Source of the DNA: a virus
Length of the DNA stretch: 43,263 nucleotides
IMG/VR virus record: IMGVR_UViG_3300045988_018894
Location: 1-43,263 of that record
Reading direction: 5' to 3' (one strand)
The translations under genes and the position numbers were made by a program. Below are positions 1 to 43,263 of this stretch, in pieces (position 1 is the first letter of the stretch; each line of letters begins with the position of its first letter). Below the pieces are notes generated by a model. The model was given only the letters and a program-made list of their open reading frames with translations. It was not told the DNA's origin and did not search any database.

Positions 1-119
1 AGGACGGATTCCGTTCGCCAAGGACATCAAGTCCATGCTTCAGGGCTACACGGTGTCCCGCATGGATGCAGACGCGGTTTCGGACTTTATTGCTGCGGCG
101 CAGCTGTTTACAAAGGCCA
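1..119. repeat. Terminal overlap, copy 1 (identical to 43145-43263)
   Basis: Direct comparison of both ends: aggacggattccgttcgccaaggacatcaag...cagctgtttacaaaggcca is present at both. Confidence 0.95.
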
Positions 120-970
120 CACAGGGCGACGGGCAGAAAACCACGCTCTATGCATTCAAACAGCTTCTGGTGACCGGCAGTAAGATCTTCGGCGTTTCCG
201 TCGGCAACATCGAGCGCGACACTTGGGCGGTGGCGCGAAGCATCGCACAGGAGACCGGCAGTTACTGGGCGATGTATCAGATGGAGCAGATGATTTACCG
301 CGTCGCTCCGGACGCAAAAAACTCATCGCGGTACTACTCGATCCTCTATCACGCATTGCAGGATGACAAGGCCGCGTACGACCGGATTTATGCCGATCTT
401 ATCAGTAAGGGCTATACTGATAAGCAGATCAAGACCGGCATGAAGAACGCCATCAAGAACGCTGGCGGGAGCGATATGCTCTCACAGCTCGAAGACGTTG
501 GATTCAGCCGTGAGGATGCAGAAACCGTTATCAAACAGCAGGAATTCAAGCAGTCCTACGGCTTCTCATACGATGATCTTGCCGATGAATATGCTGACGG
601 GAATATTTCTCGCCGAGAGGTAATTCGGGCGTTGCAGAACGTCGGCGGTCTGTCTGCGGAAGATGCGGAGCTGAAGGCTACGGCGTACGACTGGAAAAAC
701 GCTGGAGTGTCTGATGCGACGAATGCCATCGTCAAGGCGTATCAGAGTTACGGTTCCGATGCAGGATTCGACAAGAAATCCTTTGCGGAGGCGTACAAGG
801 ATCTTAACGCGGTTAAAGGCGAGGATACCGACGGCGACGGGAAGATCGAGAAGAAGGAGTTTGTCCTGCAAGAGATCAACAAAATGAGCATAACCTCTGC
901 ACAAAAGGACGCACTCTATCGGATGATGGGCTACGGAGAGAAACAACTGGCAAAGGCTCCGTGGCATTAA
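2..970 (+). CDS. 3' end of the giant 2,881-aa ORF that starts at 35469 and crosses the circular junction
   Basis: The frame of track ORF 35..970 matches the frame opened at 35469 once position 1 is equated with 43145. The reading frame is open from base 2 and the stop is TAA at 968-970. An EF-hand-type loop DTDGDGKIEKKE is encoded at 824-859. Confidence 0.85.
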   Translation, partial: GRIPFAKDIKSMLQGYTVSRMDADAVSDFIAAAQLFTKATQGDGQKTTLYAFKQLLVTGSKIFGVSVGNIERDTWAVARSIAQETGSYWAMYQMEQMIYRVAPDAKNSSRYYSILYHALQDDKAAYDRIYADLISKGYTDKQIKTGMKNAIKNAGGSDMLSQLEDVGFSREDAETVIKQQEFKQSYGFSYDDLADEYADGNISRREVIRALQNVGGLSAEDAELKATAYDWKNAGVSDATNAIVKAYQSYGSDAGFDKKSFAEAYKDLNAVKGEDTDGDGKIEKKEFVLQEINKMSITSAQKDALYRMMGYGEKQLAKAPWH

Positions 971-980
971 CCCTCTGGGC

Positions 981-1014
981 GGGGAGTGGGCAACCGGACG
1001 CCGCCCCACTCCCC
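981..1014 (+). terminator. GC-rich stem-loop after the giant ORF (no U-tract)
   Basis: GGGGAGTGGG (981-990) pairs perfectly with CCCACTCCCC (1005-1014). It is not followed by a T-run, so it may be an attenuator or RNA-stability element rather than a full terminator. Confidence 0.3.
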
Positions 1015-1053
1015 CGCGCAAGCTCCGCAGGCTCACGGCGCGGGGGGAAAGCA

Positions 1054-1308
1054 ATGAATAGCCAACATAAGGAGATCCGCGCGAGATTGTCGCGGATGGC
1101 TCCGCTCCGGGCGATCAACTACGTCAAGGCATTTGACTTGCCGCCCATGGAGGAGGCGTGCATCATTGAGTGTGATGTGCGTGGCCGAAGCTGCGTAGAC
1201 GTGGCGATGGCTTTGTTTGTGTCTCCCGACACAATCAAAAACTGCAGACGCAGGGCATATGGCAAAATGGCCGATGGGATCTCGTTTGGGATTTGCGGCA
1301 CGGAATGA
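1054..1308 (+). CDS. Small sigma-70 region-4-like HTH protein (84 aa), possible late or accessory transcription regulator
   Basis: The ATG at 1054 follows GGGGGGAAAG. The C-terminal segment SCVDVAMALFVSPDTIKNCRRRAYGKM resembles a sigma region 4 / LuxR-type HTH. The track start at 961 overlaps the upstream hairpin and was not used. Confidence 0.55.
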   Translation: MNSQHKEIRARLSRMAPLRAINYVKAFDLPPMEEACIIECDVRGRSCVDVAMALFVSPDTIKNCRRRAYGKMADGISFGICGTE

Positions 1309-1333
1309 GGAGGGCGAAAGCCCTCCTTTTTTT
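1307..1333 (+). terminator. Rho-independent terminator
   Basis: Stem GAGGAGGGC / GCCCTCC with a GAAA loop, followed by TTTTTTT. Confidence 0.75.
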
Positions 1334-1362
1334 ACACTTTTGGGCACGATTGCCTACCGTTT

Positions 1363-1391
1363 TTGATAGAGGATCTGCGGTAAACTATAGG
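1363..1391 (+). promoter_or_regulatory. Candidate sigma-A-type promoter (TTGATA-17 nt-TATAGG)
   Basis: The hexamers, read by eye, lie between the terminator and the ORF at 1410. Confidence 0.25.
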
Positions 1392-1409
1392 CAGAAAGGA
1401 CGTGATCTA

Positions 1410-1709
1410 ATGCTGTACGGGTATTCGCCCGCATACCAGCGGCGCGAGATTGTGCGTGTCAACGGGCGAGGTGGCGTGAACGCCTATCAGATGGCGCCGA
1501 ACTGCAGCGAACTGCTGCTCGATGAGACTGCCCCTATTGTATGGCTTTGCCAAACGGATGGAGCCGGATACAAGACGGCGACACCCTATGACATTGCTCC
1601 TCATGTAGATGCGCCGCCGGTTGATTTGGCGGCATTGGCCGAGAGAATCTCAAGATTGGAGGCGGCGCTGAATGAATCCCATCCTGCAACAGCTGAGCGG
1701 GCAGAATAG
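1410..1709 (+). CDS. Hypothetical protein (99 aa)
   Basis: ATG at 1410, 10 nt after AAAGGA. Clean ORF. Sequence: MLYGYSPAYQRREIVRVNGRGGVNAYQMAPN... Confidence 0.6.
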   Translation: MLYGYSPAYQRREIVRVNGRGGVNAYQMAPNCSELLLDETAPIVWLCQTDGAGYKTATPYDIAPHVDAPPVDLAALAERISRLEAALNESHPATAERAE

Positions 1710-1908
1710 CGGCGTAGCACGCGCCGTGCAGATGTATCACGCATATCAGGCGGCACAAAATCCCGCGCTGGCCATGCAGCAAATCTTGAATCAGAACCCA
1801 ATGCTGAATCAGATTCGCCAGTTGAACGGCGGGAATCTCCAGCAGACATTTTATGCAATGTGCCAGTCTCAAGGCGTGGATCCGCAGACGATCCTGTCTC
1901 AGTTTTAG
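1672..1908 (+). CDS. Hypothetical Q/N-rich protein (78 aa)
   Basis: ATG preceded by TGGAGGCGGCGCTGA. It overlaps the upstream ORF by 38 nt in another frame. Confidence 0.55.
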   Translation: MNPILQQLSGQNSGVARAVQMYHAYQAAQNPALAMQQILNQNPMLNQIRQLNGGNLQQTFYAMCQSQGVDPQTILSQF

Positions 1909-1911
1909 TGA

Positions 1912-1934
1912 ATTTTCACAGCGCGCGTGAAAAT
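1912..1934. promoter_or_regulatory. 8-bp inverted repeat ATTTTCAC-N7-GTGAAAAT upstream of the gene at 1960
   Basis: Perfect 8-bp arms, followed by TAATAT. Could be an operator or an RNA hairpin. Confidence 0.3.
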
Positions 1935-1959
1935 AATATGAAAAACGGAGGGAACAAAC

Positions 1960-2559
1960 ATGAACGACTCTATGTCTCCCGCTGATTTCGCGGCGGTGAG
2001 CGGCGGCGGTTTCGGCGGCTTCGGCGGCGAAGGGCTTTGGCTCTTTGCAATCCTTGCCCTGATGGGCGGTGGATTTGGCAACTTTGGCGGCAACCGGGAG
2101 CGCAACGCTACGGTCGGCGATGTTCAGCGTGCGACCGATTTCGCTGCGCTGGAGCGCCAGAACAACGAAACGGTGGCAGCGGTCCGTCAGGCGGCGTATG
2201 ACAACGCAGGCGCGATCAAGGACGGCAACTACAACATCCTCGGCGAGCTGAGGGATCTCCAGATGACGACAGCATCCGGCTTTGGCGAACAGAAGGAGTG
2301 CTGCTGCGAGACGCTTCGTGCCATCGACGGGGTTAACTACAACGGCGCGATCAACACGGCAAGCATCAACGCCAACACGACCGCGCAGACGCAGAAGATC
2401 CTTGATGCGCTGGCTCAGAACAAAATCGATAGCCTGCAGAATCAGATCAACCAGCTGACGCTCCAGAACGCCATGTGCGGCGTTCCGCGTGTGAACCCGT
2501 ATGGGTTCGGCATCGTGCCTCAGTTCGCGATGAGCGGCTGCGGCTGCGGTAACATCTGA
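1960..2559 (+). CDS. Gly-rich membrane-associated protein with coiled-coil middle and Cys-rich C-terminus (199 aa)
   Basis: RBS ACGGAGGG. N-terminus GGGFGGFGGEGLWLFAILALMGGGFGNFGG (hydrophobic span flanked by FGG repeats), an internal CCCE, and the C-terminal end MSGCGCGNI. Confidence 0.7.
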   Translation: MNDSMSPADFAAVSGGGFGGFGGEGLWLFAILALMGGGFGNFGGNRERNATVGDVQRATDFAALERQNNETVAAVRQAAYDNAGAIKDGNYNILGELRDLQMTTASGFGEQKECCCETLRAIDGVNYNGAINTASINANTTAQTQKILDALAQNKIDSLQNQINQLTLQNAMCGVPRVNPYGFGIVPQFAMSGCGCGNI

Positions 2560-2585
2560 GCATCGCCCCTGCTGGGCATGAGGAA

Positions 2586-2613
2586 GGCGGGGCAAAAGCC
2601 CCGCCTGTTTTTT
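2586..2613 (+). terminator. Rho-independent terminator
   Basis: GGCGGGGC-AAAA-GCCCCGCC followed by TGTTTTTT. Confidence 0.8.
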
Positions 2614-2627
2614 GAAAGGAGCATTTT

Positions 2628-3029
2628 ATGAGTTGTAATTCTATTCTTTTTACTGCGATGACCTCTCCCACCTCTGTGGCCGCTGGCGGAGACATTCCTC
2701 TCGGCAACGTTGTTCGTCGCTATGGATGCGGCGCGGCGCTGAGGGGGAATGCCATTTCCTTGGCTGGCGACGGCTACTATGATGCGGACGTGTCTGTGAC
2801 TGTGGTTCCTGCGGCAGCCAGCACGGTGACTGTGACGCTCCTGCAGGACGGCGTAGCAATCCCTGGCGCGACTGCGTCGGCGACCGTGGCGGCTACGGAT
2901 ACGTCGGTGACGCTTTCCTTCCCCGCTGCGGTACGGCTCCTGCGGTACTCTCCGAGGGCTACGCTGCGTCTGACGCTTAGCGCAGCTGGCAGCGTGACCA
3001 ATGCCGCCGTCACCGTGCGGAAGCTGTGA
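2628..3029 (+). CDS. Small beta-rich protein resembling a BclA C-terminal / C1q-TNF-like jelly-roll domain (133 aa)
   Basis: RBS AAAGGAG. The size and the pattern of alternating hydrophobic strands (ISLAGDGYYDADVSVTVVP, VTVTLLQDGVAIPGA, VTLSFPAAVRL, AAVTVRKL) are recalled from BclA-CTD-like proteins. Not verified by search. Confidence 0.4.
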   Translation: MSCNSILFTAMTSPTSVAAGGDIPLGNVVRRYGCGAALRGNAISLAGDGYYDADVSVTVVPAAASTVTVTLLQDGVAIPGATASATVAATDTSVTLSFPAAVRLLRYSPRATLRLTLSAAGSVTNAAVTVRKL

Positions 3030-3037
3030 GGTGCGGC

Positions 3038-3511
3038 ATGAAGGACAAGGTTAAAGCGTACTGTGAGCGCCTTGAGAAAGGGCTGGCCGAGTATATGTCC
3101 ATGCCGGTATCCGAGCGGAGCGCGACCGCCGTCACGGCGATGGTGGAGTGCTATGAGCATATTAAGGCGTATGCCGAATCGCTGGAGTGCGTGAGCGATT
3201 TCTCCCGCGCAGACGCAGAGGCGTGGTGCGAGAAGATGGAGAATGCTGACGGCACAACCGGCGCACACTGGACAAAGGAACAGACCACCAGCGTCGCGGA
3301 AAGTCTCGGCGTGACGTGGGATCACATCACCCCGTGGTGCTGGTGGGTCGCGATGAACATGATGTACTCGGACTACTGTCTTGTCGCGGAGCGGCACGGC
3401 GTTTTTACGGCTGAGTTTTACGGAGACTTGGCAAAGGCGTTTTTGTGGGATAAGGATGCGCCGGAACCAAAAGCGAAACTGGCGGCGTACTATTGCGCTA
3501 TCGCGAAGTGA
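3038..3511 (+). CDS. Hypothetical protein (157 aa)
   Basis: The ATG at 3038 follows GAGGTG. Clean ORF with no family recognised. Confidence 0.6.
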   Translation: MKDKVKAYCERLEKGLAEYMSMPVSERSATAVTAMVECYEHIKAYAESLECVSDFSRADAEAWCEKMENADGTTGAHWTKEQTTSVAESLGVTWDHITPWCWWVAMNMMYSDYCLVAERHGVFTAEFYGDLAKAFLWDKDAPEPKAKLAAYYCAIAK

Positions 3512-3517
3512 AGAAAA

Positions 3518-3544
3518 CTCCCCCAGCCAAAATGGCTGGGGGAG
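3518..3544. terminator. Hairpin terminator between convergent genes
   Basis: CTCCCCCAGCC-AAAAT-GGCTGGGGGAG. The T-rich tract (TTTTCTT) lies on the minus-strand side, so it is best placed to terminate the integrase transcript. Confidence 0.65.
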
Positions 3545-3590
3545 TTAGGTGTAGTTTACGCTATATAGCGGCAGTGTAAACTGTGCCTAA
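3545..3590. other. Candidate attP core for the serine integrase
   Basis: Imperfect 15-bp inverted arms, TTAGGTGTAGTTTAC (3545-3559) and GTAAACTGTGCCTAA (3576-3590), match 12/15. They flank a 16-bp centre containing the perfect palindrome GCTATATAGC. The patch is AT-rich and abuts the int stop codon. Confidence 0.4.
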
Positions 3591-4903
3591 CGCGTGGTTA
3601 CAAAAAATGCGCCATTGTTGTCGGCGTCAATGCGCTTGATGGTGCGAGTCCAAAATTCTTTTTTTTCGATCCGCGAGAGCCCTGGATACTGTGCGATGGC
3701 CTCATGCAAACTGGCTATGTCTGGGGGATCTGGAGTCTCAACTTGCGCGGCGTGGAGCTGCTCCTGCAATTTGTCATAGTCGGCGCGATAGGTTGGCATA
3801 TCAATCATCTCTGCGAGGTACAGTTCTTTCAGCCGATCAAGCTTGCGCAAGATCTTGGCTGGGTCAATCCGAGACTTTCTCTCGCGCCCCTTTTTGGTTG
3901 AAGAGTAGGCCGTTTTGACTATATGCTCCAGCTCTGCGAGTAGGTATATTTCGAGTTCCGATTCGCGGACCCGTTTGGTATGTGGGCAAGCCGTAATATC
4001 AAGCATGTGGGAGCGGCAACGATAATAAGTGTAAACTTTCTTGACTGTCTCGGACTGCATCGATCGGCCACATTCGCGGCAATAAATCAGCCCAGAGAAC
4101 AAATATATGTGAGGGGTTTCGACTCCGCTGCATCGCTGTGCTTGCTTCGCGATGATCTCCTGCGCCAAGTCGAAGTCCTCTTTGGATACAAGCGCAGGGA
4201 TCCGATTAGGTATACCGTGTACCTCTCCGATGTAGAGACGGTTCCGGAGTGCGCGATTAAACGTGTTGTACACGGCATCAATGCCCCACTGATCCATCAT
4301 ATATCTACGCGTAGCGTTGACGCTGCGCGTTTGGATATAATGCGTAAACATTGCTTGCACGGCGGGGGCGTCTTTCGTCTGAACGTAATCCCCATCCTTG
4401 ACCATCAGCCCGATAGGAGCCTTGGAGCTGATGGGTACACCCTTGGCTCTTCGACCATCGTTTACAAAGCGAATCCGCTCACTGGTTCTGTCGGCCTCAT
4501 CCTGCGCGACGGAAAGCATGATGTTGACCTTTAGCCGTCCTGCGGCGGTCTGGGTCTCATAGTTCTCCTCGGTGGCGCACCACGTCACACCGGCTTTTTC
4601 GAGGACGGGCTGGACGGCGTAATAGTCCGCGACATTTCTAAACCAGCGGTCGAGTTTGATAAAATAAATGGTGTCGATCTTACCGGCCTCGCAGTCCTCC
4701 AACAAGCGTAGGAGCGCCGGCCGCTTTTTGTAAGGCTTGCGGGCGGAGATCCCCGCGTCCTCGTAGATGCCCACGACCTCAAGGCCGTGGGCTTTGGCGT
4801 AGGCAAGGAGTCGCGCTTTTTGCTCCGCGAGGGAGTATCCATGGCGGGCTTGCTCCTCGCTGGAGACGCGTACATAGAGCGCGGCGCGTATTTGCTTTGG
4901 CAT
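3587..4903 (-). CDS. int: Large serine recombinase (phage integrase), 438 aa
   Basis: Resolvase-type N-terminus AALYVRVSSEEQ with catalytic-Ser context, a recombinase domain, a Cys cluster (CRECG...YYRC...CPH) and a C-terminal coiled coil. Confidence 0.9.
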   Translation of the reverse strand: MPKQIRAALYVRVSSEEQARHGYSLAEQKARLLAYAKAHGLEVVGIYEDAGISARKPYKKRPALLRLLEDCEAGKIDTIYFIKLDRWFRNVADYYAVQPVLEKAGVTWCATEENYETQTAAGRLKVNIMLSVAQDEADRTSERIRFVNDGRRAKGVPISSKAPIGLMVKDGDYVQTKDAPAVQAMFTHYIQTRSVNATRRYMMDQWGIDAVYNTFNRALRNRLYIGEVHGIPNRIPALVSKEDFDLAQEIIAKQAQRCSGVETPHIYLFSGLIYCRECGRSMQSETVKKVYTYYRCRSHMLDITACPHTKRVRESELEIYLLAELEHIVKTAYSSTKKGRERKSRIDPAKILRKLDRLKELYLAEMIDMPTYRADYDKLQEQLHAAQVETPDPPDIASLHEAIAQYPGLSRIEKKEFWTRTIKRIDADNNGAFFVTTR

Positions 4904-4906
4904 GGG

Positions 4907-5314
4907 TTACCTCCTGATAAATCCGATTTTGCCGCATAGGATATCGAGCGTCACCCCGTACACCAGCACGACAAGCGCAAGGATAAATAGGGCTAAAATG
5001 ATCCTCTTTTTTGTTGCAATTGATCTCTCCAGCATAGCGCATCGCTCGTCGCCGAACGCGATCTGCTGGAGCAGGAGCTTGCGCTCGGAGTCTGAGACAG
5101 GCTCATCCTGCGGGTTGATTCCAAAAAACTGGTTGATCGATACGCCGAGTACGGCGCAAATGGGGCCAGCCGTGTAAACGGACGGAGCCTTTGACCCCGC
5201 CGTAAAAAAGTTGCTGACTGTTGAGATCGGGACGCCGGATTGCTCTGCAATGTCTGCGTTGGTCATCCCTTTGTCGTGCCGAGCCTTACGGCACAGATCC
5301 TGCAAACTGTCCAT
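4907..5314 (-). CDS. XRE-family HTH protein with C-terminal transmembrane anchor (135 aa from the ATG at 5314)
   Basis: HTH GMTNADIAEQSGVPISTVSNFF and C-terminal hydrophobic span IILALFILALVVLVYGVTLDIL. The stop is 3 nt from the int start. Start uncertain: the track ORF extends to 5434. Confidence 0.65.
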   Translation of the reverse strand: MDSLQDLCRKARHDKGMTNADIAEQSGVPISTVSNFFTAGSKAPSVYTAGPICAVLGVSINQFFGINPQDEPVSDSERKLLLQQIAFGDERCAMLERSIATKKRIILALFILALVVLVYGVTLDILCGKIGFIRR

Positions 5315-5476
5315 TTGGATTACAGTACATCTCCTTTTTGTCTCCCCGCATCTTGGCACAGATGCCAAGATGTGGGGAGTGAGCTTCTGCGTGCGCATGC
5401 CAGCAGACTGAGTTGCGATATCAAGGGCGTACATGATACGATAGACGCAACGGGGCGGTTATAGCCCACCGCTCCT

Positions 5477-5516
5477 CAGGATCCGCGGCGCTGCTGCGGA
5501 GGCGCCGTGGATCCTG
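5477..5516 (-). terminator. 15-bp-stem hairpin downstream of the membrane-protein gene (no clear U-tract)
   Basis: CAGGATCCGCGGCGC (5477-5491) pairs with GCGCCGTGGATCCTG (5502-5516) with one G-U pair. Confidence 0.35.
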
Positions 5517-5529
5517 TTAAACCGTACAT

Positions 5530-5829
5530 TTAGTCGTCGCGCAGATCCCCGGTCACGGATCCGGCGAGTTTTCCACGGCGCTTTAAGATGGTCGTGCCAA
5601 CGTAATAAGTGGTAAAAAAGCAAATCACGCAGTCCATGATTACGATGACGCGGAGCAAGTCGCTGCCCATGGAGGCAAACATTCTGCCGGGGCCGAGGAT
5701 CGCAAACACGATAGATAACCCCCGATATCCCTTTGGGGTCATTGGCTTTTTTCTCAGCCCGGCGACGAGCCACGGGATAATACCCACGGCGAGGACGTCG
5801 GCGAGAAGAGCAAGTGCGTAATTGAGCAT
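5530..5829 (-). CDS. Small integral membrane protein, about 3 TM segments (99 aa); possible lysogeny-expressed moron
   Basis: Strong RBS GGAGGG 5 nt upstream. The sequence is hydrophobic throughout. Confidence 0.7.
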   Translation of the reverse strand: MLNYALALLADVLAVGIIPWLVAGLRKKPMTPKGYRGLSIVFAILGPGRMFASMGSDLLRVIVIMDCVICFFTTYYVGTTILKRRGKLAGSVTGDLRDD

Positions 5830-5861
5830 AAAATCCCTCCAAACAATGATTTATTAATTTT

Positions 5862-5890
5862 AGTTTACGGCAAATCGTCTGCATCTGCAA
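5862..5890 (-). promoter_or_regulatory. Candidate promoter TTGCAG-17 nt-TAAACT for the membrane-protein gene
   Basis: Hexamers read on the minus strand within an AT-rich patch. Confidence 0.3.
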
Positions 5891-5980
5891 GGCAAAGTTT
5901 CCGCGCCGGGCGTATTTGGATGATTGCACAAGTACCGACGCGCCAATGAAGCAAAACGCCGAAACGGAAGGGGAATTTGG

Positions 5981-6082
5981 ATGGAACGAGGAGACCTGAT
6001 CCGCAAAATCTGCGCACAGCTGGACAGTTTGCCGCCGCCAGTCCTGCGCGTAGCTCTCGCGTTTGTGCGGGGACTACATTAG
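5981..6082 (+). CDS. Possible small ORF (33 aa), MERGDLIRKICAQLDSLPPPVLRVALAFVRGLH
   Basis: ATG after GGAAGGGGAATTTGG, with a terminator following immediately. Too short for the ORF track. Confidence 0.3.
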   Translation: MERGDLIRKICAQLDSLPPPVLRVALAFVRGLH

Positions 6083-6085
6083 AGT

Positions 6086-6111
6086 AAAAGCCCCCGAATC
6101 CGGGGGCTTTT
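6086..6111. terminator. Bidirectional rho-independent terminator
   Basis: AAAAGCCCCCG-AATC-CGGGGGCTTTT. It ends both the rightward small ORF and the leftward early operon. Confidence 0.8.
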
Positions 6112-6113
6112 AC

Positions 6114-6266
6114 TTACATCTTGATCGGCATTTGGCGGTACGGGGAGATCTCCTCGACAGAGATAATACGGGTGTCCCCATATCTCTCCAGATCCTGCGC
6201 GATTTGCTCCTTGACCCCGATCGCTTGGCCGACAGGGGCATTGACCTCAACGATGATTTTTATCAC
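6114..6266 (-). CDS. Small hypothetical protein (50 aa, GTG start), last gene of the early operon
   Basis: GTG after GGGAG. Sequence VIKIIVEVNAPVGQAIGVKEQIAQDLERYGDTRIISVEEISPYRQMPIKM. Below the track size cutoff. Confidence 0.45.
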   Translation of the reverse strand: MIKIIVEVNAPVGQAIGVKEQIAQDLERYGDTRIISVEEISPYRQMPIKM

Positions 6267-6447
6267 GCTCCCACACCTTTCCGATATCCGCATCTTGATG
6301 CGTAATGTCGATACACCGATCCATGATCGCTCTGCATTGAGGGCAAACGGGAGTAGGCTCTGTAGCCGCGCCCTCGCAAGTAACGCAATACCACAAATCG
6401 AGCGGGGGGATACCCCGCCATTCTGAGTGCCTTCTGGTTTCCTTCAT
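6247..6447 (-). CDS. Small zinc-ribbon-like protein (66 aa)
   Basis: CxxC...CxxC (CVTCEG...CPQC). ATG at 6447 follows GGAAGAGG. An alternative ATG lies at 6462. Confidence 0.5.
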   Translation of the reverse strand: MKETRRHSEWRGIPPLDLWYCVTCEGAATEPTPVCPQCRAIMDRCIDITHQDADIGKVWERDKNHR

Positions 6448-6448
6448 T

Positions 6449-6724
6449 TTAGCCTCTTCCATCCATTCTCGCGCCGCACCGCGGACAATACGGCGATTTT
6501 CGTTCAGCCCACATATCGCAGCAGGTTGATACATAGCCCCGCTCGACCTTCACGCCGCTACGGTACATCGGCATCCATTTACCATGCGACACGGGCGCAG
6601 CGTCCACGGTTTTTGCCGCTTCGATCGCCTTTTTTGCGTCTCTAAATGGTACAAGCAGAATGCCACGATCGTCATAGCCGTACTGGAAATTGAATTCTAA
6701 AGCATCAGCGTCAATCAACCGCAT
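6449..6724 (-). CDS. Hypothetical phage protein (91 aa), MRLIDADAL-type with C-terminal CPRCG
   Basis: RBS GGAGGTG. The N-terminal MRLIDADAL motif is recalled as common in Firmicutes prophages. Confidence 0.6.
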   Translation of the reverse strand: MRLIDADALEFNFQYGYDDRGILLVPFRDAKKAIEAAKTVDAAPVSHGKWMPMYRSGVKVERGYVSTCCDMWAERKSPYCPRCGARMDGRG

Positions 6725-7031
6725 TGTCCGCACCTCCGTTGTACTTCGGCATTGCTGCCCATGCAAGCACACCATCCCAATCTCCGCGACCTTCCAGCCC
6801 AATCAGGTTGTTGCACTCGTCACAGTCCACAGAGCAGATATCCTTGTCAACTCCCCAACTTGTGGCAACCAGAATTTCGTCACCATCATCCGGCATATCG
6901 CAGTCAAAAATATACTCTGGGACTTCATAGTCGGCATATCCTCTTTCTGCATACTCGGCCTTTTCTTCGTCTGTTAAGGCACGGCAAGTAACCTCATGCC
7001 AAGTAATCTGTTCAATGTATTCAGCCATCAT
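6711..7031 (-). CDS. DUF551-like protein (106 aa)
   Basis: W...P...vLv...AWAAMP pattern. Overlapping starts and stops indicate translational coupling. Confidence 0.5.
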   Translation of the reverse strand: MMAEYIEQITWHEVTCRALTDEEKAEYAERGYADYEVPEYIFDCDMPDDGDEILVATSWGVDKDICSVDCDECNNLIGLEGRGDWDGVLAWAAMPKYNGGADNAVD

Positions 7032-7311
7032 CTTCACCCCCGGTGTAAGACACCTTGTATTCCTCGGCCAGCGTATCGCGGATATTCTTCCGGCGCACAT
7101 AGCCGTTGTTGATTGCCGCCGCAAGCTCTTTAAGGCAATTCTGCAAATACTCAAGGCTCATTGTGTCGTGTCCGTCCGCTGTTTCCTCGCGGACGTGCCA
7201 CCCGAACTTGTCCATCAGCACCATGCCGATCATGTCCATGTTCTGCTGTGTTCCAAGCAGCTTGCCCTTCATGATCAGCCGCTCGTCTCTGGACAGATGC
7301 TGTTTAGCCAT
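7021..7311 (-). CDS. Hypothetical protein (96 aa)
   Basis: ATG at 7311, 6 nt after GGAGGG. Confidence 0.6.
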   Translation of the reverse strand: MAKQHLSRDERLIMKGKLLGTQQNMDMIGMVLMDKFGWHVREETADGHDTMSLEYLQNCLKELAAAINNGYVRRKNIRDTLAEEYKVSYTGGEDDG

Positions 7312-7570
7312 TTTCGCCCTCCTCATCGCTATCTTCCAGCATTTCCTTGATCGCTCCGATATTCGCCCGGATAATATCCATCGTCACGTCGCTCTGGATG
7401 TGGTGTGCAAACACGGCCTTGTCCGTTGCGTCTGCCCCATAGTACCCCGTAAAGACGTCGCCGTCGGGCGATGTTGCGGCGATGCACAGGCACACGGGAT
7501 CAAGCTCCGCGATGACCTGCAGCGATTCTTCCAGCCACGCCGCATACGGCTGTTTCGTGATGTCGTTCAT
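7304..7570 (-). CDS. Hypothetical acidic protein (88 aa)
   Basis: The ATG overlaps the upstream stop (GTGATGAAC) and the RBS is GGAGGAGGTGGAG. Confidence 0.6.
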   Translation of the reverse strand: MNDITKQPYAAWLEESLQVIAELDPVCLCIAATSPDGDVFTGYYGADATDKAVFAHHIQSDVTMDIIRANIGAIKEMLEDSDEEGENG

Positions 7571-8100
7571 CACTCCACCTCCTCCACATAGCACCAGATC
7601 TGCGGCGCGCGCTTGATTTTGCCTTCTTCGTGGCAAGCGTTGCATTCGGTCGCCCATTTCGCGTCGCATTCATTGCATTCGCATGGGCGTTCAAACTCGA
7701 TCAACTCTCGCGGTGCGTCGTAGATGCGCAGATCGGAGATGCGCCAGCCGTAGCCCTGGCAATGTCCAAGATAGCCGTGCAACTCATCGTCTGTCATAGC
7801 CACACGCAGGCCACACTTTTCTTCGGCAGCTTGCTTGTAAACGGATAGTCCTCCGGCCTTAAAAAGAAAATCCGTACTATCCTTGTCAATCTTGTAAATC
7901 CGGTCACAGGTAAACTCCCCGATGACTTTGCCGTGCTTTCCCCACGCTCCGAGCGCAACACCGCTCTGCGTGCAGTAGATGTAGCATTTGAACGGCGTGT
8001 CCAACTTCGGGCGAGTCTTTCGCACCTCGATAGTCTTTTCACCGCTGGCAATCTTCTCGCACCACTTCGGGCGGACGCTCAGCATGACAGCCTTACTCAT
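7570..8100 (-). CDS. ASCH-domain-like protein with C-terminal Cys cluster (176 aa)
   Basis: N-terminus MSKAVMLSVRPKWCEKIASGEKTIEVRKTRP resembles an ASCH fold. C-terminal cluster CECNECDAKWATECNACH. Confidence 0.55.
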   Translation of the reverse strand: MSKAVMLSVRPKWCEKIASGEKTIEVRKTRPKLDTPFKCYIYCTQSGVALGAWGKHGKVIGEFTCDRIYKIDKDSTDFLFKAGGLSVYKQAAEEKCGLRVAMTDDELHGYLGHCQGYGWRISDLRIYDAPRELIEFERPCECNECDAKWATECNACHEEGKIKRAPQIWCYVEEVE

Positions 8101-8474
8101 TTCTTCATCGCCTCCAATGCTTTCTCCGCCTCCTCGCGGGTTAGGAATACGGTTTTGCCGATTTCTCCGGCGTTTATACCTGACAGAGATTGCCAAACAA
8201 ACCCTTCTACAATGTCCCACTCGATAAACAAGCCGAACAATTCCACGAGGATGGCTCTAACTCTGTACACACTGATCGTTTTTCGACCCGTTACTTCGTA
8301 AAGCCTATCGCCCACCTTGCACGGCAGCACCACCAACCGCCCATCCCTGTCTGCTTTCAACAGATCCCGAATCAGTTCTGCCTTTGATGTGTCATCGCTA
8401 AAGGCAGATTCGATTATGGCCTTTGCGTTTTCGCACGATGTTTGCTTGCTATGTTTTGTCAGTCGTTCCATCAT
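8097..8474 (-). CDS. Hypothetical protein (125 aa), MERLTKHSKQTS-type N-terminus (paralogous 5' end with 11819..12142)
   Basis: RBS GGAGGTGG. Contains GRLVVLPCKVGD and FLTREEAEKALE motifs. Confidence 0.65.
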   Translation of the reverse strand: MMERLTKHSKQTSCENAKAIIESAFSDDTSKAELIRDLLKADRDGRLVVLPCKVGDRLYEVTGRKTISVYRVRAILVELFGLFIEWDIVEGFVWQSLSGINAGEIGKTVFLTREEAEKALEAMKK

Positions 8475-8833
8475 TCCACCTCCTGCCCCCAGAACTTCTT
8501 ACGACAGTCCATGCACATCATTCCCGTTGCGCATTTATCTTCCGGCGTTCTGTATTGTATTGGGTTCATCTGGCACGGCAAAATAGTCAGCACGCCGCGT
8601 TCGTCAAGCCTTGCCGCGGGCCACCGCGCCAAGAACTCGCTCTGCCGCGTCTTGCACGGATGCTCCTCCGCCCACTTCTCCACGACGGCCACGCTCTCCT
8701 TTGGGTGATCCATGCACCACTCATTGCAGTCTGGCAGGTACTCCAGCCGATGCACTGCAAACAATGGGCAACCGGCGCACGGGTGACCATAGCACATTCT
8801 TTTTCGCTCTTCGATAAACTTCACTGCATCCAT
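8471..8833 (-). CDS. Cys-rich hypothetical protein (120 aa)
   Basis: ATG at 8833 follows AAGGGAG. Multiple Cys/His pairs. Confidence 0.6.
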   Translation of the reverse strand: MDAVKFIEERKRMCYGHPCAGCPLFAVHRLEYLPDCNEWCMDHPKESVAVVEKWAEEHPCKTRQSEFLARWPAARLDERGVLTILPCQMNPIQYRTPEDKCATGMMCMDCRKKFWGQEVE

Positions 8834-8834
8834 T

Positions 8835-9026
8835 TTATTCTCCCTTCTCCAGCATGTCCGCCGCCGCCCGCAGATCATCCGGCAGCATAATTGGAACCTC
8901 ATAGATATTCGCCTCAGCCCACTCCGCGTATTCGCGCAGCATCGCAATAAGCCCCTCCCGCGTCGGCTTTTCAGCGATCGCGTCAGCCATTGCGCCCATA
9001 AACGTTCGGTCGTCAGTCAGTCCCAT
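8835..9026 (-). CDS. Hypothetical protein (63 aa)
   Basis: ATG at 9026 follows GGAGGCGGCG and overlaps the end of the upstream gene by 14 nt. Confidence 0.5.
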   Translation of the reverse strand: MGLTDDRTFMGAMADAIAEKPTREGLIAMLREYAEWAEANIYEVPIMLPDDLRAAADMLEKGE

Positions 9027-9915
9027 CGCCGCCTCCAAAAAGATCCATCTGCCCGCTGATAATGCCATCCTCCATCCACCAGTGCCACCATGACATGATA
9101 TCTCCCTTTGCGGCCTGCTTTGGGTGCTTATCAAGATAGTGCTGCAGCGCCCGCATATACGCATCCTGATATTTCGGCCAACGCGCGAACTCGCTGGATC
9201 TGGCCGCGCCGCCTATCGGGCAGCCTACGCACCCCACGCGGTTAAATCCCATGTCGTAGCAGGGGTTATAAGCAAGGTTCTCGCCCCGGATAAACTCCCA
9301 CACGTCGGTATTTGCCCAGTGGATGATCGGGTTTACGATCGTGCCGCCCCGCACTTTGCACGCAGAAATAAACTTGTCATCATGCTCGATGGAGCTGCGA
9401 CGCACATCGTCCTCAAACAGTTCCGCCGCGTTTTCTGCGTTGATCCTGTAGCTGTCCGCCTTGGTCTTTCCGCGCGTCTCAAGTTCCCCTCGAGATGCTC
9501 GCTGCGAACTCTCGTCGGCGCGAACGCCTGTCGCGATAGCCCGGTTTGCCCCGTGCGTCTCTTTGAGCACCGCGCAGCAAAATCGCCGCAACCTTGTCGG
9601 CAAGCCTTTATCGCCGATCAACTTCCACATGCTCGTGCGCTCTCCCTTGTACGTCGGCATGTTTACATAGCACTTCACGCCCGCCAGTTCCAACTCGTGC
9701 ATCTGCTGGCGCACATACCGCACGGTTTCCGGCGCATCCGCCGTCGTGTGCGAGTGCTGTACCTCGTAAGGGATTCCCGCGCGCCTTGCAAGCTCCAGCA
9801 GCACAAGGCTGTCTTTGCCGCCGGAATTGCAGATAAGCAGTGGCTGCTTGTAGTAGTGCAGGCTCATTCGGCTGCCGAGCTGCAAAAGGTTGATTGCCTG
9901 CTGTTCTTTATCCAT
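9013..9915 (-). CDS. PAPS reductase / PP-loop ATP-pyrophosphatase family protein (300 aa)
   Basis: PP-loop NSGGKDS near the N-terminus and a C-terminal Cys cluster NPCYDMGFNRVGCVGCP. Confidence 0.75.
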   Translation of the reverse strand: MDKEQQAINLLQLGSRMSLHYYKQPLLICNSGGKDSLVLLELARRAGIPYEVQHSHTTADAPETVRYVRQQMHELELAGVKCYVNMPTYKGERTSMWKLIGDKGLPTRLRRFCCAVLKETHGANRAIATGVRADESSQRASRGELETRGKTKADSYRINAENAAELFEDDVRRSSIEHDDKFISACKVRGGTIVNPIIHWANTDVWEFIRGENLAYNPCYDMGFNRVGCVGCPIGGAARSSEFARWPKYQDAYMRALQHYLDKHPKQAAKGDIMSWWHWWMEDGIISGQMDLFGGGDGTD

Positions 9916-9958
9916 TTCTTACCCCTTTCACACCGCCACGATCTCGTCTCTTGTCATG

Positions 9959-11815
9959 TCATTCCTCCCCAAACCACTTTTTCGTCACTGCGATGGGGAA
10001 CGGCTCGATCTCGCTTGCCCACCGCGCCGTGCCTTTCCCGTGTATGCGCTCCCAGATCAGCGGGAACCCTCCGATGCCGTCGAACAAGCTCCCCAGCGTC
10101 GCGCCCTCCGGCAGATACCGCGCCATGCGCCGCAGCATCCATGCCCAGAAGGGAAGGGCGATAGAATTGCCCAGCGCCTTATAGCGCGGGCTGTCCGCAC
10201 TTCCTTTCACTTTTATTTCGCGCCCGCGTTTATCTGTTTTAACCCAATCTCCAATGTCTGTCCATCCGTCCGGGAATCCTTGCAGCCGTTCGCACTCCAT
10301 CGGGGTCAGACGGCGCACCACCATGTGCTGCCGGACCGTGTTGTTCAGGTTAAGGCTCTGCCCGCTTTCTTTCGCTTGAAGCGTGCCGTTTACCTCTCCG
10401 CCCTCTCGGAAATTGCGGCAGTCTACGCTTGCGACATACGCTGACATATCTGCGCGGTATGGGTCGTTTCCTTTTGCCCTTAGAGATGGGGATATTTCGC
10501 TCGACACTACCAGCATATCGTTGTATGCGTCCTGCCCGTTGTAGCTCCCGGCATGAGCGCCGGGGGAAAGCGTACCCGTCACAGCTTGGTATGTCAGCGG
10601 CACTTGATTTCCGCCTGTTCCCATTCGTGCCTGCAGGCTTGGTGCCTGCTCCCCGCACTCGCGGATGACGTCGCAGGCGTGTGTCATGTCCAGCGCCACC
10701 ACTGCTGGTTTATTCCCGCCGCACTCGGCATTCAGTGTAGGGGACAGCTCCTCCTGATAGCCGATGCTCCGTGCCTGTTCACTGTTGCCCAGCTTAAACC
10801 CGGCACATAGTACGCTGTCCCGTGCCATGCCGCCGTTCTCGTTGGCATTCAGACTGTGCCATACGCCATTCTGATCGTACACCCTTGCGCTCTGCGCATC
10901 CCAAGGATTCATGCACGAAACCTCCGCGCACACAGCAGGGCGGTCTATTGTGTTCAGCGTGTAACTCTCGTCCGCTTTCCATCCCTTACCGTTGCATCCG
11001 GCGGTATCGGCGCGGTCAATGCCGTTGCCTTGCAGGCAGAAAACCGTCTGATCGTTTCCCGTGCCCAGCGTTCCGCTTTTCTCTGCCGTCACACCCCCGG
11101 ATGCGGACTGCAATACGATGTTTGGGCCTCTGTCGGCGCAGGGGCTTCCGTCCGCTCTTGCGGTGAGGCTCCTTGCGACTGCCGGATTAAAACCGCTTTC
11201 AGCCGCTCCGGCAAATCCTTCCCCCGCCGCTCCGCTCTCCGCAGGATGCCCAGACACGCTTTCGCGGTCAAATTGTATTTGGGCAGCGGATTCACCTCCA
11301 AAATCTGCGACAACCGAGATTCTTCGGCGACGCTGTGGGGTCCCCAGACGGATAACACCTCCTGTACGGCTGTCTCGGATGGTTTTTCCCCAGTCCTTAG
11401 CGTCGTGAGTTCGCCAAGCGATAGACCACCCATCACCGTCAATGGCTCCTGTTTTTGTCCATTTCCACTTTTCCGGCAGTCCAGATAGAGAAAATCCTGG
11501 TTCTGCGATACGCGCAATTTCTTCCAGCACGGCTGCAAAGTCTTTTCCTTTGTTGCTGCTGAATGCGCCGACAACGTTCTCCCAAACGAGAAACCGAGGT
11601 CGGACCATGTCACCTGTCCGTCCATTCCGTTTGTCCTCCTCCCTCATTTCTTTTACGATGCGCACCTGCTCCATAAACAGGCCGCTTCGCGCTCCCGCCA
11701 AACCGGCGCGTTTTCCGGCGATGGATAGATCCTGACACGGGCTGCCGCCCGTCACCACCCACACCGGCTCAATCTCCGCACCGTTTATCTTGCAGATGTC
11801 TCCCAAATGAACCAT
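9959..11815 (-). CDS. DNA (cytosine-5)-methyltransferase, 618 aa, with atypical motif order and a very long variable region
   Basis: The N-terminal part carries GGSPCQDLS (motif IV), WENV (VI) and QRRRR (VIII). RRLTPMECERLQGFPDGWT and GNSI (IX/X) lie near the C-terminus. SLFDGIGGF (motif I) and ASEIEP (II) fall in the last 48 residues. Confidence 0.85.
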   Translation of the reverse strand: MVHLGDICKINGAEIEPVWVVTGGSPCQDLSIAGKRAGLAGARSGLFMEQVRIVKEMREEDKRNGRTGDMVRPRFLVWENVVGAFSSNKGKDFAAVLEEIARIAEPGFSLSGLPEKWKWTKTGAIDGDGWSIAWRTHDAKDWGKTIRDSRTGGVIRLGTPQRRRRISVVADFGGESAAQIQFDRESVSGHPAESGAAGEGFAGAAESGFNPAVARSLTARADGSPCADRGPNIVLQSASGGVTAEKSGTLGTGNDQTVFCLQGNGIDRADTAGCNGKGWKADESYTLNTIDRPAVCAEVSCMNPWDAQSARVYDQNGVWHSLNANENGGMARDSVLCAGFKLGNSEQARSIGYQEELSPTLNAECGGNKPAVVALDMTHACDVIRECGEQAPSLQARMGTGGNQVPLTYQAVTGTLSPGAHAGSYNGQDAYNDMLVVSSEISPSLRAKGNDPYRADMSAYVASVDCRNFREGGEVNGTLQAKESGQSLNLNNTVRQHMVVRRLTPMECERLQGFPDGWTDIGDWVKTDKRGREIKVKGSADSPRYKALGNSIALPFWAWMLRRMARYLPEGATLGSLFDGIGGFPLIWERIHGKGTARWASEIEPFPIAVTKKWFGEE

Positions 11816-11818
11816 ATC

Positions 11819-12142
11819 TCAACCTCCAGACACCACGCCGCACTCGTCCTTCGGCACCATCGCCGCAACATCTGCGGCGGCCAACTCGCGCAGGCGGTCG
11901 ATGCCGCCACATTCTCCGATCACCGTGCAAAGGTCGCTCCAATCTTTTTGAAGTGCGGTCACGTACTCCGGCTCCAGCCCCGTGTCCTCGTATGCGGCGA
12001 GGCGGCTCCACGCCGCTTCTTCCCACTTGCAATTCATGGCGCAGTTGCCACCAACTTCGCGGCATTCGGGACCGTAAAAATGTGTGCAACAGATACCGTT
12101 TTCGTGCGATGTTTGCTTGCTATGTTTTGTCAGTCGTTCCAT
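11819..12142 (-). CDS. Hypothetical Cys-rich protein (107 aa), MERLTKHSKQTS-type N-terminus
   Basis: Its 5' 45 nt are nearly identical to those of 8097..8474. Contains an AAYEDTGLEPE motif. Confidence 0.65.
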   Translation of the reverse strand: MERLTKHSKQTSHENGICCTHFYGPECREVGGNCAMNCKWEEAAWSRLAAYEDTGLEPEYVTALQKDWSDLCTVIGECGGIDRLRELAAADVAAMVPKDECGVVSGG

Positions 12143-12143
12143 A

Positions 12144-12311
12144 CTATTTTTTACCCTCCTTTATCATTTTCGCGACGATGGGCCACGCCGCTTTAAACCA
12201 TTTTCCCCAGCGGCGGCATACGCGCCCGTTATCATGGCAAACCGGCTCACGCGGGCAAACCGCGCACGGGGACTGTGGGACGGGGGACTGCGCGTCTGCA
12301 TGGATCACCAT
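12144..12311 (-). CDS. Small Cys-rich protein (55 aa)
   Basis: The ATG at 12311 overlaps the RusA-like stop (CAATGGTGA). Confidence 0.45.
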   Translation of the reverse strand: MVIHADAQSPVPQSPCAVCPREPVCHDNGRVCRRWGKWFKAAWPIVAKMIKEGKK

Positions 12312-12679
12312 TGCGTCACCTCCACTTTGATAGATCCGCCATGCCACACCTCATGCGTGACACGACGCACCCACCTTTGGTTGTCGTCCGGCAGGATCCA
12401 GCCCTTTAGGGCGTCGACGATTGCCTTGCCGATGACGGCATGGTTGTCGATATCGAGGCGATCGTCCCACAAAAACCGGATTGATACCGGAGCAGACGTC
12501 AGGCGACGCGGGATACCGGCTTTGCGCAGCGCTGCGCGGGTGATTGCGTGCAGCTCCTCCGCATCGCGCTTGCGCTGTTGCCAGCACTTGCCGGCGTAGT
12601 AGGCATTTAACCCGTAGCGCTTGTTCCACGCGGCCTTCCCGCGCTGCGTCGGCGGGTATTGGATTGTAAACTCAGTCAT
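12305..12679 (-). CDS. rusA: RusA-like Holliday junction resolvase (124 aa)
   Basis: DIDNHAVIGKAIVDALKGWILPDDNQ matches the RusA D-x-D-N...K...D...DD signature. Confidence 0.7.
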   Translation of the reverse strand: MTEFTIQYPPTQRGKAAWNKRYGLNAYYAGKCWQQRKRDAEELHAITRAALRKAGIPRRLTSAPVSIRFLWDDRLDIDNHAVIGKAIVDALKGWILPDDNQRWVRRVTHEVWHGGSIKVEVTQW

Positions 12680-13323
12680 ATGTCACCCCACGTCATGTAT
12701 TTTTCCAGATTCGCGCCCGCGTAATTGCAGTCCGGCAGGCCACGGCTTTTAGGCGGCGGGGATTTGGCGAGGCGATCAAAAATGATCCCCTGCCAATTGC
12801 TGGACATGCACCTGTTGATCAAGTCGACCACGGCCTGATCCCCGTACTTCTCGGCATTGTGCCGGATCTCGGAGACGAGGGCGCGTAACCCCTCCGGTTT
12901 GTAGGCTTGATTTTTCTCTGATTTATACCGGATCCACGACTCCACCGCACCCCGCAGCGCCGGAGAGAGTCCGCTCAGATCCGGCGCCGGGGTTCGGCAC
13001 ACCTCTTTTTTGGGCAGATTTGCTGGGGGCTGTGGGGTCGGAGGAGGATCCTCGCGCTTAACCGGCTTCTGCGGTGGATCCTTTTTTGGATGCGCCCCGC
13101 CGGCACGTCCTGCGGCAGCTTTTTTCTGCGCGCGGACAAGCTGGGGCAGGATCAGCTCCACGGCGACCGCCACGATGGGTGGGAGAACGTTGAGGTCCGG
13201 CAGCTCTCCGGCCAGCGCGAACCGCTGGAGCGCGTCATAAAATGCGCACCGCTCGACCGGATCCTCGATCCGGTCGGCGGCGCGGGCGTATGCGGATGTA
13301 AAGGCAAACTGCTCCCGCTCCAT
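12676..13323 (-). CDS. DUF6291-like / replisome-organiser-like protein (215 aa)
   Basis: The N-terminal pattern FAFTSAYARAADRI...FYDALQRFALAGELP...ILPQL and the C-terminal pattern W..Y...K...Y...G...W.GIIF are recalled from phage replication-organiser proteins. A Pro/Lys-rich linker joins them. Confidence 0.45.
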   Translation of the reverse strand: MEREQFAFTSAYARAADRIEDPVERCAFYDALQRFALAGELPDLNVLPPIVAVAVELILPQLVRAQKKAAAGRAGGAHPKKDPPQKPVKREDPPPTPQPPANLPKKEVCRTPAPDLSGLSPALRGAVESWIRYKSEKNQAYKPEGLRALVSEIRHNAEKYGDQAVVDLINRCMSSNWQGIIFDRLAKSPPPKSRGLPDCNYAGANLEKYMTWGDI

Positions 13324-13332
13324 TGCTCCTCC

Positions 13333-13746
13333 TTAAAACGGAATATCTCCGTCCTCGTCTGCCTCATCAAATCCGGCTGCAGACACGTCTATGGGTCTTC
13401 CGGCGGGCTTTACGGCATCCCGCTGTTTGGATCCTCCGGCAAAGTAAACGCTCTCTGCGGCGATCTCGACCGCCGTGCGCCTGGATCCGTCTTTGGCCTG
13501 ATATGCTCTGGACTGGATCCGGCCGGTTACGACGATCGGATCGCCCTTCGCAAAGTAGCGGGTGACAAACTCGGCGGTCTGACGCCACGCGACCACGTCG
13601 ATGAAGTCCGTCTCCTTGTCGCCGGACTGGGACTTGAAGTCGCGGTCGACGGCCAGAGAAAAGCCGGTGACAGGGGTTCCGGACTGCGTTCTGCGCAGCT
13701 CGGGGTCGCGGGTCAGGCGACCCATAATGACAATCTTATTGAGCAT
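13333..13746 (-). CDS. ssb: Single-stranded DNA-binding protein (137 aa)
   Basis: OB-fold N-terminus MLNKIVIMGRLTRDPELR and acidic tail DEADEDGDIPF. Confidence 0.95.
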   Translation of the reverse strand: MLNKIVIMGRLTRDPELRRTQSGTPVTGFSLAVDRDFKSQSGDKETDFIDVVAWRQTAEFVTRYFAKGDPIVVTGRIQSRAYQAKDGSRRTAVEIAAESVYFAGGSKQRDAVKPAGRPIDVSAAGFDEADEDGDIPF

Positions 13747-14190
13747 TTACTTGTCCTCCGTCCCGAGTGTGCGCTGCTCGGAGAATTTGTAGATCAGGTG
13801 GGCGGCGTAGGAGATCGCCTGTGCCAGATCCAGCTCGGACGATCCACGCAGCTTGCTCCACGCGTAGGAGATCTCCTTGCCGCCATCGCAAAGGGCGAGA
13901 CGGATGCGATCCGGCTTTGTCTGCAGAGTGAGACTGTACCGCCCGCCGGGGGCGTGATACACCTCCGTTTTGGGCGGCGTCTCCCGCGCCAGAAACGCGT
14001 CAGGATCAACACCGGCGACCTCCACAAGCAGCGGATACGCCGATGCAGAGATCGAACCTCTCGCGAGGACGTTGGAAAAATACGACTGGGTGCGCCCCAT
14101 GCGGCGCGCAAGATCGGCCATCGTGTAGCCGCTGGCCACGCAGTGTCTGCGGATGGCCTCCGCGTTGATTTTTACATACGCTGATTTCAT
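13747..14190 (-). CDS. HTH DNA-binding protein (147 aa)
   Basis: N-terminal XRE-like HTH GYTMADLARRMGRTQSYFSNVL. Confidence 0.6.
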   Translation of the reverse strand: MKSAYVKINAEAIRRHCVASGYTMADLARRMGRTQSYFSNVLARGSISASAYPLLVEVAGVDPDAFLARETPPKTEVYHAPGGRYSLTLQTKPDRIRLALCDGGKEISYAWSKLRGSSELDLAQAISYAAHLIYKFSEQRTLGTEDK

Positions 14191-14208
14191 GTTGCTGTCT
14201 CCTTTTTG

Positions 14209-14484
14209 TTACAGATAGTTTTTACCAAATGCGCGGATAAAATCATCCACGCTCCAACCCTGCTCCTGCATACACTTCAGCTGACCGTAACGGCGCAGAC
14301 GGCGCATCTGGTCCCCGTTACGGTGGACGGAGGACGGGCCAAAGATGTGGCATCTGTTATGGCACAGGTACACAGTCAGCCCGTAGACCTCGCTTTTGCG
14401 GCGGTACGCGCCGCCGAAGATGTGATGCTCGTCAAGCGGATCATCCGCACCGTTGCGCCCACACAAAAAACATCTGCGCTCCAT
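14209..14484 (-). CDS. NinG/HNH-like zinc-finger protein (91 aa)
   Basis: CFLCG...DEHHIFGG..R..S..YGL...LCHNRCH pattern. Confidence 0.5.
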   Translation of the reverse strand: MERRCFLCGRNGADDPLDEHHIFGGAYRRKSEVYGLTVYLCHNRCHIFGPSSVHRNGDQMRRLRRYGQLKCMQEQGWSVDDFIRAFGKNYL

Positions 14485-14486
14485 CG

Positions 14487-15020
14487 TCACCGCCCTCCCC
14501 ACTGCTCAAGCAGGAGAGACTGCTCCCGCGCGGAGAGCGTCTCAATCCCCGCCGCCTTGCAGTCCGCGACAACTTGCTCGATCAGCTGGGACATTTGGCG
14601 CGTATCATACGTCGACGAGCCATACCATAGGCGCACGTTGATCATCCCCCCCAGTTTGGACGGGAACTGATCGGCCATCCAGCCGATGCCGTTGTGCGCC
14701 CACTCGCGGCAGAGCTTGTCTGCGGCAGAGGCCTTAACGCACACCACGTCATACGCGCCGCCGATCATACGGATCTGCTCACGGTAGATCTCGTCAGGCG
14801 GCAGGGAGTAGTGATCTGCCAGGCGGTTTACCAGCGCCCAATAGTAGGCGTTTGCGTCGAGGCTGCGCCCTTTGCGGGTAATCTTGGCCGTATATTCCCG
14901 CTCCGGACGGAGCGCGTCGCAGACGGCCATCGCGCTTTGCGGGGACGATACGCGCAAGCAGAGCCACGCGCCGTCAGAGTCCTGCTGCCAGCGCGCGCCG
15001 GACACTGTCACCTGCTGCAT
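14487..15020 (-). CDS. ninB: NinB/Orf-family recombination mediator (177 aa)
   Basis: RSLDANAYYWALV and YGSSTYDTRQMSQLIEQVVADCKAAGIE parallel lambda NinB RSLDQNRKLWACL and GQSTSRMRVGEFAELLE. Confidence 0.75.
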   Translation of the reverse strand: MQQVTVSGARWQQDSDGAWLCLRVSSPQSAMAVCDALRPEREYTAKITRKGRSLDANAYYWALVNRLADHYSLPPDEIYREQIRMIGGAYDVVCVKASAADKLCREWAHNGIGWMADQFPSKLGGMINVRLWYGSSTYDTRQMSQLIEQVVADCKAAGIETLSAREQSLLLEQWGGR

Positions 15021-15595
15021 GGGATATCCTCCTCTCGCGGCCAGCGGCCACACTTGAGGCACGCCGCCAGGTATTTTAGCCGCGGGAGATACGCCCGCTC
15101 GATCCACTCCGCATCATACGGGATCGGGTGCCTGGATATCCGGTCCATTTGGATCGGGAGGAAGTAGTTGCCGTACTCGGCATCCGTGAGCCGGTAGGCG
15201 ATGATCTGGCACTCCTTCCGGCGGCGGAGTCCGTGGCCGGAGGCGAACATCTCGACCTGACACTGCTGGCGATACGCCTTTGAGACGGCAAAGGGCTTAT
15301 CGCCCTTGTGCGTTTTGACCTCGCAGATCGTTGCAGGGGTCTCGCCGTCGAGGTTTACGCGGAGCCTGAGCGACGGGATGCGGATCTGGCGGTCACGCTC
15401 CACGATGCCGAGCGCGTCGAGGATGCGATGCTCATACGCCGTCCCCGCCCGCATAGCGGGCGAGGAGAAGGTCTCCGCGCGGATGCCGAGCTTCACCGCC
15501 CACCAGCGCCGGAACGACTCGGTGTCCCACGCGCGCATGATCTGCGCCGTGTCACTGGCGCCAAACCAGCCGGAGCGATCCTGATCGTGGATCAT
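15008..15595 (-). CDS. YqaJ-like (lambda-exonuclease-fold) recombination exonuclease (195 aa)
   Basis: WFGASDTAQIM, GTAYEHRI, NLDG and EVKT motifs typical of PD-(D/E)xK YqaJ proteins. Confidence 0.8.
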   Translation of the reverse strand: MIHDQDRSGWFGASDTAQIMRAWDTESFRRWWAVKLGIRAETFSSPAMRAGTAYEHRILDALGIVERDRQIRIPSLRLRVNLDGETPATICEVKTHKGDKPFAVSKAYRQQCQVEMFASGHGLRRRKECQIIAYRLTDAEYGNYFLPIQMDRISRHPIPYDAEWIERAYLPRLKYLAACLKCGRWPREEDIPCSR

Positions 15596-16236
15596 AGTTT
15601 GCTCACCGCCCGCTCCAGATGGTCGAGGCGATCAAACCAGCCCATCATGGTGGCCAGCTGCTTATCGTTGAGACCGAGGGCGGCGAGGACATCGCGATGA
15701 CTCATGCCGCGCTGCTCCTTGGATGTGATGAGCCGCTCAAGGCGCTCCTTGATAGCGTAGATGTTGTGGCGTGATAGATCGTCCTCTCCGTCATCTCCGT
15801 CGCCGTCCGCCCAGAGGGAGAAGCCGAGGCCGGTGCGGATCGCCACGCCCTTGACAAAGGCGCGGGCGAGGGCATTGTTGATCCGGAGCTGATTGAGGGT
15901 ATCCTCATAGACCACAAGCGTGCCGTTGAGGAGCGGCATGTCGTAGTTAAAAACCAGCTCGTCGATGTGGATCTCCACGCGGACGAACCAGCACTCCGTC
16001 ACGCGCCCCTTGCTCGTCTCCACGCGCATCTGCGGCCAGAGGTAGGTATGGGTACTGGGGCATGTTACGGGCGCGTAAAACACGCTCTCTGCGCCGTTTT
16101 CGTGCAGGAGCTGGGCGCATTTTGCCCAGCTTAGGTAGGGAACCTTGATGATGTTCCCGCGCTCGTCCTTCGCGTCGCGGACGGAGCAGTACGGGCGGAC
16201 ATCGAGCTGCACCAGCTCGGAAAAAGGCTTCAGCAT
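15592..16236 (-). CDS. Sak3/DUF1071-like single-strand annealing protein (214 aa)
   Basis: VPYLSWAKCAQLL and VKGVAIRTGLGFSLWADGD match the recalled Sak3 pattern YLSWA...GLGLYLYAGED. Paired with the YqaJ exonuclease. Confidence 0.7.
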   Translation of the reverse strand: MLKPFSELVQLDVRPYCSVRDAKDERGNIIKVPYLSWAKCAQLLHENGAESVFYAPVTCPSTHTYLWPQMRVETSKGRVTECWFVRVEIHIDELVFNYDMPLLNGTLVVYEDTLNQLRINNALARAFVKGVAIRTGLGFSLWADGDGDDGEDDLSRHNIYAIKERLERLITSKEQRGMSHRDVLAALGLNDKQLATMMGWFDRLDHLERAVSKL

Positions 16237-16574
16237 GCTCTTCCCTCCTTCCACTCGCCGAAGGCCATCTCGGAGGCGGTGTGCTCCTCCCAGAGGCGAT
16301 CGATGTACGCCAGCTGGTCAGCCGTAAAGCAGCCAAGCTGGAGCCGGAGCAGGCTGCGCGTCGCGAGGCGGCAGTGCGGGCAAAGCAGATCGGATTTGTT
16401 TTTGTCCCCGCCGCAAACGGGGCACTCGTCGGCCTCGTATTCGTCGAGGTTGCCCAGTTCCTCGCCGCAGTTCGGGCAGTAGATGTCGGTGACGGGGCCG
16501 TACTCCGGCGAGTCGTAGTGTTTTTCCAGCGGCTCGGTAAACGAGCCGCCGCAGTTATCGCAGATGTATGTCAT
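16230..16574 (-). CDS. Zinc-ribbon protein (114 aa)
   Basis: Four CxxC pairs (CDNCG, CPNCG, CPVCG, CPHC). RBS GAGGAGGAG. Confidence 0.65.
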   Translation of the reverse strand: MTYICDNCGGSFTEPLEKHYDSPEYGPVTDIYCPNCGEELGNLDEYEADECPVCGGDKNKSDLLCPHCRLATRSLLRLQLGCFTADQLAYIDRLWEEHTASEMAFGEWKEGRAC

Positions 16575-16770
16575 GGGTTGTCTCCTCCTCGGTGTCGATA
16601 TCAACGTACTGATATTGGTTCGCCCGACCGCCCATAAAAAGGCGTGTAAACGCCTTGCGGACGGTGGCGTATGGCTTGCCGGTCATCTCGGCCAGTTCGG
16701 CGATGGAGTCGGCCTGGGCGATCGGGAGCCGGTATTTGTCGCGGGTAACAAGCTGGTACACCCGCATCAT
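16555..16770 (-). CDS. Small HTH protein (71 aa)
   Basis: DSIAELAEMTGKPYATVRKAF. The ATG at 16770 follows GGGGGGTGAGG. Confidence 0.55.
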   Translation of the reverse strand: MMRVYQLVTRDKYRLPIAQADSIAELAEMTGKPYATVRKAFTRLFMGGRANQYQYVDIDTEEETTHDIHLR

Positions 16771-16772
16771 CC

Positions 16773-17165
16773 TCACCCCCCGGCAAGCGGCTTGCAGCGT
16801 TTGCTGCCGACCTGGTTGGGCGGCAGGCACTCGCCCCGCCGCCAGCGGGCGACATAGGACTTGCTTGTGCCGACCTCGCGGCTGATCTCAACGTCATTTT
16901 TGCCGGCAGCGTACAGCTGGCGCATCTGATCATAGATCGGGGCCGAGGGCCTCCCGCTCGGCGGGGGCAGCCGAAGTTTCACCCTCCGGCGACGGCCTCC
17001 GCGCGGTTCAAAGGCCACGCAGCCGCAGCCGGTGAGGGGCTTGCCCTCGGCGTACTCCGTGGCAAAGGCATACAGTTTGGTGTGCCCCTTGATCTCCGCG
17101 TAGTTGCAGAGATAGCCGATCACGCCAGCACCGACGCCGTAGCGGCACTTTTTACACTTAATCAT
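16773..17165 (-). CDS. Cys-rich N-terminal / HTH C-terminal protein (130 aa)
   Basis: MIKCKKCRYG...CGC followed by KNDVEISREVGTSKSYVARWRR. Confidence 0.6.
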   Translation of the reverse strand: MIKCKKCRYGVGAGVIGYLCNYAEIKGHTKLYAFATEYAEGKPLTGCGCVAFEPRGGRRRRVKLRLPPPSGRPSAPIYDQMRQLYAAGKNDVEISREVGTSKSYVARWRRGECLPPNQVGSKRCKPLAGG

Positions 17166-17373
17166 CCCCGCGGCCTCCTTCGGGGCGGACGATCGGCATC
17201 CAGTGCGTCGCCTCTAATGCGTGGGGCGTATCCGGGGCTTCGTCCCGAGCATTAAAAGCCTGATGGACGGCGGAGTACTCCACGGACAGGACGCTCGACG
17301 CCGTGAGGATGAGGTACTCCCCGCTGCACGGGGGGAGGGCGTCATCGACGGAAATCCAATCCTCCGCGCGCAT
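17158..17373 (-). CDS. DUF551-like protein (71 aa)
   Basis: WISVDDALPP...YLILT...HWMPI pattern. Confidence 0.55.
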   Translation of the reverse strand: MRAEDWISVDDALPPCSGEYLILTASSVLSVEYSAVHQAFNARDEAPDTPHALEATHWMPIVRPEGGRGDD

Positions 17374-17465
17374 CAGCGGTCACCTCCGATCCGGCAGATG
17401 ATCCGCACCGCCGAGGCGGCGATTGCTGCGGCGCCAATGTAGGCGCAAATCCATGTGATGGTCAC
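17373..17465 (-). CDS. Possible 30-aa hydrophobic peptide (GTG start)
   Basis: The GTG overlaps the upstream stop (CAGTGACC). Sequence VTITWICAYIGAAAIAASAVRIICRIGGDR. The stop overlaps the next ATG (TGATG). Coupling supports it, but it is very short. Confidence 0.3.
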   Translation of the reverse strand: MTITWICAYIGAAAIAASAVRIICRIGGDR

Positions 17466-17650
17466 TGGGCAAGTCTCCTTTCCACGTCCTGCGGCGTAAA
17501 CCGCTGTCTTGTGTTGGCTTCCGGGTCGACGATGTCGATGTACTCATAGTCCCCGTGGGAGGCAACGATCGCGAGGTTGAGCAGGATCTTTACACGATCC
17601 GGCGGGCGATCAAAAATCACCTTGTACTGGGGCTTCTCTCGCTTTGCCAT
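17462..17650 (-). CDS. Hypothetical protein (62 aa)
   Basis: RBS GAAGGAGGCGTAACC before the ATG. Confidence 0.6.
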   Translation of the reverse strand: MAKREKPQYKVIFDRPPDRVKILLNLAIVASHGDYEYIDIVDPEANTRQRFTPQDVERRLAQ

Positions 17651-17653
17651 GGG

Positions 17654-17806
17654 TTACGCCTCCTTCGTCTGCTTCCGCGGCTGGGCAGCTTTTGAGCCGT
17701 CCGCCAGTCCGTTTGCATAGGCCAGCAACAACAGCTGCTGCTGGCGGCTCATGCCTCGCATCTCGCGCATGATAAGATCCACCGTGCGCTTATCCTGTGC
17801 GGTCAT
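17654..17806 (-). CDS. First gene of the leftward early operon (50 aa), Cro-position small protein
   Basis: RBS GGGAGGTGACAGT before the ATG at 17806. Sequence MTAQDKRTVDLIMREMRGMSRQQQLLLLAYANGLADGSKAAQPRKQTKEA. Below the track cutoff. Confidence 0.5.
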   Translation of the reverse strand: MTAQDKRTVDLIMREMRGMSRQQQLLLLAYANGLADGSKAAQPRKQTKEA

Positions 17807-17861
17807 ACTGTCACCTCCCTGCGACTGTCTTTGTGTTGCAATGCTCTGTGTCTATGTTGCT

Positions 17862-17890
17862 ATAATACGCCACGAAGTTGCATTTGTCAA
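17862..17890 (-). promoter_or_regulatory. Leftward early promoter TTGACA-17 nt-TATTAT
   Basis: Near-consensus hexamers on the minus strand, about 55 nt upstream of the ATG at 17806. Confidence 0.55.
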
Positions 17891-17921
17891 TGCTTTTATG
17901 TGCGTTTGTGTCAAAAATTTC

Positions 17922-17952
17922 TTGACTTGCGTCTACTTTGGTGGTTTAATAT
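17922..17952 (+). promoter_or_regulatory. Rightward promoter for the repressor gene: TTGACT, then a 17-19 nt spacer, then TTTAAT/TAATAT
   Basis: Hexamers read directly. The -10 lies only about 10 nt from the annotated GTG. Confidence 0.5.
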
Positions 17953-17961
17953 AAGCAGGAG

Positions 17962-18336
17962 GTGAGACCCATCAAAGACCGTATTAAGACCTTACGCAAG
18001 GCGCTTGGATTAACACAACAGGAGTTTGCCGACAAGATCGGCATTAAGCGTGGAGCTGTGGCAAACTATGAGCTGGGGCGAAACGAACCAATCGACGCTG
18101 TGCTGTCGCTTATCTGCCGCGAGTTTCACGTAGACGAGCACTGGCTCCGCACCGGAGAGGGAGAGATGTTTGTCCGATTGTCCCTTGAGGAGGAGCTGGC
18201 GCAGTATGCGGCGCAGGTGCTGACCGATCCGGCGCAGGAGCTGCAGCGCGAGCTGCTGCGGATCATGGCAAGATTGGACCCGCAGGACTGGAGCGCGCTG
18301 GAGCGGATCGCAAAAAAGATCCGGCAGGAGCCGTAA
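17962..18336 (+). CDS. CI-like XRE-family repressor (about 124 aa)
   Basis: HTH LGLTQQEFADKIGIKRGAVANYELGRNEP plus a C-terminal helical domain. Start uncertain: the GTG at 17962 overlaps AGGAGG, and the codon at optimal spacing is an in-frame ATC at 17971. Confidence 0.8.
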   Translation: MRPIKDRIKTLRKALGLTQQEFADKIGIKRGAVANYELGRNEPIDAVLSLICREFHVDEHWLRTGEGEMFVRLSLEEELAQYAAQVLTDPAQELQRELLRIMARLDPQDWSALERIAKKIRQEP

Positions 18337-18347
18337 GCAAAAAAAAG

Positions 18348-18376
18348 ACCCGTCCCATAAGGGGCGGGCTTTTTTA
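18348..18376 (+). terminator. Rho-independent terminator of the repressor gene
   Basis: GACCCGTCCC-ATAA-GGGGCGGGC (one G-U pair) followed by TTTTTT. Confidence 0.7.
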
Positions 18377-18387
18377 TGGCCTTGAGA

Positions 18388-18419
18388 GGGGGAAGGGGGG
18401 ACTATAGGGGGGTAAGGGG
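18388..18419 (+). other. Canonical G-quadruplex-forming motif G5-AA-G6-ACTATA-G6-TAA-G4
   Basis: Four runs of 4 or more G with loops of 2, 6 and 3 nt, read directly in non-coding DNA. Confidence 0.6.
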
Positions 18420-18425
18420 AGAGCC

Positions 18426-18456
18426 TTATCTCCTACAAGATAGATTCTTTTTATCT
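18426..18456. repeat. TTATCT / AGATAG / TTATCT triple (direct plus inverted) in an AT-rich spacer
   Basis: TTATCT at 18426 and 18451, and AGATAG at 18438. Confidence 0.5.
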
Positions 18457-18467
18457 ACTAGGGGGAG

Positions 18468-18500
18468 TCTTTCTTTTCTTTGCTTCTTTCTTTTCTTTGC
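18468..18500. repeat. Two tandem copies of TCTTTCTTTTCTTTGC (17-bp period), inverted relative to the downstream iterons
   Basis: Identical 16-mers at 18468-18483 and 18485-18500. Their complement, GCAAAGAAAAGAAAGA, resembles iteron units. Confidence 0.85.
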
Positions 18501-18506
18501 CGGGAA

Positions 18507-18660
18507 GCAAACAGAAAGCAAGTTGCAAGCAAACAGCAAGCAAACAGCAAGCAAAATGAAAGCAAACGATAAGCAAAACGTAAGCAAAAAGAAAGCAACG
18601 AGCAAGCAAACAGGAAGCAAAACGAAAGCAACAAGCAAGCAAAAGGAAAGCAAAAAGAAA
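18507..18660. repeat. Array of 14 tandem 11-bp iterons, consensus GCAAAcaGaAA
   Basis: GCAA begins at 18507 and recurs every 11 bp without exception up to 18650 (18518, 18529, ... 18650). A degenerate 15th unit (GCAC, 18661) lies in the terminator stem. Only 5 T occur in the 154 nt. Confidence 0.95.
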
Positions 18661-18685
18661 GCACCCAGCAATCACGCTGGGTGCT
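18645..18685 (-). terminator. Rho-independent terminator of the leftward 4-gene operon
   Basis: AGCACCCAGC-AATCAC-GCTGGGTGCT, followed on the minus strand by TTTCTTTTTGCTTTCC. Confidence 0.75.
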
Positions 18686-18699
18686 GTTTGCTATATGCG

Positions 18700-19011
18700 C
18701 TACTCTCCTTCGATGACATCGAGGACCCACTGGTCGCCGCGCTCAAACTCACTCGCTTTAAGCCCAGGGAGGCCGTCGTTGTCGATTCCGTGGTTCGCGG
18801 CGTAAACGGCCGTGTACCAAAAGTCGAGCATATCGTCGAGATCATCATCGCTGGAGACGATGACATCGGAGCCGGGCAGACGATCGGGGTGGGTGCGCGG
18901 AAAATCGGGTTCCAGATCCTGCAGGCAATCGGGGCTGTAGTTGCTGTCCCAGCCGCCGGTATAACGGCGGAGGGAAACGGTGACGGTACGGGTGGGTGTG
19001 GTGATAATCAT
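18700..19011 (-). CDS. Strongly acidic hypothetical protein (103 aa)
   Basis: The ATG follows AAAGGAGC. About 22 D/E versus about 7 K/R by hand count (SSDDDLDDMLDFW). No family recognised. Confidence 0.65.
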   Translation of the reverse strand: MIITTPTRTVTVSLRRYTGGWDSNYSPDCLQDLEPDFPRTHPDRLPGSDVIVSSDDDLDDMLDFWYTAVYAANHGIDNDGLPGLKASEFERGDQWVLDVIEGE

Positions 19012-19012
19012 G

Positions 19013-19162
19013 TTATGCTCCTTTCTGGCCGTCGTTGACGGCCTTGAGCAGAATCTGCTCGATGTAGTTGGACAGAGATCTCTTGTCGGCGGCGGCGAGC
19101 TGCTCGAGACGGGACTTTAAGGTGGCGTCGATGCGTAGGCCGACGGTTGCGGTTTTAGCCAT
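19013..19162 (-). CDS. Ribbon-helix-helix (CopG/Arc/MetJ-type) DNA-binding protein (49 aa)
   Basis: RBS TGAGGAGGCGTAACC. Sequence MAKTATVGLRIDATLKSRLEQLAAADKRSLSNYIEQILLKAVNDGQKGA shows the beta-strand then two-helix RHH pattern. Below the track cutoff. Confidence 0.7.
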   Translation of the reverse strand: MAKTATVGLRIDATLKSRLEQLAAADKRSLSNYIEQILLKAVNDGQKGA

Positions 19163-19174
19163 GGTTACGCCTCC

Positions 19175-19885
19175 TCAATCCCACATGTGATCAACAGCGT
19201 GAGAACCCCACTCCGCCCGCGCGTCCGACAGCGCCGAAGCGGCGTCCTCGCCGTTGATGATGCGCTCCAGCGCTCTTTGGCCGGCAGCGGCCTTAGCGTA
19301 GTGGGACGCATTGGCCATGGCCTCGGCCTCAAGGTAGGCGGCGGCGCGGGGGTACGCCTTGTACAGGGCGTCCATATCGTACTGCGGGCGGGGGCGCACG
19401 CCCAGCCCGCCGCAATCGTCAAAGCTGCGCTCGAACTCAGCGCGCCATGCGGCGAGATCGGCCATCGCGGCGCGGATCTCGGACAGCCCGGTGATGGCGT
19501 CGATCTTAGCCTGCCGCTTAGCGGCGGCTCTCCGCTGGGCATCGGCATCATCTGTCAGGATCTCGATGATCTCCGGCTTAGAGGCGACGATGGCATCCCA
19601 GTTGCCGTCCCGCTTGGCATTAGCCCCGCGCCCGATGCGGAGCTTTCCGTTGGGGACAAACCCCTTGCCGGGGATGAGGTCGGTAGCGAGGGTGATGTCA
19701 TACGCATAGATCAGCCCTCGAGGAGTCAGCGTGGCACCATCCTCGATAGGCTCCGACGCGACCACCGTGACATCTGTGTAGCCGAGATTATCCAGCTCGT
19801 TGATGGCGGTAGACAGATGCTCAGCGCGGATCCGCTCGCTCACGGGGCGTCCGTTTTTGATTGCTGTGTAGTAGTAATACTTCAT
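19175..19885 (-). CDS. Hypothetical protein (236 aa)
   Basis: RBS AAAGGA. Appears to have two domains, with an Ala-rich helical C-terminal half. No family recognised. Confidence 0.7.
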   Translation of the reverse strand: MKYYYYTAIKNGRPVSERIRAEHLSTAINELDNLGYTDVTVVASEPIEDGATLTPRGLIYAYDITLATDLIPGKGFVPNGKLRIGRGANAKRDGNWDAIVASKPEIIEILTDDADAQRRAAAKRQAKIDAITGLSEIRAAMADLAAWRAEFERSFDDCGGLGVRPRPQYDMDALYKAYPRAAAYLEAEAMANASHYAKAAAGQRALERIINGEDAASALSDARAEWGSHAVDHMWD

Positions 19886-19919
19886 TTTTTAGTCCTTTCC
19901 GGCCAAGAGGCCTGTCCGC
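19877..19919 (-). repeat. 5' UTR/RBS cassette, copy 1 (GGACAGGCCTCTTGGCCGGAAAGGACTAAAAAATGAAGTAT)
   Basis: About 85 percent identical to copy 2 at 20382-20424. Contains a GGCC-N4-GGCC hairpin, the SD and the first three codons. Confidence 0.8.
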
Positions 19920-20390
19920 TTACTTATTTACGCCGTCCTGCGCGTCCAGATACTGGATGATTTCCGCGCGATGCGTCTTGATGTAGTCGCGCGTTGCGTC
20001 CTCCTGCCCGTCCCACATGGTGTATCTAAGTTTGCCGTCATCCTTGCGCGTGATCCTAAACGCCTGCACGGCCTCCTTGACCGTGACCTCGCTCCAGTCA
20101 GGCCCCATCCCGTATTCGCCGATGTGGGCGACGATCTCGCACAGAACGTGGTCGACAATCTTGTCAAGGGACTTGGTGGAGAAGGTACACGCCCAGGGGC
20201 TGCCGACGTTGGCGACGACCTTATTGCCGGAAACGCCAAGCGACACGGTGTAGCCGTCCTGCGCGCCGATCTGGAGCACATAGCGGGGCCCACGGCCCAG
20301 CCCCCACACGATCGCCTCCGCGATCGTGTCAAATCCGATTTCGCTGTCAAAGATGCAGCTATCGTTGCTCAGGCAAACTTCATACTTCAC
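19920..20390 (-). CDS. Hypothetical protein (156 aa from the GTG at 20390; the track uses TTG at 20399)
   Basis: The GTG lies 9 nt after AAAGGA and the 5' cassette is the same as for the next gene. No family recognised. Confidence 0.65.
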   Translation of the reverse strand: MKYEVCLSNDSCIFDSEIGFDTIAEAIVWGLGRGPRYVLQIGAQDGYTVSLGVSGNKVVANVGSPWACTFSTKSLDKIVDHVLCEIVAHIGEYGMGPDWSEVTVKEAVQAFRITRKDDGKLRYTMWDGQEDATRDYIKTHRAEIIQYLDAQDGVNK

Positions 20391-20424
20391 GATTTTCAAT
20401 CCTTTCCGGCCAAAGGCCTGTCCG
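20382..20424 (-). repeat. 5' UTR/RBS cassette, copy 2 (GGACAGGCCTTTGGCCGGAAAGGATTGAAAATCGTGAAGTAT)
   Basis: See copy 1. Confidence 0.8.
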
Positions 20425-20457
20425 ATGGGTGGGCGTCTATCGTTTGATCTTGCCTAT

Positions 20458-20486
20458 ATTGTACAACAATGTTTAACATACAGCAA
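20458..20486 (-). promoter_or_regulatory. Candidate leftward promoter TTGCTG-17 nt-TACAAT with the palindrome ATGTTTAACAT in the spacer
   Basis: Hexamers read on the minus strand, with an 11-bp palindrome between them. Confidence 0.45.
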
Positions 20487-20544
20487 TAGGCATACTGCAC
20501 AAAGATTTGCATTAGGAATTGCGTGTTTTGACGGGGCTTGGCGT

Positions 20545-20573
20545 GGGACATTGGCAAAAATCAGGGATATAAT
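20545..20573 (+). promoter_or_regulatory. Candidate rightward (late/packaging operon) promoter GGGACA-17 nt-TATAAT
   Basis: Perfect -10 and partial -35. Confidence 0.4.
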
Positions 20574-20865
20574 AGATGCGTGGGTTATGGCTTGGGGCTA
20601 CACACTCTCCTTTTTGTTGCCCCCGCAAGGGGGCTATGCGGCCAAGAGTATATACGCGGTGCAACTCCGCGGGGCCGCGCTAGGATGGGCTGATCATCCC
20701 CCAATCATGGATGACGGGCAGGTGTTTAGCAGCGTCTGCCAAAGCGGGAGCCGCCCCGTAAGCGCGGCAGGATGTAGCCGGTGACGGCTGGGGACTATCT
20801 GCCGATATGCAAGGGCGGGAGCAGGCAGATCAATACAACAGACACACGATGGGGGGGGATACGCC

Positions 20866-21267
20866 GTGGCCGAGGTGATTAATCCGCGCAAGCGCAAAAA
20901 AATCGTGGCCGACTATGTGGCGCTGGGATCATACGCGGCAGCGGCGCGGATCAACGGCGTGGCACCCAACAGCGTTAAGCGGATCGTGGCGGCGGAGCCG
21001 GAGATCGCGCGGCTTTGCGCACAAAAAAAAGAACAGGATACGCAGGACGTGTTGGCGTACATGGGGCAGCAGTCCGATCTTGTCTGCGATATCATCGGCA
21101 AGGGGCTTACGGCGCTGGCCGATGAAGATAAGCTGGCAGCGGCCAACCCGGCGCAGATCACCACGGCGATCGGCACGCTGATCGACAAGTGGACGATGGT
21201 CCGCGACCGGCAGACGCAAAGCGGGGTACAGGTGGATCTCGGGGACGCGGAGGATTACAGCGGATGA
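20866..21267 (+). CDS. terS: Terminase small subunit-like HTH protein (133 aa, GTG start)
   Basis: Sits immediately upstream of terL with an ATGA overlap. N-terminal HTH-like segment IVADYVALGSYAAAARINGVAPNSVKRIV. The G8 run 7 nt upstream serves as the SD. Confidence 0.6.
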   Translation: MAEVINPRKRKKIVADYVALGSYAAAARINGVAPNSVKRIVAAEPEIARLCAQKKEQDTQDVLAYMGQQSDLVCDIIGKGLTALADEDKLAAANPAQITTAIGTLIDKWTMVRDRQTQSGVQVDLGDAEDYSG

Positions 21268-22691
21268 TCACGATCCACATCGACAAGCCCAACGCGCGGC
21301 AGGAGCTGTTTTTGCGCGATCGGCACAAGTACATCGCATTCGGCGGGGCGCGCGGCGGCGGCAAAAGCTGGGCGGTGCGCACCAAGGCCAAGCTGCTGTG
21401 CCTGCGGTATCCCGGCATACGATGTTTGATCGTCCGGCGGACGTACCCGGAACTGATTAACAACCACATCCGGCAGCTGCGGCAGGAACTGGCCGGTGTT
21501 GCGCGATATAACGATAAGGACAAGATCCTGATGATGCCGGGCGGCAGTTCCATTTCCTTCGCCTACTGCGCCAAGGACGGGGATCTGGACCGGCTGCAGG
21601 GCGTGGAATATGACGTGATTTTTTTGGACGAGGCGACGCAGCTAAGCGAGTATCAAATGACCACCATCACGGCATGTCTTCGCGGTGTGAACGCCTTTCC
21701 GAAGCGGGTGTACTACACCTGCAACCCCGGCGGGCAAGGCCACCAGTACATCAAGCGGCTATTTGTGGACAGGCACTTCTTGCCGGGGGAAAACTCTGAC
21801 GATTACGCGTTTATCAAGTCGCTGGTGACGGACAACACCGCGCTGATGCGGCGGGACCCGGAGTACATCCAGCAGCTGGAGGCGCTGCCGGAGCGTCTGC
21901 GCCGGGCATGGCTGAACGGGGATTGGGATGTGTTCTGGGGCCAGTTTTTCGAAGAGTTCGCGGACGCGCCGGCACATTATGATGATCGGCGCTATACGCA
22001 CGTCATCGCGCCGTTTGAGATCCCGCCGGACTGGCGGATCTATCGGTCGTTTGACTGGGGCTATGCCAAGCCCTTCTCATGCGGGTGGTGGGCGGTCGAC
22101 TACGACGGATGCCTCTACCGGATTCTGGAGCTGTATGGGTGTACGCGGGAGGCGAACACCGGACTTAAGTGGCCGCCGGACAAGGTGTTCGCGGAGATTC
22201 ACCGGATCGAGACGGAGCACAGGTGGCTGAAGGGCAAGATGATCACGGGCGTTGCCGATCCGGCCATCTGGGACGCGGAGCGCGGGGAGAGCATCCAGGA
22301 GACTGCCGCGCGGCACGGCGTGTACTTTTCGCGCGGGGACAACCGCCGCATACCGGGCTGGATGCAGATGCATTACCGGATGGCATTTGACGAAGCCGGG
22401 CGGGCGCAGATGTACATCTTTTCCAACTGCCGCGCGGCGATCCGCACGATCCCGCTGCTGCAGTACGACGATCACCACGTCGAGGATCTGGACACGACCG
22501 GCGAAGATCACGTCGCCGATGAGATGCGGTATCTGTGCATGGCGAGGCCGATCAAGCCCCGCGTTAAGCATGGGCGGGATCCGTATCTGGATAGCCCGCT
22601 GTACACGGCGCTCGATATCCCGCGCGAGGACATCCTCCCCGCGCCGGATTTGGCGCCGATGACGATCAAGGAGGTAACCGATGGCGATTGA
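21264..22691 (+). CDS. terL: Terminase large subunit (475 aa)
   Basis: Walker A FGGARGGGKSW, Walker B-like VIFLDEAT and a C-terminal nuclease-like region. Confidence 0.9.
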   Translation: MITIHIDKPNARQELFLRDRHKYIAFGGARGGGKSWAVRTKAKLLCLRYPGIRCLIVRRTYPELINNHIRQLRQELAGVARYNDKDKILMMPGGSSISFAYCAKDGDLDRLQGVEYDVIFLDEATQLSEYQMTTITACLRGVNAFPKRVYYTCNPGGQGHQYIKRLFVDRHFLPGENSDDYAFIKSLVTDNTALMRRDPEYIQQLEALPERLRRAWLNGDWDVFWGQFFEEFADAPAHYDDRRYTHVIAPFEIPPDWRIYRSFDWGYAKPFSCGWWAVDYDGCLYRILELYGCTREANTGLKWPPDKVFAEIHRIETEHRWLKGKMITGVADPAIWDAERGESIQETAARHGVYFSRGDNRRIPGWMQMHYRMAFDEAGRAQMYIFSNCRAAIRTIPLLQYDDHHVEDLDTTGEDHVADEMRYLCMARPIKPRVKHGRDPYLDSPLYTALDIPREDILPAPDLAPMTIKEVTDGD

Positions 22692-24579
22692 TAACGGCGG
22701 CGTGGAGCAGATCGGCTCCGAGGCTGCGATCAAGGCGGCTGATGTCGTGGAGACGGTGGTGGGTGCGGAGCAGATTTGCGAGGCCGTGGACACGCTGAAC
22801 CGCTACAAGCAGGGCAAAGCCAACCTCGAGCGGCGCGTGATTGACGACGAGGAGTGGTATCGCCTCCGGCACTGGGAGTGTATGCGGGGGCGCAAGCAGG
22901 ACGTGGAGCCGGTCTCGGCGTGGCTGCTTAATGCGATCGCCAACAAGCACGCGGACGCGATGGACAACTACCCCGCGCCGAACATCCTCCCGCGGGAGCA
23001 GGGGGACGTGGAGGAGGCCGAGCGGCTGAGCGATATTGTCCCGGTGGTGCTGGCGCAGGAGGGCTTTGAGCAGGTTTATTCCGACGAGGCGTGGGACAAG
23101 CTGATCGGCGGCACGGGCATATACGGTGTGTTCTGGGACGCGCACAAGCTGGGCGGGCTGGGGGACATCGCCATCGAGACGGTGGATGTCCTCAACCTGT
23201 TCTGGGAGCCGGGCGTGACGGACATCCAGGACTCCCCCAACGTGTATCACCTTAGCCTGATGGATAACGACGCGCTTGTCAGGATGTACCCGCAGTTGGA
23301 CGGGCATCTGGGCGGCAGCAATATCGACGTCAGCAAGTACTGCTACGATGATGCCGTCGACACCAGCGACAAAAGCGTGGTGGTGGACTGGTATTACAAA
23401 CGCTCCGTCGACGGGCAGATGATCCTGCACTACTGCAAGTTCGTGGGGGACACGGTCCTCTATGCAACGGAAAATGAGCGGGAGCCGGATGCGACAGGGC
23501 GTAGCATGGCAGATCGCGGCTGGTACGATCACGGGAAGTACCCATTTGTGCTTGACCCGCTGTACCGATGCAAGGGGACGCCGTGCGGCTTTGGCTATGT
23601 GGACGTAGGCAAGGGGGCGCAGGAGTACATCGATCGCGGGGAGCAGGCGATCATGCGCAATATGTTATCCAACGCGGCCCCTCGGTTTTTCGTCCGCGCA
23701 GACGGCGCGGTGAACGAAGAGGAATACGCCGACTGGACGAAGCCGTTTGTTCACACGGACGGCAATCTGGGGACGGACTCCATCGCCCCGGTGACCGGAT
23801 ACGGCCTAAGCGCCATTTACCTGTCAGTACTGGAGCACAAGGTCGACGAGCTGAAGGAAACCACCGGCAACCGCGACGTATCTACGGGCGGCACGGCCTC
23901 CGGCGTTACGGCTGCGTCGGCGATTGCGGCGATGCAGGAGGCGGGGAGCAAGCTATCGCGCGACAGCAACAAGGCGGCATACCGCGCATTCCGCGAGGTG
24001 GTTCTACTTGTCGTCGAGCTGATTCGGCAGTTTTACGATTTGCCGCGGCAGTTCCGTATTATCGGGCAGAATGGCGTACAGCGTTTTATCAGCTATACTA
24101 ATGCCGGACTGCAGCCGCAAGTACAGGGCATGGATTTCGGGATCGACATGGGGACGCGCGTGCCGCTGTTTGACATCGACATCTCGGCGGAAAAGGCCAG
24201 CCCCTACAGCCGGATGAGCCAAAACGAACTGGCACTGCAGTTTTTTGGCGCTGGATTTTTCAATCCGCAGCTCTCGGATCAGGCGCTCGCGTGCCTGGAG
24301 ATGATGGATTTTGATCGCAAAGACGAGATCATGCAGCGGATCGCCGCAAACGGCACACTGTACCAGCAGCTTATGGCGGCGCAGCAGCAGGCCGTGGCGA
24401 TGGCGCAGCTTGCGGATACGCTCGGCGGGACAAATTACTCGCAGCAGATGCTGGCGGGGATGCAGGGCGGCGCACAGGCGGCACCGGGCAAGGTGGATCA
24501 GGCCGCCGCAGACGGCGGCGAGAGCAGCACGACGCGAAATGCGCGGCAGGAAGCGGCTGACAGAGCCGCACCGCGATGA
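22681..24579 (+). CDS. Portal protein (632 aa)
   Basis: Its position after terL, its size, RBS AAGGAGG and a typical portal N-terminal pattern (NRYKQGKANLERRVIDDEEWY). Confidence 0.85.
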   Translation: MAIDNGGVEQIGSEAAIKAADVVETVVGAEQICEAVDTLNRYKQGKANLERRVIDDEEWYRLRHWECMRGRKQDVEPVSAWLLNAIANKHADAMDNYPAPNILPREQGDVEEAERLSDIVPVVLAQEGFEQVYSDEAWDKLIGGTGIYGVFWDAHKLGGLGDIAIETVDVLNLFWEPGVTDIQDSPNVYHLSLMDNDALVRMYPQLDGHLGGSNIDVSKYCYDDAVDTSDKSVVVDWYYKRSVDGQMILHYCKFVGDTVLYATENEREPDATGRSMADRGWYDHGKYPFVLDPLYRCKGTPCGFGYVDVGKGAQEYIDRGEQAIMRNMLSNAAPRFFVRADGAVNEEEYADWTKPFVHTDGNLGTDSIAPVTGYGLSAIYLSVLEHKVDELKETTGNRDVSTGGTASGVTAASAIAAMQEAGSKLSRDSNKAAYRAFREVVLLVVELIRQFYDLPRQFRIIGQNGVQRFISYTNAGLQPQVQGMDFGIDMGTRVPLFDIDISAEKASPYSRMSQNELALQFFGAGFFNPQLSDQALACLEMMDFDRKDEIMQRIAANGTLYQQLMAAQQQAVAMAQLADTLGGTNYSQQMLAGMQGGAQAAPGKVDQAAADGGESSTTRNARQEAADRAAPR

Positions 24580-24917
24580 TTACGGCGCGGCTGGGAGACC
24601 GCGCGGGACTGCTGACGCTGGAGATGGACGGCCATGCCGGCAGCGCTCCGGCGGGGCATGATCTGGTATGCGCGGCGGCAAGCATCCTGTGCTATACGCT
24701 GGCGGCACAGGCGGGCAAGCTAAGCGCAGACGGCAAGCTTCGGGCAAAGCCGCGCGTGGACTTGGCCGACGGGCACGCGTCGATTGCGATCAGGCCGCGC
24801 GGGGCAGCGGAACGCGAGGCGCGGGCAATCTGGGGCACAGTTGAGGCAGGGCTATTGCTCCTGCAAAGGGAGCACCCGGACTGCATCAGAGTTGATAGCG
24901 GGGAGTATCCCCGATAA
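24576..24917 (+). CDS. prp: Prp-family (YsxB/DUF464) cysteine protease (113 aa)
   Basis: GHAG...GHDLVCAAAS catalytic His/Cys context, about 110 aa in size, located between portal and scaffold. Confidence 0.8.
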   Translation: MITARLGDRAGLLTLEMDGHAGSAPAGHDLVCAAASILCYTLAAQAGKLSADGKLRAKPRVDLADGHASIAIRPRGAAEREARAIWGTVEAGLLLLQREHPDCIRVDSGEYPR

Positions 24918-24920
24918 CAA

Positions 24921-24971
24921 GGGATCGCCCACCTCACGGGCAGATTACGGGATCGCCCACCATACGGGCAG
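24921..24971 (+). repeat. Two 23-bp direct repeats GGGATCGCCCACC(TC/AT)ACGGGCAG, 28-bp period, just upstream of the scaffold gene
   Basis: 24921-24943 and 24949-24971 match 21/23. The second copy runs into the SD GCAGGAG. Confidence 0.85.
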
Positions 24972-24980
24972 GAGTACGCT

Positions 24981-25871
24981 ATGGACATTATGGCAAGGCC
25001 GCTTACCCTCCAGCTTTTTGCAGAGGGCGGCACGGCGGCAGCTCCCGCAGAGGGGGGCACGGGCGCGGCGGCAGAGACGGGCGATCTGAGCAAGGTGGCC
25101 TACGGACTGCAGGCCGATCAGCAGACAGATCCTGCCGCCGAGGATCATGCCGAGGACAAACCGAGGGATCTTGGCAAGGAGTTTGACGCGCTTATCAAGG
25201 GCGAGTACCGGGACGTGTACAACAAGCGGATGCAGGATACGATTCAGCGGCGCACAAAGGGTACGCGGGAGACGGCGGACAAATACAGGGCGGCACAGCC
25301 GCTGCTGCAGATGCTGTCGGACCGGTATCACGTCGATGTTGCGGACGTGGAGGGGCTGACAAAGGCGGTAGCCGAGGATGACGCCTTTTACGAGCAGGAA
25401 GCTGAGCGGCTCGGCATCGGCGTTGAGCAGGTCAAGACGATGCGCAAGGCCGAGCGGGAAAATGCCCAGCTGCGCGAACAGCTTGCGGAGCAGGAGAACC
25501 GCCGAAAGATGGATGAAAACATCTCCAAGTGGATGCGGGAAGCCGATGAGATCGCGGCAAAGTACCCGCAGCTGGATCTCCAGCAGGAGCTGCAGAATCC
25601 GCAGTTTTTTAACGCGCTGATGAACGGGGCAAGCGTCGAGGGCGCTTACTGGGGGCTGTACCATGATCAGCTTATCCCACAGGCCATGCAGTTTACGGCG
25701 CAGGAGACCGAGCGCAAAATCGCCAACAAGATCCAGTCACAGGGCAAGCGTCCGACAGAGAGCGGCGCGAAGCCCCCGATCACCGTCAAGAGCGACGTGT
25801 CGCAGCTCTCCGACGCTGATATGGACGAGATTATCAGACGAGCAAGGAGGGGCGAAAAGATCAGGTTTTAA
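24981..25871 (+). CDS. Scaffolding protein (296 aa) with an N-terminal Prp-type propeptide
   Basis: MDIMARPLTLQLFAEGG at the N-terminus. The protein is helical and charged, and sits before the capsid gene. Confidence 0.8.
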   Translation: MDIMARPLTLQLFAEGGTAAAPAEGGTGAAAETGDLSKVAYGLQADQQTDPAAEDHAEDKPRDLGKEFDALIKGEYRDVYNKRMQDTIQRRTKGTRETADKYRAAQPLLQMLSDRYHVDVADVEGLTKAVAEDDAFYEQEAERLGIGVEQVKTMRKAERENAQLREQLAEQENRRKMDENISKWMREADEIAAKYPQLDLQQELQNPQFFNALMNGASVEGAYWGLYHDQLIPQAMQFTAQETERKIANKIQSQGKRPTESGAKPPITVKSDVSQLSDADMDEIIRRARRGEKIRF

Positions 25872-25891
25872 CCCCTCCGGAAGGGAGAAAT

Positions 25892-26938
25892 ATGACTGAC
25901 CTGAGATACATCAATCTGCAGCTGTTTGCAGATGTGACCAATGCGACGACCTCGGCGGCAACCGGCAACAACCTGTCCGCCGAGATGAAGACCTTTTACG
26001 ACAAGGTGCTGCTGCGCGAAGCTGGCCCGCACCTTGTCCACGATCAGTTTGGACAGAAGCGCGATATTCCGCGCGGCAACGGCAAAACGATCGAGTTCCG
26101 CAAGTTTAACCAGCTGCCCAAGGCGCTGACCGCGCTGACCGAGGGCGTGACCCCCAGCGGCGGCGCACTGGACGTGACGAGCCTGACGGCGACCGTTAAC
26201 CAGTACGGCTATTTTGTCCGCATTACCGACGTGCTTGATCTTACCGCCATCGACAATGTGGCTGTCGAGGCCGCGCAGCTGCTTGGCGATCAGGCGGGCA
26301 TTACGATGGATACCATCGTGCGCAACGTCCTGCAGGGCGGCACCAACGTGCTGTTTTGCCCCAAGGTTGCCTCCGGCGTGGAGACGGCTGTTACCACCCG
26401 CGCCGGGCTGGACAACACGTCCCAGCTGACCGTCAAGGCCATTCAGCGCGCCGTGGCGACGCTGAAGAGCAAAAACGTGCCGACCATCAACGGCAAGTAC
26501 GTCGGTATCATCCACCCGTACGTCGCGTACGATCTGATGCGCGACCCGGAGTGGGTCGACGCGCACAAGTATGCCAATCCTACCAACCTGTACACGGGAG
26601 AGCTGGGCGAGATTGCGGGCGTGCGGTTTGTCGAGTCGACCGAGGCGAAGGTCTGGAAGGATTCCTCCTGCCCCAAGATCGGCAGTACCGACAACCACTA
26701 CGGCGTGTTTGGCACGCTGATCCTTGGCAAAAACGCCTATGGCGTCACCGAGGTCACCGGCGGCGGCCTGCAGACCATCGTCAAGGGCAAGGGCAGCGCC
26801 GGTACGGCTGACCCGCTGGATCAGCGCTCTACCGTCGGCTGGAAGGGTATCCGCACGGCCAAAATCCTGCTCGAGCAGAATATTGTGCGCGTGGAGAGCG
26901 TGTCCGATGCGTGGAGCGCGTCGGTCGAGGCAAACTGA
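25892..26938 (+). CDS. Major capsid protein (348 aa), HK97-fold type, with an N-terminal Prp-type propeptide
   Basis: MTDLRYINLQLFADVTN at the N-terminus. TEGVTPSG and other blocks typical of this capsid family. RBS GGAAGGGAG. Confidence 0.9.
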   Translation: MTDLRYINLQLFADVTNATTSAATGNNLSAEMKTFYDKVLLREAGPHLVHDQFGQKRDIPRGNGKTIEFRKFNQLPKALTALTEGVTPSGGALDVTSLTATVNQYGYFVRITDVLDLTAIDNVAVEAAQLLGDQAGITMDTIVRNVLQGGTNVLFCPKVASGVETAVTTRAGLDNTSQLTVKAIQRAVATLKSKNVPTINGKYVGIIHPYVAYDLMRDPEWVDAHKYANPTNLYTGELGEIAGVRFVESTEAKVWKDSSCPKIGSTDNHYGVFGTLILGKNAYGVTEVTGGGLQTIVKGKGSAGTADPLDQRSTVGWKGIRTAKILLEQNIVRVESVSDAWSASVEAN

Positions 26939-26944
26939 GTAACG

Positions 26945-26969
26945 GCGGGGGAGGCAACCCCTCCCCCGC
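26945..26969 (+). terminator. 10-bp GC stem-loop after the capsid gene (no U-tract); possible attenuator
   Basis: GCGGGGGAGG-CAACC-CCTCCCCCGC. Confidence 0.35.
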
Positions 26970-26986
26970 AGAACAGGAGACGAAAA

Positions 26987-27238
26987 ATGGCTGAAACTAC
27001 CAAAAAGCCCAAAACGGGCGAGAAGATGGTGCGCGTGACGCTCCCGATCATCAACGAGCATGATATGGAGCAGTATGTCGGCATCAACGGCAGATCGTGG
27101 CTGATTCGGCGCGGCGAGGAAGTCGAAGTGCCGGAGTGCGTGGCAGAGGTGCTGAAACTGAGCGAAAACCAGAAGCGAGAGGCATACCGCTATCAGCAGC
27201 AGGCCGCGAAAGCCGCTGAGACGGGCGGCGAGATGTAA
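26987..27238 (+). CDS. Small head-associated protein (83 aa)
   Basis: RBS CAGGAGACG. Its position follows the capsid gene. Confidence 0.6.
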   Translation: MAETTKKPKTGEKMVRVTLPIINEHDMEQYVGINGRSWLIRRGEEVEVPECVAEVLKLSENQKREAYRYQQQAAKAAETGGEM

Positions 27239-27266
27239 TGGGGGTCTGCGCGACCCCCATTTTTTG
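27238..27266 (+). terminator. Strong rho-independent terminator inside the late operon
   Basis: ATGGGGGTC-TGCGC-GACCCCCAT followed by TTTTTG. Confidence 0.75.
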
Positions 27267-27283
27267 TGAAGGAGGGACGCGCG

Positions 27284-27655
27284 ATGACAATTGAGCGAGT
27301 GCTGAGTACGGTCGATGCGTGCAAGCCGAACGTGATCGATGATGCGCAGAAGCTGGCGTGGCTGCAGGAGCTGGAGGGTATCATCACGCATGAAATCATC
27401 CGCACGCACGTCGGCGGCGAGAATGCGGAGATCCCGACGATCAACGGCGGCACGGATCAGCGCACAGAGCTGCTCGCGGACGCTCCGTATGACCGGCTCT
27501 ATCCCCTGTACGTCGAGGCACAGATCGACCTCGTCAACGGGGAGATCGGCAAGTACAACAACTCCATCGCGCTCTTTACGGCGGCGTACAACGAGTACAG
27601 CCGCTGGTACAACCGGACGCACACGCCGGTAAGCGCGTCCGTGCGGTTTTGGTAA
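27284..27655 (+). CDS. Putative head-tail connector/adaptor protein (123 aa)
   Basis: RBS GAAGGAGGG. Its position lies between the head and tail genes. The function is positional inference. Confidence 0.5.
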   Translation: MTIERVLSTVDACKPNVIDDAQKLAWLQELEGIITHEIIRTHVGGENAEIPTINGGTDQRTELLADAPYDRLYPLYVEAQIDLVNGEIGKYNNSIALFTAAYNEYSRWYNRTHTPVSASVRFW

Positions 27656-27664
27656 GGAGGGCGT

Positions 27665-29422
27665 ATGTATAATCCGACGCTCACCGAGACGAGCCAGAGC
27701 CGCGAGATGCTGTCCGTGTTTGGAGGGTACAACCACAACCGCAGGATCAGCGACGGCGAGTTTTACGACATGACAAACCTCACGTCGAGCGGGTATCCGC
27801 TCCTGATGAGCAGACCCGCACGCGGCAAGGTGCAGCAGCTGACCGCTCCGGGCGGGATGCTGGCAAAGGACGCGATGGCCGTGGTCGACGGGGGCAAGCT
27901 GTACTACAACGGCAAGGAGATCACCGGGCTGACGCTGAGCGACGGCGACAAGCAGATGGTCAGCATGGGGGCATACCTTGTGATCTGGCCGGACAAGGTG
28001 TATCTCAACACCAAGGACGTGACGGACTGCGGGAGCCTTGAGGCGTCGTGGGAGAGCACCGGCAACGTGGTGTACTCGCTGAGCACAATGGACGGCAAAG
28101 CGATGGGAGATATCCCGCTTACGCAGCCGGAGAATCCGACAGGCGGCGAGTATTGGATCGATACGACGCAGACCCCACACCAGCTGATGACGTACTCCGC
28201 GTCGCAGAGCATGTGGATGGGTATCGCGACGGTCTACACCAAGATCTCGGCAGACGGGATCGGCAAGGCCTTTGCCGAAGGCGACGGGCTGGAGATCAGC
28301 GGCATCGCCTACGGGGGAGACAGCGAGGCCGTCAAGGCGCAGTATGAGGATCTCAACGGCACAAAGGTCGTGCAGAGCAAGGGCGATGACTGGATCGTGG
28401 TCATCGGGCTGATCGACCTGACCTACACGCAGGAGAGCGGCACGGTTAAGGCGGCACGCAGTGTGCCGGACATGGACTATGTCTGCGAGGCGCAAAACCG
28501 CATCTGGGGATGCAAGTACGGCATGGTGGACGGCAAGACCGTCAACGAACTGTACTGCTGCAAGCTCGGCGATTTTAAGAACTGGCGAGTCTATGCCGGC
28601 GTGTCGACGGACGCTTGGGCGGCATCTGTTGGGTCGGACGGCGCGTGGACGGGCGCGATCAACTACCAAGGATATCCTACGTTTTTTAAAGAGGACGTGA
28701 TCCACCGGATTTCCGTCGCATCCTCCGGTGGGCATCAGGTCGTTGAGACGGCGGCGCGAGGCGTGCAAAACGGCAGCTGGCGCAGCCTGTGCGTAGTCAA
28801 CGAGATGCTTCTTTACAAGTCCCGCACGGATGTATGCGCGTACGACGGGAGTTTCCCCACGTCGATTGGGGCGGCGTTTGGCGATGTGCTATACAGCAAG
28901 GCGACTGCGGGGTGCGTGGGCGGCAAGTATTACATCAGCATGTACGATGGCTCGGCATGGCATCTCTTTGTGTACGACGCAACCCGGGCAATGTGGCATC
29001 GGGAGGACAATACACACGCGCTTGTATTCGCACGGATGGACGATGACCTGTTTTACATCGATGCGGACACCAAGTGGATGATGTGCGTCAACGGCACGCA
29101 GGGCACGCCGGAGGACGTTCCCGAGTGGTCTGCGGAGACGGGCGTGATCGGGTACGACTACCCCGACAAAAAATACCTGAGCCGCTATAACATCCGACTC
29201 CAAATTGAGCAGGGCGGGGAGCTGCGGCTATACTGCATGTACGACTCCGACGGCATTTGGCGCGAGGCGGGGACAGTGCGGCGAAAGGGCCATGGGACGT
29301 TCACGGTTCCCGTGATCCCCCGGCGGTGCGACCATATGCGGCTCAAGCTCTCCGGCAAGGGCGTCGTGAGGGTGTTTTCCATCGCGAAAATTCTTGAGCT
29401 GGGGAGTGATCTCGGATGGTAG
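27665..29422 (+). CDS. Virion structural (tail) protein, 585 aa
   Basis: RBS TAAGGAGGG. A large beta-rich protein in the tail module. No specific family recognised. Confidence 0.7.
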   Translation: MYNPTLTETSQSREMLSVFGGYNHNRRISDGEFYDMTNLTSSGYPLLMSRPARGKVQQLTAPGGMLAKDAMAVVDGGKLYYNGKEITGLTLSDGDKQMVSMGAYLVIWPDKVYLNTKDVTDCGSLEASWESTGNVVYSLSTMDGKAMGDIPLTQPENPTGGEYWIDTTQTPHQLMTYSASQSMWMGIATVYTKISADGIGKAFAEGDGLEISGIAYGGDSEAVKAQYEDLNGTKVVQSKGDDWIVVIGLIDLTYTQESGTVKAARSVPDMDYVCEAQNRIWGCKYGMVDGKTVNELYCCKLGDFKNWRVYAGVSTDAWAASVGSDGAWTGAINYQGYPTFFKEDVIHRISVASSGGHQVVETAARGVQNGSWRSLCVVNEMLLYKSRTDVCAYDGSFPTSIGAAFGDVLYSKATAGCVGGKYYISMYDGSAWHLFVYDATRAMWHREDNTHALVFARMDDDLFYIDADTKWMMCVNGTQGTPEDVPEWSAETGVIGYDYPDKKYLSRYNIRLQIEQGGELRLYCMYDSDGIWREAGTVRRKGHGTFTVPVIPRRCDHMRLKLSGKGVVRVFSIAKILELGSDLGW

Positions 29423-30198
29423 TTATCCCGACCCCGCCGACGATTCAAGGCGGGCAGACCGAGCAGCTGCTCAGCGTGCGGCGATATCTTTATGCGCTGT
29501 CTAGGCAGCTTAACGAGTCTCTCAACGCGATCGAGGCAGACAGTCTGACGGATGCGGCAAAGACCGCTTTGGGATCCGGAGCGCAAAAGGCGGCACAGGA
29601 TCAGACACGGCAGGAGATCGGAGCGAGTGCCAACGCCCTCAAAAGCCTGATCATCAAGACGGCAGATACCGTGCGCAGCGAGGTGCAGCGCGTCGAGGCC
29701 GAGCTGCAGAGCAGCTACCTCGCCAAAAGCGAGTTTGGCCAGTACAAGGAGCAAGTCGACGCAAAGTTTACGGCAACAGCAGAGGACGTGACGCAGAGCA
29801 TTCAGTACGTTAGCGAGTTAGAGGGACGGATCGACGGACAGGCCGGAGACATTGAGGGCTTGCTGGCATACAGGACGGAGACCACCGGATACATCCGGCA
29901 GGGCATCGTCGGCTATGAGGATACCGTCCCGGTCATCGGCATCGCCATTGGGCAAAACATCCAGACAACCGGCACGCAGAGCGTGGACGGCAAAACGTAC
30001 GACGTGATCGACACCAGCCACAATATGTCGGTCTGGACGAGCAAAAAGCTGTCGTTTTACGTCGAGGGTACGGAGATCGCGTATTTCTCCAACGGCGCAC
30101 TGCACGTCACGCACGTTGAACTGGAGCGGATCACCGGCGCAGGCAAGTGGGATGTAAATTTTACAAGCGGGATTACGTTCCGCTGGATCGGAGGTTAA
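29416..30198 (+). CDS. Tail-associated coiled-coil protein (260 aa)
   Basis: N-terminal helical heptad-like region followed by a beta-rich C-terminus. Confidence 0.65.
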   Translation: MVVIPTPPTIQGGQTEQLLSVRRYLYALSRQLNESLNAIEADSLTDAAKTALGSGAQKAAQDQTRQEIGASANALKSLIIKTADTVRSEVQRVEAELQSSYLAKSEFGQYKEQVDAKFTATAEDVTQSIQYVSELEGRIDGQAGDIEGLLAYRTETTGYIRQGIVGYEDTVPVIGIAIGQNIQTTGTQSVDGKTYDVIDTSHNMSVWTSKKLSFYVEGTEIAYFSNGALHVTHVELERITGAGKWDVNFTSGITFRWIGG

Positions 30199-30199
30199 C

Positions 30200-32032
30200 A
30201 TGGCGCTCTCCGGCAATTTTTCCGGATCGACCGGCAACCAGTATATCAGGCCGGACATCTACTGGTCGGCGGCACAGTCGCAGGACGGCAACTACAGCGA
30301 CGTAACCGCGACGCTGTACTACAGCCGCAGCAACAGCGGCTATACGACGAGCGGCACGTGGTCGGGCGGTATTACGATCGACGGACAGCGCATGGCGGGG
30401 AGCCGTCACATCGAGATCTCCTATAATTCCGACACGATGGCGGTCTCTGCGACGGTGCGGGTGTACCACAATGCGGACGGCAGTCGGGACGTGACGATTT
30501 CGGCAGATGGACGGATCAGCGGCACGACGCTCTCATCGACCTCGATTTCGGCGACGGTGACGCTCGACACGATCCCGCGCGCCAGCGTGCCGACGCTCAA
30601 CAAGAGTTCCATCGCCATGGGCGAGGAGATCATCATCTACACCAACAGCAAAAAGACCGGATTTGTCCACACGGTGCGCTATGCGTTCGCGGGAGACGGC
30701 TACGCGGGGGACTTCGACGGGGAGACGGCGTACAACTGGTTTGCGCTGACCCCGCGCAAGGCGCTTGCAAGCAGGATCCCAAACGCCGCAAGCGGGACGT
30801 GTACGGTTTACCTCAAGACATGGAGCGACAGCAGCCTGACGGAGCAGATCGGCGACGAGCAGAGCGTAAGCTTCACGCTGCGCGTTCCGGCGGATGCGGC
30901 GCCCACGGTGGCCTCCGGCTGGGCAGTGGCGGCGGCAGACAACAGCGGCGGCAAGGCCGCAAGCCTTAAGGGGTTTATCAGCGGATTCTCGCGGGCGCAG
31001 ATCGCATTTGCAGCGGACAAGATATCGACCAAGTACGGGGCAAGCATCGCCGGATACAGGATCACCTGCGGCGGCGTGAGCGCGGAGAGTACGCCGTATA
31101 AGACGGGGGTGCTGTTTGGGGAAAGCGCACAGATCATCTGCCGCGTGACGGATTCGCGCGGGATGTATGCCGAGCAAACGCTGACGGTCAACCTCTACTC
31201 CTACGCCGCTCCGACGCTGACGGGCGTACAGATCTACCGATCGGATGACGCAATGCTCCCGGCGGACACGGGGATGCACATCGCGGGCGTGGCCACGGTC
31301 AAGCACTCCGACTGCGGCGGGGAGAACACCTACACGCTCAAAGGCTATTGGAGAGCCGTGGGAGGCTCATGGAGCGCGGGGCTTGCGATGGCAAGCGGCA
31401 AGGCGGCGCTCGTCACCGGTAGTGTGGACATCCTTACGACGGCCAGCTATGAGGGCAAAATCGATGTAGTCGACAAACTCGGCAACGTCGCCAGCGTAAC
31501 GGCGGTTATCCCGACGCAGGCTGTTACGATGCATATGCGCGAGGGCGGCAACGGAGTGGCCTTTGGCAAGTACAGCGAAAAGGCCGGGCTTGAGTGCGCG
31601 TGGGGCGCGGAATTTCAGGGAGAGGTGCAGGCGGCTTCGCTGCGTGTGGGCGGACGGATGCTGCTCGACTGGATCTATCCGGTAGGAAGCATCTATCAGT
31701 CCACAAAATCGACCGATCCGGCTGATTTATTCGGGGGAACGTGGGAAGCCATTACTAACGTGTTTCTGCTGGCGGCTGGCACAATCTATCGCCCCGGTAC
31801 GACCGGCGGTGAATCCGAGGTAACGCTGACAGCTGACGAAATCCCTGAGATCAAGATGAGCTATCAGTACACTGGCCAGAGCACTGTCATTGGTACGGAC
31901 GCGATCCGGCTGTACGATGCCAACGGACAGCAGAACCAGTACACGGGGCCACAAAGCAGCAACTGCGGGGGCAAGGCGCACAACAACATGCCGCCGTATT
32001 TGGCTGTGTACACATGGAAGCGCACAGCATGA
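30200..32032 (+). CDS. Tail fibre / receptor-binding protein with C-terminal tail-collar-like domain (610 aa)
   Basis: N-terminus resembles DUF859-type phage proteins. The C-terminal segment GGESEVTLTADEIPE...GGKAHNNMPPYLAVYTWKRTA resembles phage tail-collar domains. Confidence 0.7.
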   Translation: MALSGNFSGSTGNQYIRPDIYWSAAQSQDGNYSDVTATLYYSRSNSGYTTSGTWSGGITIDGQRMAGSRHIEISYNSDTMAVSATVRVYHNADGSRDVTISADGRISGTTLSSTSISATVTLDTIPRASVPTLNKSSIAMGEEIIIYTNSKKTGFVHTVRYAFAGDGYAGDFDGETAYNWFALTPRKALASRIPNAASGTCTVYLKTWSDSSLTEQIGDEQSVSFTLRVPADAAPTVASGWAVAAADNSGGKAASLKGFISGFSRAQIAFAADKISTKYGASIAGYRITCGGVSAESTPYKTGVLFGESAQIICRVTDSRGMYAEQTLTVNLYSYAAPTLTGVQIYRSDDAMLPADTGMHIAGVATVKHSDCGGENTYTLKGYWRAVGGSWSAGLAMASGKAALVTGSVDILTTASYEGKIDVVDKLGNVASVTAVIPTQAVTMHMREGGNGVAFGKYSEKAGLECAWGAEFQGEVQAASLRVGGRMLLDWIYPVGSIYQSTKSTDPADLFGGTWEAITNVFLLAAGTIYRPGTTGGESEVTLTADEIPEIKMSYQYTGQSTVIGTDAIRLYDANGQQNQYTGPQSSNCGGKAHNNMPPYLAVYTWKRTA

Positions 32033-32044
32033 GGATGGAACAAT

Positions 32045-33088
32045 ATGCCTGATATTAATATCACAGTGGCGCACAAGGTCGCGGTGTCTGATACGCAATC
32101 CATCGTATGCGACAACAGCGACTACACAGTGCATTGGACGCTGGACGAGGAGTGGGCCGCCTACGACACCAAAACCATGCGAACGATCTACATGGACGGC
32201 ACGTTCAAGGATACGGTGTTTAGCGGCGCGGAAGTCAAACTGCCCGTTTGCACCGTGCCGGGAGTGGTGCAGATCGGCTTGTTTGCGGGCGACATCCGCA
32301 CGTCGCGCGTGGCAATCCTGCGCGCGCTGCCGTCCGTCCGGTCTGCGGCTGGCGCGCCTGCCGATCCCACGCCAGATGTGTACGACCAACTCATGGCGCG
32401 CATGGCGCAGTTGGAGACGCCCGACTGGAACCAGAACGACCCGACCGCGAAGGACTATGTGCGGAACAGGACGCATTGGGCTGAAACAGGCGAGGACGTA
32501 GTTGGAACCGGAATGTCCGGTTGGTCTATCACGGCATCAGATCGCCCTGATAGAGTTATCCAGAAAGTACGTATCGGCGGGCAAGTGTATGAGAATGTGC
32601 AACCTTTATCTTACTCGACCGAACTTATAATTGGGTATCAGATCGGGGATTACGAAGTAACATTTTTGAAACAGTATGACCGTGTCAGCATTTCGCCGAG
32701 CACCATATCCCCCGAGGACATTGAGTTTATCGGAGCTAAAACAACCTACCATCAAATTGCTGAGGAATACCTCCCCGGGTATACCGCGCTCAAGACTGAT
32801 GTTGCCGCCGCAAAACACGTTGCAGACCAAGTGGTGGCGTTTTGGTGTAACTACAGGGACTCTGCGTTGATGTTTATGAATATCCCGGATGCTAAGGCTA
32901 TATTTGTGTCCCCGTCAGGCGGTGGCACCAAATTAAGCGCGAAACGATACACGCATGATAATAAAACGTACTATGATATCTTATCTTGCAAAACCGGGAT
33001 AGCGATTACGGATGCCGAAATACCATATGGGACTATGATGCTGTCGATTGTATCAACTGGCAAATGCTATTGCCTTAATCCCCTGTAA
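32045..33088 (+). CDS. Second tail fibre / receptor-binding protein (347 aa) with a compositionally distinct C-terminal half
   Basis: The conserved-looking joint PDWNQNDPTAKDYVRNRTHW is followed by a visibly lower-GC C-terminal region. Confidence 0.65.
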   Translation: MPDINITVAHKVAVSDTQSIVCDNSDYTVHWTLDEEWAAYDTKTMRTIYMDGTFKDTVFSGAEVKLPVCTVPGVVQIGLFAGDIRTSRVAILRALPSVRSAAGAPADPTPDVYDQLMARMAQLETPDWNQNDPTAKDYVRNRTHWAETGEDVVGTGMSGWSITASDRPDRVIQKVRIGGQVYENVQPLSYSTELIIGYQIGDYEVTFLKQYDRVSISPSTISPEDIEFIGAKTTYHQIAEEYLPGYTALKTDVAAAKHVADQVVAFWCNYRDSALMFMNIPDAKAIFVSPSGGGTKLSAKRYTHDNKTYYDILSCKTGIAITDAEIPYGTMMLSIVSTGKCYCLNPL

Positions 33089-33155
33089 CCACACGCCCAA
33101 CGCCCTGACGGGCTTAATTTACACGCGCAATTCGCAGAAGAGAGGAGACGACATT

Positions 33156-33374
33156 ATGACAGAATCCATCATCGCAGCACTGATAACCGGCGCGTTAAGC
33201 CTGTTTGGCGTGCTGGCCAGCAACCGCAAGACACAGGCAGTGACAGAGACCAAGATCGACGAGCTGACGCGCGAGGTGCGCGAGCACAACAATTTTGCGC
33301 GTCGTATGCCGGTCGTGGAGGAGCAGATCAAGGAGATTAACCACCGTATCGCAGATCTTGAAGAGAAACAGTAA
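33156..33374 (+). CDS. Lysis-cassette membrane protein (72 aa; N-terminal TM plus coiled coil)
   Basis: RBS AGAGGAGACG. MTESIIAALITGALSLFGVLASN followed by a charged helix. Confidence 0.55.
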   Translation: MTESIIAALITGALSLFGVLASNRKTQAVTETKIDELTREVREHNNFARRMPVVEEQIKEINHRIADLEEKQ

Positions 33375-33413
33375 TTTTATGGTGCCCTAATCGGGCACAG
33401 GAAGGAGAAAAAT

Positions 33414-33689
33414 ATGGAAAACATCGGTATCGCAAGCGTGGCGGCCATTACGGTCATCGCCTACATCATCGGCGCGCTGGTCAAACTTTGGCCCGCCATC
33501 CCGGACAAGGCTATCCCCGTCATCTGTGGGCTGGTCGGCGCGGGGCTGGGCCTGCTGAGCCTGTACTGCGCGCCCATCCCGGATTTCCCCGCGACGGATC
33601 CGATCACGGCCGCTGCTGTGGGCGTTGTGTCCGGTCTGGCTGCTACGGGTATTAATCAGGCGGTTAAGCAGCTGAGCAAGGAGGAGTAA
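33414..33689 (+). CDS. Holin (91 aa, multi-TM)
   Basis: RBS GGAAGGAG. Two or three hydrophobic spans and a charged C-terminus KQLSKEE. Sits immediately upstream of the endolysin. Confidence 0.75.
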   Translation: MENIGIASVAAITVIAYIIGALVKLWPAIPDKAIPVICGLVGAGLGLLSLYCAPIPDFPATDPITAAAVGVVSGLAATGINQAVKQLSKEE

Positions 33690-33690
33690 G

Positions 33691-34389
33691 ATGAACATCA
33701 TCGAAAAAACCTACAACTGGGCGCACGAACTGTCTGCCCGTCAGGTCACGAACCTGATCATTCTGCACCACGCTGCGGCCAAATCTTGTACGGCAGCGGA
33801 TGTACACAACTGGCATCTTAACCGGGGATGGGCTGGCATCGGCTACCACTTTTTTGTCGGCAAGGACGGCAGCGTCACGCGTGGCCGTCCGCTCTGGGCA
33901 GTCGGCGCGCACGCCGAAAGCTGCAACTGGCGATCTGTCGGCGTGTGTTTCGAGGGCGATTACCAGGCTGAGACGGAGATGCCCGCCGCGCAGCTGCAGG
34001 CCGGGCGTGAGCTGGTGCAGTATCTCAAGGCTAAGCTGGGCGTGGATCGTGTGGTTGGCCACCGCGACGTTGCAGTGGCGGGGACGAGCTGCCCCGGCCA
34101 GTATTTCCCGTTCGATTCGATTTGTGCGACGGACAACGACAACACTAATACCGAGGAGGATATTATCATGGTAGCAACTCAGATGATCGGCAACGGCGAC
34201 CGTGGCAACGCGGTGCGCAGCATGCAGGGTGCGCTCATCGCGCAGGGCTATAAGTGCGGCAGCTACGGCGCGGACGGTATCTGCGGCGCGGCAACCGTCG
34301 CGGCGATTAAGGCTTGCCAGCACGCAAACGGCCTGACGGCGGACGGCATCTGCGGCCCCGATACATGGGGAGCACTGCTCAAGAAGTAA
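33691..34389 (+). CDS. Endolysin: N-acetylmuramoyl-L-alanine amidase (Amidase_2/PGRP) plus PG_binding_1 domain (232 aa)
   Basis: ILHHAA, GWAGIGYHFFV and HRDV...CPG amidase motifs. C-terminal segment GDRGNAVRSMQGALIAQGY...GLTADGICGPDTWGALL. Confidence 0.9.
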   Translation: MNIIEKTYNWAHELSARQVTNLIILHHAAAKSCTAADVHNWHLNRGWAGIGYHFFVGKDGSVTRGRPLWAVGAHAESCNWRSVGVCFEGDYQAETEMPAAQLQAGRELVQYLKAKLGVDRVVGHRDVAVAGTSCPGQYFPFDSICATDNDNTNTEEDIIMVATQMIGNGDRGNAVRSMQGALIAQGYKCGSYGADGICGAATVAAIKACQHANGLTADGICGPDTWGALLKK

Positions 34390-34419
34390 TCCGGAGAACC
34401 GGAAAGGAGGGAGACACGG

Positions 34420-35448
34420 GTGGCGTTTAGCTACAAAGACTATGAGGAGAGCGAGCGCGTCAGGGATCTGTACAATCAGCTCCAGCAGACGGACGCACGG
34501 AAGCCGGGCGAGTGGGACGGCGGGACGTATGGCCAGCAGATGCAGGACGCGCTCAGCAAGCTGCAGAACCGCGAAAAATTTAAGTACGACCTGAACGGCG
34601 ACGCGCTCTATCAGCAGTACAAGGATCGATACGTCCAGCAGGGCAAGCAAGCCATGCAGGATACGATGGGACAGGCGGCGGCGCTTACCGGCGGGTATGG
34701 CTCGACATACAGCCAAAGCGCCGGGCAGCAGCAGTATAACGCGTATCTGCAGAGTCTTAACGACGTTGTGCCGGAGCTGTATCAGATGGCGCTGGATCGT
34801 TATAACGCGGAGGGCGACGATCTCAAGACGCAGTACTCCCTCCTTGCGGACAGGTACTCGCAGGAGTACGGAGAGCATCGGGATAAGACGAGCGACTGGC
34901 AAAACCAGCGCGATTACGCCGCGAATCGGTACGATGCCGAGCGGCAGCTTGATTACAGCCGATACGGCGACGCAAAAAGCTACGCCTATCAGGACTACAG
35001 GGATCAGGTCTCAGACGCGCAGTGGCAAAAACAGTATGACGAGAACGTCAGGCAGTTTAACCAGCAGATGGCGATGGAGCAGGCTCAGCTTGCGGCGCAG
35101 AGGGCGGCGGCAAGCAGTTCGAGCCGCAGTGGTTCGTCCAGCTCTCGCAGATCCAGCAAGAGCTACGACACCCACGGGTACTCGTCCGATCAGATCAAGC
35201 AGATCCAGATGGCGGCTGGGCTTACGCAGGACGGCATTTGGGGCGCGCAGACTCAGGCGGCATATGAGAGCGGCTATAGGCCGATCAACGAGTATACCAT
35301 CACAAATCGATCCGGTAACGGATGGATCAAGCTTGAGGGCGGAAGCCGATACGGTGAAACTGAGCTGATTAAGATGCTCCAGAACGGAACTGCGACCGCA
35401 ACGTGGGACAACAGCAAGAAGACAATCACGTTTCACAAGAAGAAGTAA
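34420..35448 (+). CDS. Q/Y/D-rich protein with a PG_binding_1-like segment (342 aa, GTG start)
   Basis: SD GGAGG 9 nt upstream. IKQIQMAAGLTQDGIWGAQTQAAY resembles a peptidoglycan-binding repeat. Contains a Ser-rich linker. Confidence 0.65.
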   Translation: MAFSYKDYEESERVRDLYNQLQQTDARKPGEWDGGTYGQQMQDALSKLQNREKFKYDLNGDALYQQYKDRYVQQGKQAMQDTMGQAAALTGGYGSTYSQSAGQQQYNAYLQSLNDVVPELYQMALDRYNAEGDDLKTQYSLLADRYSQEYGEHRDKTSDWQNQRDYAANRYDAERQLDYSRYGDAKSYAYQDYRDQVSDAQWQKQYDENVRQFNQQMAMEQAQLAAQRAAASSSSRSGSSSSRRSSKSYDTHGYSSDQIKQIQMAAGLTQDGIWGAQTQAAYESGYRPINEYTITNRSGNGWIKLEGGSRYGETELIKMLQNGTATATWDNSKKTITFHKKK

Positions 35449-35468
35449 CGCGAGCGAGGGAGGCAACT

Positions 35469-38400
35469 ATGACCAACAACGATCTGGCGGTGGAGCTGCT
35501 GCAGCAGCGTAAGAAGAAGCGCGAGGATCCGCAGTCTGCGGCGACGCAAACCAGCACGCAGAATATGAGCGGACAGGCCGCTCTTGCGCAGGAGCTTTTG
35601 TCTCAGCGGATTCAGGCGCGGAAAGAGCGCGAAGCGACGCAGCCCACCGTCAGCCTTCCCTCGCAGAGAATTGACCCGGCGAAGGAGCGGCAGGAGAGCA
35701 AGGGCAAGTTTAACGGCTGGAAGTATTTCGGCAACCTCGGAAAGACGCTACTGACCGGCGTTGCAAGCCTTGCACAGACGGGAGCCATGGCCGAGGATGT
35801 TGTGACTTCTGCCGTGGATACGATCTTCAAGGGTGCGAACACAAAGGGAAGTGGCCTCTTCAATGCACTGTATCACGGCCGACCGGATTGGAAGTTCCTC
35901 GGCGAGAATGGCCTCGTCGGCATCGAGCAGGAGAAAGCCTATCTCGATCAGGAACGAGAGGCTGAAGTCGCCAAAATCAAGGATGACACTTTTGGCGGCA
36001 AGGTCTCCAAAAAGGCTGCGTCGTATGGCGGCGATATCGCGTATGGCGTAGGCGGCGCGATCCCCATGGCGGCGACTGCGGGAGTTGCGGCGGCACCTAT
36101 CGTCAACGGCGTAGCGACATCAACGGAGGCGCTTGCAAATCTGGGCGCGTCCGTCGTGGAAAGTTCCGGTGTGCTGAATGCTCTGGGGAAAGGGTTTCGC
36201 GACACGCTAAGATCCAAGGACTACTGGATGGCATTTACATCCGAGGTCGGCGCGGATTACCAGGAAGCCCTTTCTGATGGCGCAAGCACGGGCGAAGCCA
36301 TGAACTACGCCATCGCCACCAGCCTTCTTAACTCTATAATCGAAGTCGGCGGTGGTATCCAGAAGGTACCGGAGAACTTCAGCGTAAAGAATCTCCTGCG
36401 CAGCGCCGCAGAGGAGGGCATGGAGGAAATCTGGCAAGGCCCCGTCGGGCGCACAATGCAGAACGTTGTGTACGGCGCAGACAATCCCATCGGGTCGCTT
36501 TCGGATGACCGCGCGATCTTTAACCCCGTGACATCCGCACAGGAGTTTGCGGGAGGGTTTGCCGTCGGCGGCATTCTTTCCGGCGCACAGATGGCGGCGG
36601 GGAAAGCCGCAGGCAGCGTCTATAACAAGCAGATCGAGAAGCAGAGCAAGCGCTATGAGCAGGCGCAGCAGATGGTAAGAGACCGCTCCGGCGTAAAGGG
36701 TACGTATCAAACACAGGAGGACGGGAAAACCACGGTCGGCGGCAGTGAGTCTGCGATCAAGTCCGTCGTAAAGGACGGGCAGATCGAGATGGAGAACGGC
36801 GAGGTTGTTTCCCCTGAGAAGGTAACGTTCGCGGATCGGAACACTGCGGATCTCTATGAGGGCGCGATCAACCGCGCGGCAAACGCCGGAGCGGCGAATG
36901 TTTTTATCGATTCTTATGCTGGCGGCGACGTGAGCCGTTATCTGCTTGGGATGCAGGAGGCGTATGAGGATGGCCGCGCCGGTGTCGTAACCGAGAAACG
37001 CGGGACGTTTGCGGACGATCTGACGGACGCGCAGCGCACCGCTGCGTGGAATCAGGGCGCGGCGGACGGGCTTCAGAGCTTCCGCTCCGACACCGGACTC
37101 GGTGAAAACGGCAGCGCCGCGTGGACGCAGGTGCAGCAGAATCAGGCCGTGAGGAGCAACCCGCGCCTCCGCACGGGCTTTACCTCGATGTATCAGGCGG
37201 GGCTGAGCGGGAAAGCGCTGACCGACGTGAAGAGCGACGCGGCAAAGTATATCCCCCCATCCGTACAGACGGCGGCATATCAGGCGGGGCTTGCGGACGC
37301 GGCGAGCAGCCTTGCGCGGGAAAAGGCCGGGGTAAAACTGGTTACGCGCTCCGATGAGTCGGGGCTTGCTGACAACGATTACAGCCGGAATCTTGCCAAC
37401 AAAGACGCCGGAACGGCACGCGTACTGGGGGCTTTGGCAAGCGACATGGGCGTAAGGATTGAGATCGTCCCACAGGTACAGGGCGGCGCGGCGAACGGCA
37501 AGTACGTCAATAAAACAAACACGATCCAGCTTGCGGCAGACGCGGATAACCCGCTCGCCTTTGTCGCGGCGCATGAGGTGACGCACCGGATGCAGGATGC
37601 CGCGCCCACGGAATACCACGCGTATCGCGACGCGGTGATGGCATACCGCGCGAACGAGCTGGGGGATGATACGGCGGCGCATATGGTAGAGCGCTACCGC
37701 GACGCAAGCCGCGAGGCTGGCGTGACGCTGACGCAGGAAGAGGCCATGGACGAGATCGCGGCGGACTTTACCGCGAAGATGATCGACGACGCTAACCTCT
37801 TTGAGAGGTTCGCCAGACAGAACCGCACGGAGGCAAAGACCCTACTCGACCGCTTGAAGGAATTTATCTCCAAGGTCAAGAACCTTGTCGCATCCAAGCG
37901 CAACAAAGCCGCGCAGGAGGCTTACGGCAAAAACTTCGCGGAGCTGCAGAAGATCGCAGCCCTTTGGCAGACGGCGTATGACAAGGCGGCAGAGACGGTC
38001 GGACACGCAGTTTTGGTTACAAATGATGCTCCGACTGCTGGAGTGTCTTACGATGATGCCGTTTACTCATTGCGTGTTACAGACGAGGCGCTTAAAAACG
38101 GTGATGTTGCCAGTATCCCGCCCAGCATTTCCCCAAAGTCTACGCCAGTTCGTTCTACTGAGATTCTAACAGACAGCGCGGTGGTGACCGCTGATGACGG
38201 GGAGCGCTACTCGCTGAAGTCGATGAAGCGTGACATCGCCGAAGGGCAGATGTTTAAAGACCTGAAGTCCTACTGCAACTGGACGCAAGCGCAGGTCGAC
38301 GAGCTGAAAACGAACATCGAGGAGCTTGTCCGATACATGGAGCCGCACCGCGACATCCTCGACATGAACGAGACCACCGGACGAGATGACCGGCGTTTTT

Positions 38401-41400
38401 CCCCTTATAAGCAGAACAGCGACCCTCTCTACAAGATTTCAATGGACTTTTCGACGCTTTGCAGTAAGCGGCTGTTGACCCAGTACGTCATCGAGAGCCT
38501 GCAGGTGCGCGAGGGACGGCCAATGTCTGCTGAGGAGCAGATGGCCATACGCGATATGTTGATTGAGTACCGCAAAGTAGACAAGGGACTTCAGGTCGCG
38601 TGCGCGATGTGTTACGTTGAGGCGGCGCGGCTTAAATCCCCCAAGCAGATGCAGACGTGGCTGGACGATCGCGGCAGGGCGATGCGAAAGTATTACGCAG
38701 CGAAGAACCAAGCGTATGAGGACAGCATTATAAAGGCTCAGGAGGATTTTAAGGAGTCGAGAGGGTACGACAGAGACACCCCCAAGAGCAAGATGAAGCA
38801 CTCGGACGTTACCGAACTGAACAAGATCCGGCCCCGCATGGCCTCGGAGTATCAGCCGACGGATTCGGAACAGCGAGTTATTGATCAGGTCGAAAGTCTC
38901 CCCACAGAGACGTTTTTGACGAGCGCAAATCTTGCGCAATTCAGCGAGGATTTGCCGGACGGATATGCGGCCTACATCGGGATGATGACAAAGGCGACGC
39001 ACAGCAAGCCTCTTGAGACGGATGAGGCATATTATTACGGGGACAGCCGCCGCAAAATCGGGCATGGCAAGGTCGTGACGGATCGGTTCCTCGCGAACAT
39101 GAACCGAGAGAATGGCATGCGGTTCTCCTCGTGGAGCGATTGGCGCATCCAGCACTTACTGGACTATATCACAGCGGTGATCGACAATAGCGTGCGCGGG
39201 GCGAAGATGCACGGGTACACAAAATATCCGGACGAGGTACGCGTGCTCGGCAAGACTGGCATGATGTTTAACCTCTCTGGCGTGGCCGGTACGCAGACGG
39301 GCCTGAACCCCGACGGCAGCCTGAGCTTCAGCGACACCGAGAGCATCAACATTGAGGAGGCAAAGGCACTGCGTGAGGAGTTCCCAGATACGGCGGGGCT
39401 GCAGTGCATCGGCGTGAGCGACAAGCATATCCGGGCGCTGATGCGCAGCGAAGATGTCGATTATATCATCCCCTATCACACCAGCAGCCTGAACAAAGAT
39501 CTGCGGCGCATGGCGCAGATCCACGGGTGGAAAGATTACACGCTCACCCAGAACGAGAAAAAACTCAAGGGAGCAACAAGCGACGGAAGCGAGACATGGC
39601 AAGTCACACCGGCGTTTTCGGACTGGTTCGTCGGGTACGACACCGGCATGAGCGGCATCGAGGCCATGCGGGCAAGCGCTGCGCGGTATTTGGAGATCTG
39701 CAAGGAGCGCGGATTGCGCCCGAAGTTTGAGGCGTTTACAGACGAGCCAAACTACTGGAAACTCCTGATCGACCGAAAGATGATCAATCAGGAGACCGGC
39801 AAACTGATCCGGCAGAAGCCGGTTACGCCGGAGTTTGACTTTGATACAATCCGTGGGATCGTTGACCGGTATGTCGAGGATTATGACAGCTCTCGCGAGG
39901 AGAGGGCGCTCAAGTATGTAACGGACAACTGGGACACCATCCCCCAGCGAATCAAATATCTGAAGGCCACGGAAGCGCAGAAGAAGGCCATGGCGACCCT
40001 TGGGAATGAGATGATTGCGGCTCAGCCGAAGGAGAACAGGCTCCAGCTCAAGTCTCAGACGCAGATCGAGTCGGAAATGCGCGACATCAAGAAGGAACGC
40101 GATCGGCTCAAAGCGCGCGTGAAATCGCTTGAGCGTCAGGTGGCACGCTGGAAAGCGGAAACCAAGCCTTCTATGCCGAGTTTCCGCGAGGGAGATCTGA
40201 AGAAACTCTGCAATCGGCTTATCAACGACTTCGACAGTTCGACGAAATACAGCGAGATCAAGACGGACATGGAGAACCTCGGCAAGGCGCTGCTATCGCA
40301 GGATGTCCCTGACACAGAGCTCCACGCTTATGCAGAGTATGTGGCAGAAAAGATCATCCAGAATTCCCGTGTGCTTGAGGAGGGCGGCGAGGACTTGCTG
40401 GAGATCCAAAAACACCTCAAGTCCGTCAAGCTGGCGTACACGGATGACGGATCCATCCCGGATTTTTCCGAATGGAAGAAGGCACACCGTGACATTAAGT
40501 TTGCAAAGGACGGGGGCCTCCCTGTTGACGTGGCATATCACGAGCTGACAGAGCTGTTTGGCGGTGGCTATTTCCCGGAGAACATCGTGCATCCGGCGGA
40601 TCAGCTTACGCGCATGGGCGAGGTGCTGGAGGATATCGACAACATTTGGTCAAATCCTTATGATGAGTACCGCGACATTGCGGTGACGGCACTTGGCAAT
40701 GCGCTGATTGAGGGCATGATCAGCGACGATGTCCGGCAGACAAGACCTACCTACGCAGACCGGAAGGAGCAGGAGATCGCACACCTGAAGGATCTGCTCA
40801 GCAAGACGCGGGCTAGTCGCGACGAGAAGATCAAGCAGATGCGCACAGCTTATGCCGAGCGAACGAAGGCCGGAGCGGAAAGGCGAAAGGCCAGAGAGAT
40901 CCGAGCCAAGATCTCGCGGCACACCGAAACGCTCTCTCGGAAGTTGCTCCGCCCAACGGATAAGCAACACATCCCGGATAGCCTGCGGATGCCCGTTGCC
41001 GCACTCTTGCGTAGCATCAATATGGAGAGCGCCAGAAGCTACGACGAAAACGGCAGGCTGCGGAGCGGGAACAATGGGACACCCACCAAGCGCACGCAGG
41101 ATGCGATCAGACTACGTGAGGCATACGATTCGATCCTCTCCAATGATCCGAACTTTGTTATCGATCCGGCTTTGTTTGGCGGTGACGGGACGAGCGGGTT
41201 TATCGACCAACTTGTCGAGCTGGGGAATCGGCGTATCGACAAGATGGGAACTGCTCAGCTGAATGTTATCTGGAAGGCCATCAAGGGCATTGAGACGACC
41301 ATTACAAGCTACGACAAGGCTCTTTCGAGTGGGAAGTATATGTTTATCTCCCAGTGGGCAAATGATCTCAGGAGCGGCGTAAGTAGCCGCAAACGGGCGA

Positions 41401-43263
41401 ACAAGAAGGCTGCGCTCAGCCTTTACGATCCGCGCACATTTTTCAACGCATATGGTGATGCTGGTCTGGACGTGTTCCGCGCTCTGCGGAATGCGGAGGA
41501 CACGCAGAACCGCAGGGTCGCAGAGGTCGCGAAGCTGACGGAGAAGTTTATGAGCCGCGAGGTCTATAAACAGCGGAACGAGCGGCACACGTTTATGACC
41601 GAGGCCGGACAGACGATCACTCTGACAAATGACCAGATCATGAACCTTTACAACCTCGCGAATCGCGGGAAGCACTCGATGCAGCACCTCTCTGTCGGCG
41701 GCGTTATACAGCCCTACATCAAGCGCGACGGCAAGTTGCCGGCCATTGAGCGTGGCACGAAGAGCATTCCTCTCACTGCAAGCGATGTGGCTCAGATCAC
41801 TGATGCCCTGACGGATGAGCAGATCAAGGTCGCAAAGGGACTGCAGAAAATCGCGTCTACCATGCTTGCCAAGTGGGGCAACGAGGCCAGCATGGCCGTG
41901 TATGGGTACAACAAGTTTACCGAGGAGCATTATTGGCCGATCAAGTCGGCGCGAGAGGCAATTGTGCAGAACGCTGAACGCGGCGAAAATATGCCGCGCG
42001 AGATCCGCAACATGGGCAGTGCAAAAGCCCTGAACGAGAACGCCAGCAACACGCTGGATCTTGGCGGAGTGTTTGACGTTTTCACGAAAAACGCAAGCGA
42101 CATGATTACCTACAGCACAATGCTCGAACCGATGGAGGACATCAACCGTCTTTTTAACTATCGCTACCGCGACTCTGCCGGGAACCTTACCGGCAAGAAC
42201 GTCAAGAATGTGCTGACGGATGTTTACGGCGAACAGGCGCTGAAGTACTGGCGAAACCTCATGAGTGACGTGCAGAACGGCATCGCCCACGATGATGAGC
42301 CGATCACGCGCATGATCGAGAAGCTTGTCGGCAGGACGAAGGCCGCAAGCGTCGGCATGAACGCCCGCGTGGTGCTCCAGCAGCCCACGGCATTCTTTCG
42401 TGCGGCGGCGATCATCGATCCCAGCGACATGGCCAAGGGGCTTGTCAAGGCTCCTACCAAGGGCAATGGCTGGAAGAAGGCCAAACAGTATGCGGGCATT
42501 GCCGCCATCAAGGACTCGTCCGGATTCGATCAGGCCGGTCAGTACACGATCATGAAGGGCATTCTCAACGGCGCGGATCAGACCTTTATGGAGAAGCTCA
42601 GCGATGCATCCGGCGCGGCGGCGGCAAAGGCAGACGCTGTGACGTGGGGCAAGATTTGGAACGCGTGTGAGTATACCGTGCAGAAGGAAGGGCGCTATGA
42701 AGTCGGGAGCGAGGAGTTTTACACGCGCACGGCAGAGGTGTTTTCCGACGTAATCGACCAGTCGCAGGTCGTCGACGGGATTCTCCAGCGCACGCAGATC
42801 ATGCGCAGCGGGAACGGCCTGACGAAACAGGCCACCGCATTTATGGGCGAACCGATGAAGTCCCTGAATATGCTCCTAAGGGCCTATGACGCGTGGCGTT
42901 ATGAAACCAATCCCAGCAAGAAGAGCGCGGCTCTGAAACAGTTTGTCCGGACGAGCATCGCGTTGCTGGTTACCGACGGCGTAAACGCGCTTGTCCAGTC
43001 CCTCGTCGACGCGGCGCGGAAGGATGACAAGGACAAGGATTACTGGGGCAGATACTTCGAGGTTCTGACCGGCGTAACCGGAGAGGACGACACGGTCGTC
43101 AGCGTCCTGCTGGGCAGTAACCTGTGGGACAACATCGACCCCGTAGGACGGATTCCGTTCGCCAAGGACATCAAGTCCATGCTTCAGGGCTACACGGTGT
43201 CCCGCATGGATGCAGACGCGGTTTCGGACTTTATTGCTGCGGCGCAGCTGTTTACAAAGGCCA
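35469..43263 (+). CDS. 5' part (2,598 codons) of the giant 2,881-aa ORF; open to the window end and continues at 2..970
   Basis: ATG 7 nt after GGGAGG. I translated the whole frame by hand and found no stop. The ORF track shows no other plus-strand ORF in this frame. The frame was verified at 37572, 39471 and 42231. Contains HEVTH at 37572-37586. Confidence 0.85.
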   Translation, partial: MTNNDLAVELLQQRKKKREDPQSAATQTSTQNMSGQAALAQELLSQRIQARKEREATQPTVSLPSQRIDPAKERQESKGKFNGWKYFGNLGKTLLTGVASLAQTGAMAEDVVTSAVDTIFKGANTKGSGLFNALYHGRPDWKFLGENGLVGIEQEKAYLDQEREAEVAKIKDDTFGGKVSKKAASYGGDIAYGVGGAIPMAATAGVAAAPIVNGVATSTEALANLGASVVESSGVLNALGKGFRDTLRSKDYWMAFTSEVGADYQEALSDGASTGEAMNYAIATSLLNSIIEVGGGIQKVPENFSVKNLLRSAAEEGMEEIWQGPVGRTMQNVVYGADNPIGSLSDDRAIFNPVTSAQEFAGGFAVGGILSGAQMAAGKAAGSVYNKQIEKQSKRYEQAQQMVRDRSGVKGTYQTQEDGKTTVGGSESAIKSVVKDGQIEMENGEVVSPEKVTFADRNTADLYEGAINRAANAGAANVFIDSYAGGDVSRYLLGMQEAYEDGRAGVVTEKRGTFADDLTDAQRTAAWNQGAADGLQSFRSDTGLGENGSAAWTQVQQNQAVRSNPRLRTGFTSMYQAGLSGKALTDVKSDAAKYIPPSVQTAAYQAGLADAASSLAREKAGVKLVTRSDESGLADNDYSRNLANKDAGTARVLGALASDMGVRIEIVPQVQGGAANGKYVNKTNTIQLAADADNPLAFVAAHEVTHRMQDAAPTEYHAYRDAVMAYRANELGDDTAAHMVERYRDASREAGVTLTQEEAMDEIAADFTAKMIDDANLFERFARQNRTEAKTLLDRLKEFISKVKNLVASKRNKAAQEAYGKNFAELQKIAALWQTAYDKAAETVGHAVLVTNDAPTAGVSYDDAVYSLRVTDEALKNGDVASIPPSISPKSTPVRSTEILTDSAVVTADDGERYSLKSMKRDIAEGQMFKDLKSYCNWTQAQVDELKTNIEELVRYMEPHRDILDMNETTGRDDRRFSPYKQNSDPLYKISMDFSTLCSKRLLTQYVIESLQVREGRPMSAEEQMAIRDMLIEYRKVDKGLQVACAMCYVEAARLKSPKQMQTWLDDRGRAMRKYYAAKNQAYEDSIIKAQEDFKESRGYDRDTPKSKMKHSDVTELNKIRPRMASEYQPTDSEQRVIDQVESLPTETFLTSANLAQFSEDLPDGYAAYIGMMTKATHSKPLETDEAYYYGDSRRKIGHGKVVTDRFLANMNRENGMRFSSWSDWRIQHLLDYITAVIDNSVRGAKMHGYTKYPDEVRVLGKTGMMFNLSGVAGTQTGLNPDGSLSFSDTESINIEEAKALREEFPDTAGLQCIGVSDKHIRALMRSEDVDYIIPYHTSSLNKDLRRMAQIHGWKDYTLTQNEKKLKGATSDGSETWQVTPAFSDWFVGYDTGMSGIEAMRASAARYLEICKERGLRPKFEAFTDEPNYWKLLIDRKMINQETGKLIRQKPVTPEFDFDTIRGIVDRYVEDYDSSREERALKYVTDNWDTIPQRIKYLKATEAQKKAMATLGNEMIAAQPKENRLQLKSQTQIESEMRDIKKERDRLKARVKSLERQVARWKAETKPSMPSFREGDLKKLCNRLINDFDSSTKYSEIKTDMENLGKALLSQDVPDTELHAYAEYVAEKIIQNSRVLEEGGEDLLEIQKHLKSVKLAYTDDGSIPDFSEWKKAHRDIKFAKDGGLPVDVAYHELTELFGGGYFPENIVHPADQLTRMGEVLEDIDNIWSNPYDEYRDIAVTALGNALIEGMISDDVRQTRPTYADRKEQEIAHLKDLLSKTRASRDEKIKQMRTAYAERTKAGAERRKAREIRAKISRHTETLSRKLLRPTDKQHIPDSLRMPVAALLRSINMESARSYDENGRLRSGNNGTPTKRTQDAIRLREAYDSILSNDPNFVIDPALFGGDGTSGFIDQLVELGNRRIDKMGTAQLNVIWKAIKGIETTITSYDKALSSGKYMFISQWANDLRSGVSSRKRANKKAALSLYDPRTFFNAYGDAGLDVFRALRNAEDTQNRRVAEVAKLTEKFMSREVYKQRNERHTFMTEAGQTITLTNDQIMNLYNLANRGKHSMQHLSVGGVIQPYIKRDGKLPAIERGTKSIPLTASDVAQITDALTDEQIKVAKGLQKIASTMLAKWGNEASMAVYGYNKFTEEHYWPIKSAREAIVQNAERGENMPREIRNMGSAKALNENASNTLDLGGVFDVFTKNASDMITYSTMLEPMEDINRLFNYRYRDSAGNLTGKNVKNVLTDVYGEQALKYWRNLMSDVQNGIAHDDEPITRMIEKLVGRTKAASVGMNARVVLQQPTAFFRAAAIIDPSDMAKGLVKAPTKGNGWKKAKQYAGIAAIKDSSGFDQAGQYTIMKGILNGADQTFMEKLSDASGAAAAKADAVTWGKIWNACEYTVQKEGRYEVGSEEFYTRTAEVFSDVIDQSQVVDGILQRTQIMRSGNGLTKQATAFMGEPMKSLNMLLRAYDAWRYETNPSKKSAALKQFVRTSIALLVTDGVNALVQSLVDAARKDDKDKDYWGRYFEVLTGVTGEDDTVVSVLLGSNLWDNIDPVGRIPFAKDIKSMLQGYTVSRMDADAVSDFIAAAQLFTKA
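43145..43263. repeat. Terminal overlap, copy 2 (identical to 1-119)
   Basis: Same 119-nt string as the window start. It lies inside the giant ORF, so it is more likely an assembly overlap than a biological terminal repeat. Confidence 0.95.

Follow-up and report, generated by a model that had tools for sequence, protein, structure and literature searches.

The viral DNA analyzed here (43,263 nt; the window) carries at 9959-11815, on its minus strand, a gene for a C5 DNA methyltransferase whose conserved motifs run in the order III-IV-VI-VIII-variable region-IX-X-I-II. Judging from the sequence, we consider it probable (roughly 80%) that the product is a functional orphan C5 methyltransferase of a temperate Clostridia phage and a natural circular permutant.

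Motif order of the methyltransferase

The CDS, identified from the ORF list and the sequence, specifies 618 aa (N-terminus MVHLGDICKINGAEIEPVWVVTGGSPCQDLS; C-terminal end LGSLFDGIGGFPLIWERIHGKGTARWASEIEPFPIAVTKKWFGEE before the stop). A GGAGG ribosome-binding site was read from the sequence 7 nt 5' of the ATG at 11815 (11823-11827; all features given here lie on the minus strand). The TGA of the upstream ORF (11819-11821) is in frame, two codons ahead of this ATG, and a profile search found no methyltransferase domain in the upstream ORF (11819-12142). Motif III (HLGDI) and motif IV (GGSPCQ, containing the catalytic Cys; PCQ at 11732-11740) now form the N-terminus (11723-11809), where they aligned with HaeIII 48-102, HhaI 59-112 and the Pfam profile from position 46. 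They are followed by motif VI, ENV (11573-11581; E79, N80 and V81), and motif VIII, QRRRR (11321-11335; Q161-R165), both read from the sequence and invariant in 45 homologues, and then by a variable (target-recognition) region of about 300 aa, which the alignment of homologues placed at residues ~200-495 (10331-11218). Motif IX, RRLTPMECERLQGFPD (10268-10315), aligned with HaeIII 258-290 and contains residues invariant among the 45 homologues, while motif X, GNSI (10160-10171; G549-I552 invariant), aligned with motif X of DRM2. A helix and short linker, ALPFWAWMLRRMARYLPEGAT (10097-10159), delimited by the gapless DRM2 alignment from X to I, connect motif X, formerly the C-terminal end, with motif I, formerly the N-terminal one, and only ~6 residues lie past the last helix. 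Motif I, LGSLFDGIGGF (10064-10096), the AdoMet-binding motif, corresponds to Pfam profile positions 4-36 and has residues invariant in the homologues. The motif II region, WASEIEPFPIAVT (9983-10021), supplies the acidic residue for the AdoMet ribose; it is largely invariant at S601-T611, matched the canonical relative Streptococcus phage Javan105, and precedes KKWFGEE and the stop codon (9959-9961). The catalytic and cofactor motifs are thus all present (PCQ, ENV, QRRRR, RRLTP.E..RLQGFPD, GNS, FDGIGG and SEIE) and invariant in 45 homologues.

PF00145 matched the protein with 91 bits (cut-off 22), with residues 3-101 corresponding to profile positions 46-131 of 324; since the alignment starts at position 46, the protein begins at motif III. 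When the sequence was re-permuted (568-618, then 1-567), PF00145 aligned without interruption from profile position 4 to 131, with the score rising from 91 to 105.6 bits. In the PDB sequence search, HaeIII 48-102 corresponded to query residues 4-58 and HaeIII 258-290 to residues 487-518, while plant DRM2 197-246 matched residues 538-587 in one stretch, running from motif X straight into motif I. In Javan105, nt 1366-1494 encode the counterpart of residues 573-617 of the 618-aa protein (60% identity) and directly precede nt 1501-2001, the part matching residues 3-194. The only match in the 43-kb window to a canonical N-terminal motif I-II segment was at 9956-10099, where 58% of residues agree with the N-terminus of Javan105 (E = 1e-10). 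The best PADLOC model was 'orphan methyltransferase' (E = 1.8e-77), with an alignment beginning at profile position 48. On the other hand, the protein scored 89.4 against NCBIfam TIGR00675, under the cut-off of 100.65, because the permutation breaks the profile match. AlphaFold2 run on the full 618-aa protein with 45 homologues gave a mean pLDDT of 33 and no usable fold model.

These results were in agreement with a sequence-only reading of the same DNA. It had proposed a C5 methyltransferase with motifs I-II at its extreme C-terminus, as the PF00145 and PDB sequence matches now indicate, and an ORF that opens at III/IV and proceeds through ENV (VI), QRRRR (VIII), a variable region and IX/X, which the profile and the sequence confirmed. 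It had located motif I at 10067-10090, positions that encode SLFDGIGG, the core of the motif. The break that it placed between motifs II and III was borne out by the profile start at 46 and the continuous 4-131 match of the re-permuted sequence, whose score also upheld its remark that the C-terminus joined to the N-terminus reads as a normal enzyme. The order of the PF00145 hit coordinates, which it had suggested inspecting, was permuted and not the normal I to X; the canonical linear order is absent from the protein. Its view that this is not a split gene likewise held, as the window has a single copy of motifs I-II and the upstream ORF is unrelated. The observed rearrangement of motifs is far beyond chance, and the C-terminal piece varies little or not at all among 45 homologues.

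Distribution and selection

The permuted architecture was found in >100 full-length homologues on independent contigs from several sources, and it was retained among sequences down to ~40% identity. In IMG/VR, 73/80 loci had the permuted order in a single ORF and 7/80 were frameshifted. The permuted type also accounted for 28/80 of the best bacterial-genome loci, among them an intact copy of 450 aa from the genome of an isolate, Gemmiger gallinarum DSM 109015. A query spanning the IX-X-I-II junction retrieved 730 cluster representatives at E <= 1e-30; it was matched in one stretch in all of the 150 best representatives (of 730), and in nearly all of these the match ended at the protein C-terminus. 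The cultured Faecalibacterium phages Toutatis and Lelie have the same permuted architecture with frameshifts. Frameshifted relatives include Toutatis gp14/gp15 as well as the L083 lineage, in which the PCQ motif is the site of the break, and the frequency of frameshifts in related lineages indicates that the methyltransferase gene is frequently dispensable.

The relocated tail (residues 571-615) had an amino-acid identity of 0.84-0.85, while its synonymous differences were at the gene-wide level of 0.45-0.55 (0.49 at the motif II region). The relocated motif I-II piece is under purifying selection. The variable region is modular, with insertions and deletions among homologues, and the alignment needed 995 columns for proteins of 541-674 aa. 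We detected no internal repeats in this region, which were sought as a sign of a multispecific enzyme of the SPR/phi3T type, whose variable region holds multiple target-recognition domains in tandem.

A putative overlapping gene in the +1 frame

An ORF of 178 aa lies in the +1 frame inside methyltransferase residues ~64-243, spanning motifs VI-VIII (11089-11625), and was recognized by its open frame, its synonymous suppression and its start signals. It has its own GGAGG (11635-11639), 9 nt before its ATG at 11625. The +1 frame was open for 144-192 codons in 45/45 single-chain permuted loci and open in 30/30 canonical relatives, and the ORF is present in dmt of E. coli phage P1 too, over codons 99-262. 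Only 0.2-26% (median 9%) of synonymous-codon shuffles kept the frame open. Main-frame synonymous differences dropped to 0.05-0.12 in the overlap (baseline, 0.45-0.6); there, the codon position with the most variation shifted to main-frame position 1, a periodicity that follows the +1 frame. A start codon (ATG or GTG) and a ribosome-binding site were present in 33/33 non-redundant loci. On the strength of frame openness, synonymous suppression and start signals, the +1 ORF qualifies as a candidate same-strand overlapping protein-coding gene.

The +1 protein has a conserved C-terminal block (SRLSQILE..PKYNLTAKACLGILRRAERRGKDLPERLKAVLIRQ) encoded over motif VIII and the following linker (11176-11325), with three predicted helices (pLDDT 78-92), invariant residues and the same low synonymous values of 0.05-0.12. 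The protein carries no annotation. It had no match in Pfam, NCBIfam, PADLOC or PDB sequence searches, and its model gave no Foldseek hit in the PDB at E <= 0.001; in the open-access literature we found no report of an overlapping ORF in P1 dmt. If expressed, the +1 ORF would be a widespread hidden phage gene that is directly approachable in the model phage P1.

A run of five G residues (11094-11098) lies just 5' of the +1 stop (TGA, 11089-11091) and is G6-G7 in about half of the relatives; one extra G in the run rejoins the +1 frame to the variable region. We considered programmed frameshifting as the general source of the +1 signal and found it unsupported, since every locus has its own ribosome-binding site and start and about half have no slippery run near the stop. 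Fusions of the +1 protein to the methyltransferase in databases were rejected as proof of a split enzyme, as many could equally be ordinary frameshift mutants, both frames being open. These fusions do not share one junction: its position varies, and A5 or G-runs are frequent sites.

Phylogeny and origin of the permutation

Permuted and canonical Clostridia sequences separated in 294/300 bootstraps as an unrooted split, and it is on this split that a single origin rests; a tree rooted with phage P1 and Javan105 was unstable (support 28/200). A second permutant, P0137, was found as a complete 540-aa ORF on three independent contigs, with the order variable-region part-IX-X-I-II-III-IV-VI-VIII. 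Its X-to-I linker is the same as in the II/III permutants, and P0137 nests among the permuted sequences.

The permutation would have arisen once, in a Clostridia-phage lineage. Most likely, a canonical gene would have been duplicated in tandem, the copies fused in frame and the outer parts then lost, and P0137 counts in favor of this route. As a second permutant nested within the first, it would be rare direct support for the duplication-fusion-truncation model.

Proposed function and alternative explanations

The neighborhood contains phage genes for a serine recombinase, a repressor-like HTH protein, Sak, SSB, RusA, terminase and portal; the near neighbors of the methyltransferase gene encode PAPS-reductase-like, RusA, SSB, DUF6291-like and small unknown proteins. 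Among the neighboring genes in the window, no endonuclease gene adjoins the methyltransferase gene, so the locus does not qualify as a restriction-modification system. We infer an active enzyme, its fold completed in cis, and its biological role as follows. The C-terminal beta1-alphaA-beta2 unit is expected to insert beside the N-terminal beta3, completing the AdoMet-binding sheet within the same chain. The chemistry would be ordinary, with attack of Cys27 on C6 and methyl transfer from AdoMet, and the phage would probably use the enzyme to methylate its own DNA as protection from host restriction.

A domain-swapped homodimer or oligomer, each AdoMet pocket being completed by C-terminal I-II from a different chain, seems improbable to us. 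With ~6 residues past the last helix the X-to-I linker is short, packing in cis has no usable model (mean pLDDT 33), and M.MpeI fragments cut at the II/III boundary are able to complement each other in trans (PMC5944983), all of which would suit such an arrangement. Against this, the N-terminus sits near the C-terminus in canonical C5 methyltransferases, a linkerless direct fusion left the activity of engineered Class B permutants unreduced (PMC5944983), and the X-to-I junction of plant DRM2 is identical in length and aligns gaplessly. A two-polypeptide enzyme, in which the methyltransferase needs the +1 ORF product and the helical block supplies a missing element after motif VIII, is the less far-fetched alternative, though still unlikely. 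Purifying selection acts on the +1 ORF, which is conserved everywhere that this methyltransferase family is found. The +1 ORF is also fused in frame to the half carrying the variable region, IX-X and I-II in P0126, P0180 (4 contigs), L030, L060, L082 and L094, with the same fusion in the canonical L173, L176 and L177, and an engineered Mpe[62-279] + Mpe[280-61] pair gave active enzyme (PMC5944983). The +1 protein is, however, predicted to be mostly disordered and has no detectable homology to methyltransferase parts, and the L083 lineage keeps the +1 ORF intact despite its broken methyltransferase frame, which may point to a function of its own.

That the protein is an inactive relic, or binds DNA or AdoMet without catalysis, its C-terminal I-II being a leftover of rearrangement, might be suspected because frameshifted and truncated relatives are common and the TIGR00675 score is low (89.4 vs 100.65). 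We regard this as more improbable even than domain swapping, since the catalytic and cofactor motifs are all intact and invariant, the relocated segment is strongly conserved in amino acids at normal synonymous divergence, and the architecture persists down to ~40% identity. An assembly or rearrangement artefact is a general possibility for metagenomic contigs, nothing more, and its probability here is negligible: the same order recurs in >100 independent contigs, in the G. gallinarum isolate and, with frameshifts, in phages Toutatis and Lelie. The homologues and the isolate copy exclude the rearranged or chimeric assembly of which the sequence-only reading had warned.

We offer a broader reading tentatively, at slightly less than even odds. 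The methyltransferase gene would be dual-coding, with an ancient +1 gene across the whole subfamily, from phage P1 dmt to gut Clostridia phages. Its product would be a genuine protein, disordered at the N-terminus and ending in a conserved three-helix part, which would act together with the enzyme or regulate it. The G6-G8 run of many lineages would switch the half carrying the variable region, IX-X and I-II between the catalytic half and the +1 protein, giving a phase-variable single- or two-chain enzyme, and the family, with its two nested permutations, would preserve a present-day record of how permutation arises by duplication.

Comparison with known systems

The C5 DNA methyltransferases are a textbook example of fixed motif order. 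Albert et al. 2018 listed 27 natural permuted C5 methyltransferases in REBASE, every one with its break in the variable region, and found no natural II/III (Class B) permutant there (PMC5944983); the sequence-only reading, which did not count a II/III break among the known natural permutants, agrees with this survey. Evolution has been held to favor permutation routes that keep the two domains intact, and the II/III topology was proposed to be selected against, perhaps via weaker AdoMet binding (PMC5944983). Nevertheless, cp62M.MpeI and cp58M.SssI, with the II/III break, were the most active of 21 engineered permutants, and cp62M.MpeI was about as active as the wild-type enzyme (PMC5944983). 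We found no later reports of natural II/III permutants in the open-access literature. Set against the REBASE survey (PMC5944983) and this literature, we read the II/III-permuted phage methyltransferase as a new natural topology. A large natural family of this kind would show that the proposed constraint against the topology is not real, would offer natural proteins for testing the AdoMet-affinity idea, and could provide scaffolds for split or targeted methyltransferase tools. It would also show why profile-based annotation under-scores permuted genes.

As in the engineered Class B enzymes (PMC5944983), the chain now begins between motifs II and III (Pfam 46, HaeIII 48, HhaI 59), the protein ends after the motif II helix, and motif X (the old C-terminus) is covalently joined, by direct fusion, to motif I (the old N-terminus). 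Those enzymes are laboratory constructs of CG-specific mycoplasma methyltransferases, whereas the 9959-11815 protein belongs to a natural, widespread phage lineage and a different subfamily and has a ~300-aa variable region. The Type H enzymes (M.BssHII, M.Alw26I, M2.Eco31I, M.Esp3I and M2.BsaI) are likewise permuted PF00145 enzymes with motif X before motif I. In them, however, the break lies in the variable region and IX-X stand before I-VIII, leaving both structural domains whole; here IX-X come after VIII and the variable region, and the break splits the AdoMet-binding subdomain, separating beta2 from beta3. The second permutant, P0137 (L090-L092), does have the Type H break in the variable region. 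In DRM methyltransferases, motifs VI-X come first and I-V follow, a V/VI break, and the two DRM2 matches in our PDB sequence search fit this order. Plant DRM2 (PDB 4onj, 7l4c) shares an X-to-I junction of equal length, gapless over residues 538-587, but is eukaryotic and not a close relative, and in our protein motifs IV, VI and VIII are contiguous at the N-terminus, which differs from a V/VI break.

The Javan105 DNA-cytosine methyltransferase and the C5 half of phage P1 Dmt belong to the same subfamily as the permuted enzyme. They have in common with it the signatures LGSLFDG.GGFPL, WASEIE.FPI and VWENV.GAFSSN and the same +1 overlapping ORF, but their motifs I-II are N-terminal and the order is the normal I to X. 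The beta-class N6/N4 amino-methyltransferases have the order IV-VIII, target-recognition domain, X, I-III. They resemble the permuted enzyme in running from the catalytic through the target-recognition to the AdoMet region, but differ in chemistry and family, and motif III stays with the catalytic half in the permuted enzyme. M.AquI and M.EcoHK31I are two-polypeptide C5 methyltransferases, and in M.EcoHK31I the alpha gene contains, in a different frame, the coding sequence of beta. Some relatives of the permuted enzyme are similarly split after motif VIII into two ORFs, and a second polypeptide encoded in another frame within the methyltransferase gene recalls M.EcoHK31I. Unlike in these two systems, the overlap here extends over ~145-190 codons, its product has no recognizable methyltransferase motif, and the methyltransferase is a single chain in most loci, 9959-11815 included.

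Results

The minus-strand ORF at 9959-11815 encodes 618 residues, with MVHLGDICKINGAEIEPVWVVTGGSPCQDLS at the N-terminus and ...LGSLFDGIGGFPLIWERIHGKGTARWASEIEPFPIAVTKKWFGEE at the C-terminal end. GGAGG lies 7 nt 5' of its ATG, and the stop of the upstream ORF is in frame, two codons ahead of that ATG. The sequence-only reading had described a C5 DNA methyltransferase broken between motifs II and III; both the observation and its interpretation were right, and the motif order was borne out in all details. PF00145 scored 91 bits, with profile positions 46-131 aligning to protein residues 3-101; since the alignment opens at position 46, the N-terminus corresponds to motif III. Putting the last 51 residues first merged the hit coordinates into a single continuous Pfam match (positions 4-131), with a higher score of 105.6 bits. 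A PDB sequence search aligned residues 4-58 with HaeIII 48-102 and residues 487-518 with HaeIII 258-290, and residues 538-587 aligned without gaps to plant DRM2 197-246 across the motif X-to-motif I junction. Plant DRM2 is a rearranged enzyme too. As had also been noted, the upstream ORF lacked a methyltransferase domain in the domain search, and sequence resembling a canonical N-terminus occurred in the window only at 9956-10099 (-), the 3' end of the methyltransferase gene itself.

An assembly or rearrangement artefact of the window contig was ruled out by the same architecture in independent assemblies and in an isolate genome. A search of 5.8 billion proteins identified >100 full-length homologues (54-97% identity) from independent assemblies. 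We also searched 1.84 billion cluster representatives with the IX-X-I-II junction alone (131 aa); 730 representatives had E <= 1e-30, and among the best 150 every match was a single stretch, nearly always ending at the protein C-terminus. IMG/VR held at least 576 related stretches, and 73 of the 80 loci fetched had a single ORF with the same motif order. Among the 80 best loci from bacterial genomes, 28 were of the II/III-permuted type. The isolate Gemmiger gallinarum DSM 109015 carried an intact permuted gene of 450 aa, and cultured Faecalibacterium phages Toutatis and Lelie also had the permuted gene. Some family members from outside the window (P0078, P0155 and P0250) contained an intein with Hint and LAGLIDADG domains directly after ENV of motif VI (VWENV|CFAGETLV...VVAHN|CGAFSSN).

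All catalytic and cofactor motifs were present and invariant in the homologue alignment. When 33 non-redundant loci were aligned by codon, the relocated segment had an amino-acid identity of 0.84-0.85 while its synonymous differences stayed at the gene-wide level (0.45-0.55). High amino-acid identity at ordinary synonymous divergence indicates purifying selection, which is clear for the relocated motif I-II segment. An AlphaFold2 model of the full protein was unusable (mean pLDDT 33).

The canonical enzyme of Streptococcus phage Javan105 belongs to the same subfamily. Its first 45 residues matched window residues 573-617 with 60% identity, and this segment lies directly upstream of one matching residues 3-194, so that by alignment the two enzymes are explicit circular permutations of each other. 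Of 300 neighbour-joining bootstraps on the N-terminal 166 aligned columns, 294 separated all permuted enzymes from the canonical Clostridia relatives; the placement of distant outgroups was unstable. Three independent contigs (L090 1637-3259, L091 1556-3178 and L092 132-1754) carry a second natural permutant of the family, P0137, each as a complete ORF of 540 aa. The order in P0137 is variable-region part-IX-X-I-II-III-IV-VI-VIII, with the same X-to-I linker as the II/III permutants and a canonical-looking II-to-III joint. The nearest relatives of P0137 are II/III-permuted genes (p-distance 0.21), among which it nests.

Inside the methyltransferase gene, a +1 ORF of 178 codons runs from 11625 to 11089 (-), spanning motifs VI-VIII and the linker after them. 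This frame was open for 144-192 codons in 45/45 single-chain permuted loci, the open stretch always beginning after a TGA formed by the invariant Met57-Arg58 codons. Shuffling of synonymous codons left the frame open in only 0.2-26% of trials (median 9%); elsewhere in the gene +1-frame stops occurred at 0.045 per codon. Over residues 166-210 main-frame synonymous differences dropped from 0.45-0.6 to 0.05-0.12, the suppression being strong over the C-terminal helical block of the +1 protein, and the most variable codon position was main-frame position 1, the +1-frame wobble position. All 33 non-redundant loci had a +1-frame ATG or GTG at one of two sites, and an AAGGAG or GGAGG 9-10 nt 5' of the start shifted together with it. 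We regard protein-coding selection on the +1 frame as well supported by these patterns. The first 100 residues of the predicted product are disordered and its C-terminus is a three-helix block modelled with confidence (pLDDT 78-92); the product had no match in Pfam, NCBIfam, PADLOC or PDB.

The +1 frame was just as open (135-163 codons) in 30/30 canonical relatives, the median for the +2 frame being 38. The ORF thus spans the entire subfamily. One of these relatives is E. coli phage P1 dmt (L097; 755 codons), where the +1 stretch (codons 99-262; ...LLSQVLEQTSIPQRYFLSSKACAGILRRGEKRRKSLPPLLQMAL) is the sole open stretch of >=60 codons in either alternative frame. Further +1 ORFs lie at 1700-2062 of L002 and 2544-3116 of L152, and tblastn detected the ORF in 118 phage records. 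The RefSeq annotation of 493 E. coli genomes gives the methyltransferase only, leaving the +1 ORF unannotated.

In some lineages the +1 frame was joined to the half carrying the variable region and IX-X-I-II, and the catalytic half terminates. Often the joining comes about by one additional G in a run of G6-G7. Such a run lies ahead of the +1 stop in roughly half the loci, and the added G yields a catalytic-half ORF together with a '+1 protein-variable region-IX-X-I-II' ORF. In other database proteins the frames are joined elsewhere, several of them switching at an A5 run. These reconnection points of relatives (L003-L076, L030, L060, L082 and L094) correspond in the window to a G5 run at 11094-11098 and an A5 run at 11383-11387, in TGGGGAAAAACC. 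In Faecalibacterium phage FP_Toutatis (L001 3001-4412), gp14 and gp15, both annotated 'DNA methyltransferase', are a single permuted gene that is frameshifted between motifs VI and VIII: gp14 joins motifs III-VI to the +1-frame helical block, and motif VIII, the variable region and IX-X-I-II are in the frame of gp15. A widespread lineage (L083-L087, 2813-4397; P0012, P0290, P0302 and P0307) has a frameshift exactly between Cys and Gln of the catalytic PCQ and also an in-frame stop ahead of the variable region; its +1 ORF is intact nonetheless (186 aa, 18 contigs). The frame-joined forms may be genuine two-chain enzymes, simple frameshift mutants or phase variants.

The window encodes a large serine recombinase, a repressor-like HTH protein, RusA, SSB, a Sak-like annealing protein, a terminase large subunit and a P22-like portal, with temperate-phage genes at 3587-4903 (-), 4907-5434 (-), 12305-16254 (-) and 21189-24579 (+). 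It appears to be a complete temperate phage (~43 kb); related contigs are 40-45 kb. A PAPS-reductase-like gene (9013-9915, minus strand; PF01507; PADLOC BrxP/DndC-like, E = 1.6e-23) adjoins the methyltransferase, as in many related phages (L094 4201-5277, L152 1710-2495, L088 and L089), and P0015 fuses such a protein with a truncated methyltransferase. No endonuclease gene adjoined the methyltransferase, and the best PADLOC model was 'orphan methyltransferase'.

Discussion

The gene most probably encodes an active orphan phage C5 methyltransferase, a natural II/III circular permutant that would have arisen once, in a Clostridia-phage lineage. Its most likely role would be to shield phage DNA against host restriction. 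Duplication, fusion and truncation is the probable route, as this model predicts two different permutants with one common X-to-I fusion, which P0137 and the II/III type fit.

Albert et al. (2018, PMC5944983) constructed 21 permutants of M.MpeI and M.SssI, of which Class B, whose new N-terminus falls between motifs II and III, was by far the most active, one being about as active as wild type. Because of these engineered permutants, we infer that the relocated segment would complete the fold in cis. The same authors found 27 natural permuted enzymes in REBASE, proposed weaker AdoMet binding as a reason against a natural II/III topology, and concluded that nature prefers routes keeping both domains intact (PMC5944983). 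Open-access papers citing that study reported no natural II/III case. As far as can be told, the window gene is thus a C5 methyltransferase family member of a previously undescribed natural topology, a modest but real novelty, and the overlapping ORF adds interest to the locus. The II/III break of the window gene is that of the engineered Class B constructs; the 27 natural REBASE enzymes are all broken in the variable region, and P0137 has a variable-region break like that of M.BssHII.

What the first reader, a model, noticed from the sequence alone, without database searches (positions are those of the whole stretch)
18507..18664. Fourteen strictly 11-bp-phased GCAAA iterons in the non-coding gap beside the repressor gene
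Seen directly:
- GCAA starts at 18507 and recurs every 11 bp with no phase slip up to 18650 (14 units, consensus GCAAAcaGaAA). A degenerate 15th unit lies in the terminator stem.
- The block is almost T-free on the plus strand (5 T in 154 nt).
- An 11-nt period cannot be a coding repeat, and no RBS or start codon fits.
- One unit per helical turn places every GCAAA/A-tract on the same DNA face, which predicts intrinsic curvature and cooperative one-sided protein binding.

Established precedent: arrays of short iterons bound by small ribbon-helix-helix proteins act as centromeres or operators. Examples are plasmid R1 parC (11-bp iterons bound by RHH ParR) and the heptad arrays bound by omega of pSM19035.

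Context here:
- A 49-aa RHH gene (19013-19162) lies in the adjacent operon.
- The CI-like repressor gene lies on the other side.
- GTTGC(A/T)A boxes (the complement of GCAAC-type units) recur at exactly 21-bp spacing in the switch region, and GTTGCAA also occurs inside unit 2.

The array could therefore be a centromere-like site, a replication-origin iteron set, or a distal operator bank that loops to the switch across the repressor gene.
Basis: partly seen in the sequence, partly recalled or inferred. Interest (0 to 1): 0.8.

Follow-up and report, generated by a model that had tools for sequence, protein, structure and literature searches.

The report
Displaced phage replication-origin repeat array
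Fourteen 11-base repeats beside a phage repressor gene are most likely the virus's replication origin: many related phages carry the same kind of repeat array inside a replication-module gene, but here it lies in non-coding DNA.

Summary
AAGCAA recurs 14 times at exactly 11 bp (18505-18660); shuffles never give more than 4 in a row.

The array belongs to a larger non-coding cassette between two terminators:
- a G-rich box (18384-18425);
- an AT-rich spacer;
- a pyrimidine tract (18468-18500);
- the array.

The same kind of array, AAGCAAA plus 4 variable bases, occurs in many uncultured phages. There it lies inside a gene, just after the N-terminal domain of DUF6291-family proteins, and is read in all three frames. 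In 66 DUF6291 genes sampled without reference to the array, 74% have an 11-bp period at that spot; control segments have 0%.

The window's own DUF6291-like gene (12676-13323, next to SSB) has no array. In all five members of this clade the array sits outside the gene, beside the cI-like gene, with 13 to 28 units.

The G-box 18-mer also occurs in linkers of lambda-O-type and replisome-organizer genes, downstream of their iterons.

Best reading, about 55%: a relocated iteron-type replication origin, comparable to SPP1 oriR. The centromere and distal-operator readings are not supported. No protein binding was tested. Repeat cores differ between near-identical proteins, so what recognises the repeats is unknown.

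The parts
18349..18376 (+). Intrinsic terminator of the cI-like gene; left boundary of the non-coding cassette
   Evidence: stem CCCGTCCC/GGGGCGGG followed by a T run. In relatives the stem changes but the hairpin is kept.
18384..18425 (+). G-rich box GAGAGGGGGAAGGGGGGACTATAGGGGGGTAAGGGGAGAGCC. Its core 18-mer GGGGGGACTATAGGGGGG lies at 18395-18412. This is the only four-run G-quadruplex motif in the window.
   Evidence: Coordinates and G4 scan. One substitution among the four aligned relatives, while the flanking cI-like gene 3' end diverges. Its complement is often in frame, as PPYSPP or PPIVP, in linkers of replication-initiator genes of the DUF6291, Phage_rep_org_N, Phage_rep_O and HTH_36 families.
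18426..18467 (.). AT-rich spacer with a small inverted repeat (TAGAT-N7-ATCTA), ending in AGGGGGAG. It lies inside the least stable DNA of the window and is the candidate unwinding element.
   Evidence: the least stable 100-bp window of the 43 kb is 18399-18498, and the least stable 300-bp window is 18425-18724. One substitution among the four aligned relatives.
18468..18500 (+). Pyrimidine tract TCTTTCTTTTCTTTGC x2 (17-bp period). On the minus strand it is a purine tract (GAAAGA-like). It is the counterpart of the purine or hexamer repeat block that follows the array inside genes of relatives.
   Evidence: TRF. Nearly invariant in relatives. In-gene counterparts are (GAGAAA)n and (AATGTN)n.
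18505..18660 (+). The array: 14 units of 11 bp, AAGCAAAnnGn, A-rich and T-poor on the plus strand; candidate iterons
   Evidence: Unit number varies in relatives (13; 10+14; 11+17; 10+~8), mostly by multiples of 11 bp. The same class of array lies inside DUF6291, Lin1244_N and DUF1376 genes.
18660..18685 (.). Bidirectional terminator-like hairpin AGCACCCAGC-N6-GCTGGGTGCT; right boundary. The T-rich complement of the array serves as its U-tract for the minus-strand cassette.
   Evidence: The stem carries compensatory changes in L348.
12676..13323 (-). DUF6291-like gene, 215 aa. The model has a three-helix N-terminal domain, a proline-rich disordered linker with no array, and a helical C-terminal domain. 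It is the candidate replication organizer and candidate binder of the array.
   Evidence: BLASTP E=8e-13 to a Pfam-positive DUF6291 protein. Full-length homologues at 35-43% identity carry PF19808. It sits between SSB and RusA. AlphaFold2 model. The linker DNA has no repeats.
13333..13746 (-). SSB gene, a conserved neighbour of DUF6291 genes
   Evidence: Pfam SSB 9.7e-34. SSB homologues were found in 35 of the fetched loci, in several directly upstream of the DUF6291 gene.

Best explanation
The array is the iteron part of the phage's replication origin. The full element runs from 18384 to 18685 and has four parts: a G/C box, an AT-rich spacer of low stability, a purine/pyrimidine tract, and fourteen helically phased repeats.

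In most phages with a DUF6291-type replication-module protein, the repeat array and the tract that follows it lie inside that protein's gene, in the linker after the N-terminal domain; a subset also carry a C-box. This is the arrangement of lambda ori inside gene O. In this clade the gene has lost these elements, and the array, tract and G-box lie in non-coding DNA 5.2 kb away, between two terminators. This resembles SPP1 oriR, which is an extragenic second origin.

Inferred mechanism (not shown):
1. The organizer protein (12676-13323), alone or with a partner, coats one face of the curved repeat tract.
2. The strain opens the adjacent AT-rich DNA.
3. The host replisome is recruited. No phage helicase, loader, primase or polymerase was detected.
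For: Shown here:

(1) Same array class inside replication-module genes. Scanning viral contigs for four GCAAA at 11-bp spacing gave at least 120 loci. Forty arrays have conserved AAGCAAA with variable 4-nt spacers. Of the 25 whose reading frames were examined, 20 lie in a long ORF directly after an N-terminal domain identified as DUF6291, Lin1244_N or DUF1376.

(2) Sampling without reference to the array. In 66 distinct DUF6291 genes picked only by N-terminal peptides, the first 110 bp after the domain has its best period at 11 bp in 49. 74% have a period of 10-11 bp with at least 60% self-match. Two control segments give 0%.

(3) The constraint is on DNA, not protein.
- Eleven is not a multiple of three, so all three frames are used.
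- Core bases match the consensus 95/99/99% at codon positions 1/2/3.
- The only coding imprint is that T is absent from codon position 1 of the spacers, which avoids stop codons.

(4) The window's gene is a family member without an array, and its clade has the array outside the gene.
- tblastn shows 44% identity to proteins whose genes hold a 6-unit array followed by an A-rich tract and a C-box.
- All five clade members (window, L121, L122, L123, L348) have the array at the same intergenic site.

(5) The flanking block is under constraint. The 120-bp block 18378-18497 is almost invariant in relatives, while the cI-like protein falls to 58-81% identity.

(6) Origin-like layout in known initiator families.
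- The G-box 18-mer lies in linkers of Phage_rep_O and Phage_rep_org_N genes.
- In the sense direction it is preceded by family-specific iterons and an A-rich tract. L256 has four ~22-bp dyad iterons; L246 has 11-bp units.
- In viral contigs, strong direct repeats occur upstream of the box in 17% of cases against 0% in controls.

(7) Physical properties.
- The least stable 100-bp and 300-bp windows of the whole 43 kb are here.
- Predicted curvature ranks 3rd of 3919 windows and depends on the 10-11 bp period.

(8) Genomic context.
- The gene lies in a module of Sak, RecE-like, NinB, SSB, [gene], RusA.
- No other initiator, helicase or primase was detected.

Established precedent from the literature:
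- Lambda ori is four iterons plus a 38-bp AT-rich tract inside gene O (PMC3349717).
- SPP1 oriL lies in gene 38 and oriR is intergenic; both are bound by gp38 (PMC6316719).
- TP901-1 ORF13 and Tuc2009 Rep2009 bind direct repeats inside their own genes, and these act as ori (PMC8965321).
Against: - No binding or replication data exist for any DUF6291 protein. Cultured phages with the domain annotate it as hypothetical, and the paper library holds no paper that mentions DUF6291.
- The window protein misses Pfam DUF6291 at E<=0.01.
- Its model gave no structural match, so a DNA-binding fold is not shown.
- Proteins more than 90% identical in both domains carry different repeat cores: AAGCAAA, AACCAAA and AACCCCT. 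Sequence-specific recognition by this protein is therefore doubtful unless only the shared AA(G/C)C and the phasing are read.
- The same AAGCAAA core follows three different N-terminal domain families.
- GC skew is uninformative. The cumulative minimum lies near 14-16 kb and is confounded by gene orientation.
- Relative to the purine tract and C-box, the array is inverted compared with the in-gene layout.
- The curvature parameters were recalled from memory, so that result is qualitative only.
Confidence: 0.55

Rival explanations
1. The array is a cis-acting structural element of the replication/recombination module but not the initiation site. One possibility is a curved-DNA protein-coating site that stalls forks and triggers the switch from theta to rolling-circle or recombination-dependent replication, as proposed for SPP1 oriR. 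Another is an architectural site read by shape rather than by sequence.
For: - Repeat cores differ between near-identical proteins, while the 11-bp phasing and A-tracts are constant.
- Predicted curvature depends on the period.
- The phage encodes the same recombination toolkit that SPP1 uses to restart at oriR: exonuclease, SSAP, SSB and a junction resolvase.
Against: - With the in-gene copy lost, no other origin candidate was seen in the window.
- The adjacent DNA is the least stable of the genome, and the iteron, AT-tract, box layout matches initiation sites.
Confidence: 0.15
2. The array is an operator or centromere-like site coated by the small RHH protein (19013-19162), working like ParR on parC or omega on its heptads. 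It would regulate the adjacent cassette or segregate an episomal prophage.
For: - An RHH gene is the neighbour, or near neighbour, of the hairpin in all five clade members. In L348 it abuts the hairpin directly.
- Eleven-bp iterons are known for R1 parC (my own knowledge).
- The RHH assignment is weak but consistent: PHROG Arc-like repressor 1.1e-5; Pfam hits are below cut-off.
Against: - No ParA, ParM or TubZ-type NTPase was found in the ORFs scanned between 3.6 and 22.7 kb (plus 36207-37682).
- A large serine recombinase is present.
- The array lies downstream of the RHH operon's terminator, not at its promoter.
- Loci of other phages carrying the same array class have no RHH homologue within the fetched flanks.
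Confidence: 0.08
3. The array acts as RNA or through transcription. It would be an A-rich, unstructured transcript or an R-loop-forming purine-rich tract, made by read-through from the cI-like gene. In relatives it would be part of the mRNA.
For: - In every in-gene case the A-rich strand is the sense strand.
- In L108 an array follows a consensus TTGACA-17-TATATT promoter.
- The plus-strand RNA of 18377-18700 folds better than shuffles (z = -3.7), through pairing of the G-box with the pyrimidine tract.
Against: - Here the array lies between two terminators and no promoter was predicted.
- No Rfam family matches.
- The sense orientation inside genes is explained by coding needs: a T-rich sense strand would encode a hydrophobic linker.
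- A period equal to the DNA helical repeat points to duplex DNA.
Confidence: 0.07
4. The array is a functionless remnant of a gene linker that was moved by recombination and then expanded by slippage.
For: - Unit number varies freely among close relatives, from 13 to 28, and blocks of units are duplicated.
- Some units in L348 are 10 bp long.
Against: - The core AAGCAA is intact in 14/14 units while the spacers differ.
- The flanking 120-bp block is more conserved than the neighbouring genes.
- The cassette is kept at the same site in all five clade members.
- No trace of a flanking N-terminal domain remains.
Confidence: 0.08
5. The array is a packaging (pac) recognition site made of phased A-tracts and bound by the small terminase, as in SPP1 pacL/pacR.
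For: - In this clade the array lies 1.4-2.2 kb from the putative small terminase gene (20866-21267).
- Phased A-tracts occur in SPP1 pac (my own knowledge).
Against: - In other phages the array lies in replication-module genes next to SSB, not at terminase genes.
- The companion G-box occurs in lambda-O-type and replisome-organizer genes.
Confidence: 0.04
6. The array is a distal operator bank for the cI-like repressor that loops to the switch region.
For: - The array lies next to the cI-like gene.
- One unit contains GTTGCAA, as do two boxes at 17835 and 17856.
Against: - GTTGCWA is not enriched: 6 found against 8.8 expected.
- It is absent from the arrays of relatives.
- The cassette is unchanged while the cI-like protein diverges to 58% identity.
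Confidence: 0.02

Closest known systems
Bacteriophage lambda ori inside gene O (Phage_rep_O family)
   Same: - Direct repeats are followed by a strand-asymmetric A-rich, low-stability tract.
- The element is embedded in the linker of the initiator gene in relatives.
- The G-box 18-mer of this window occurs in the linker of a Phage_rep_O gene, downstream of four dyad iterons (L256).
- Lambda layout is taken from PMC3349717.
   Different: - Lambda has four 18-bp dyad-symmetric iterons about two turns apart. Here there are fourteen asymmetric 7-bp cores, one per turn.
- The element is outside the gene.
- No P or DnaC-type loader gene was detected.
- The candidate initiator is DUF6291-like, not O.
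Bacillus phage SPP1 oriL (in gene 38) and oriR (intergenic), bound by gp38
   Same: - An origin-type repeat plus AT-rich unit lies in an intergenic region bracketed by transcription signals, kilobases from the organizer gene.
- The accompanying gene set is the same: SSB, exonuclease, annealing protein and junction resolvase.
   Different: - SPP1 keeps an in-gene copy as well; this clade has only the extragenic one.
- SPP1 encodes its own loader and helicase.
- The repeats are unrelated in sequence.
Lactococcal P335-type phages TP901-1 and Tuc2009: replisome organizers (Phage_rep_org_N) that bind direct repeats inside their own genes
   Same: - The origin is made of direct repeats inside the organizer gene, with SSB nearby.
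- A Phage_rep_org_N gene (L246) carries 11-bp units, a purine tract and the same C-box 18-mer.
   Different: - The N-terminal domain family differs.
- Binding is shown there and untested here.
- The element is extragenic here.
Plasmid R1 parC / ParR, and omega of pSM19035 (RHH proteins coating short repeats)
   Same: - Many short direct repeats lie at or near one helical turn.
- A small RHH gene lies nearby.
   Different: - No partition NTPase is present.
- The array is not at a promoter.
- The phage is integrative.
- Loci of other phages with the same array class have no RHH homologue within the fetched flanks.

Membership tests
Iteron-type phage replication origin (lambda ori, SPP1 oriL/oriR, TP901-1 ori) | Several direct repeats spaced in register with the DNA helix | tested here: met
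   14 units at exactly 11 bp. Array indels in relatives are mostly multiples of 11 bp.
Iteron-type phage replication origin (lambda ori, SPP1 oriL/oriR, TP901-1 ori) | An adjacent AT-rich, easily melted region | tested here: met
   The least stable 100-bp window (18399-18498) and 300-bp window (18425-18724) of the 43 kb lie here, by nearest-neighbour energies.
Iteron-type phage replication origin (lambda ori, SPP1 oriL/oriR, TP901-1 ori) | Located within or beside the gene of the cognate initiator | tested here: not met
   The array is 5.2 kb from the DUF6291-like gene. It is met in homologues, where the array lies inside the gene. SPP1 oriR is a precedent for an extragenic copy.
Iteron-type phage replication origin (lambda ori, SPP1 oriL/oriR, TP901-1 ori) | Repeat sequence co-varies with the initiator's DNA-binding domain | tested here: not met
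   Proteins more than 90% identical carry AAGCAAA, AACCAAA or AACCCCT cores. Only AA(G/C)C and the phasing are shared.
Iteron-type phage replication origin (lambda ori, SPP1 oriL/oriR, TP901-1 ori) | The initiator binds the repeats and replication starts there | not testable with these tools
   This needs footprinting, 2D gels or marker-frequency analysis.
Pfam DUF6291 (PF19808), for gene 12676-13323 | Match to the family profile above the gathering score | tested here: inconclusive
   There is no hit at E<=0.01. However, BLASTP gives E=8e-13 to a Pfam-positive member, full-length homologues at 35-43% identity carry PF19808, and the N-terminal domains align.
Partition centromere bound by an RHH protein (R1 parC/ParR type) | A partition NTPase (ParM, ParA or TubZ) encoded in the same operon | tested here: not met
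   None was found in family scans of the ORFs tested between 3.6 and 22.7 kb, plus ORF 36207-37682.
Partition centromere bound by an RHH protein (R1 parC/ParR type) | Repeats overlap the promoter of the par operon | tested here: not met
   The array lies past the terminator at the 3' end of the RHH cassette, and no promoter was predicted.
Partition centromere bound by an RHH protein (R1 parC/ParR type) | The RHH protein binds the repeats | not testable with these tools
   The RHH gene is adjacent in all five clade members, but loci of other phages with the same array class have no RHH homologue within the fetched flanks.
Distal operators of a CI-type repressor | Same recognition sequence as the operators at the switch, co-varying with the repressor | tested here: not met
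   GTTGCWA occurs in 1 of 14 units, is not enriched, and is absent from the relatives' arrays. The cassette is unchanged while the cI-like protein is only 58-81% identical.
Protein-coding tandem repeat | A reading frame conserved across relatives | tested here: not met
   All six frames have stop codons across the element in L121, L122 and L123.
Known structured RNA family | Match to an Rfam model | tested here: not met
   No Rfam match in the whole window at gathering thresholds.

The most novel reading that the evidence does not exclude
The window exposes, in non-coding form, a composite origin module that is otherwise hidden inside replication-initiator genes of several unrelated families. 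Its 18-bp G/C box (GGGGGGACTATAGGGGGG) is conserved base for base across bacterial phyla. It is read in two different frames or left untranslated.

On this reading the box is a universal start signal read by a conserved host component such as the helicase, the primase or RNA polymerase. The helically phased A-rich arrays would then act by DNA shape rather than by sequence.
Probability: 0.2. Interest if true: 0.8.

Novelty: new variant of a known kind. Interest (0 to 1): 0.6.

Why it matters
- It gives a testable function, replication organizer with its origin, to DUF6291. This domain of unknown function is common in uncultured phages, and the paper library holds no paper that mentions it.
- The window is a natural separation-of-function case. 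The cis element and the protein-coding linker, normally superimposed, are unlinked here, so each can be mutated without touching the other.
- Eleven-bp repeats read in all three frames inside genes appear to be DNA signals rather than protein features. This matters for annotating low-complexity linkers in phage proteins.
- The cross-phylum G/C box is a lead to a shared step in origin firing.
- Such origins could be used to predict phage origins in metagenomes and to build phage-derived replicons or origin-based (Per-type) resistance.

Tried and rejected
- Rfam scan of the window found nothing.
- blastn of 17400-20900 against cultured phages found no relative.
- tblastn of the DUF6291-like protein against cultured phages found no match. 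The AT-rich-clade N-terminal domain hit only Riemerella and Nitratiruptor phages, annotated as hypothetical.
- Literature searches found nothing useful: nothing for DUF6291 or the G-box sequence, no relevant paper for AAGCAAA, and only incidental mentions of DUF4373, DUF1376 and Lin1244.
- Co-variation of repeat core with the N-terminal domain was expected for classical iterons but was not found.
- An AlphaFold2 model with Foldseek against the PDB, and a profile search of PDB sequences, gave no significant match. The DNA-binding fold remains unshown.
- GC skew as an origin marker was uninformative, because it follows gene orientation.
- A profile-based locus search with a 15-sequence alignment failed for lack of a conserved stretch. 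It was repeated with a closer set.
- The paper on the r1t organizer (PMC136552) is not held.
- Coding, CRISPR-like, attP and pac readings were considered and set aside on context.
Full report
**Observation.** The sequence is as described.
- AAGCAA recurs at 18505 + 11k for 14 units with no slip. A degenerate 15th unit runs into a hairpin.
- The unit is AAGCAAAnnGn. Positions 1-6 are invariant and position 10 is G in 13 of 14 units.
- The plus strand of 18507-18660 has 5 T in 154 nt.
- Tandem Repeats Finder reports period 11 (14.5 copies) and period 33.
- A chain of 15 identical 4-mers at 11-bp spacing compares with a maximum of 4 in shuffles of the window and of the A-rich segment alone.

**Setting.** The window is a temperate phage genome with 58% G+C.
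- A leftward early operon holds Sak-like annealing protein, RecE-like exonuclease, NinB, an HTH protein, SSB, a 215-aa protein, RusA, a methyltransferase and PAPS reductase. A large serine recombinase lies at 3587-4903.
- A cI-like HTH gene is at 17962-18336, and terminase is at 21189-22691.
- The array lies between the terminator of the cI-like gene and a bidirectional hairpin at 18660-18685. That hairpin ends a small minus-strand cassette of a 103-aa gene, a 49-aa RHH gene, a 236-aa gene and a 159-aa gene.
- No promoter was predicted inside the gap, and no Rfam family matches.
- Between the terminator and the array lie a G-rich box (18384-18425), an AT-rich spacer (18426-18467) and a pyrimidine tract (18468-18500).

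**The array belongs to a widespread class that normally lies inside a gene.**
- Forty arrays have the same build: a conserved AAGCAAA and four variable bases.
- Of the 25 whose reading frames were examined, 20 lie in a long ORF directly after an N-terminal domain with the motif FxFYRSFYEA...LIKPxLDA..RK...G..GG. The array is followed by a second block of hexamer-like repeats, (AATGTN)n or (GAGAAA)n.
- Pfam assigns the domain to DUF6291. Single cases follow Lin1244_N and DUF1376 domains.

**A sample drawn without reference to the array gives the same answer.**
- Eighty DUF6291 genes were fetched using N-terminal peptides only.
- In 66 distinct genes, the first 110 bp after the domain has its best period at 11 bp in 49 cases. 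74% show a 10-11 bp period with at least 60% self-match. Two control segments of the same loci give 0%.

**The constraint is on DNA.**
- Eleven is not a multiple of three, so successive units are read in all three frames, as K-Q, S-K and A-N.
- In 20 in-gene arrays (99 units), core bases not used for anchoring match the consensus 95, 99 and 99% at codon positions 1, 2 and 3. There is no third-position relaxation.
- The spacers carry a coding imprint: T is never at codon position 1, which avoids stop codons.
The conclusion that the array is non-coding here still holds, because all six frames carry stops across the element in three relatives.

**The window's own family member lacks the array.**
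- ORF 12676-13323 aligns with DUF6291 N-terminal domains.
- It gives BLASTP E=8e-13 against a Pfam-positive member.
- Full-length homologues at 35-43% identity carry PF19808. The ORF itself has no Pfam hit at E<=0.01.
- Homologues at 44% identity (L124-L134) hold a 4-6 unit AAGCAAA array in the gene. In L125 it is followed by an A-rich tract and ACCCCCCATCCCCCCC.
- In the window's clade the linker is proline-rich, and its DNA has no repeats.

**All five clade members with enough flank carry the array outside the gene, at the same site beside the cI-like gene.**
- Unit counts: window 14; L123 13; L122 10+14; L121 11+17; L348 10 plus about 8. The split arrays are interrupted by a conserved 138-bp insert.
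- Indels in the array are mostly multiples of 11 bp. L348 has two 10-bp units.
- The 120-bp block 18378-18497 is nearly invariant, while the cI-like protein is only 58-81% identical and its terminator stem changes.
- The downstream hairpin keeps its structure through compensatory changes.

**The G-box links the element to known initiator families.**
- Its complement is in frame as PPYSPP or as PPIVP, two different frames, inside linkers of genes with DUF6291, Phage_rep_org_N, Phage_rep_O plus Phg_2220_C, or HTH_36 N-terminal domains.
- In the sense direction the order is N-terminal domain, family-specific direct repeats, A-rich or hexamer tract, C-box, C-terminal domain. L256 of Haemophilus parainfluenzae has four ~22-bp dyad repeats. 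L246 has 11-bp units. L267 and L272 have 12-bp units.
- In viral contigs, 17% have strong direct repeats in the 300 bp upstream of the box, against 0% in controls.
- This is the layout of lambda ori inside O and of the origins inside the organizer genes of TP901-1 and Tuc2009.
- The window has the purine tract, AT spacer and C-box in that order on its minus strand, with the array inverted relative to them.
- Many hits are in non-coding DNA, and some belong to other repeat families, so the box is not understood.

**Physical properties.**
- Nearest-neighbour energies place the least stable 100-bp and 300-bp windows of the whole 43 kb at 18399-18498 and 18425-18724.
- A wedge model, with angles recalled from memory and therefore qualitative only, ranks the array 3rd of 3919 windows for curvature. 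Curvature is lost if the period is changed to 9, 12 or 13 bp.
- GC skew follows gene orientation and does not help.

**What argues against a simple iteron model.**
- Proteins more than 90% identical in both domains (L159, L177, L189) carry AAGCAAA, AACCAAA or AACCCCT arrays.
- The AAGCAAA core follows three different domain families.
- So either only AA(G/C)C and the phasing are read, or DNA shape matters, or another factor reads the repeats.
- The AlphaFold2 model shows a three-helix N-terminal domain, a disordered linker and a helical C-terminal domain, with no significant PDB match. DNA binding is therefore inferred, not shown.
- No helicase, loader, primase, polymerase or partition ATPase was detected in the early region.

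- Centromere: there is no partition NTPase, an integrase is present, and the array lies beyond the operon's terminator. RHH homologues are confined to this clade, while loci of other phages with the same array class have none within the fetched flanks. The RHH gene is nevertheless adjacent in all five clade members, so a local regulatory role cannot be excluded.
- Distal operators: GTTGCWA is not enriched (6 found against 8.8 expected). It occurs in one unit only and is absent from the relatives' arrays. The cassette does not change with the repressor.

**Verdict.**
- The element is very likely a cis-acting DNA signal tied to the DUF6291-type replication module. About 55% probability goes to the reading that it is the phage's replication origin, relocated out of the gene as in SPP1 oriR.
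- The kind is known: an iteron-type origin. The variant appears undescribed in the literature and databases I could search: one short repeat per helical turn, up to 28 units, normally embedded in a coding linker, and accompanied by a G/C box shared across initiator families.

Noticed in passing
Its complement lies in frame in two different frames in initiator-gene linkers, and it also occurs in non-coding DNA. It is often preceded by GTCCCCCC-N4-8, which forms a hairpin with GGGGGGAC. Some hits belong to a multi-copy hairpin family in Chloroflexota (GTCCCCCCGCCGCAGCGGGGGGAC). Others belong to a non-coding family in Oscillospiraceae, Dysosmobacter and Colidextribacter, followed by CCGCGCGCRTAAAA.
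   Followed up: partly
window 18388-18419: This is the only canonical G-quadruplex motif in the whole 43-kb window: four runs of at least 4 G with loops of 2, 6 and 3. Relaxing the rule to at least 3 G per run adds none, and no matching C-run motif was found.
   Followed up: no
L121 3991-4127, L122, L348 ~2455-2595 (no counterpart in the window): A conserved insert of about 138 bp splits the array in two in three relatives. It contains a GC-rich hairpin-like stretch and a possible 35-codon basic ORF. The window and L123 lack it.
   Followed up: no
DUF6291 genes in L148-L227: After the 11-bp array nearly every gene has a second block of 6-bp repeats, CTAATGTAAATGTTAATG..., which encodes NVNVN. 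GC-richer relatives have GAGAAA (EKEK) instead, and actinobacterial-type genes have CCGACC. The 11-bp cores fall into types: AAGCAAA, AACC(A/T)AA, AACCCCT, AACCACC, AAACAACC, and AGCAAA at 10 bp.
   Followed up: partly
L189 10198+ (AACCCCT array): Units ending in CCCCT followed by AAAAA create a TAA. The one unit where that TAA would be in frame reads CCCCAAG instead. This is a visible compromise between the DNA motif and the reading frame.
   Followed up: no
L108 3560-3700: A six-unit AAGCAAA array lies in non-coding DNA about 20 nt downstream of a consensus promoter (TTGACA-17-TATATT) and just upstream of a 71-aa membrane-protein ORF. C-rich runs (C5, C8, C4, C4) lie about 200 bp upstream. 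A 177-aa ORF in the same locus (5484-6017) contains NVRSK repeats.
   Followed up: partly
window 17830-17960: The switch region has a strong leftward promoter (TTGACA-17-TATTAT, 17890-17862) overlapped by TGCAAC/GTTGCA boxes at 17835, 17856 and 17878. By eye, a rightward TTGACT-17-TTTAAT lies before the cI-like gene. These boxes are probably the true operators.
   Followed up: partly
window 18700-20399 versus L348 1404-2314: The cassette between the array and the terminase genes varies among close relatives. The window has 103-aa, RHH, 236-aa and 159-aa genes. L348 has RHH, an AcrIC5-like 66-aa gene and a 157-aa gene. It looks like an accessory or anti-defence gene slot.
   Followed up: no
window 18377-18700 (+ strand RNA): Folded as RNA, the G-rich box pairs with the pyrimidine tract through many G-U pairs (MFE -95 kcal/mol, z = -3.7), while the array stays unpaired. 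Folded as DNA the z-score is -2.1.
   Followed up: no
window 17962-18336: The cI-like repressor is only 124 aa. Only HTH-type Pfam matches were found, and no peptidase-type domain.
   Followed up: no

Follow-up and report, generated by a model that had tools for sequence, protein, structure and literature searches.

A 2017 analysis predicted that polyvalent proteins are the earliest weapons an invading phage or plasmid delivers and that metallopeptidases built into such proteins process them (Iyer 2017, PMC5512222). It describes mosaic architectures among orthologues (about 50 combinations of Helicobacter jhp1044), places zincin-like metallopeptidase domains in N4 vRNAP and DdrB, and suggests that hosts may redeploy some polyvalent proteins defensively (PMC5512222). 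Experimental handles on these proteins have so far been few. Phi24B gp47, a polyvalent protein of 2,811 aa, was detected in virions by proteomics and is proposed to be an ejection protein (10.64898/2026.04.10.717836); the MuF toxins of temperate phages have been described as well (PMC5576092). How does the giant gene of the phage analysed here compare? In our favored reading, to which we assign a probability of about 0.6, it encodes a phage polyvalent protein, a known class: a late gene product in which two scaffolds bracket an effector slot.

The window (the whole analysed stretch of 43,263 nt) begins and ends with the same 119 bases, positions 1-119 repeating 43145-43263, and thus represents a circular unit of 43,144 bp. 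Translation across the closed junction, from an ATG with a GGGAGG Shine-Dalgarno sequence 5 nt upstream (the closest upstream in-frame stop is at 35370), yields an ORF of 8,646 nt and 2,881 aa, or 20.0% of the unit (Table 1), uninterrupted up to its terminal stop codon. The sequence-only reading had proposed this ORF across the contig junction, its length and that of the unit, and its invisibility to the ORF track; re-closing the circle through the exact overlap bears all of this out. The track displays only a piece at 35-970 because the lister omits ORFs that run off an end; when a gene spans the junction of a circular contig, as here, 20% of a genome can escape annotation. The product recurs as six variants (96-100% identical, 2,881-2,887 aa, DAG37854.1 among them) on at least 15 independent contigs, called independently in JGI, ENA, Logan and NCBI nr, and comparison with sister phages gives dN/dS values of 0.10-0.13 in all three parts of the ORF. 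The giant ORF is one real gene under purifying selection.

Table 1. Positions of the giant gene, its parts and its upstream neighbor in the window
Feature	Position	Strand	Residues and remarks
342-aa ORF	34420..35448	+	always the direct 5′ neighbor of the giant gene; weak PG_binding_1 match
Giant ORF, first part	35469..43263	+	aa 1-2598 and first base of codon 2599; ATG start
Giant ORF, second part, after circular closure	120..970	+	stop codon 968-970
N scaffold, conserved	35469..38000	+	aa 1-844; BLASTP/BLASTN breakpoints; dN/dS 0.10-0.12
Gly/Ala-rich, moderately hydrophobic segment	36036..36125	+	aa 190-219
Zincin-like (gluzincin-type) metallopeptidase core, putative	37401..37793	+	aa ~645-775
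HEVTH	37572-37586	+	aa 702-706
Invariant E762	37752-37754	+	within MDEIAAD
Variable slot, putative effector region	38001..40043	+	aa 845-1525; DNA homology breakpoints
Junction motif YSLR	38064..38075	+	aa 866-869
Unnamed ~610-aa enzyme-like module	38205..40037	+	aa 913-1523
Junction motif (R)YSLK	38208..38219	+	aa 914-917; start of the large module
C998	38460-38462	+	invariant Cys of the ~610-aa module
C1045	38601-38603	+	invariant Cys of the ~610-aa module
C1048	38610-38612	+	invariant Cys of the ~610-aa module
C1411	39699-39701	+	invariant Cys of the ~610-aa module
Junction motif RLQLKS	40038..40055	+	opens the C scaffold; RFQLKS in most alleles
C scaffold, conserved	40044..43263, then 120-970	+	aa 1526-2881
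EF-hand-like DxDxDG loop (marginal)	824..859	+	aa 2834-2845

The source is apparently a temperate, short-tailed phage of a gut Firmicute with a P22-type portal. It encodes a serine recombinase, and one copy is integrated and flanked by host DNA; the portal (PF16510, E 6e-34) is accompanied by TerL, Prp (24576-24917), a major capsid protein and an amidase, and PHROG matches add an “internal virion protein” (phrog_511) and a tail protein (phrog_372). No late ORF matches a tail tube, sheath, chaperone or tape measure, an absence that counts as negative evidence only; together with the portal and the two PHROG matches, it agrees with the short-tailed virion suggested from the letters. The giant gene is the last of the late operon and lies on the same strand, starting 20 nt after the preceding 342-aa ORF; the gap holds neither a promoter-like nor a terminator-like site, and a strong terminator (1307-1328) is found 3′ of the giant gene. 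It lies after the lysis genes and beside the att/int end, where accessory (moron) genes are typically found, and this counts against our best explanation. In distant relatives, the giant gene is found between the phrog_372 tail protein gene and tail-fibre or endolysin genes. A scan of GTDB genomes recovered only four such distant relatives (MAGs of Clostridia, Ruminococcaceae and Faecalibacterium); among GenBank phages, megablast found no match and tblastn only two unannotated human-faecal fragments.

Near-identical 43-kb gut phages of this lineage differ mainly in the content of one slot within the giant gene. In BLASTN alignments with two sister phages, homology breaks off at 38000 and starts again at 40044: the flanking DNA is 87-97% identical, while the slots hold other modules. 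BLASTP gives the same picture, with flanks (1-844/877 and 1524-2881) at 86-98% identity and unrelated middles. The slot cassettes fall into 22 clusters, and motif-defined modules are reused in at least 32 orders among alleles; slots of orthologous alleles with 92-98% identical scaffolds carry the Pfam domains ART-PolyVal, PBECR5 and MuF_C, and sister slots also hold an extra HExxH module. One to five effector modules would be swapped in this slot by recombination among close phages. The large module of the window protein has a dS of 1.39 vs. 0.23-0.35 in the flanks; a foreign composition was considered and rejected, its GC3 of 0.75 being scaffold-like, with a lower value (0.44) only in the linker formed by aa 845-912 (68 codons). 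No immunity gene co-varies with the cassettes: irrespective of the cassette, the DNA 3′ of this gene remains homologous.

What marks the module boundaries? Modules and the C scaffold start with a short motif, [KR]-[FYL]-[SQ]-[LIV]-[KR], that follows a linker rich in Gly, Ser, Asp, Asn and Pro, and different modules can come after the same linker. In the window protein, YSLR opens a remnant of 48 aa, the first 11 of which correspond to module M5 in sister alleles; the linkers preceding YSLR and RLQLKS have pLDDT below 50. The motif is found 4.9 times per 1,000 aa in the slot vs. 0.33 in the scaffolds, and R or K occupies position -1 of the junction logo in 59 of 66 cases; 333 occurrences were observed against 27±5 in shuffled sequences, although the sequences are related and this count overstates their independence. 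As a general rule for all giant relatives the motif was rejected, since enrichment in divergent giants is weak (1.3-fold for [FY]S.[RK], 2.5-fold with a leading K/R). The motif could equally be a cleavage site, serve as a hook for recombination or cap the modules structurally; the giant protein has no canonical Prp cleavage site.

The slot of the window protein is filled mostly by an unnamed ~610-aa module. All six Cys residues of the slot fall within it and four are invariant in 134/134 homologues, confirming the Cys-containing central region of the sequence-only reading. About 70 positions, many of them polar, are near-invariant, the motifs DYIIPYH and NYWKLLIDRKM stand out, and dN/dS is 0.109. 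Homologues comprise 2,012 cluster representatives (at 50% identity), and in 12 divergent giants the module co-occurs with six polyvalent-specific Pfam families (ART-PolyVal, LPD38, PBECR5, MuF_C, LPD3 and PBECR3). No match was found in Pfam, PHROG, NCBIfam, PADLOC or the PDB, the last searched by sequence with the single protein and two profiles. Its AF2 model is barrel-like (pLDDT 84.5, pTM 0.81); in Foldseek searches of the PDB and BFVD its sole significant neighbor is a viral homologue that is itself uncharacterised (E 3e-17). TIM-barrel and radical-SAM structures that trail behind at E > 0.3 were considered but not accepted: the radical-SAM ones among these non-significant matches have E > 1 and TM ≤ 0.31, and CxxxCxxC is absent, the Cys residues being spaced C998...C1045-xx-C1048...C1411. 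Other searches were negative or of little use: tblastn against plasmids gave no match, a second word-index search of proteins, queried with just the module, yielded no more than 8 proteins, all short, and none of the giants, and the gene context of two short module-bearing proteins (P0165 and P0274) was uninformative. The module may be a metal-dependent (Zn or Fe-S) enzyme that replaces the ADP-ribosyltransferase or RNase of sister alleles.

The scaffolds make up 76% of the giant protein. The N scaffold has no Cys and contains 25% Gly+Ala; the Gly/Ala-rich hydrophobic segment noticed near residue 200 is located at aa 190-219 (Kyte-Doolittle maximum 1.63) and is possibly a membrane-active element. 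The HExxH motif, correctly placed by the sequence-only reading, belongs to what appears to be a zincin-like metallopeptidase core. H702, E703, H706 and E762 are invariant across sequences down to 21% identity, Y716 is invariant as well, and AF2 predicts a helix, three strands and two helices (H88-101, E104-108, E118-121, E126-130, H136-152 and, later, H197-214, in model numbering; pLDDT 73), with HExxH and the downstream Glu ligand each on a helix. This HExxH...E arrangement supports the zincin assignment; Pfam finds no significant peptidase match in the region, and Foldseek returns nothing significant, the best zincins being PprI (E 0.9) and anthrax lethal factor (E 2.8). The C scaffold (1,350 aa) is predicted to be largely helical and has a single hydrophobic helix at aa 2495-2517; PHROG 22978 (unknown function), which matches aa 1762-2714, is the sole match of the full giant protein in Pfam, PHROGs, NCBIfam and PADLOC, and the PDB likewise gave no significant match to it. 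The charged coiled-coil stretches proposed for this part are visible as charged helical runs at aa ~1535-1565 and ~1778-1821. The C-terminal EF-hand fared less well: the loop DTDGDGKIEKKE does fit DxDxDGxIxxxE, but the Pfam EF-hand score is sub-threshold (E 0.04), most close relatives have Gln rather than Glu at position 12 (the pattern fits only 22/120), and there is no second EF-hand in the protein; we regard the loop as marginal.

The giant protein is assigned to the polyvalent class because of its orthologous alleles and the company its module keeps, not because of a Pfam match of its own: at E < 0.01 Pfam finds no catalogued polyvalent domain in it, and the LPD38-type C terminus of other giants aligns to the family profile with a probability of only 0.3% (hhalign). 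It nevertheless combines at least two unrelated domains of conflict type, the zincin-like core and the ~610-aa module, and is encoded by a phage beside virion genes, as the last late gene here and between tail genes in distant relatives. By context and analogy, the giant protein would be packaged in the capsid and leave it together with the DNA, like N4 vRNAP and P1 Dar proteins and as proposed for phi24B gp47; the scaffolds would serve packaging and/or passage through the envelope, and the targets of the slot modules, early in infection, would be host macromolecules or defences. If the protein is cleaved at the junction motifs, as we infer, the built-in zincin may cut there and free the modules; the phage's own Prp protease is a less likely candidate.

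A bolder version, which we advance only tentatively, makes the giant protein a programmable polyprotein: after ejection the zincin would read [KR]|[FY][SQ][LIV][KR], and the barrel-like ~610-aa module would represent a new family of metal or Fe-S enzymes, widespread and perhaps one of the unnamed domains that recur most often in giant phage proteins. Were this so, any module pasted behind the motif would be delivered and released, and gut phages would inject the ~610-aa module as an alternative to ADP-ribosyltransferases and RNases.

Is the protein mainly a conduit instead? The scaffolds could form a channel or a tail extension through the Gram-positive wall and membrane, the slot modules being secondary cargo; this view overlaps with the polyvalent reading and differs only in emphasis. 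Phi24B gp47 has been proposed to work likewise and T7 gp14-16 are known for such a conduit; the lack of tape-measure or tube genes, the Gly/Ala-rich segment and the second hydrophobic helix, the dominance and strong conservation of the scaffolds and the possible peptidoglycan-binding domain of the neighboring ORF all fit. However, the hydrophobic segments are weak, the protein resembles no known ejection protein, and only enzyme modules (ART, RNase) have diversified intensely, which points to effector delivery as the selected trait; a mainly structural role is unlikely. Still less probable is an accessory toxin, defence or exclusion protein that the prophage expresses in the lysogen and that never enters the virion. 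The place of the gene at the prophage end, toxin-type domains (ART, BECR RNase) in sister alleles and the possible defensive redeployment discussed by Iyer et al. (PMC5512222) would suit a moron, but the gene follows the preceding late ORF on the late-operon strand with no separate promoter-like site, distant relatives place it inside the tail module, 5′ of the endolysin gene, PADLOC gives no match, and constitutive expression of an 8.6-kb gene would be odd for a moron. The exchange of toxin-type modules that follow a demarcating motif also recalls polymorphic toxins, which are on record in temperate phages as MuF toxins (PMC5576092) and would be released by lysis or carried by particles to kill competing bacteria. 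This model was rejected in its MuF form and is very improbable in general: the protein has no MuF (Phage_Mu_F) domain, its variable part is internal and not C-terminal, and no small immunity ORF is linked to the cassettes, downstream genes being the same across them. Finally, an assembly or frameshift artefact fusing several genes, which an extremely long ORF that crosses the contig junction might suggest, has a negligible chance given a circle that closes in frame, an ORF intact in contigs from different samples and assemblers at up to 4% amino-acid divergence, dN/dS of ~0.11 all along and family giants that usually measure 2,500-4,800 aa.

The lineage is a natural experiment: allele swaps, tried against host defence repertoires, allow tests of module function. 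The junction motif is a concrete, mutable candidate for the recombinational assembly, and perhaps the cutting, of polyvalent proteins, and the ~610-aa module (large, strongly conserved, confidently modelled and with no known relative) makes a good target for enzyme discovery.

The sequence-only reading took the ORF for a candidate multi-domain protein, ejected or anti-defence, of a short-tailed phage, and the analysis supports this placement. The polyvalent precedent invoked from the letters finds support in the ART-PolyVal, PBECR5 and MuF_C domains of sister slots and in module co-occurrence; the proteins named along with it (N4 vRNAP, T7 gp16 and P1 DarB) turn out, like phi24B gp47, to be analogues and not relatives, as no homology to any of them is detectable. 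Like the polyvalent proteins of Iyer 2017, the window protein is giant and multi-domain, is encoded among virion genes, has a putative zincin-like peptidase beside effectors and varies as a mosaic among orthologues; unlike them, it matches none of the 131 catalogued domains (as in Pfam), confines its variation to one internal slot between two fixed scaffolds and has a module start motif of which we found no mention in PMC5512222 (“linker” occurs 0 times). Phi24B gp47 (vb_24B_48, 2,807-2,811 aa), from an Stx-converting podovirus, also belongs to a temperate short-tailed phage; it is giant and polyvalent, is encoded by the last gene of the late region and has an HExxH region. However, hhalign pairs only the HExxH stretch (probability 1.9%), gp47 has LPD5, LPD1, LPD38 and MuF_C, all absent from the window protein, and its host is Gram-negative. 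With N4 vRNAP, P1 DarB/DdrB and T4 internal proteins, the window protein would share large size, delivery with the DNA and action before phage gene expression, in the absence of any sequence or domain similarity and of a polymerase, helicase or methylase domain. Polymorphic toxins (MuF, Rhs, CdiA) similarly join a conserved delivery part to exchangeable enzymatic modules at a short boundary motif. Demarcation motifs of Rhs and CdiA are PxxxxDPxGL and VENN, respectively. In contrast to these toxins, the window protein has no linked immunity gene, varies in an internal part with room for several modules in a row, and is presumably delivered by the virion.

Because the window begins and ends with the same 119 bases, the contig represents a closed circle of 43,144 bp, and a giant gene crosses the junction. 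From an ATG at 35469, with GGGAGG 5 nt upstream, translation proceeds without a stop to the window end and, after circular closure, stays in frame until a stop at 968-970, spanning 8,646 nt and encoding 2,881 aa (20.0% of the unit). This confirms the junction-spanning 2,881-codon ORF, about 20% of the genome, that the sequence-only reading had described as invisible to the ORF track; because the ORF runs off the window end, the lister reports only a 311-aa piece at 35-970. The giant ORF is a genuine gene and does not result from the fusion of several. Among 5.8 billion proteins searched, its exact 2,881-aa product was present, together with five more variants (96-100% identity, 2,881-2,887 aa); the sequences come from JGI, ENA, Logan and NCBI nr and span at least 15 contigs, and one variant is DAG37854.1, 'MAG TPA: hypothetical protein [Caudoviricetes sp.]'. 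Against sister phages, dN/dS is 0.10-0.13 in the N-terminal, middle and C-terminal parts of the gene. Contig L001 (44,806 bp), which belongs to this phage and encodes an identical giant protein, carries an IS110-family transposase (DEDD_Tnp_IS110/Transposase_20) at 128-1303, which adjoins the 342-aa ORF on its upstream side and is absent from the window.

The giant protein consists of two conserved scaffolds flanking a variable slot (aa 845-1525, nt 38001-40043). In about 75 of the best 120 homologues, aa 1-844 (or 1-877) and aa 1524-2881 are 86-98% identical to the window protein, and the middles, 213-993 aa long, are unrelated to its own. Two sister phages whose 43-kb gene order matches that of the window are 87-97% identical to it in DNA as far as nt 38000 and from nt 40044 onwards; between these points, neither aligns with the window. 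What fills the slot? Among homologues, it holds Pfam ART-PolyVal, PBECR5 (a BECR-fold RNase), MuF_C, a second HExxH module and several unnamed modules. The DNA 3' of the giant gene is homologous regardless of the cassette, and downstream DNA compared across cassettes revealed no immunity gene travelling with a slot module. Two downstream ORFs are kept in sister phages whatever the slot content: one has a weak GerE/LuxR helix-turn-helix match, and the other, of 133 aa, is possibly a fibre tip. The C scaffold makes up 47% of the protein, and its sole match is PHROG 22978 (no known function); some divergent giants have another C-terminal type, containing LPD38, to which hhalign showed no relation (probability 0.3%).

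Sister phages differ elsewhere too. A second region without DNA homology, ~32399-33690, lies in the tail-fibre/receptor-binding area (a 347-aa ORF and the small ORFs that follow), where sister contigs L006, L007 and L011 have CBM_5_12, Y_phosphatase3 or collagen-repeat genes instead. In the early region, the window has a DNA methylase and a PAPS_reduct-family gene; the sister methylases (L006 23373-25871; L007 24789-26354) differ, one being an SNF2-related/N6_N4_Mtase fusion and another PF00145 with Lar_restr_allev, so anti-restriction content varies as well.

How are the modules joined? Every slot module, and the C scaffold, starts with [FYL][SQ][LIVM][RK]. Of 66 distinct junctions, 59 have Arg or Lys at position -1; residues in the 11-aa stretch before the motif are G/S/P/N/D/T in 51% of cases (34% overall), and an identical upstream linker precedes different modules. 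Per 1,000 aa, the motif occurs 4.9 times in slots and 0.33 times in scaffolds; the count of 333, versus 27±5 after shuffling, overstates independence because the sequences are related. When 110 proteins are cut at the motif, discrete reusable modules result, arranged in 32 orders (e.g., M1-M2, M1-M3, M4-M3, M5-M1-M2, M1-M7-M3-M3); more divergent giants have a looser module start, [FY]-S-x-[RK], with weak enrichment (1.3-2.5-fold). The window protein contains the strict motif only three times: FSVK at aa 304, probably a chance occurrence, YSLR at aa 866 and YSLK at aa 914; the RLQLKS sequence at aa 1524 resembles it, with Leu at the first motif position. The linkers before YSLR and RLQLKS have pLDDT <50 in the predicted structure. 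Of the 48 residues after YSLR, the first 11 resemble sister module M5 and the rest diverge, and the extra module of a homologue, P0008, resembles M1 over its first ~8 residues; thus, some recombination breakpoints fall immediately after the motif. At the slot start, a 68-codon linker (38001-38204, aa 845-912) that includes the truncated M5 start and a stretch rich in Pro and Ser has a GC3 of 0.44, compared with 0.72-0.75 in the rest of the gene; it may be a scar left by recombination.

The module of this allele (aa 913-1523) occupies the position held in sister phages by an ADP-ribosyltransferase or an RNase. Searches of Pfam, PHROGs, NCBIfam, PADLOC, PDB sequences, GenBank phages and plasmids gave no match to it; when 1.84 billion cluster representatives were scanned exhaustively with HMMER, 2,012 relatives emerged (543 below 1e-30), nearly all inside proteins of 2,000-4,800 aa. 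Its partners in 12 giants are ART-PolyVal (5), LPD38 (3), PBECR5 (2), MuF_C, LPD3 and PBECR3. Across 134 representatives, four cysteines never vary (C998, C1045, C1048 and C1411), and 72 positions, many charged or polar, are at least 95% conserved, in stretches such as DFSTLC-KR, AC-xx-CYVE, SWSD, DY-IPYH and YWK-L-D-KM. Module dN/dS is 0.109; its dS of 1.39, far above the flanks, shows a separate history, and its GC3 is like that of the rest of the gene. The AlphaFold model is confident (pLDDT 84.5, pTM 0.81) and has a helical N-terminal part followed by alternating strands and helices. Foldseek found no significant solved neighbour (best E 0.36), its weak list being mostly TIM-barrel proteins with some radical-SAM enzymes, and BFVD holds one uncharacterised phage homologue (E 3e-17). 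A radical-SAM identity is rejected, as the Cys spacing does not fit; we read the module as a predicted barrel-like metal-dependent enzyme.

Other features named by the sequence-only reading are also present where it placed them: HEVTH (37572-37586), a Gly/Ala-rich hydrophobic segment (aa 190-219), the Cys-containing middle region and the charged helices. Its EF-hand-type loop holds as a DxDxDG sequence (824-859) but is marginal as a domain (Pfam E 0.04), with the position-12 Glu replaced by Gln in most relatives. Around HEVTH, H702, E703, H706, Y716 and E762 (in MDEIAAD) do not vary in alignments that extend down to 21% identity, and the AlphaFold model (pLDDT 73) places a helix, three strands, the HExxH helix and a later Glu-bearing helix in the order of polyvalent-protein metallopeptidases (PMC5512222). 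Foldseek and Pfam did not confirm a zincin fold (PprI E 0.9, anthrax lethal factor E 2.8); the domain is probably a gluzincin-type peptidase.

Features of the phage genome (window coordinates)
Feature	Position	Strand	Remark
ORF after giant gene	1087-1308	+	GerE/LuxR match, E 0.001
133-aa ORF	2628-3029	+	BclA_C (C1q-like) domain below Pfam cut-off
DUF7841 gene	3026-3511		
Serine recombinase	3587-4903	-	
PAPS_reduct-family gene	9013-9915	-	
DNA methylase	9959-11815	-	PF00145
TerL	21189-22691	+	
P22-type portal	22681-24579	+	
Prp cysteine protease	24576-24917	+	PF04327, E 1.9e-12; directly 3' of portal gene
296-aa probable scaffold protein	24981-25871	+	
Major capsid protein	25892-26938	+	
phrog_511 'internal virion protein'	27665-29422	+	
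phrog_372 tail protein	30200-32032	+	
347-aa ORF	32045-33088		
Amidase endolysin	33691-34389	+	
342-aa ORF	34420-35448	+	weak peptidoglycan-binding match (PG_binding_1, E 0.0013)

The late region runs on the + strand from TerL to the endolysin, the 342-aa ORF and then the giant gene. Searches of its ORFs yielded no tail tube, sheath, chaperone or tape-measure family, which supports the short-tailed virion proposed earlier. Transcription signals fit a late operon that includes the giant gene: no promoter-like or terminator-like site separates it from the preceding late ORF, and a terminator with a 9-bp stem follows at 1307-1328. MAGs of Clostridia, Ruminococcaceae and Faecalibacterium contain distant relatives (24-41% identity in the C-terminal part); in two, the giant gene has the phrog_372 tail protein on one side and tail-fibre or endolysin genes on the other, and in one of these two it is preceded by an ORF with a peptidoglycan-binding region (L004 3397-4581). 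The 342-aa ORF consistently precedes the giant gene and may encode a partner protein for cell-wall crossing. The phage is temperate: its - strand encodes a serine recombinase and has an HTH gene, and an integrated copy is flanked by Firmicute-type host genes (ClpP, RelA_SpoT, MGDG synthase, DegV). In contig L011 (21765-22044), the prophage ends directly after the DUF7841 gene, followed by host ClpP, HAD hydrolase, RelA_SpoT, MGDG synthase and DegV; attP should therefore lie between the DUF7841 and serine recombinase genes (3511-3587).

Canonical Prp/L27-type cleavage motifs open the probable scaffold protein (MDIMARPLTLQLF'AEGG) and the major capsid protein (MTDLRYINLQLF'ADVT), matching the consensus MLxx(D/N)LQ(F/L)F'A(S/H)KK (PMC9405229); the giant protein contains no such site. 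While this phage encodes its own Prp, Staphylococcus phage 80alpha relies on host Prp for the equivalent cleavage (PMC9405229).

The giant protein belongs to the phage polyvalent proteins, very large proteins of many domains that are encoded in a virion-gene context, have zincin peptidases as their hub domain and were predicted to be delivered together with DNA and cut into units (PMC5512222). This placement supports the proposal of an ejected or anti-defence multi-domain protein with a 'polyvalent' precedent; by analogy, the protein would be packaged and ejected, and it might be cleaved at its junctions. Among experimentally studied proteins, the nearest analogue is phi24B gp47, a 2,811-aa protein of an Stx podovirus that proteomics detected in virions and that was proposed to be an ejection protein (10.64898/2026.04.10.717836); its gene, like the giant gene, is the last of the late genes, but the two proteins have no detectable homology. 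Mosaicism among polyvalent orthologues has been described for Helicobacter jhp1044 (PMC5512222). Three points are particular to the lineage studied here: (i) no domain in the polyvalent catalogue, as represented in Pfam, matches the scaffolds or the module of this allele; (ii) variation is confined to one internal slot; and (iii) the modules share a start motif.
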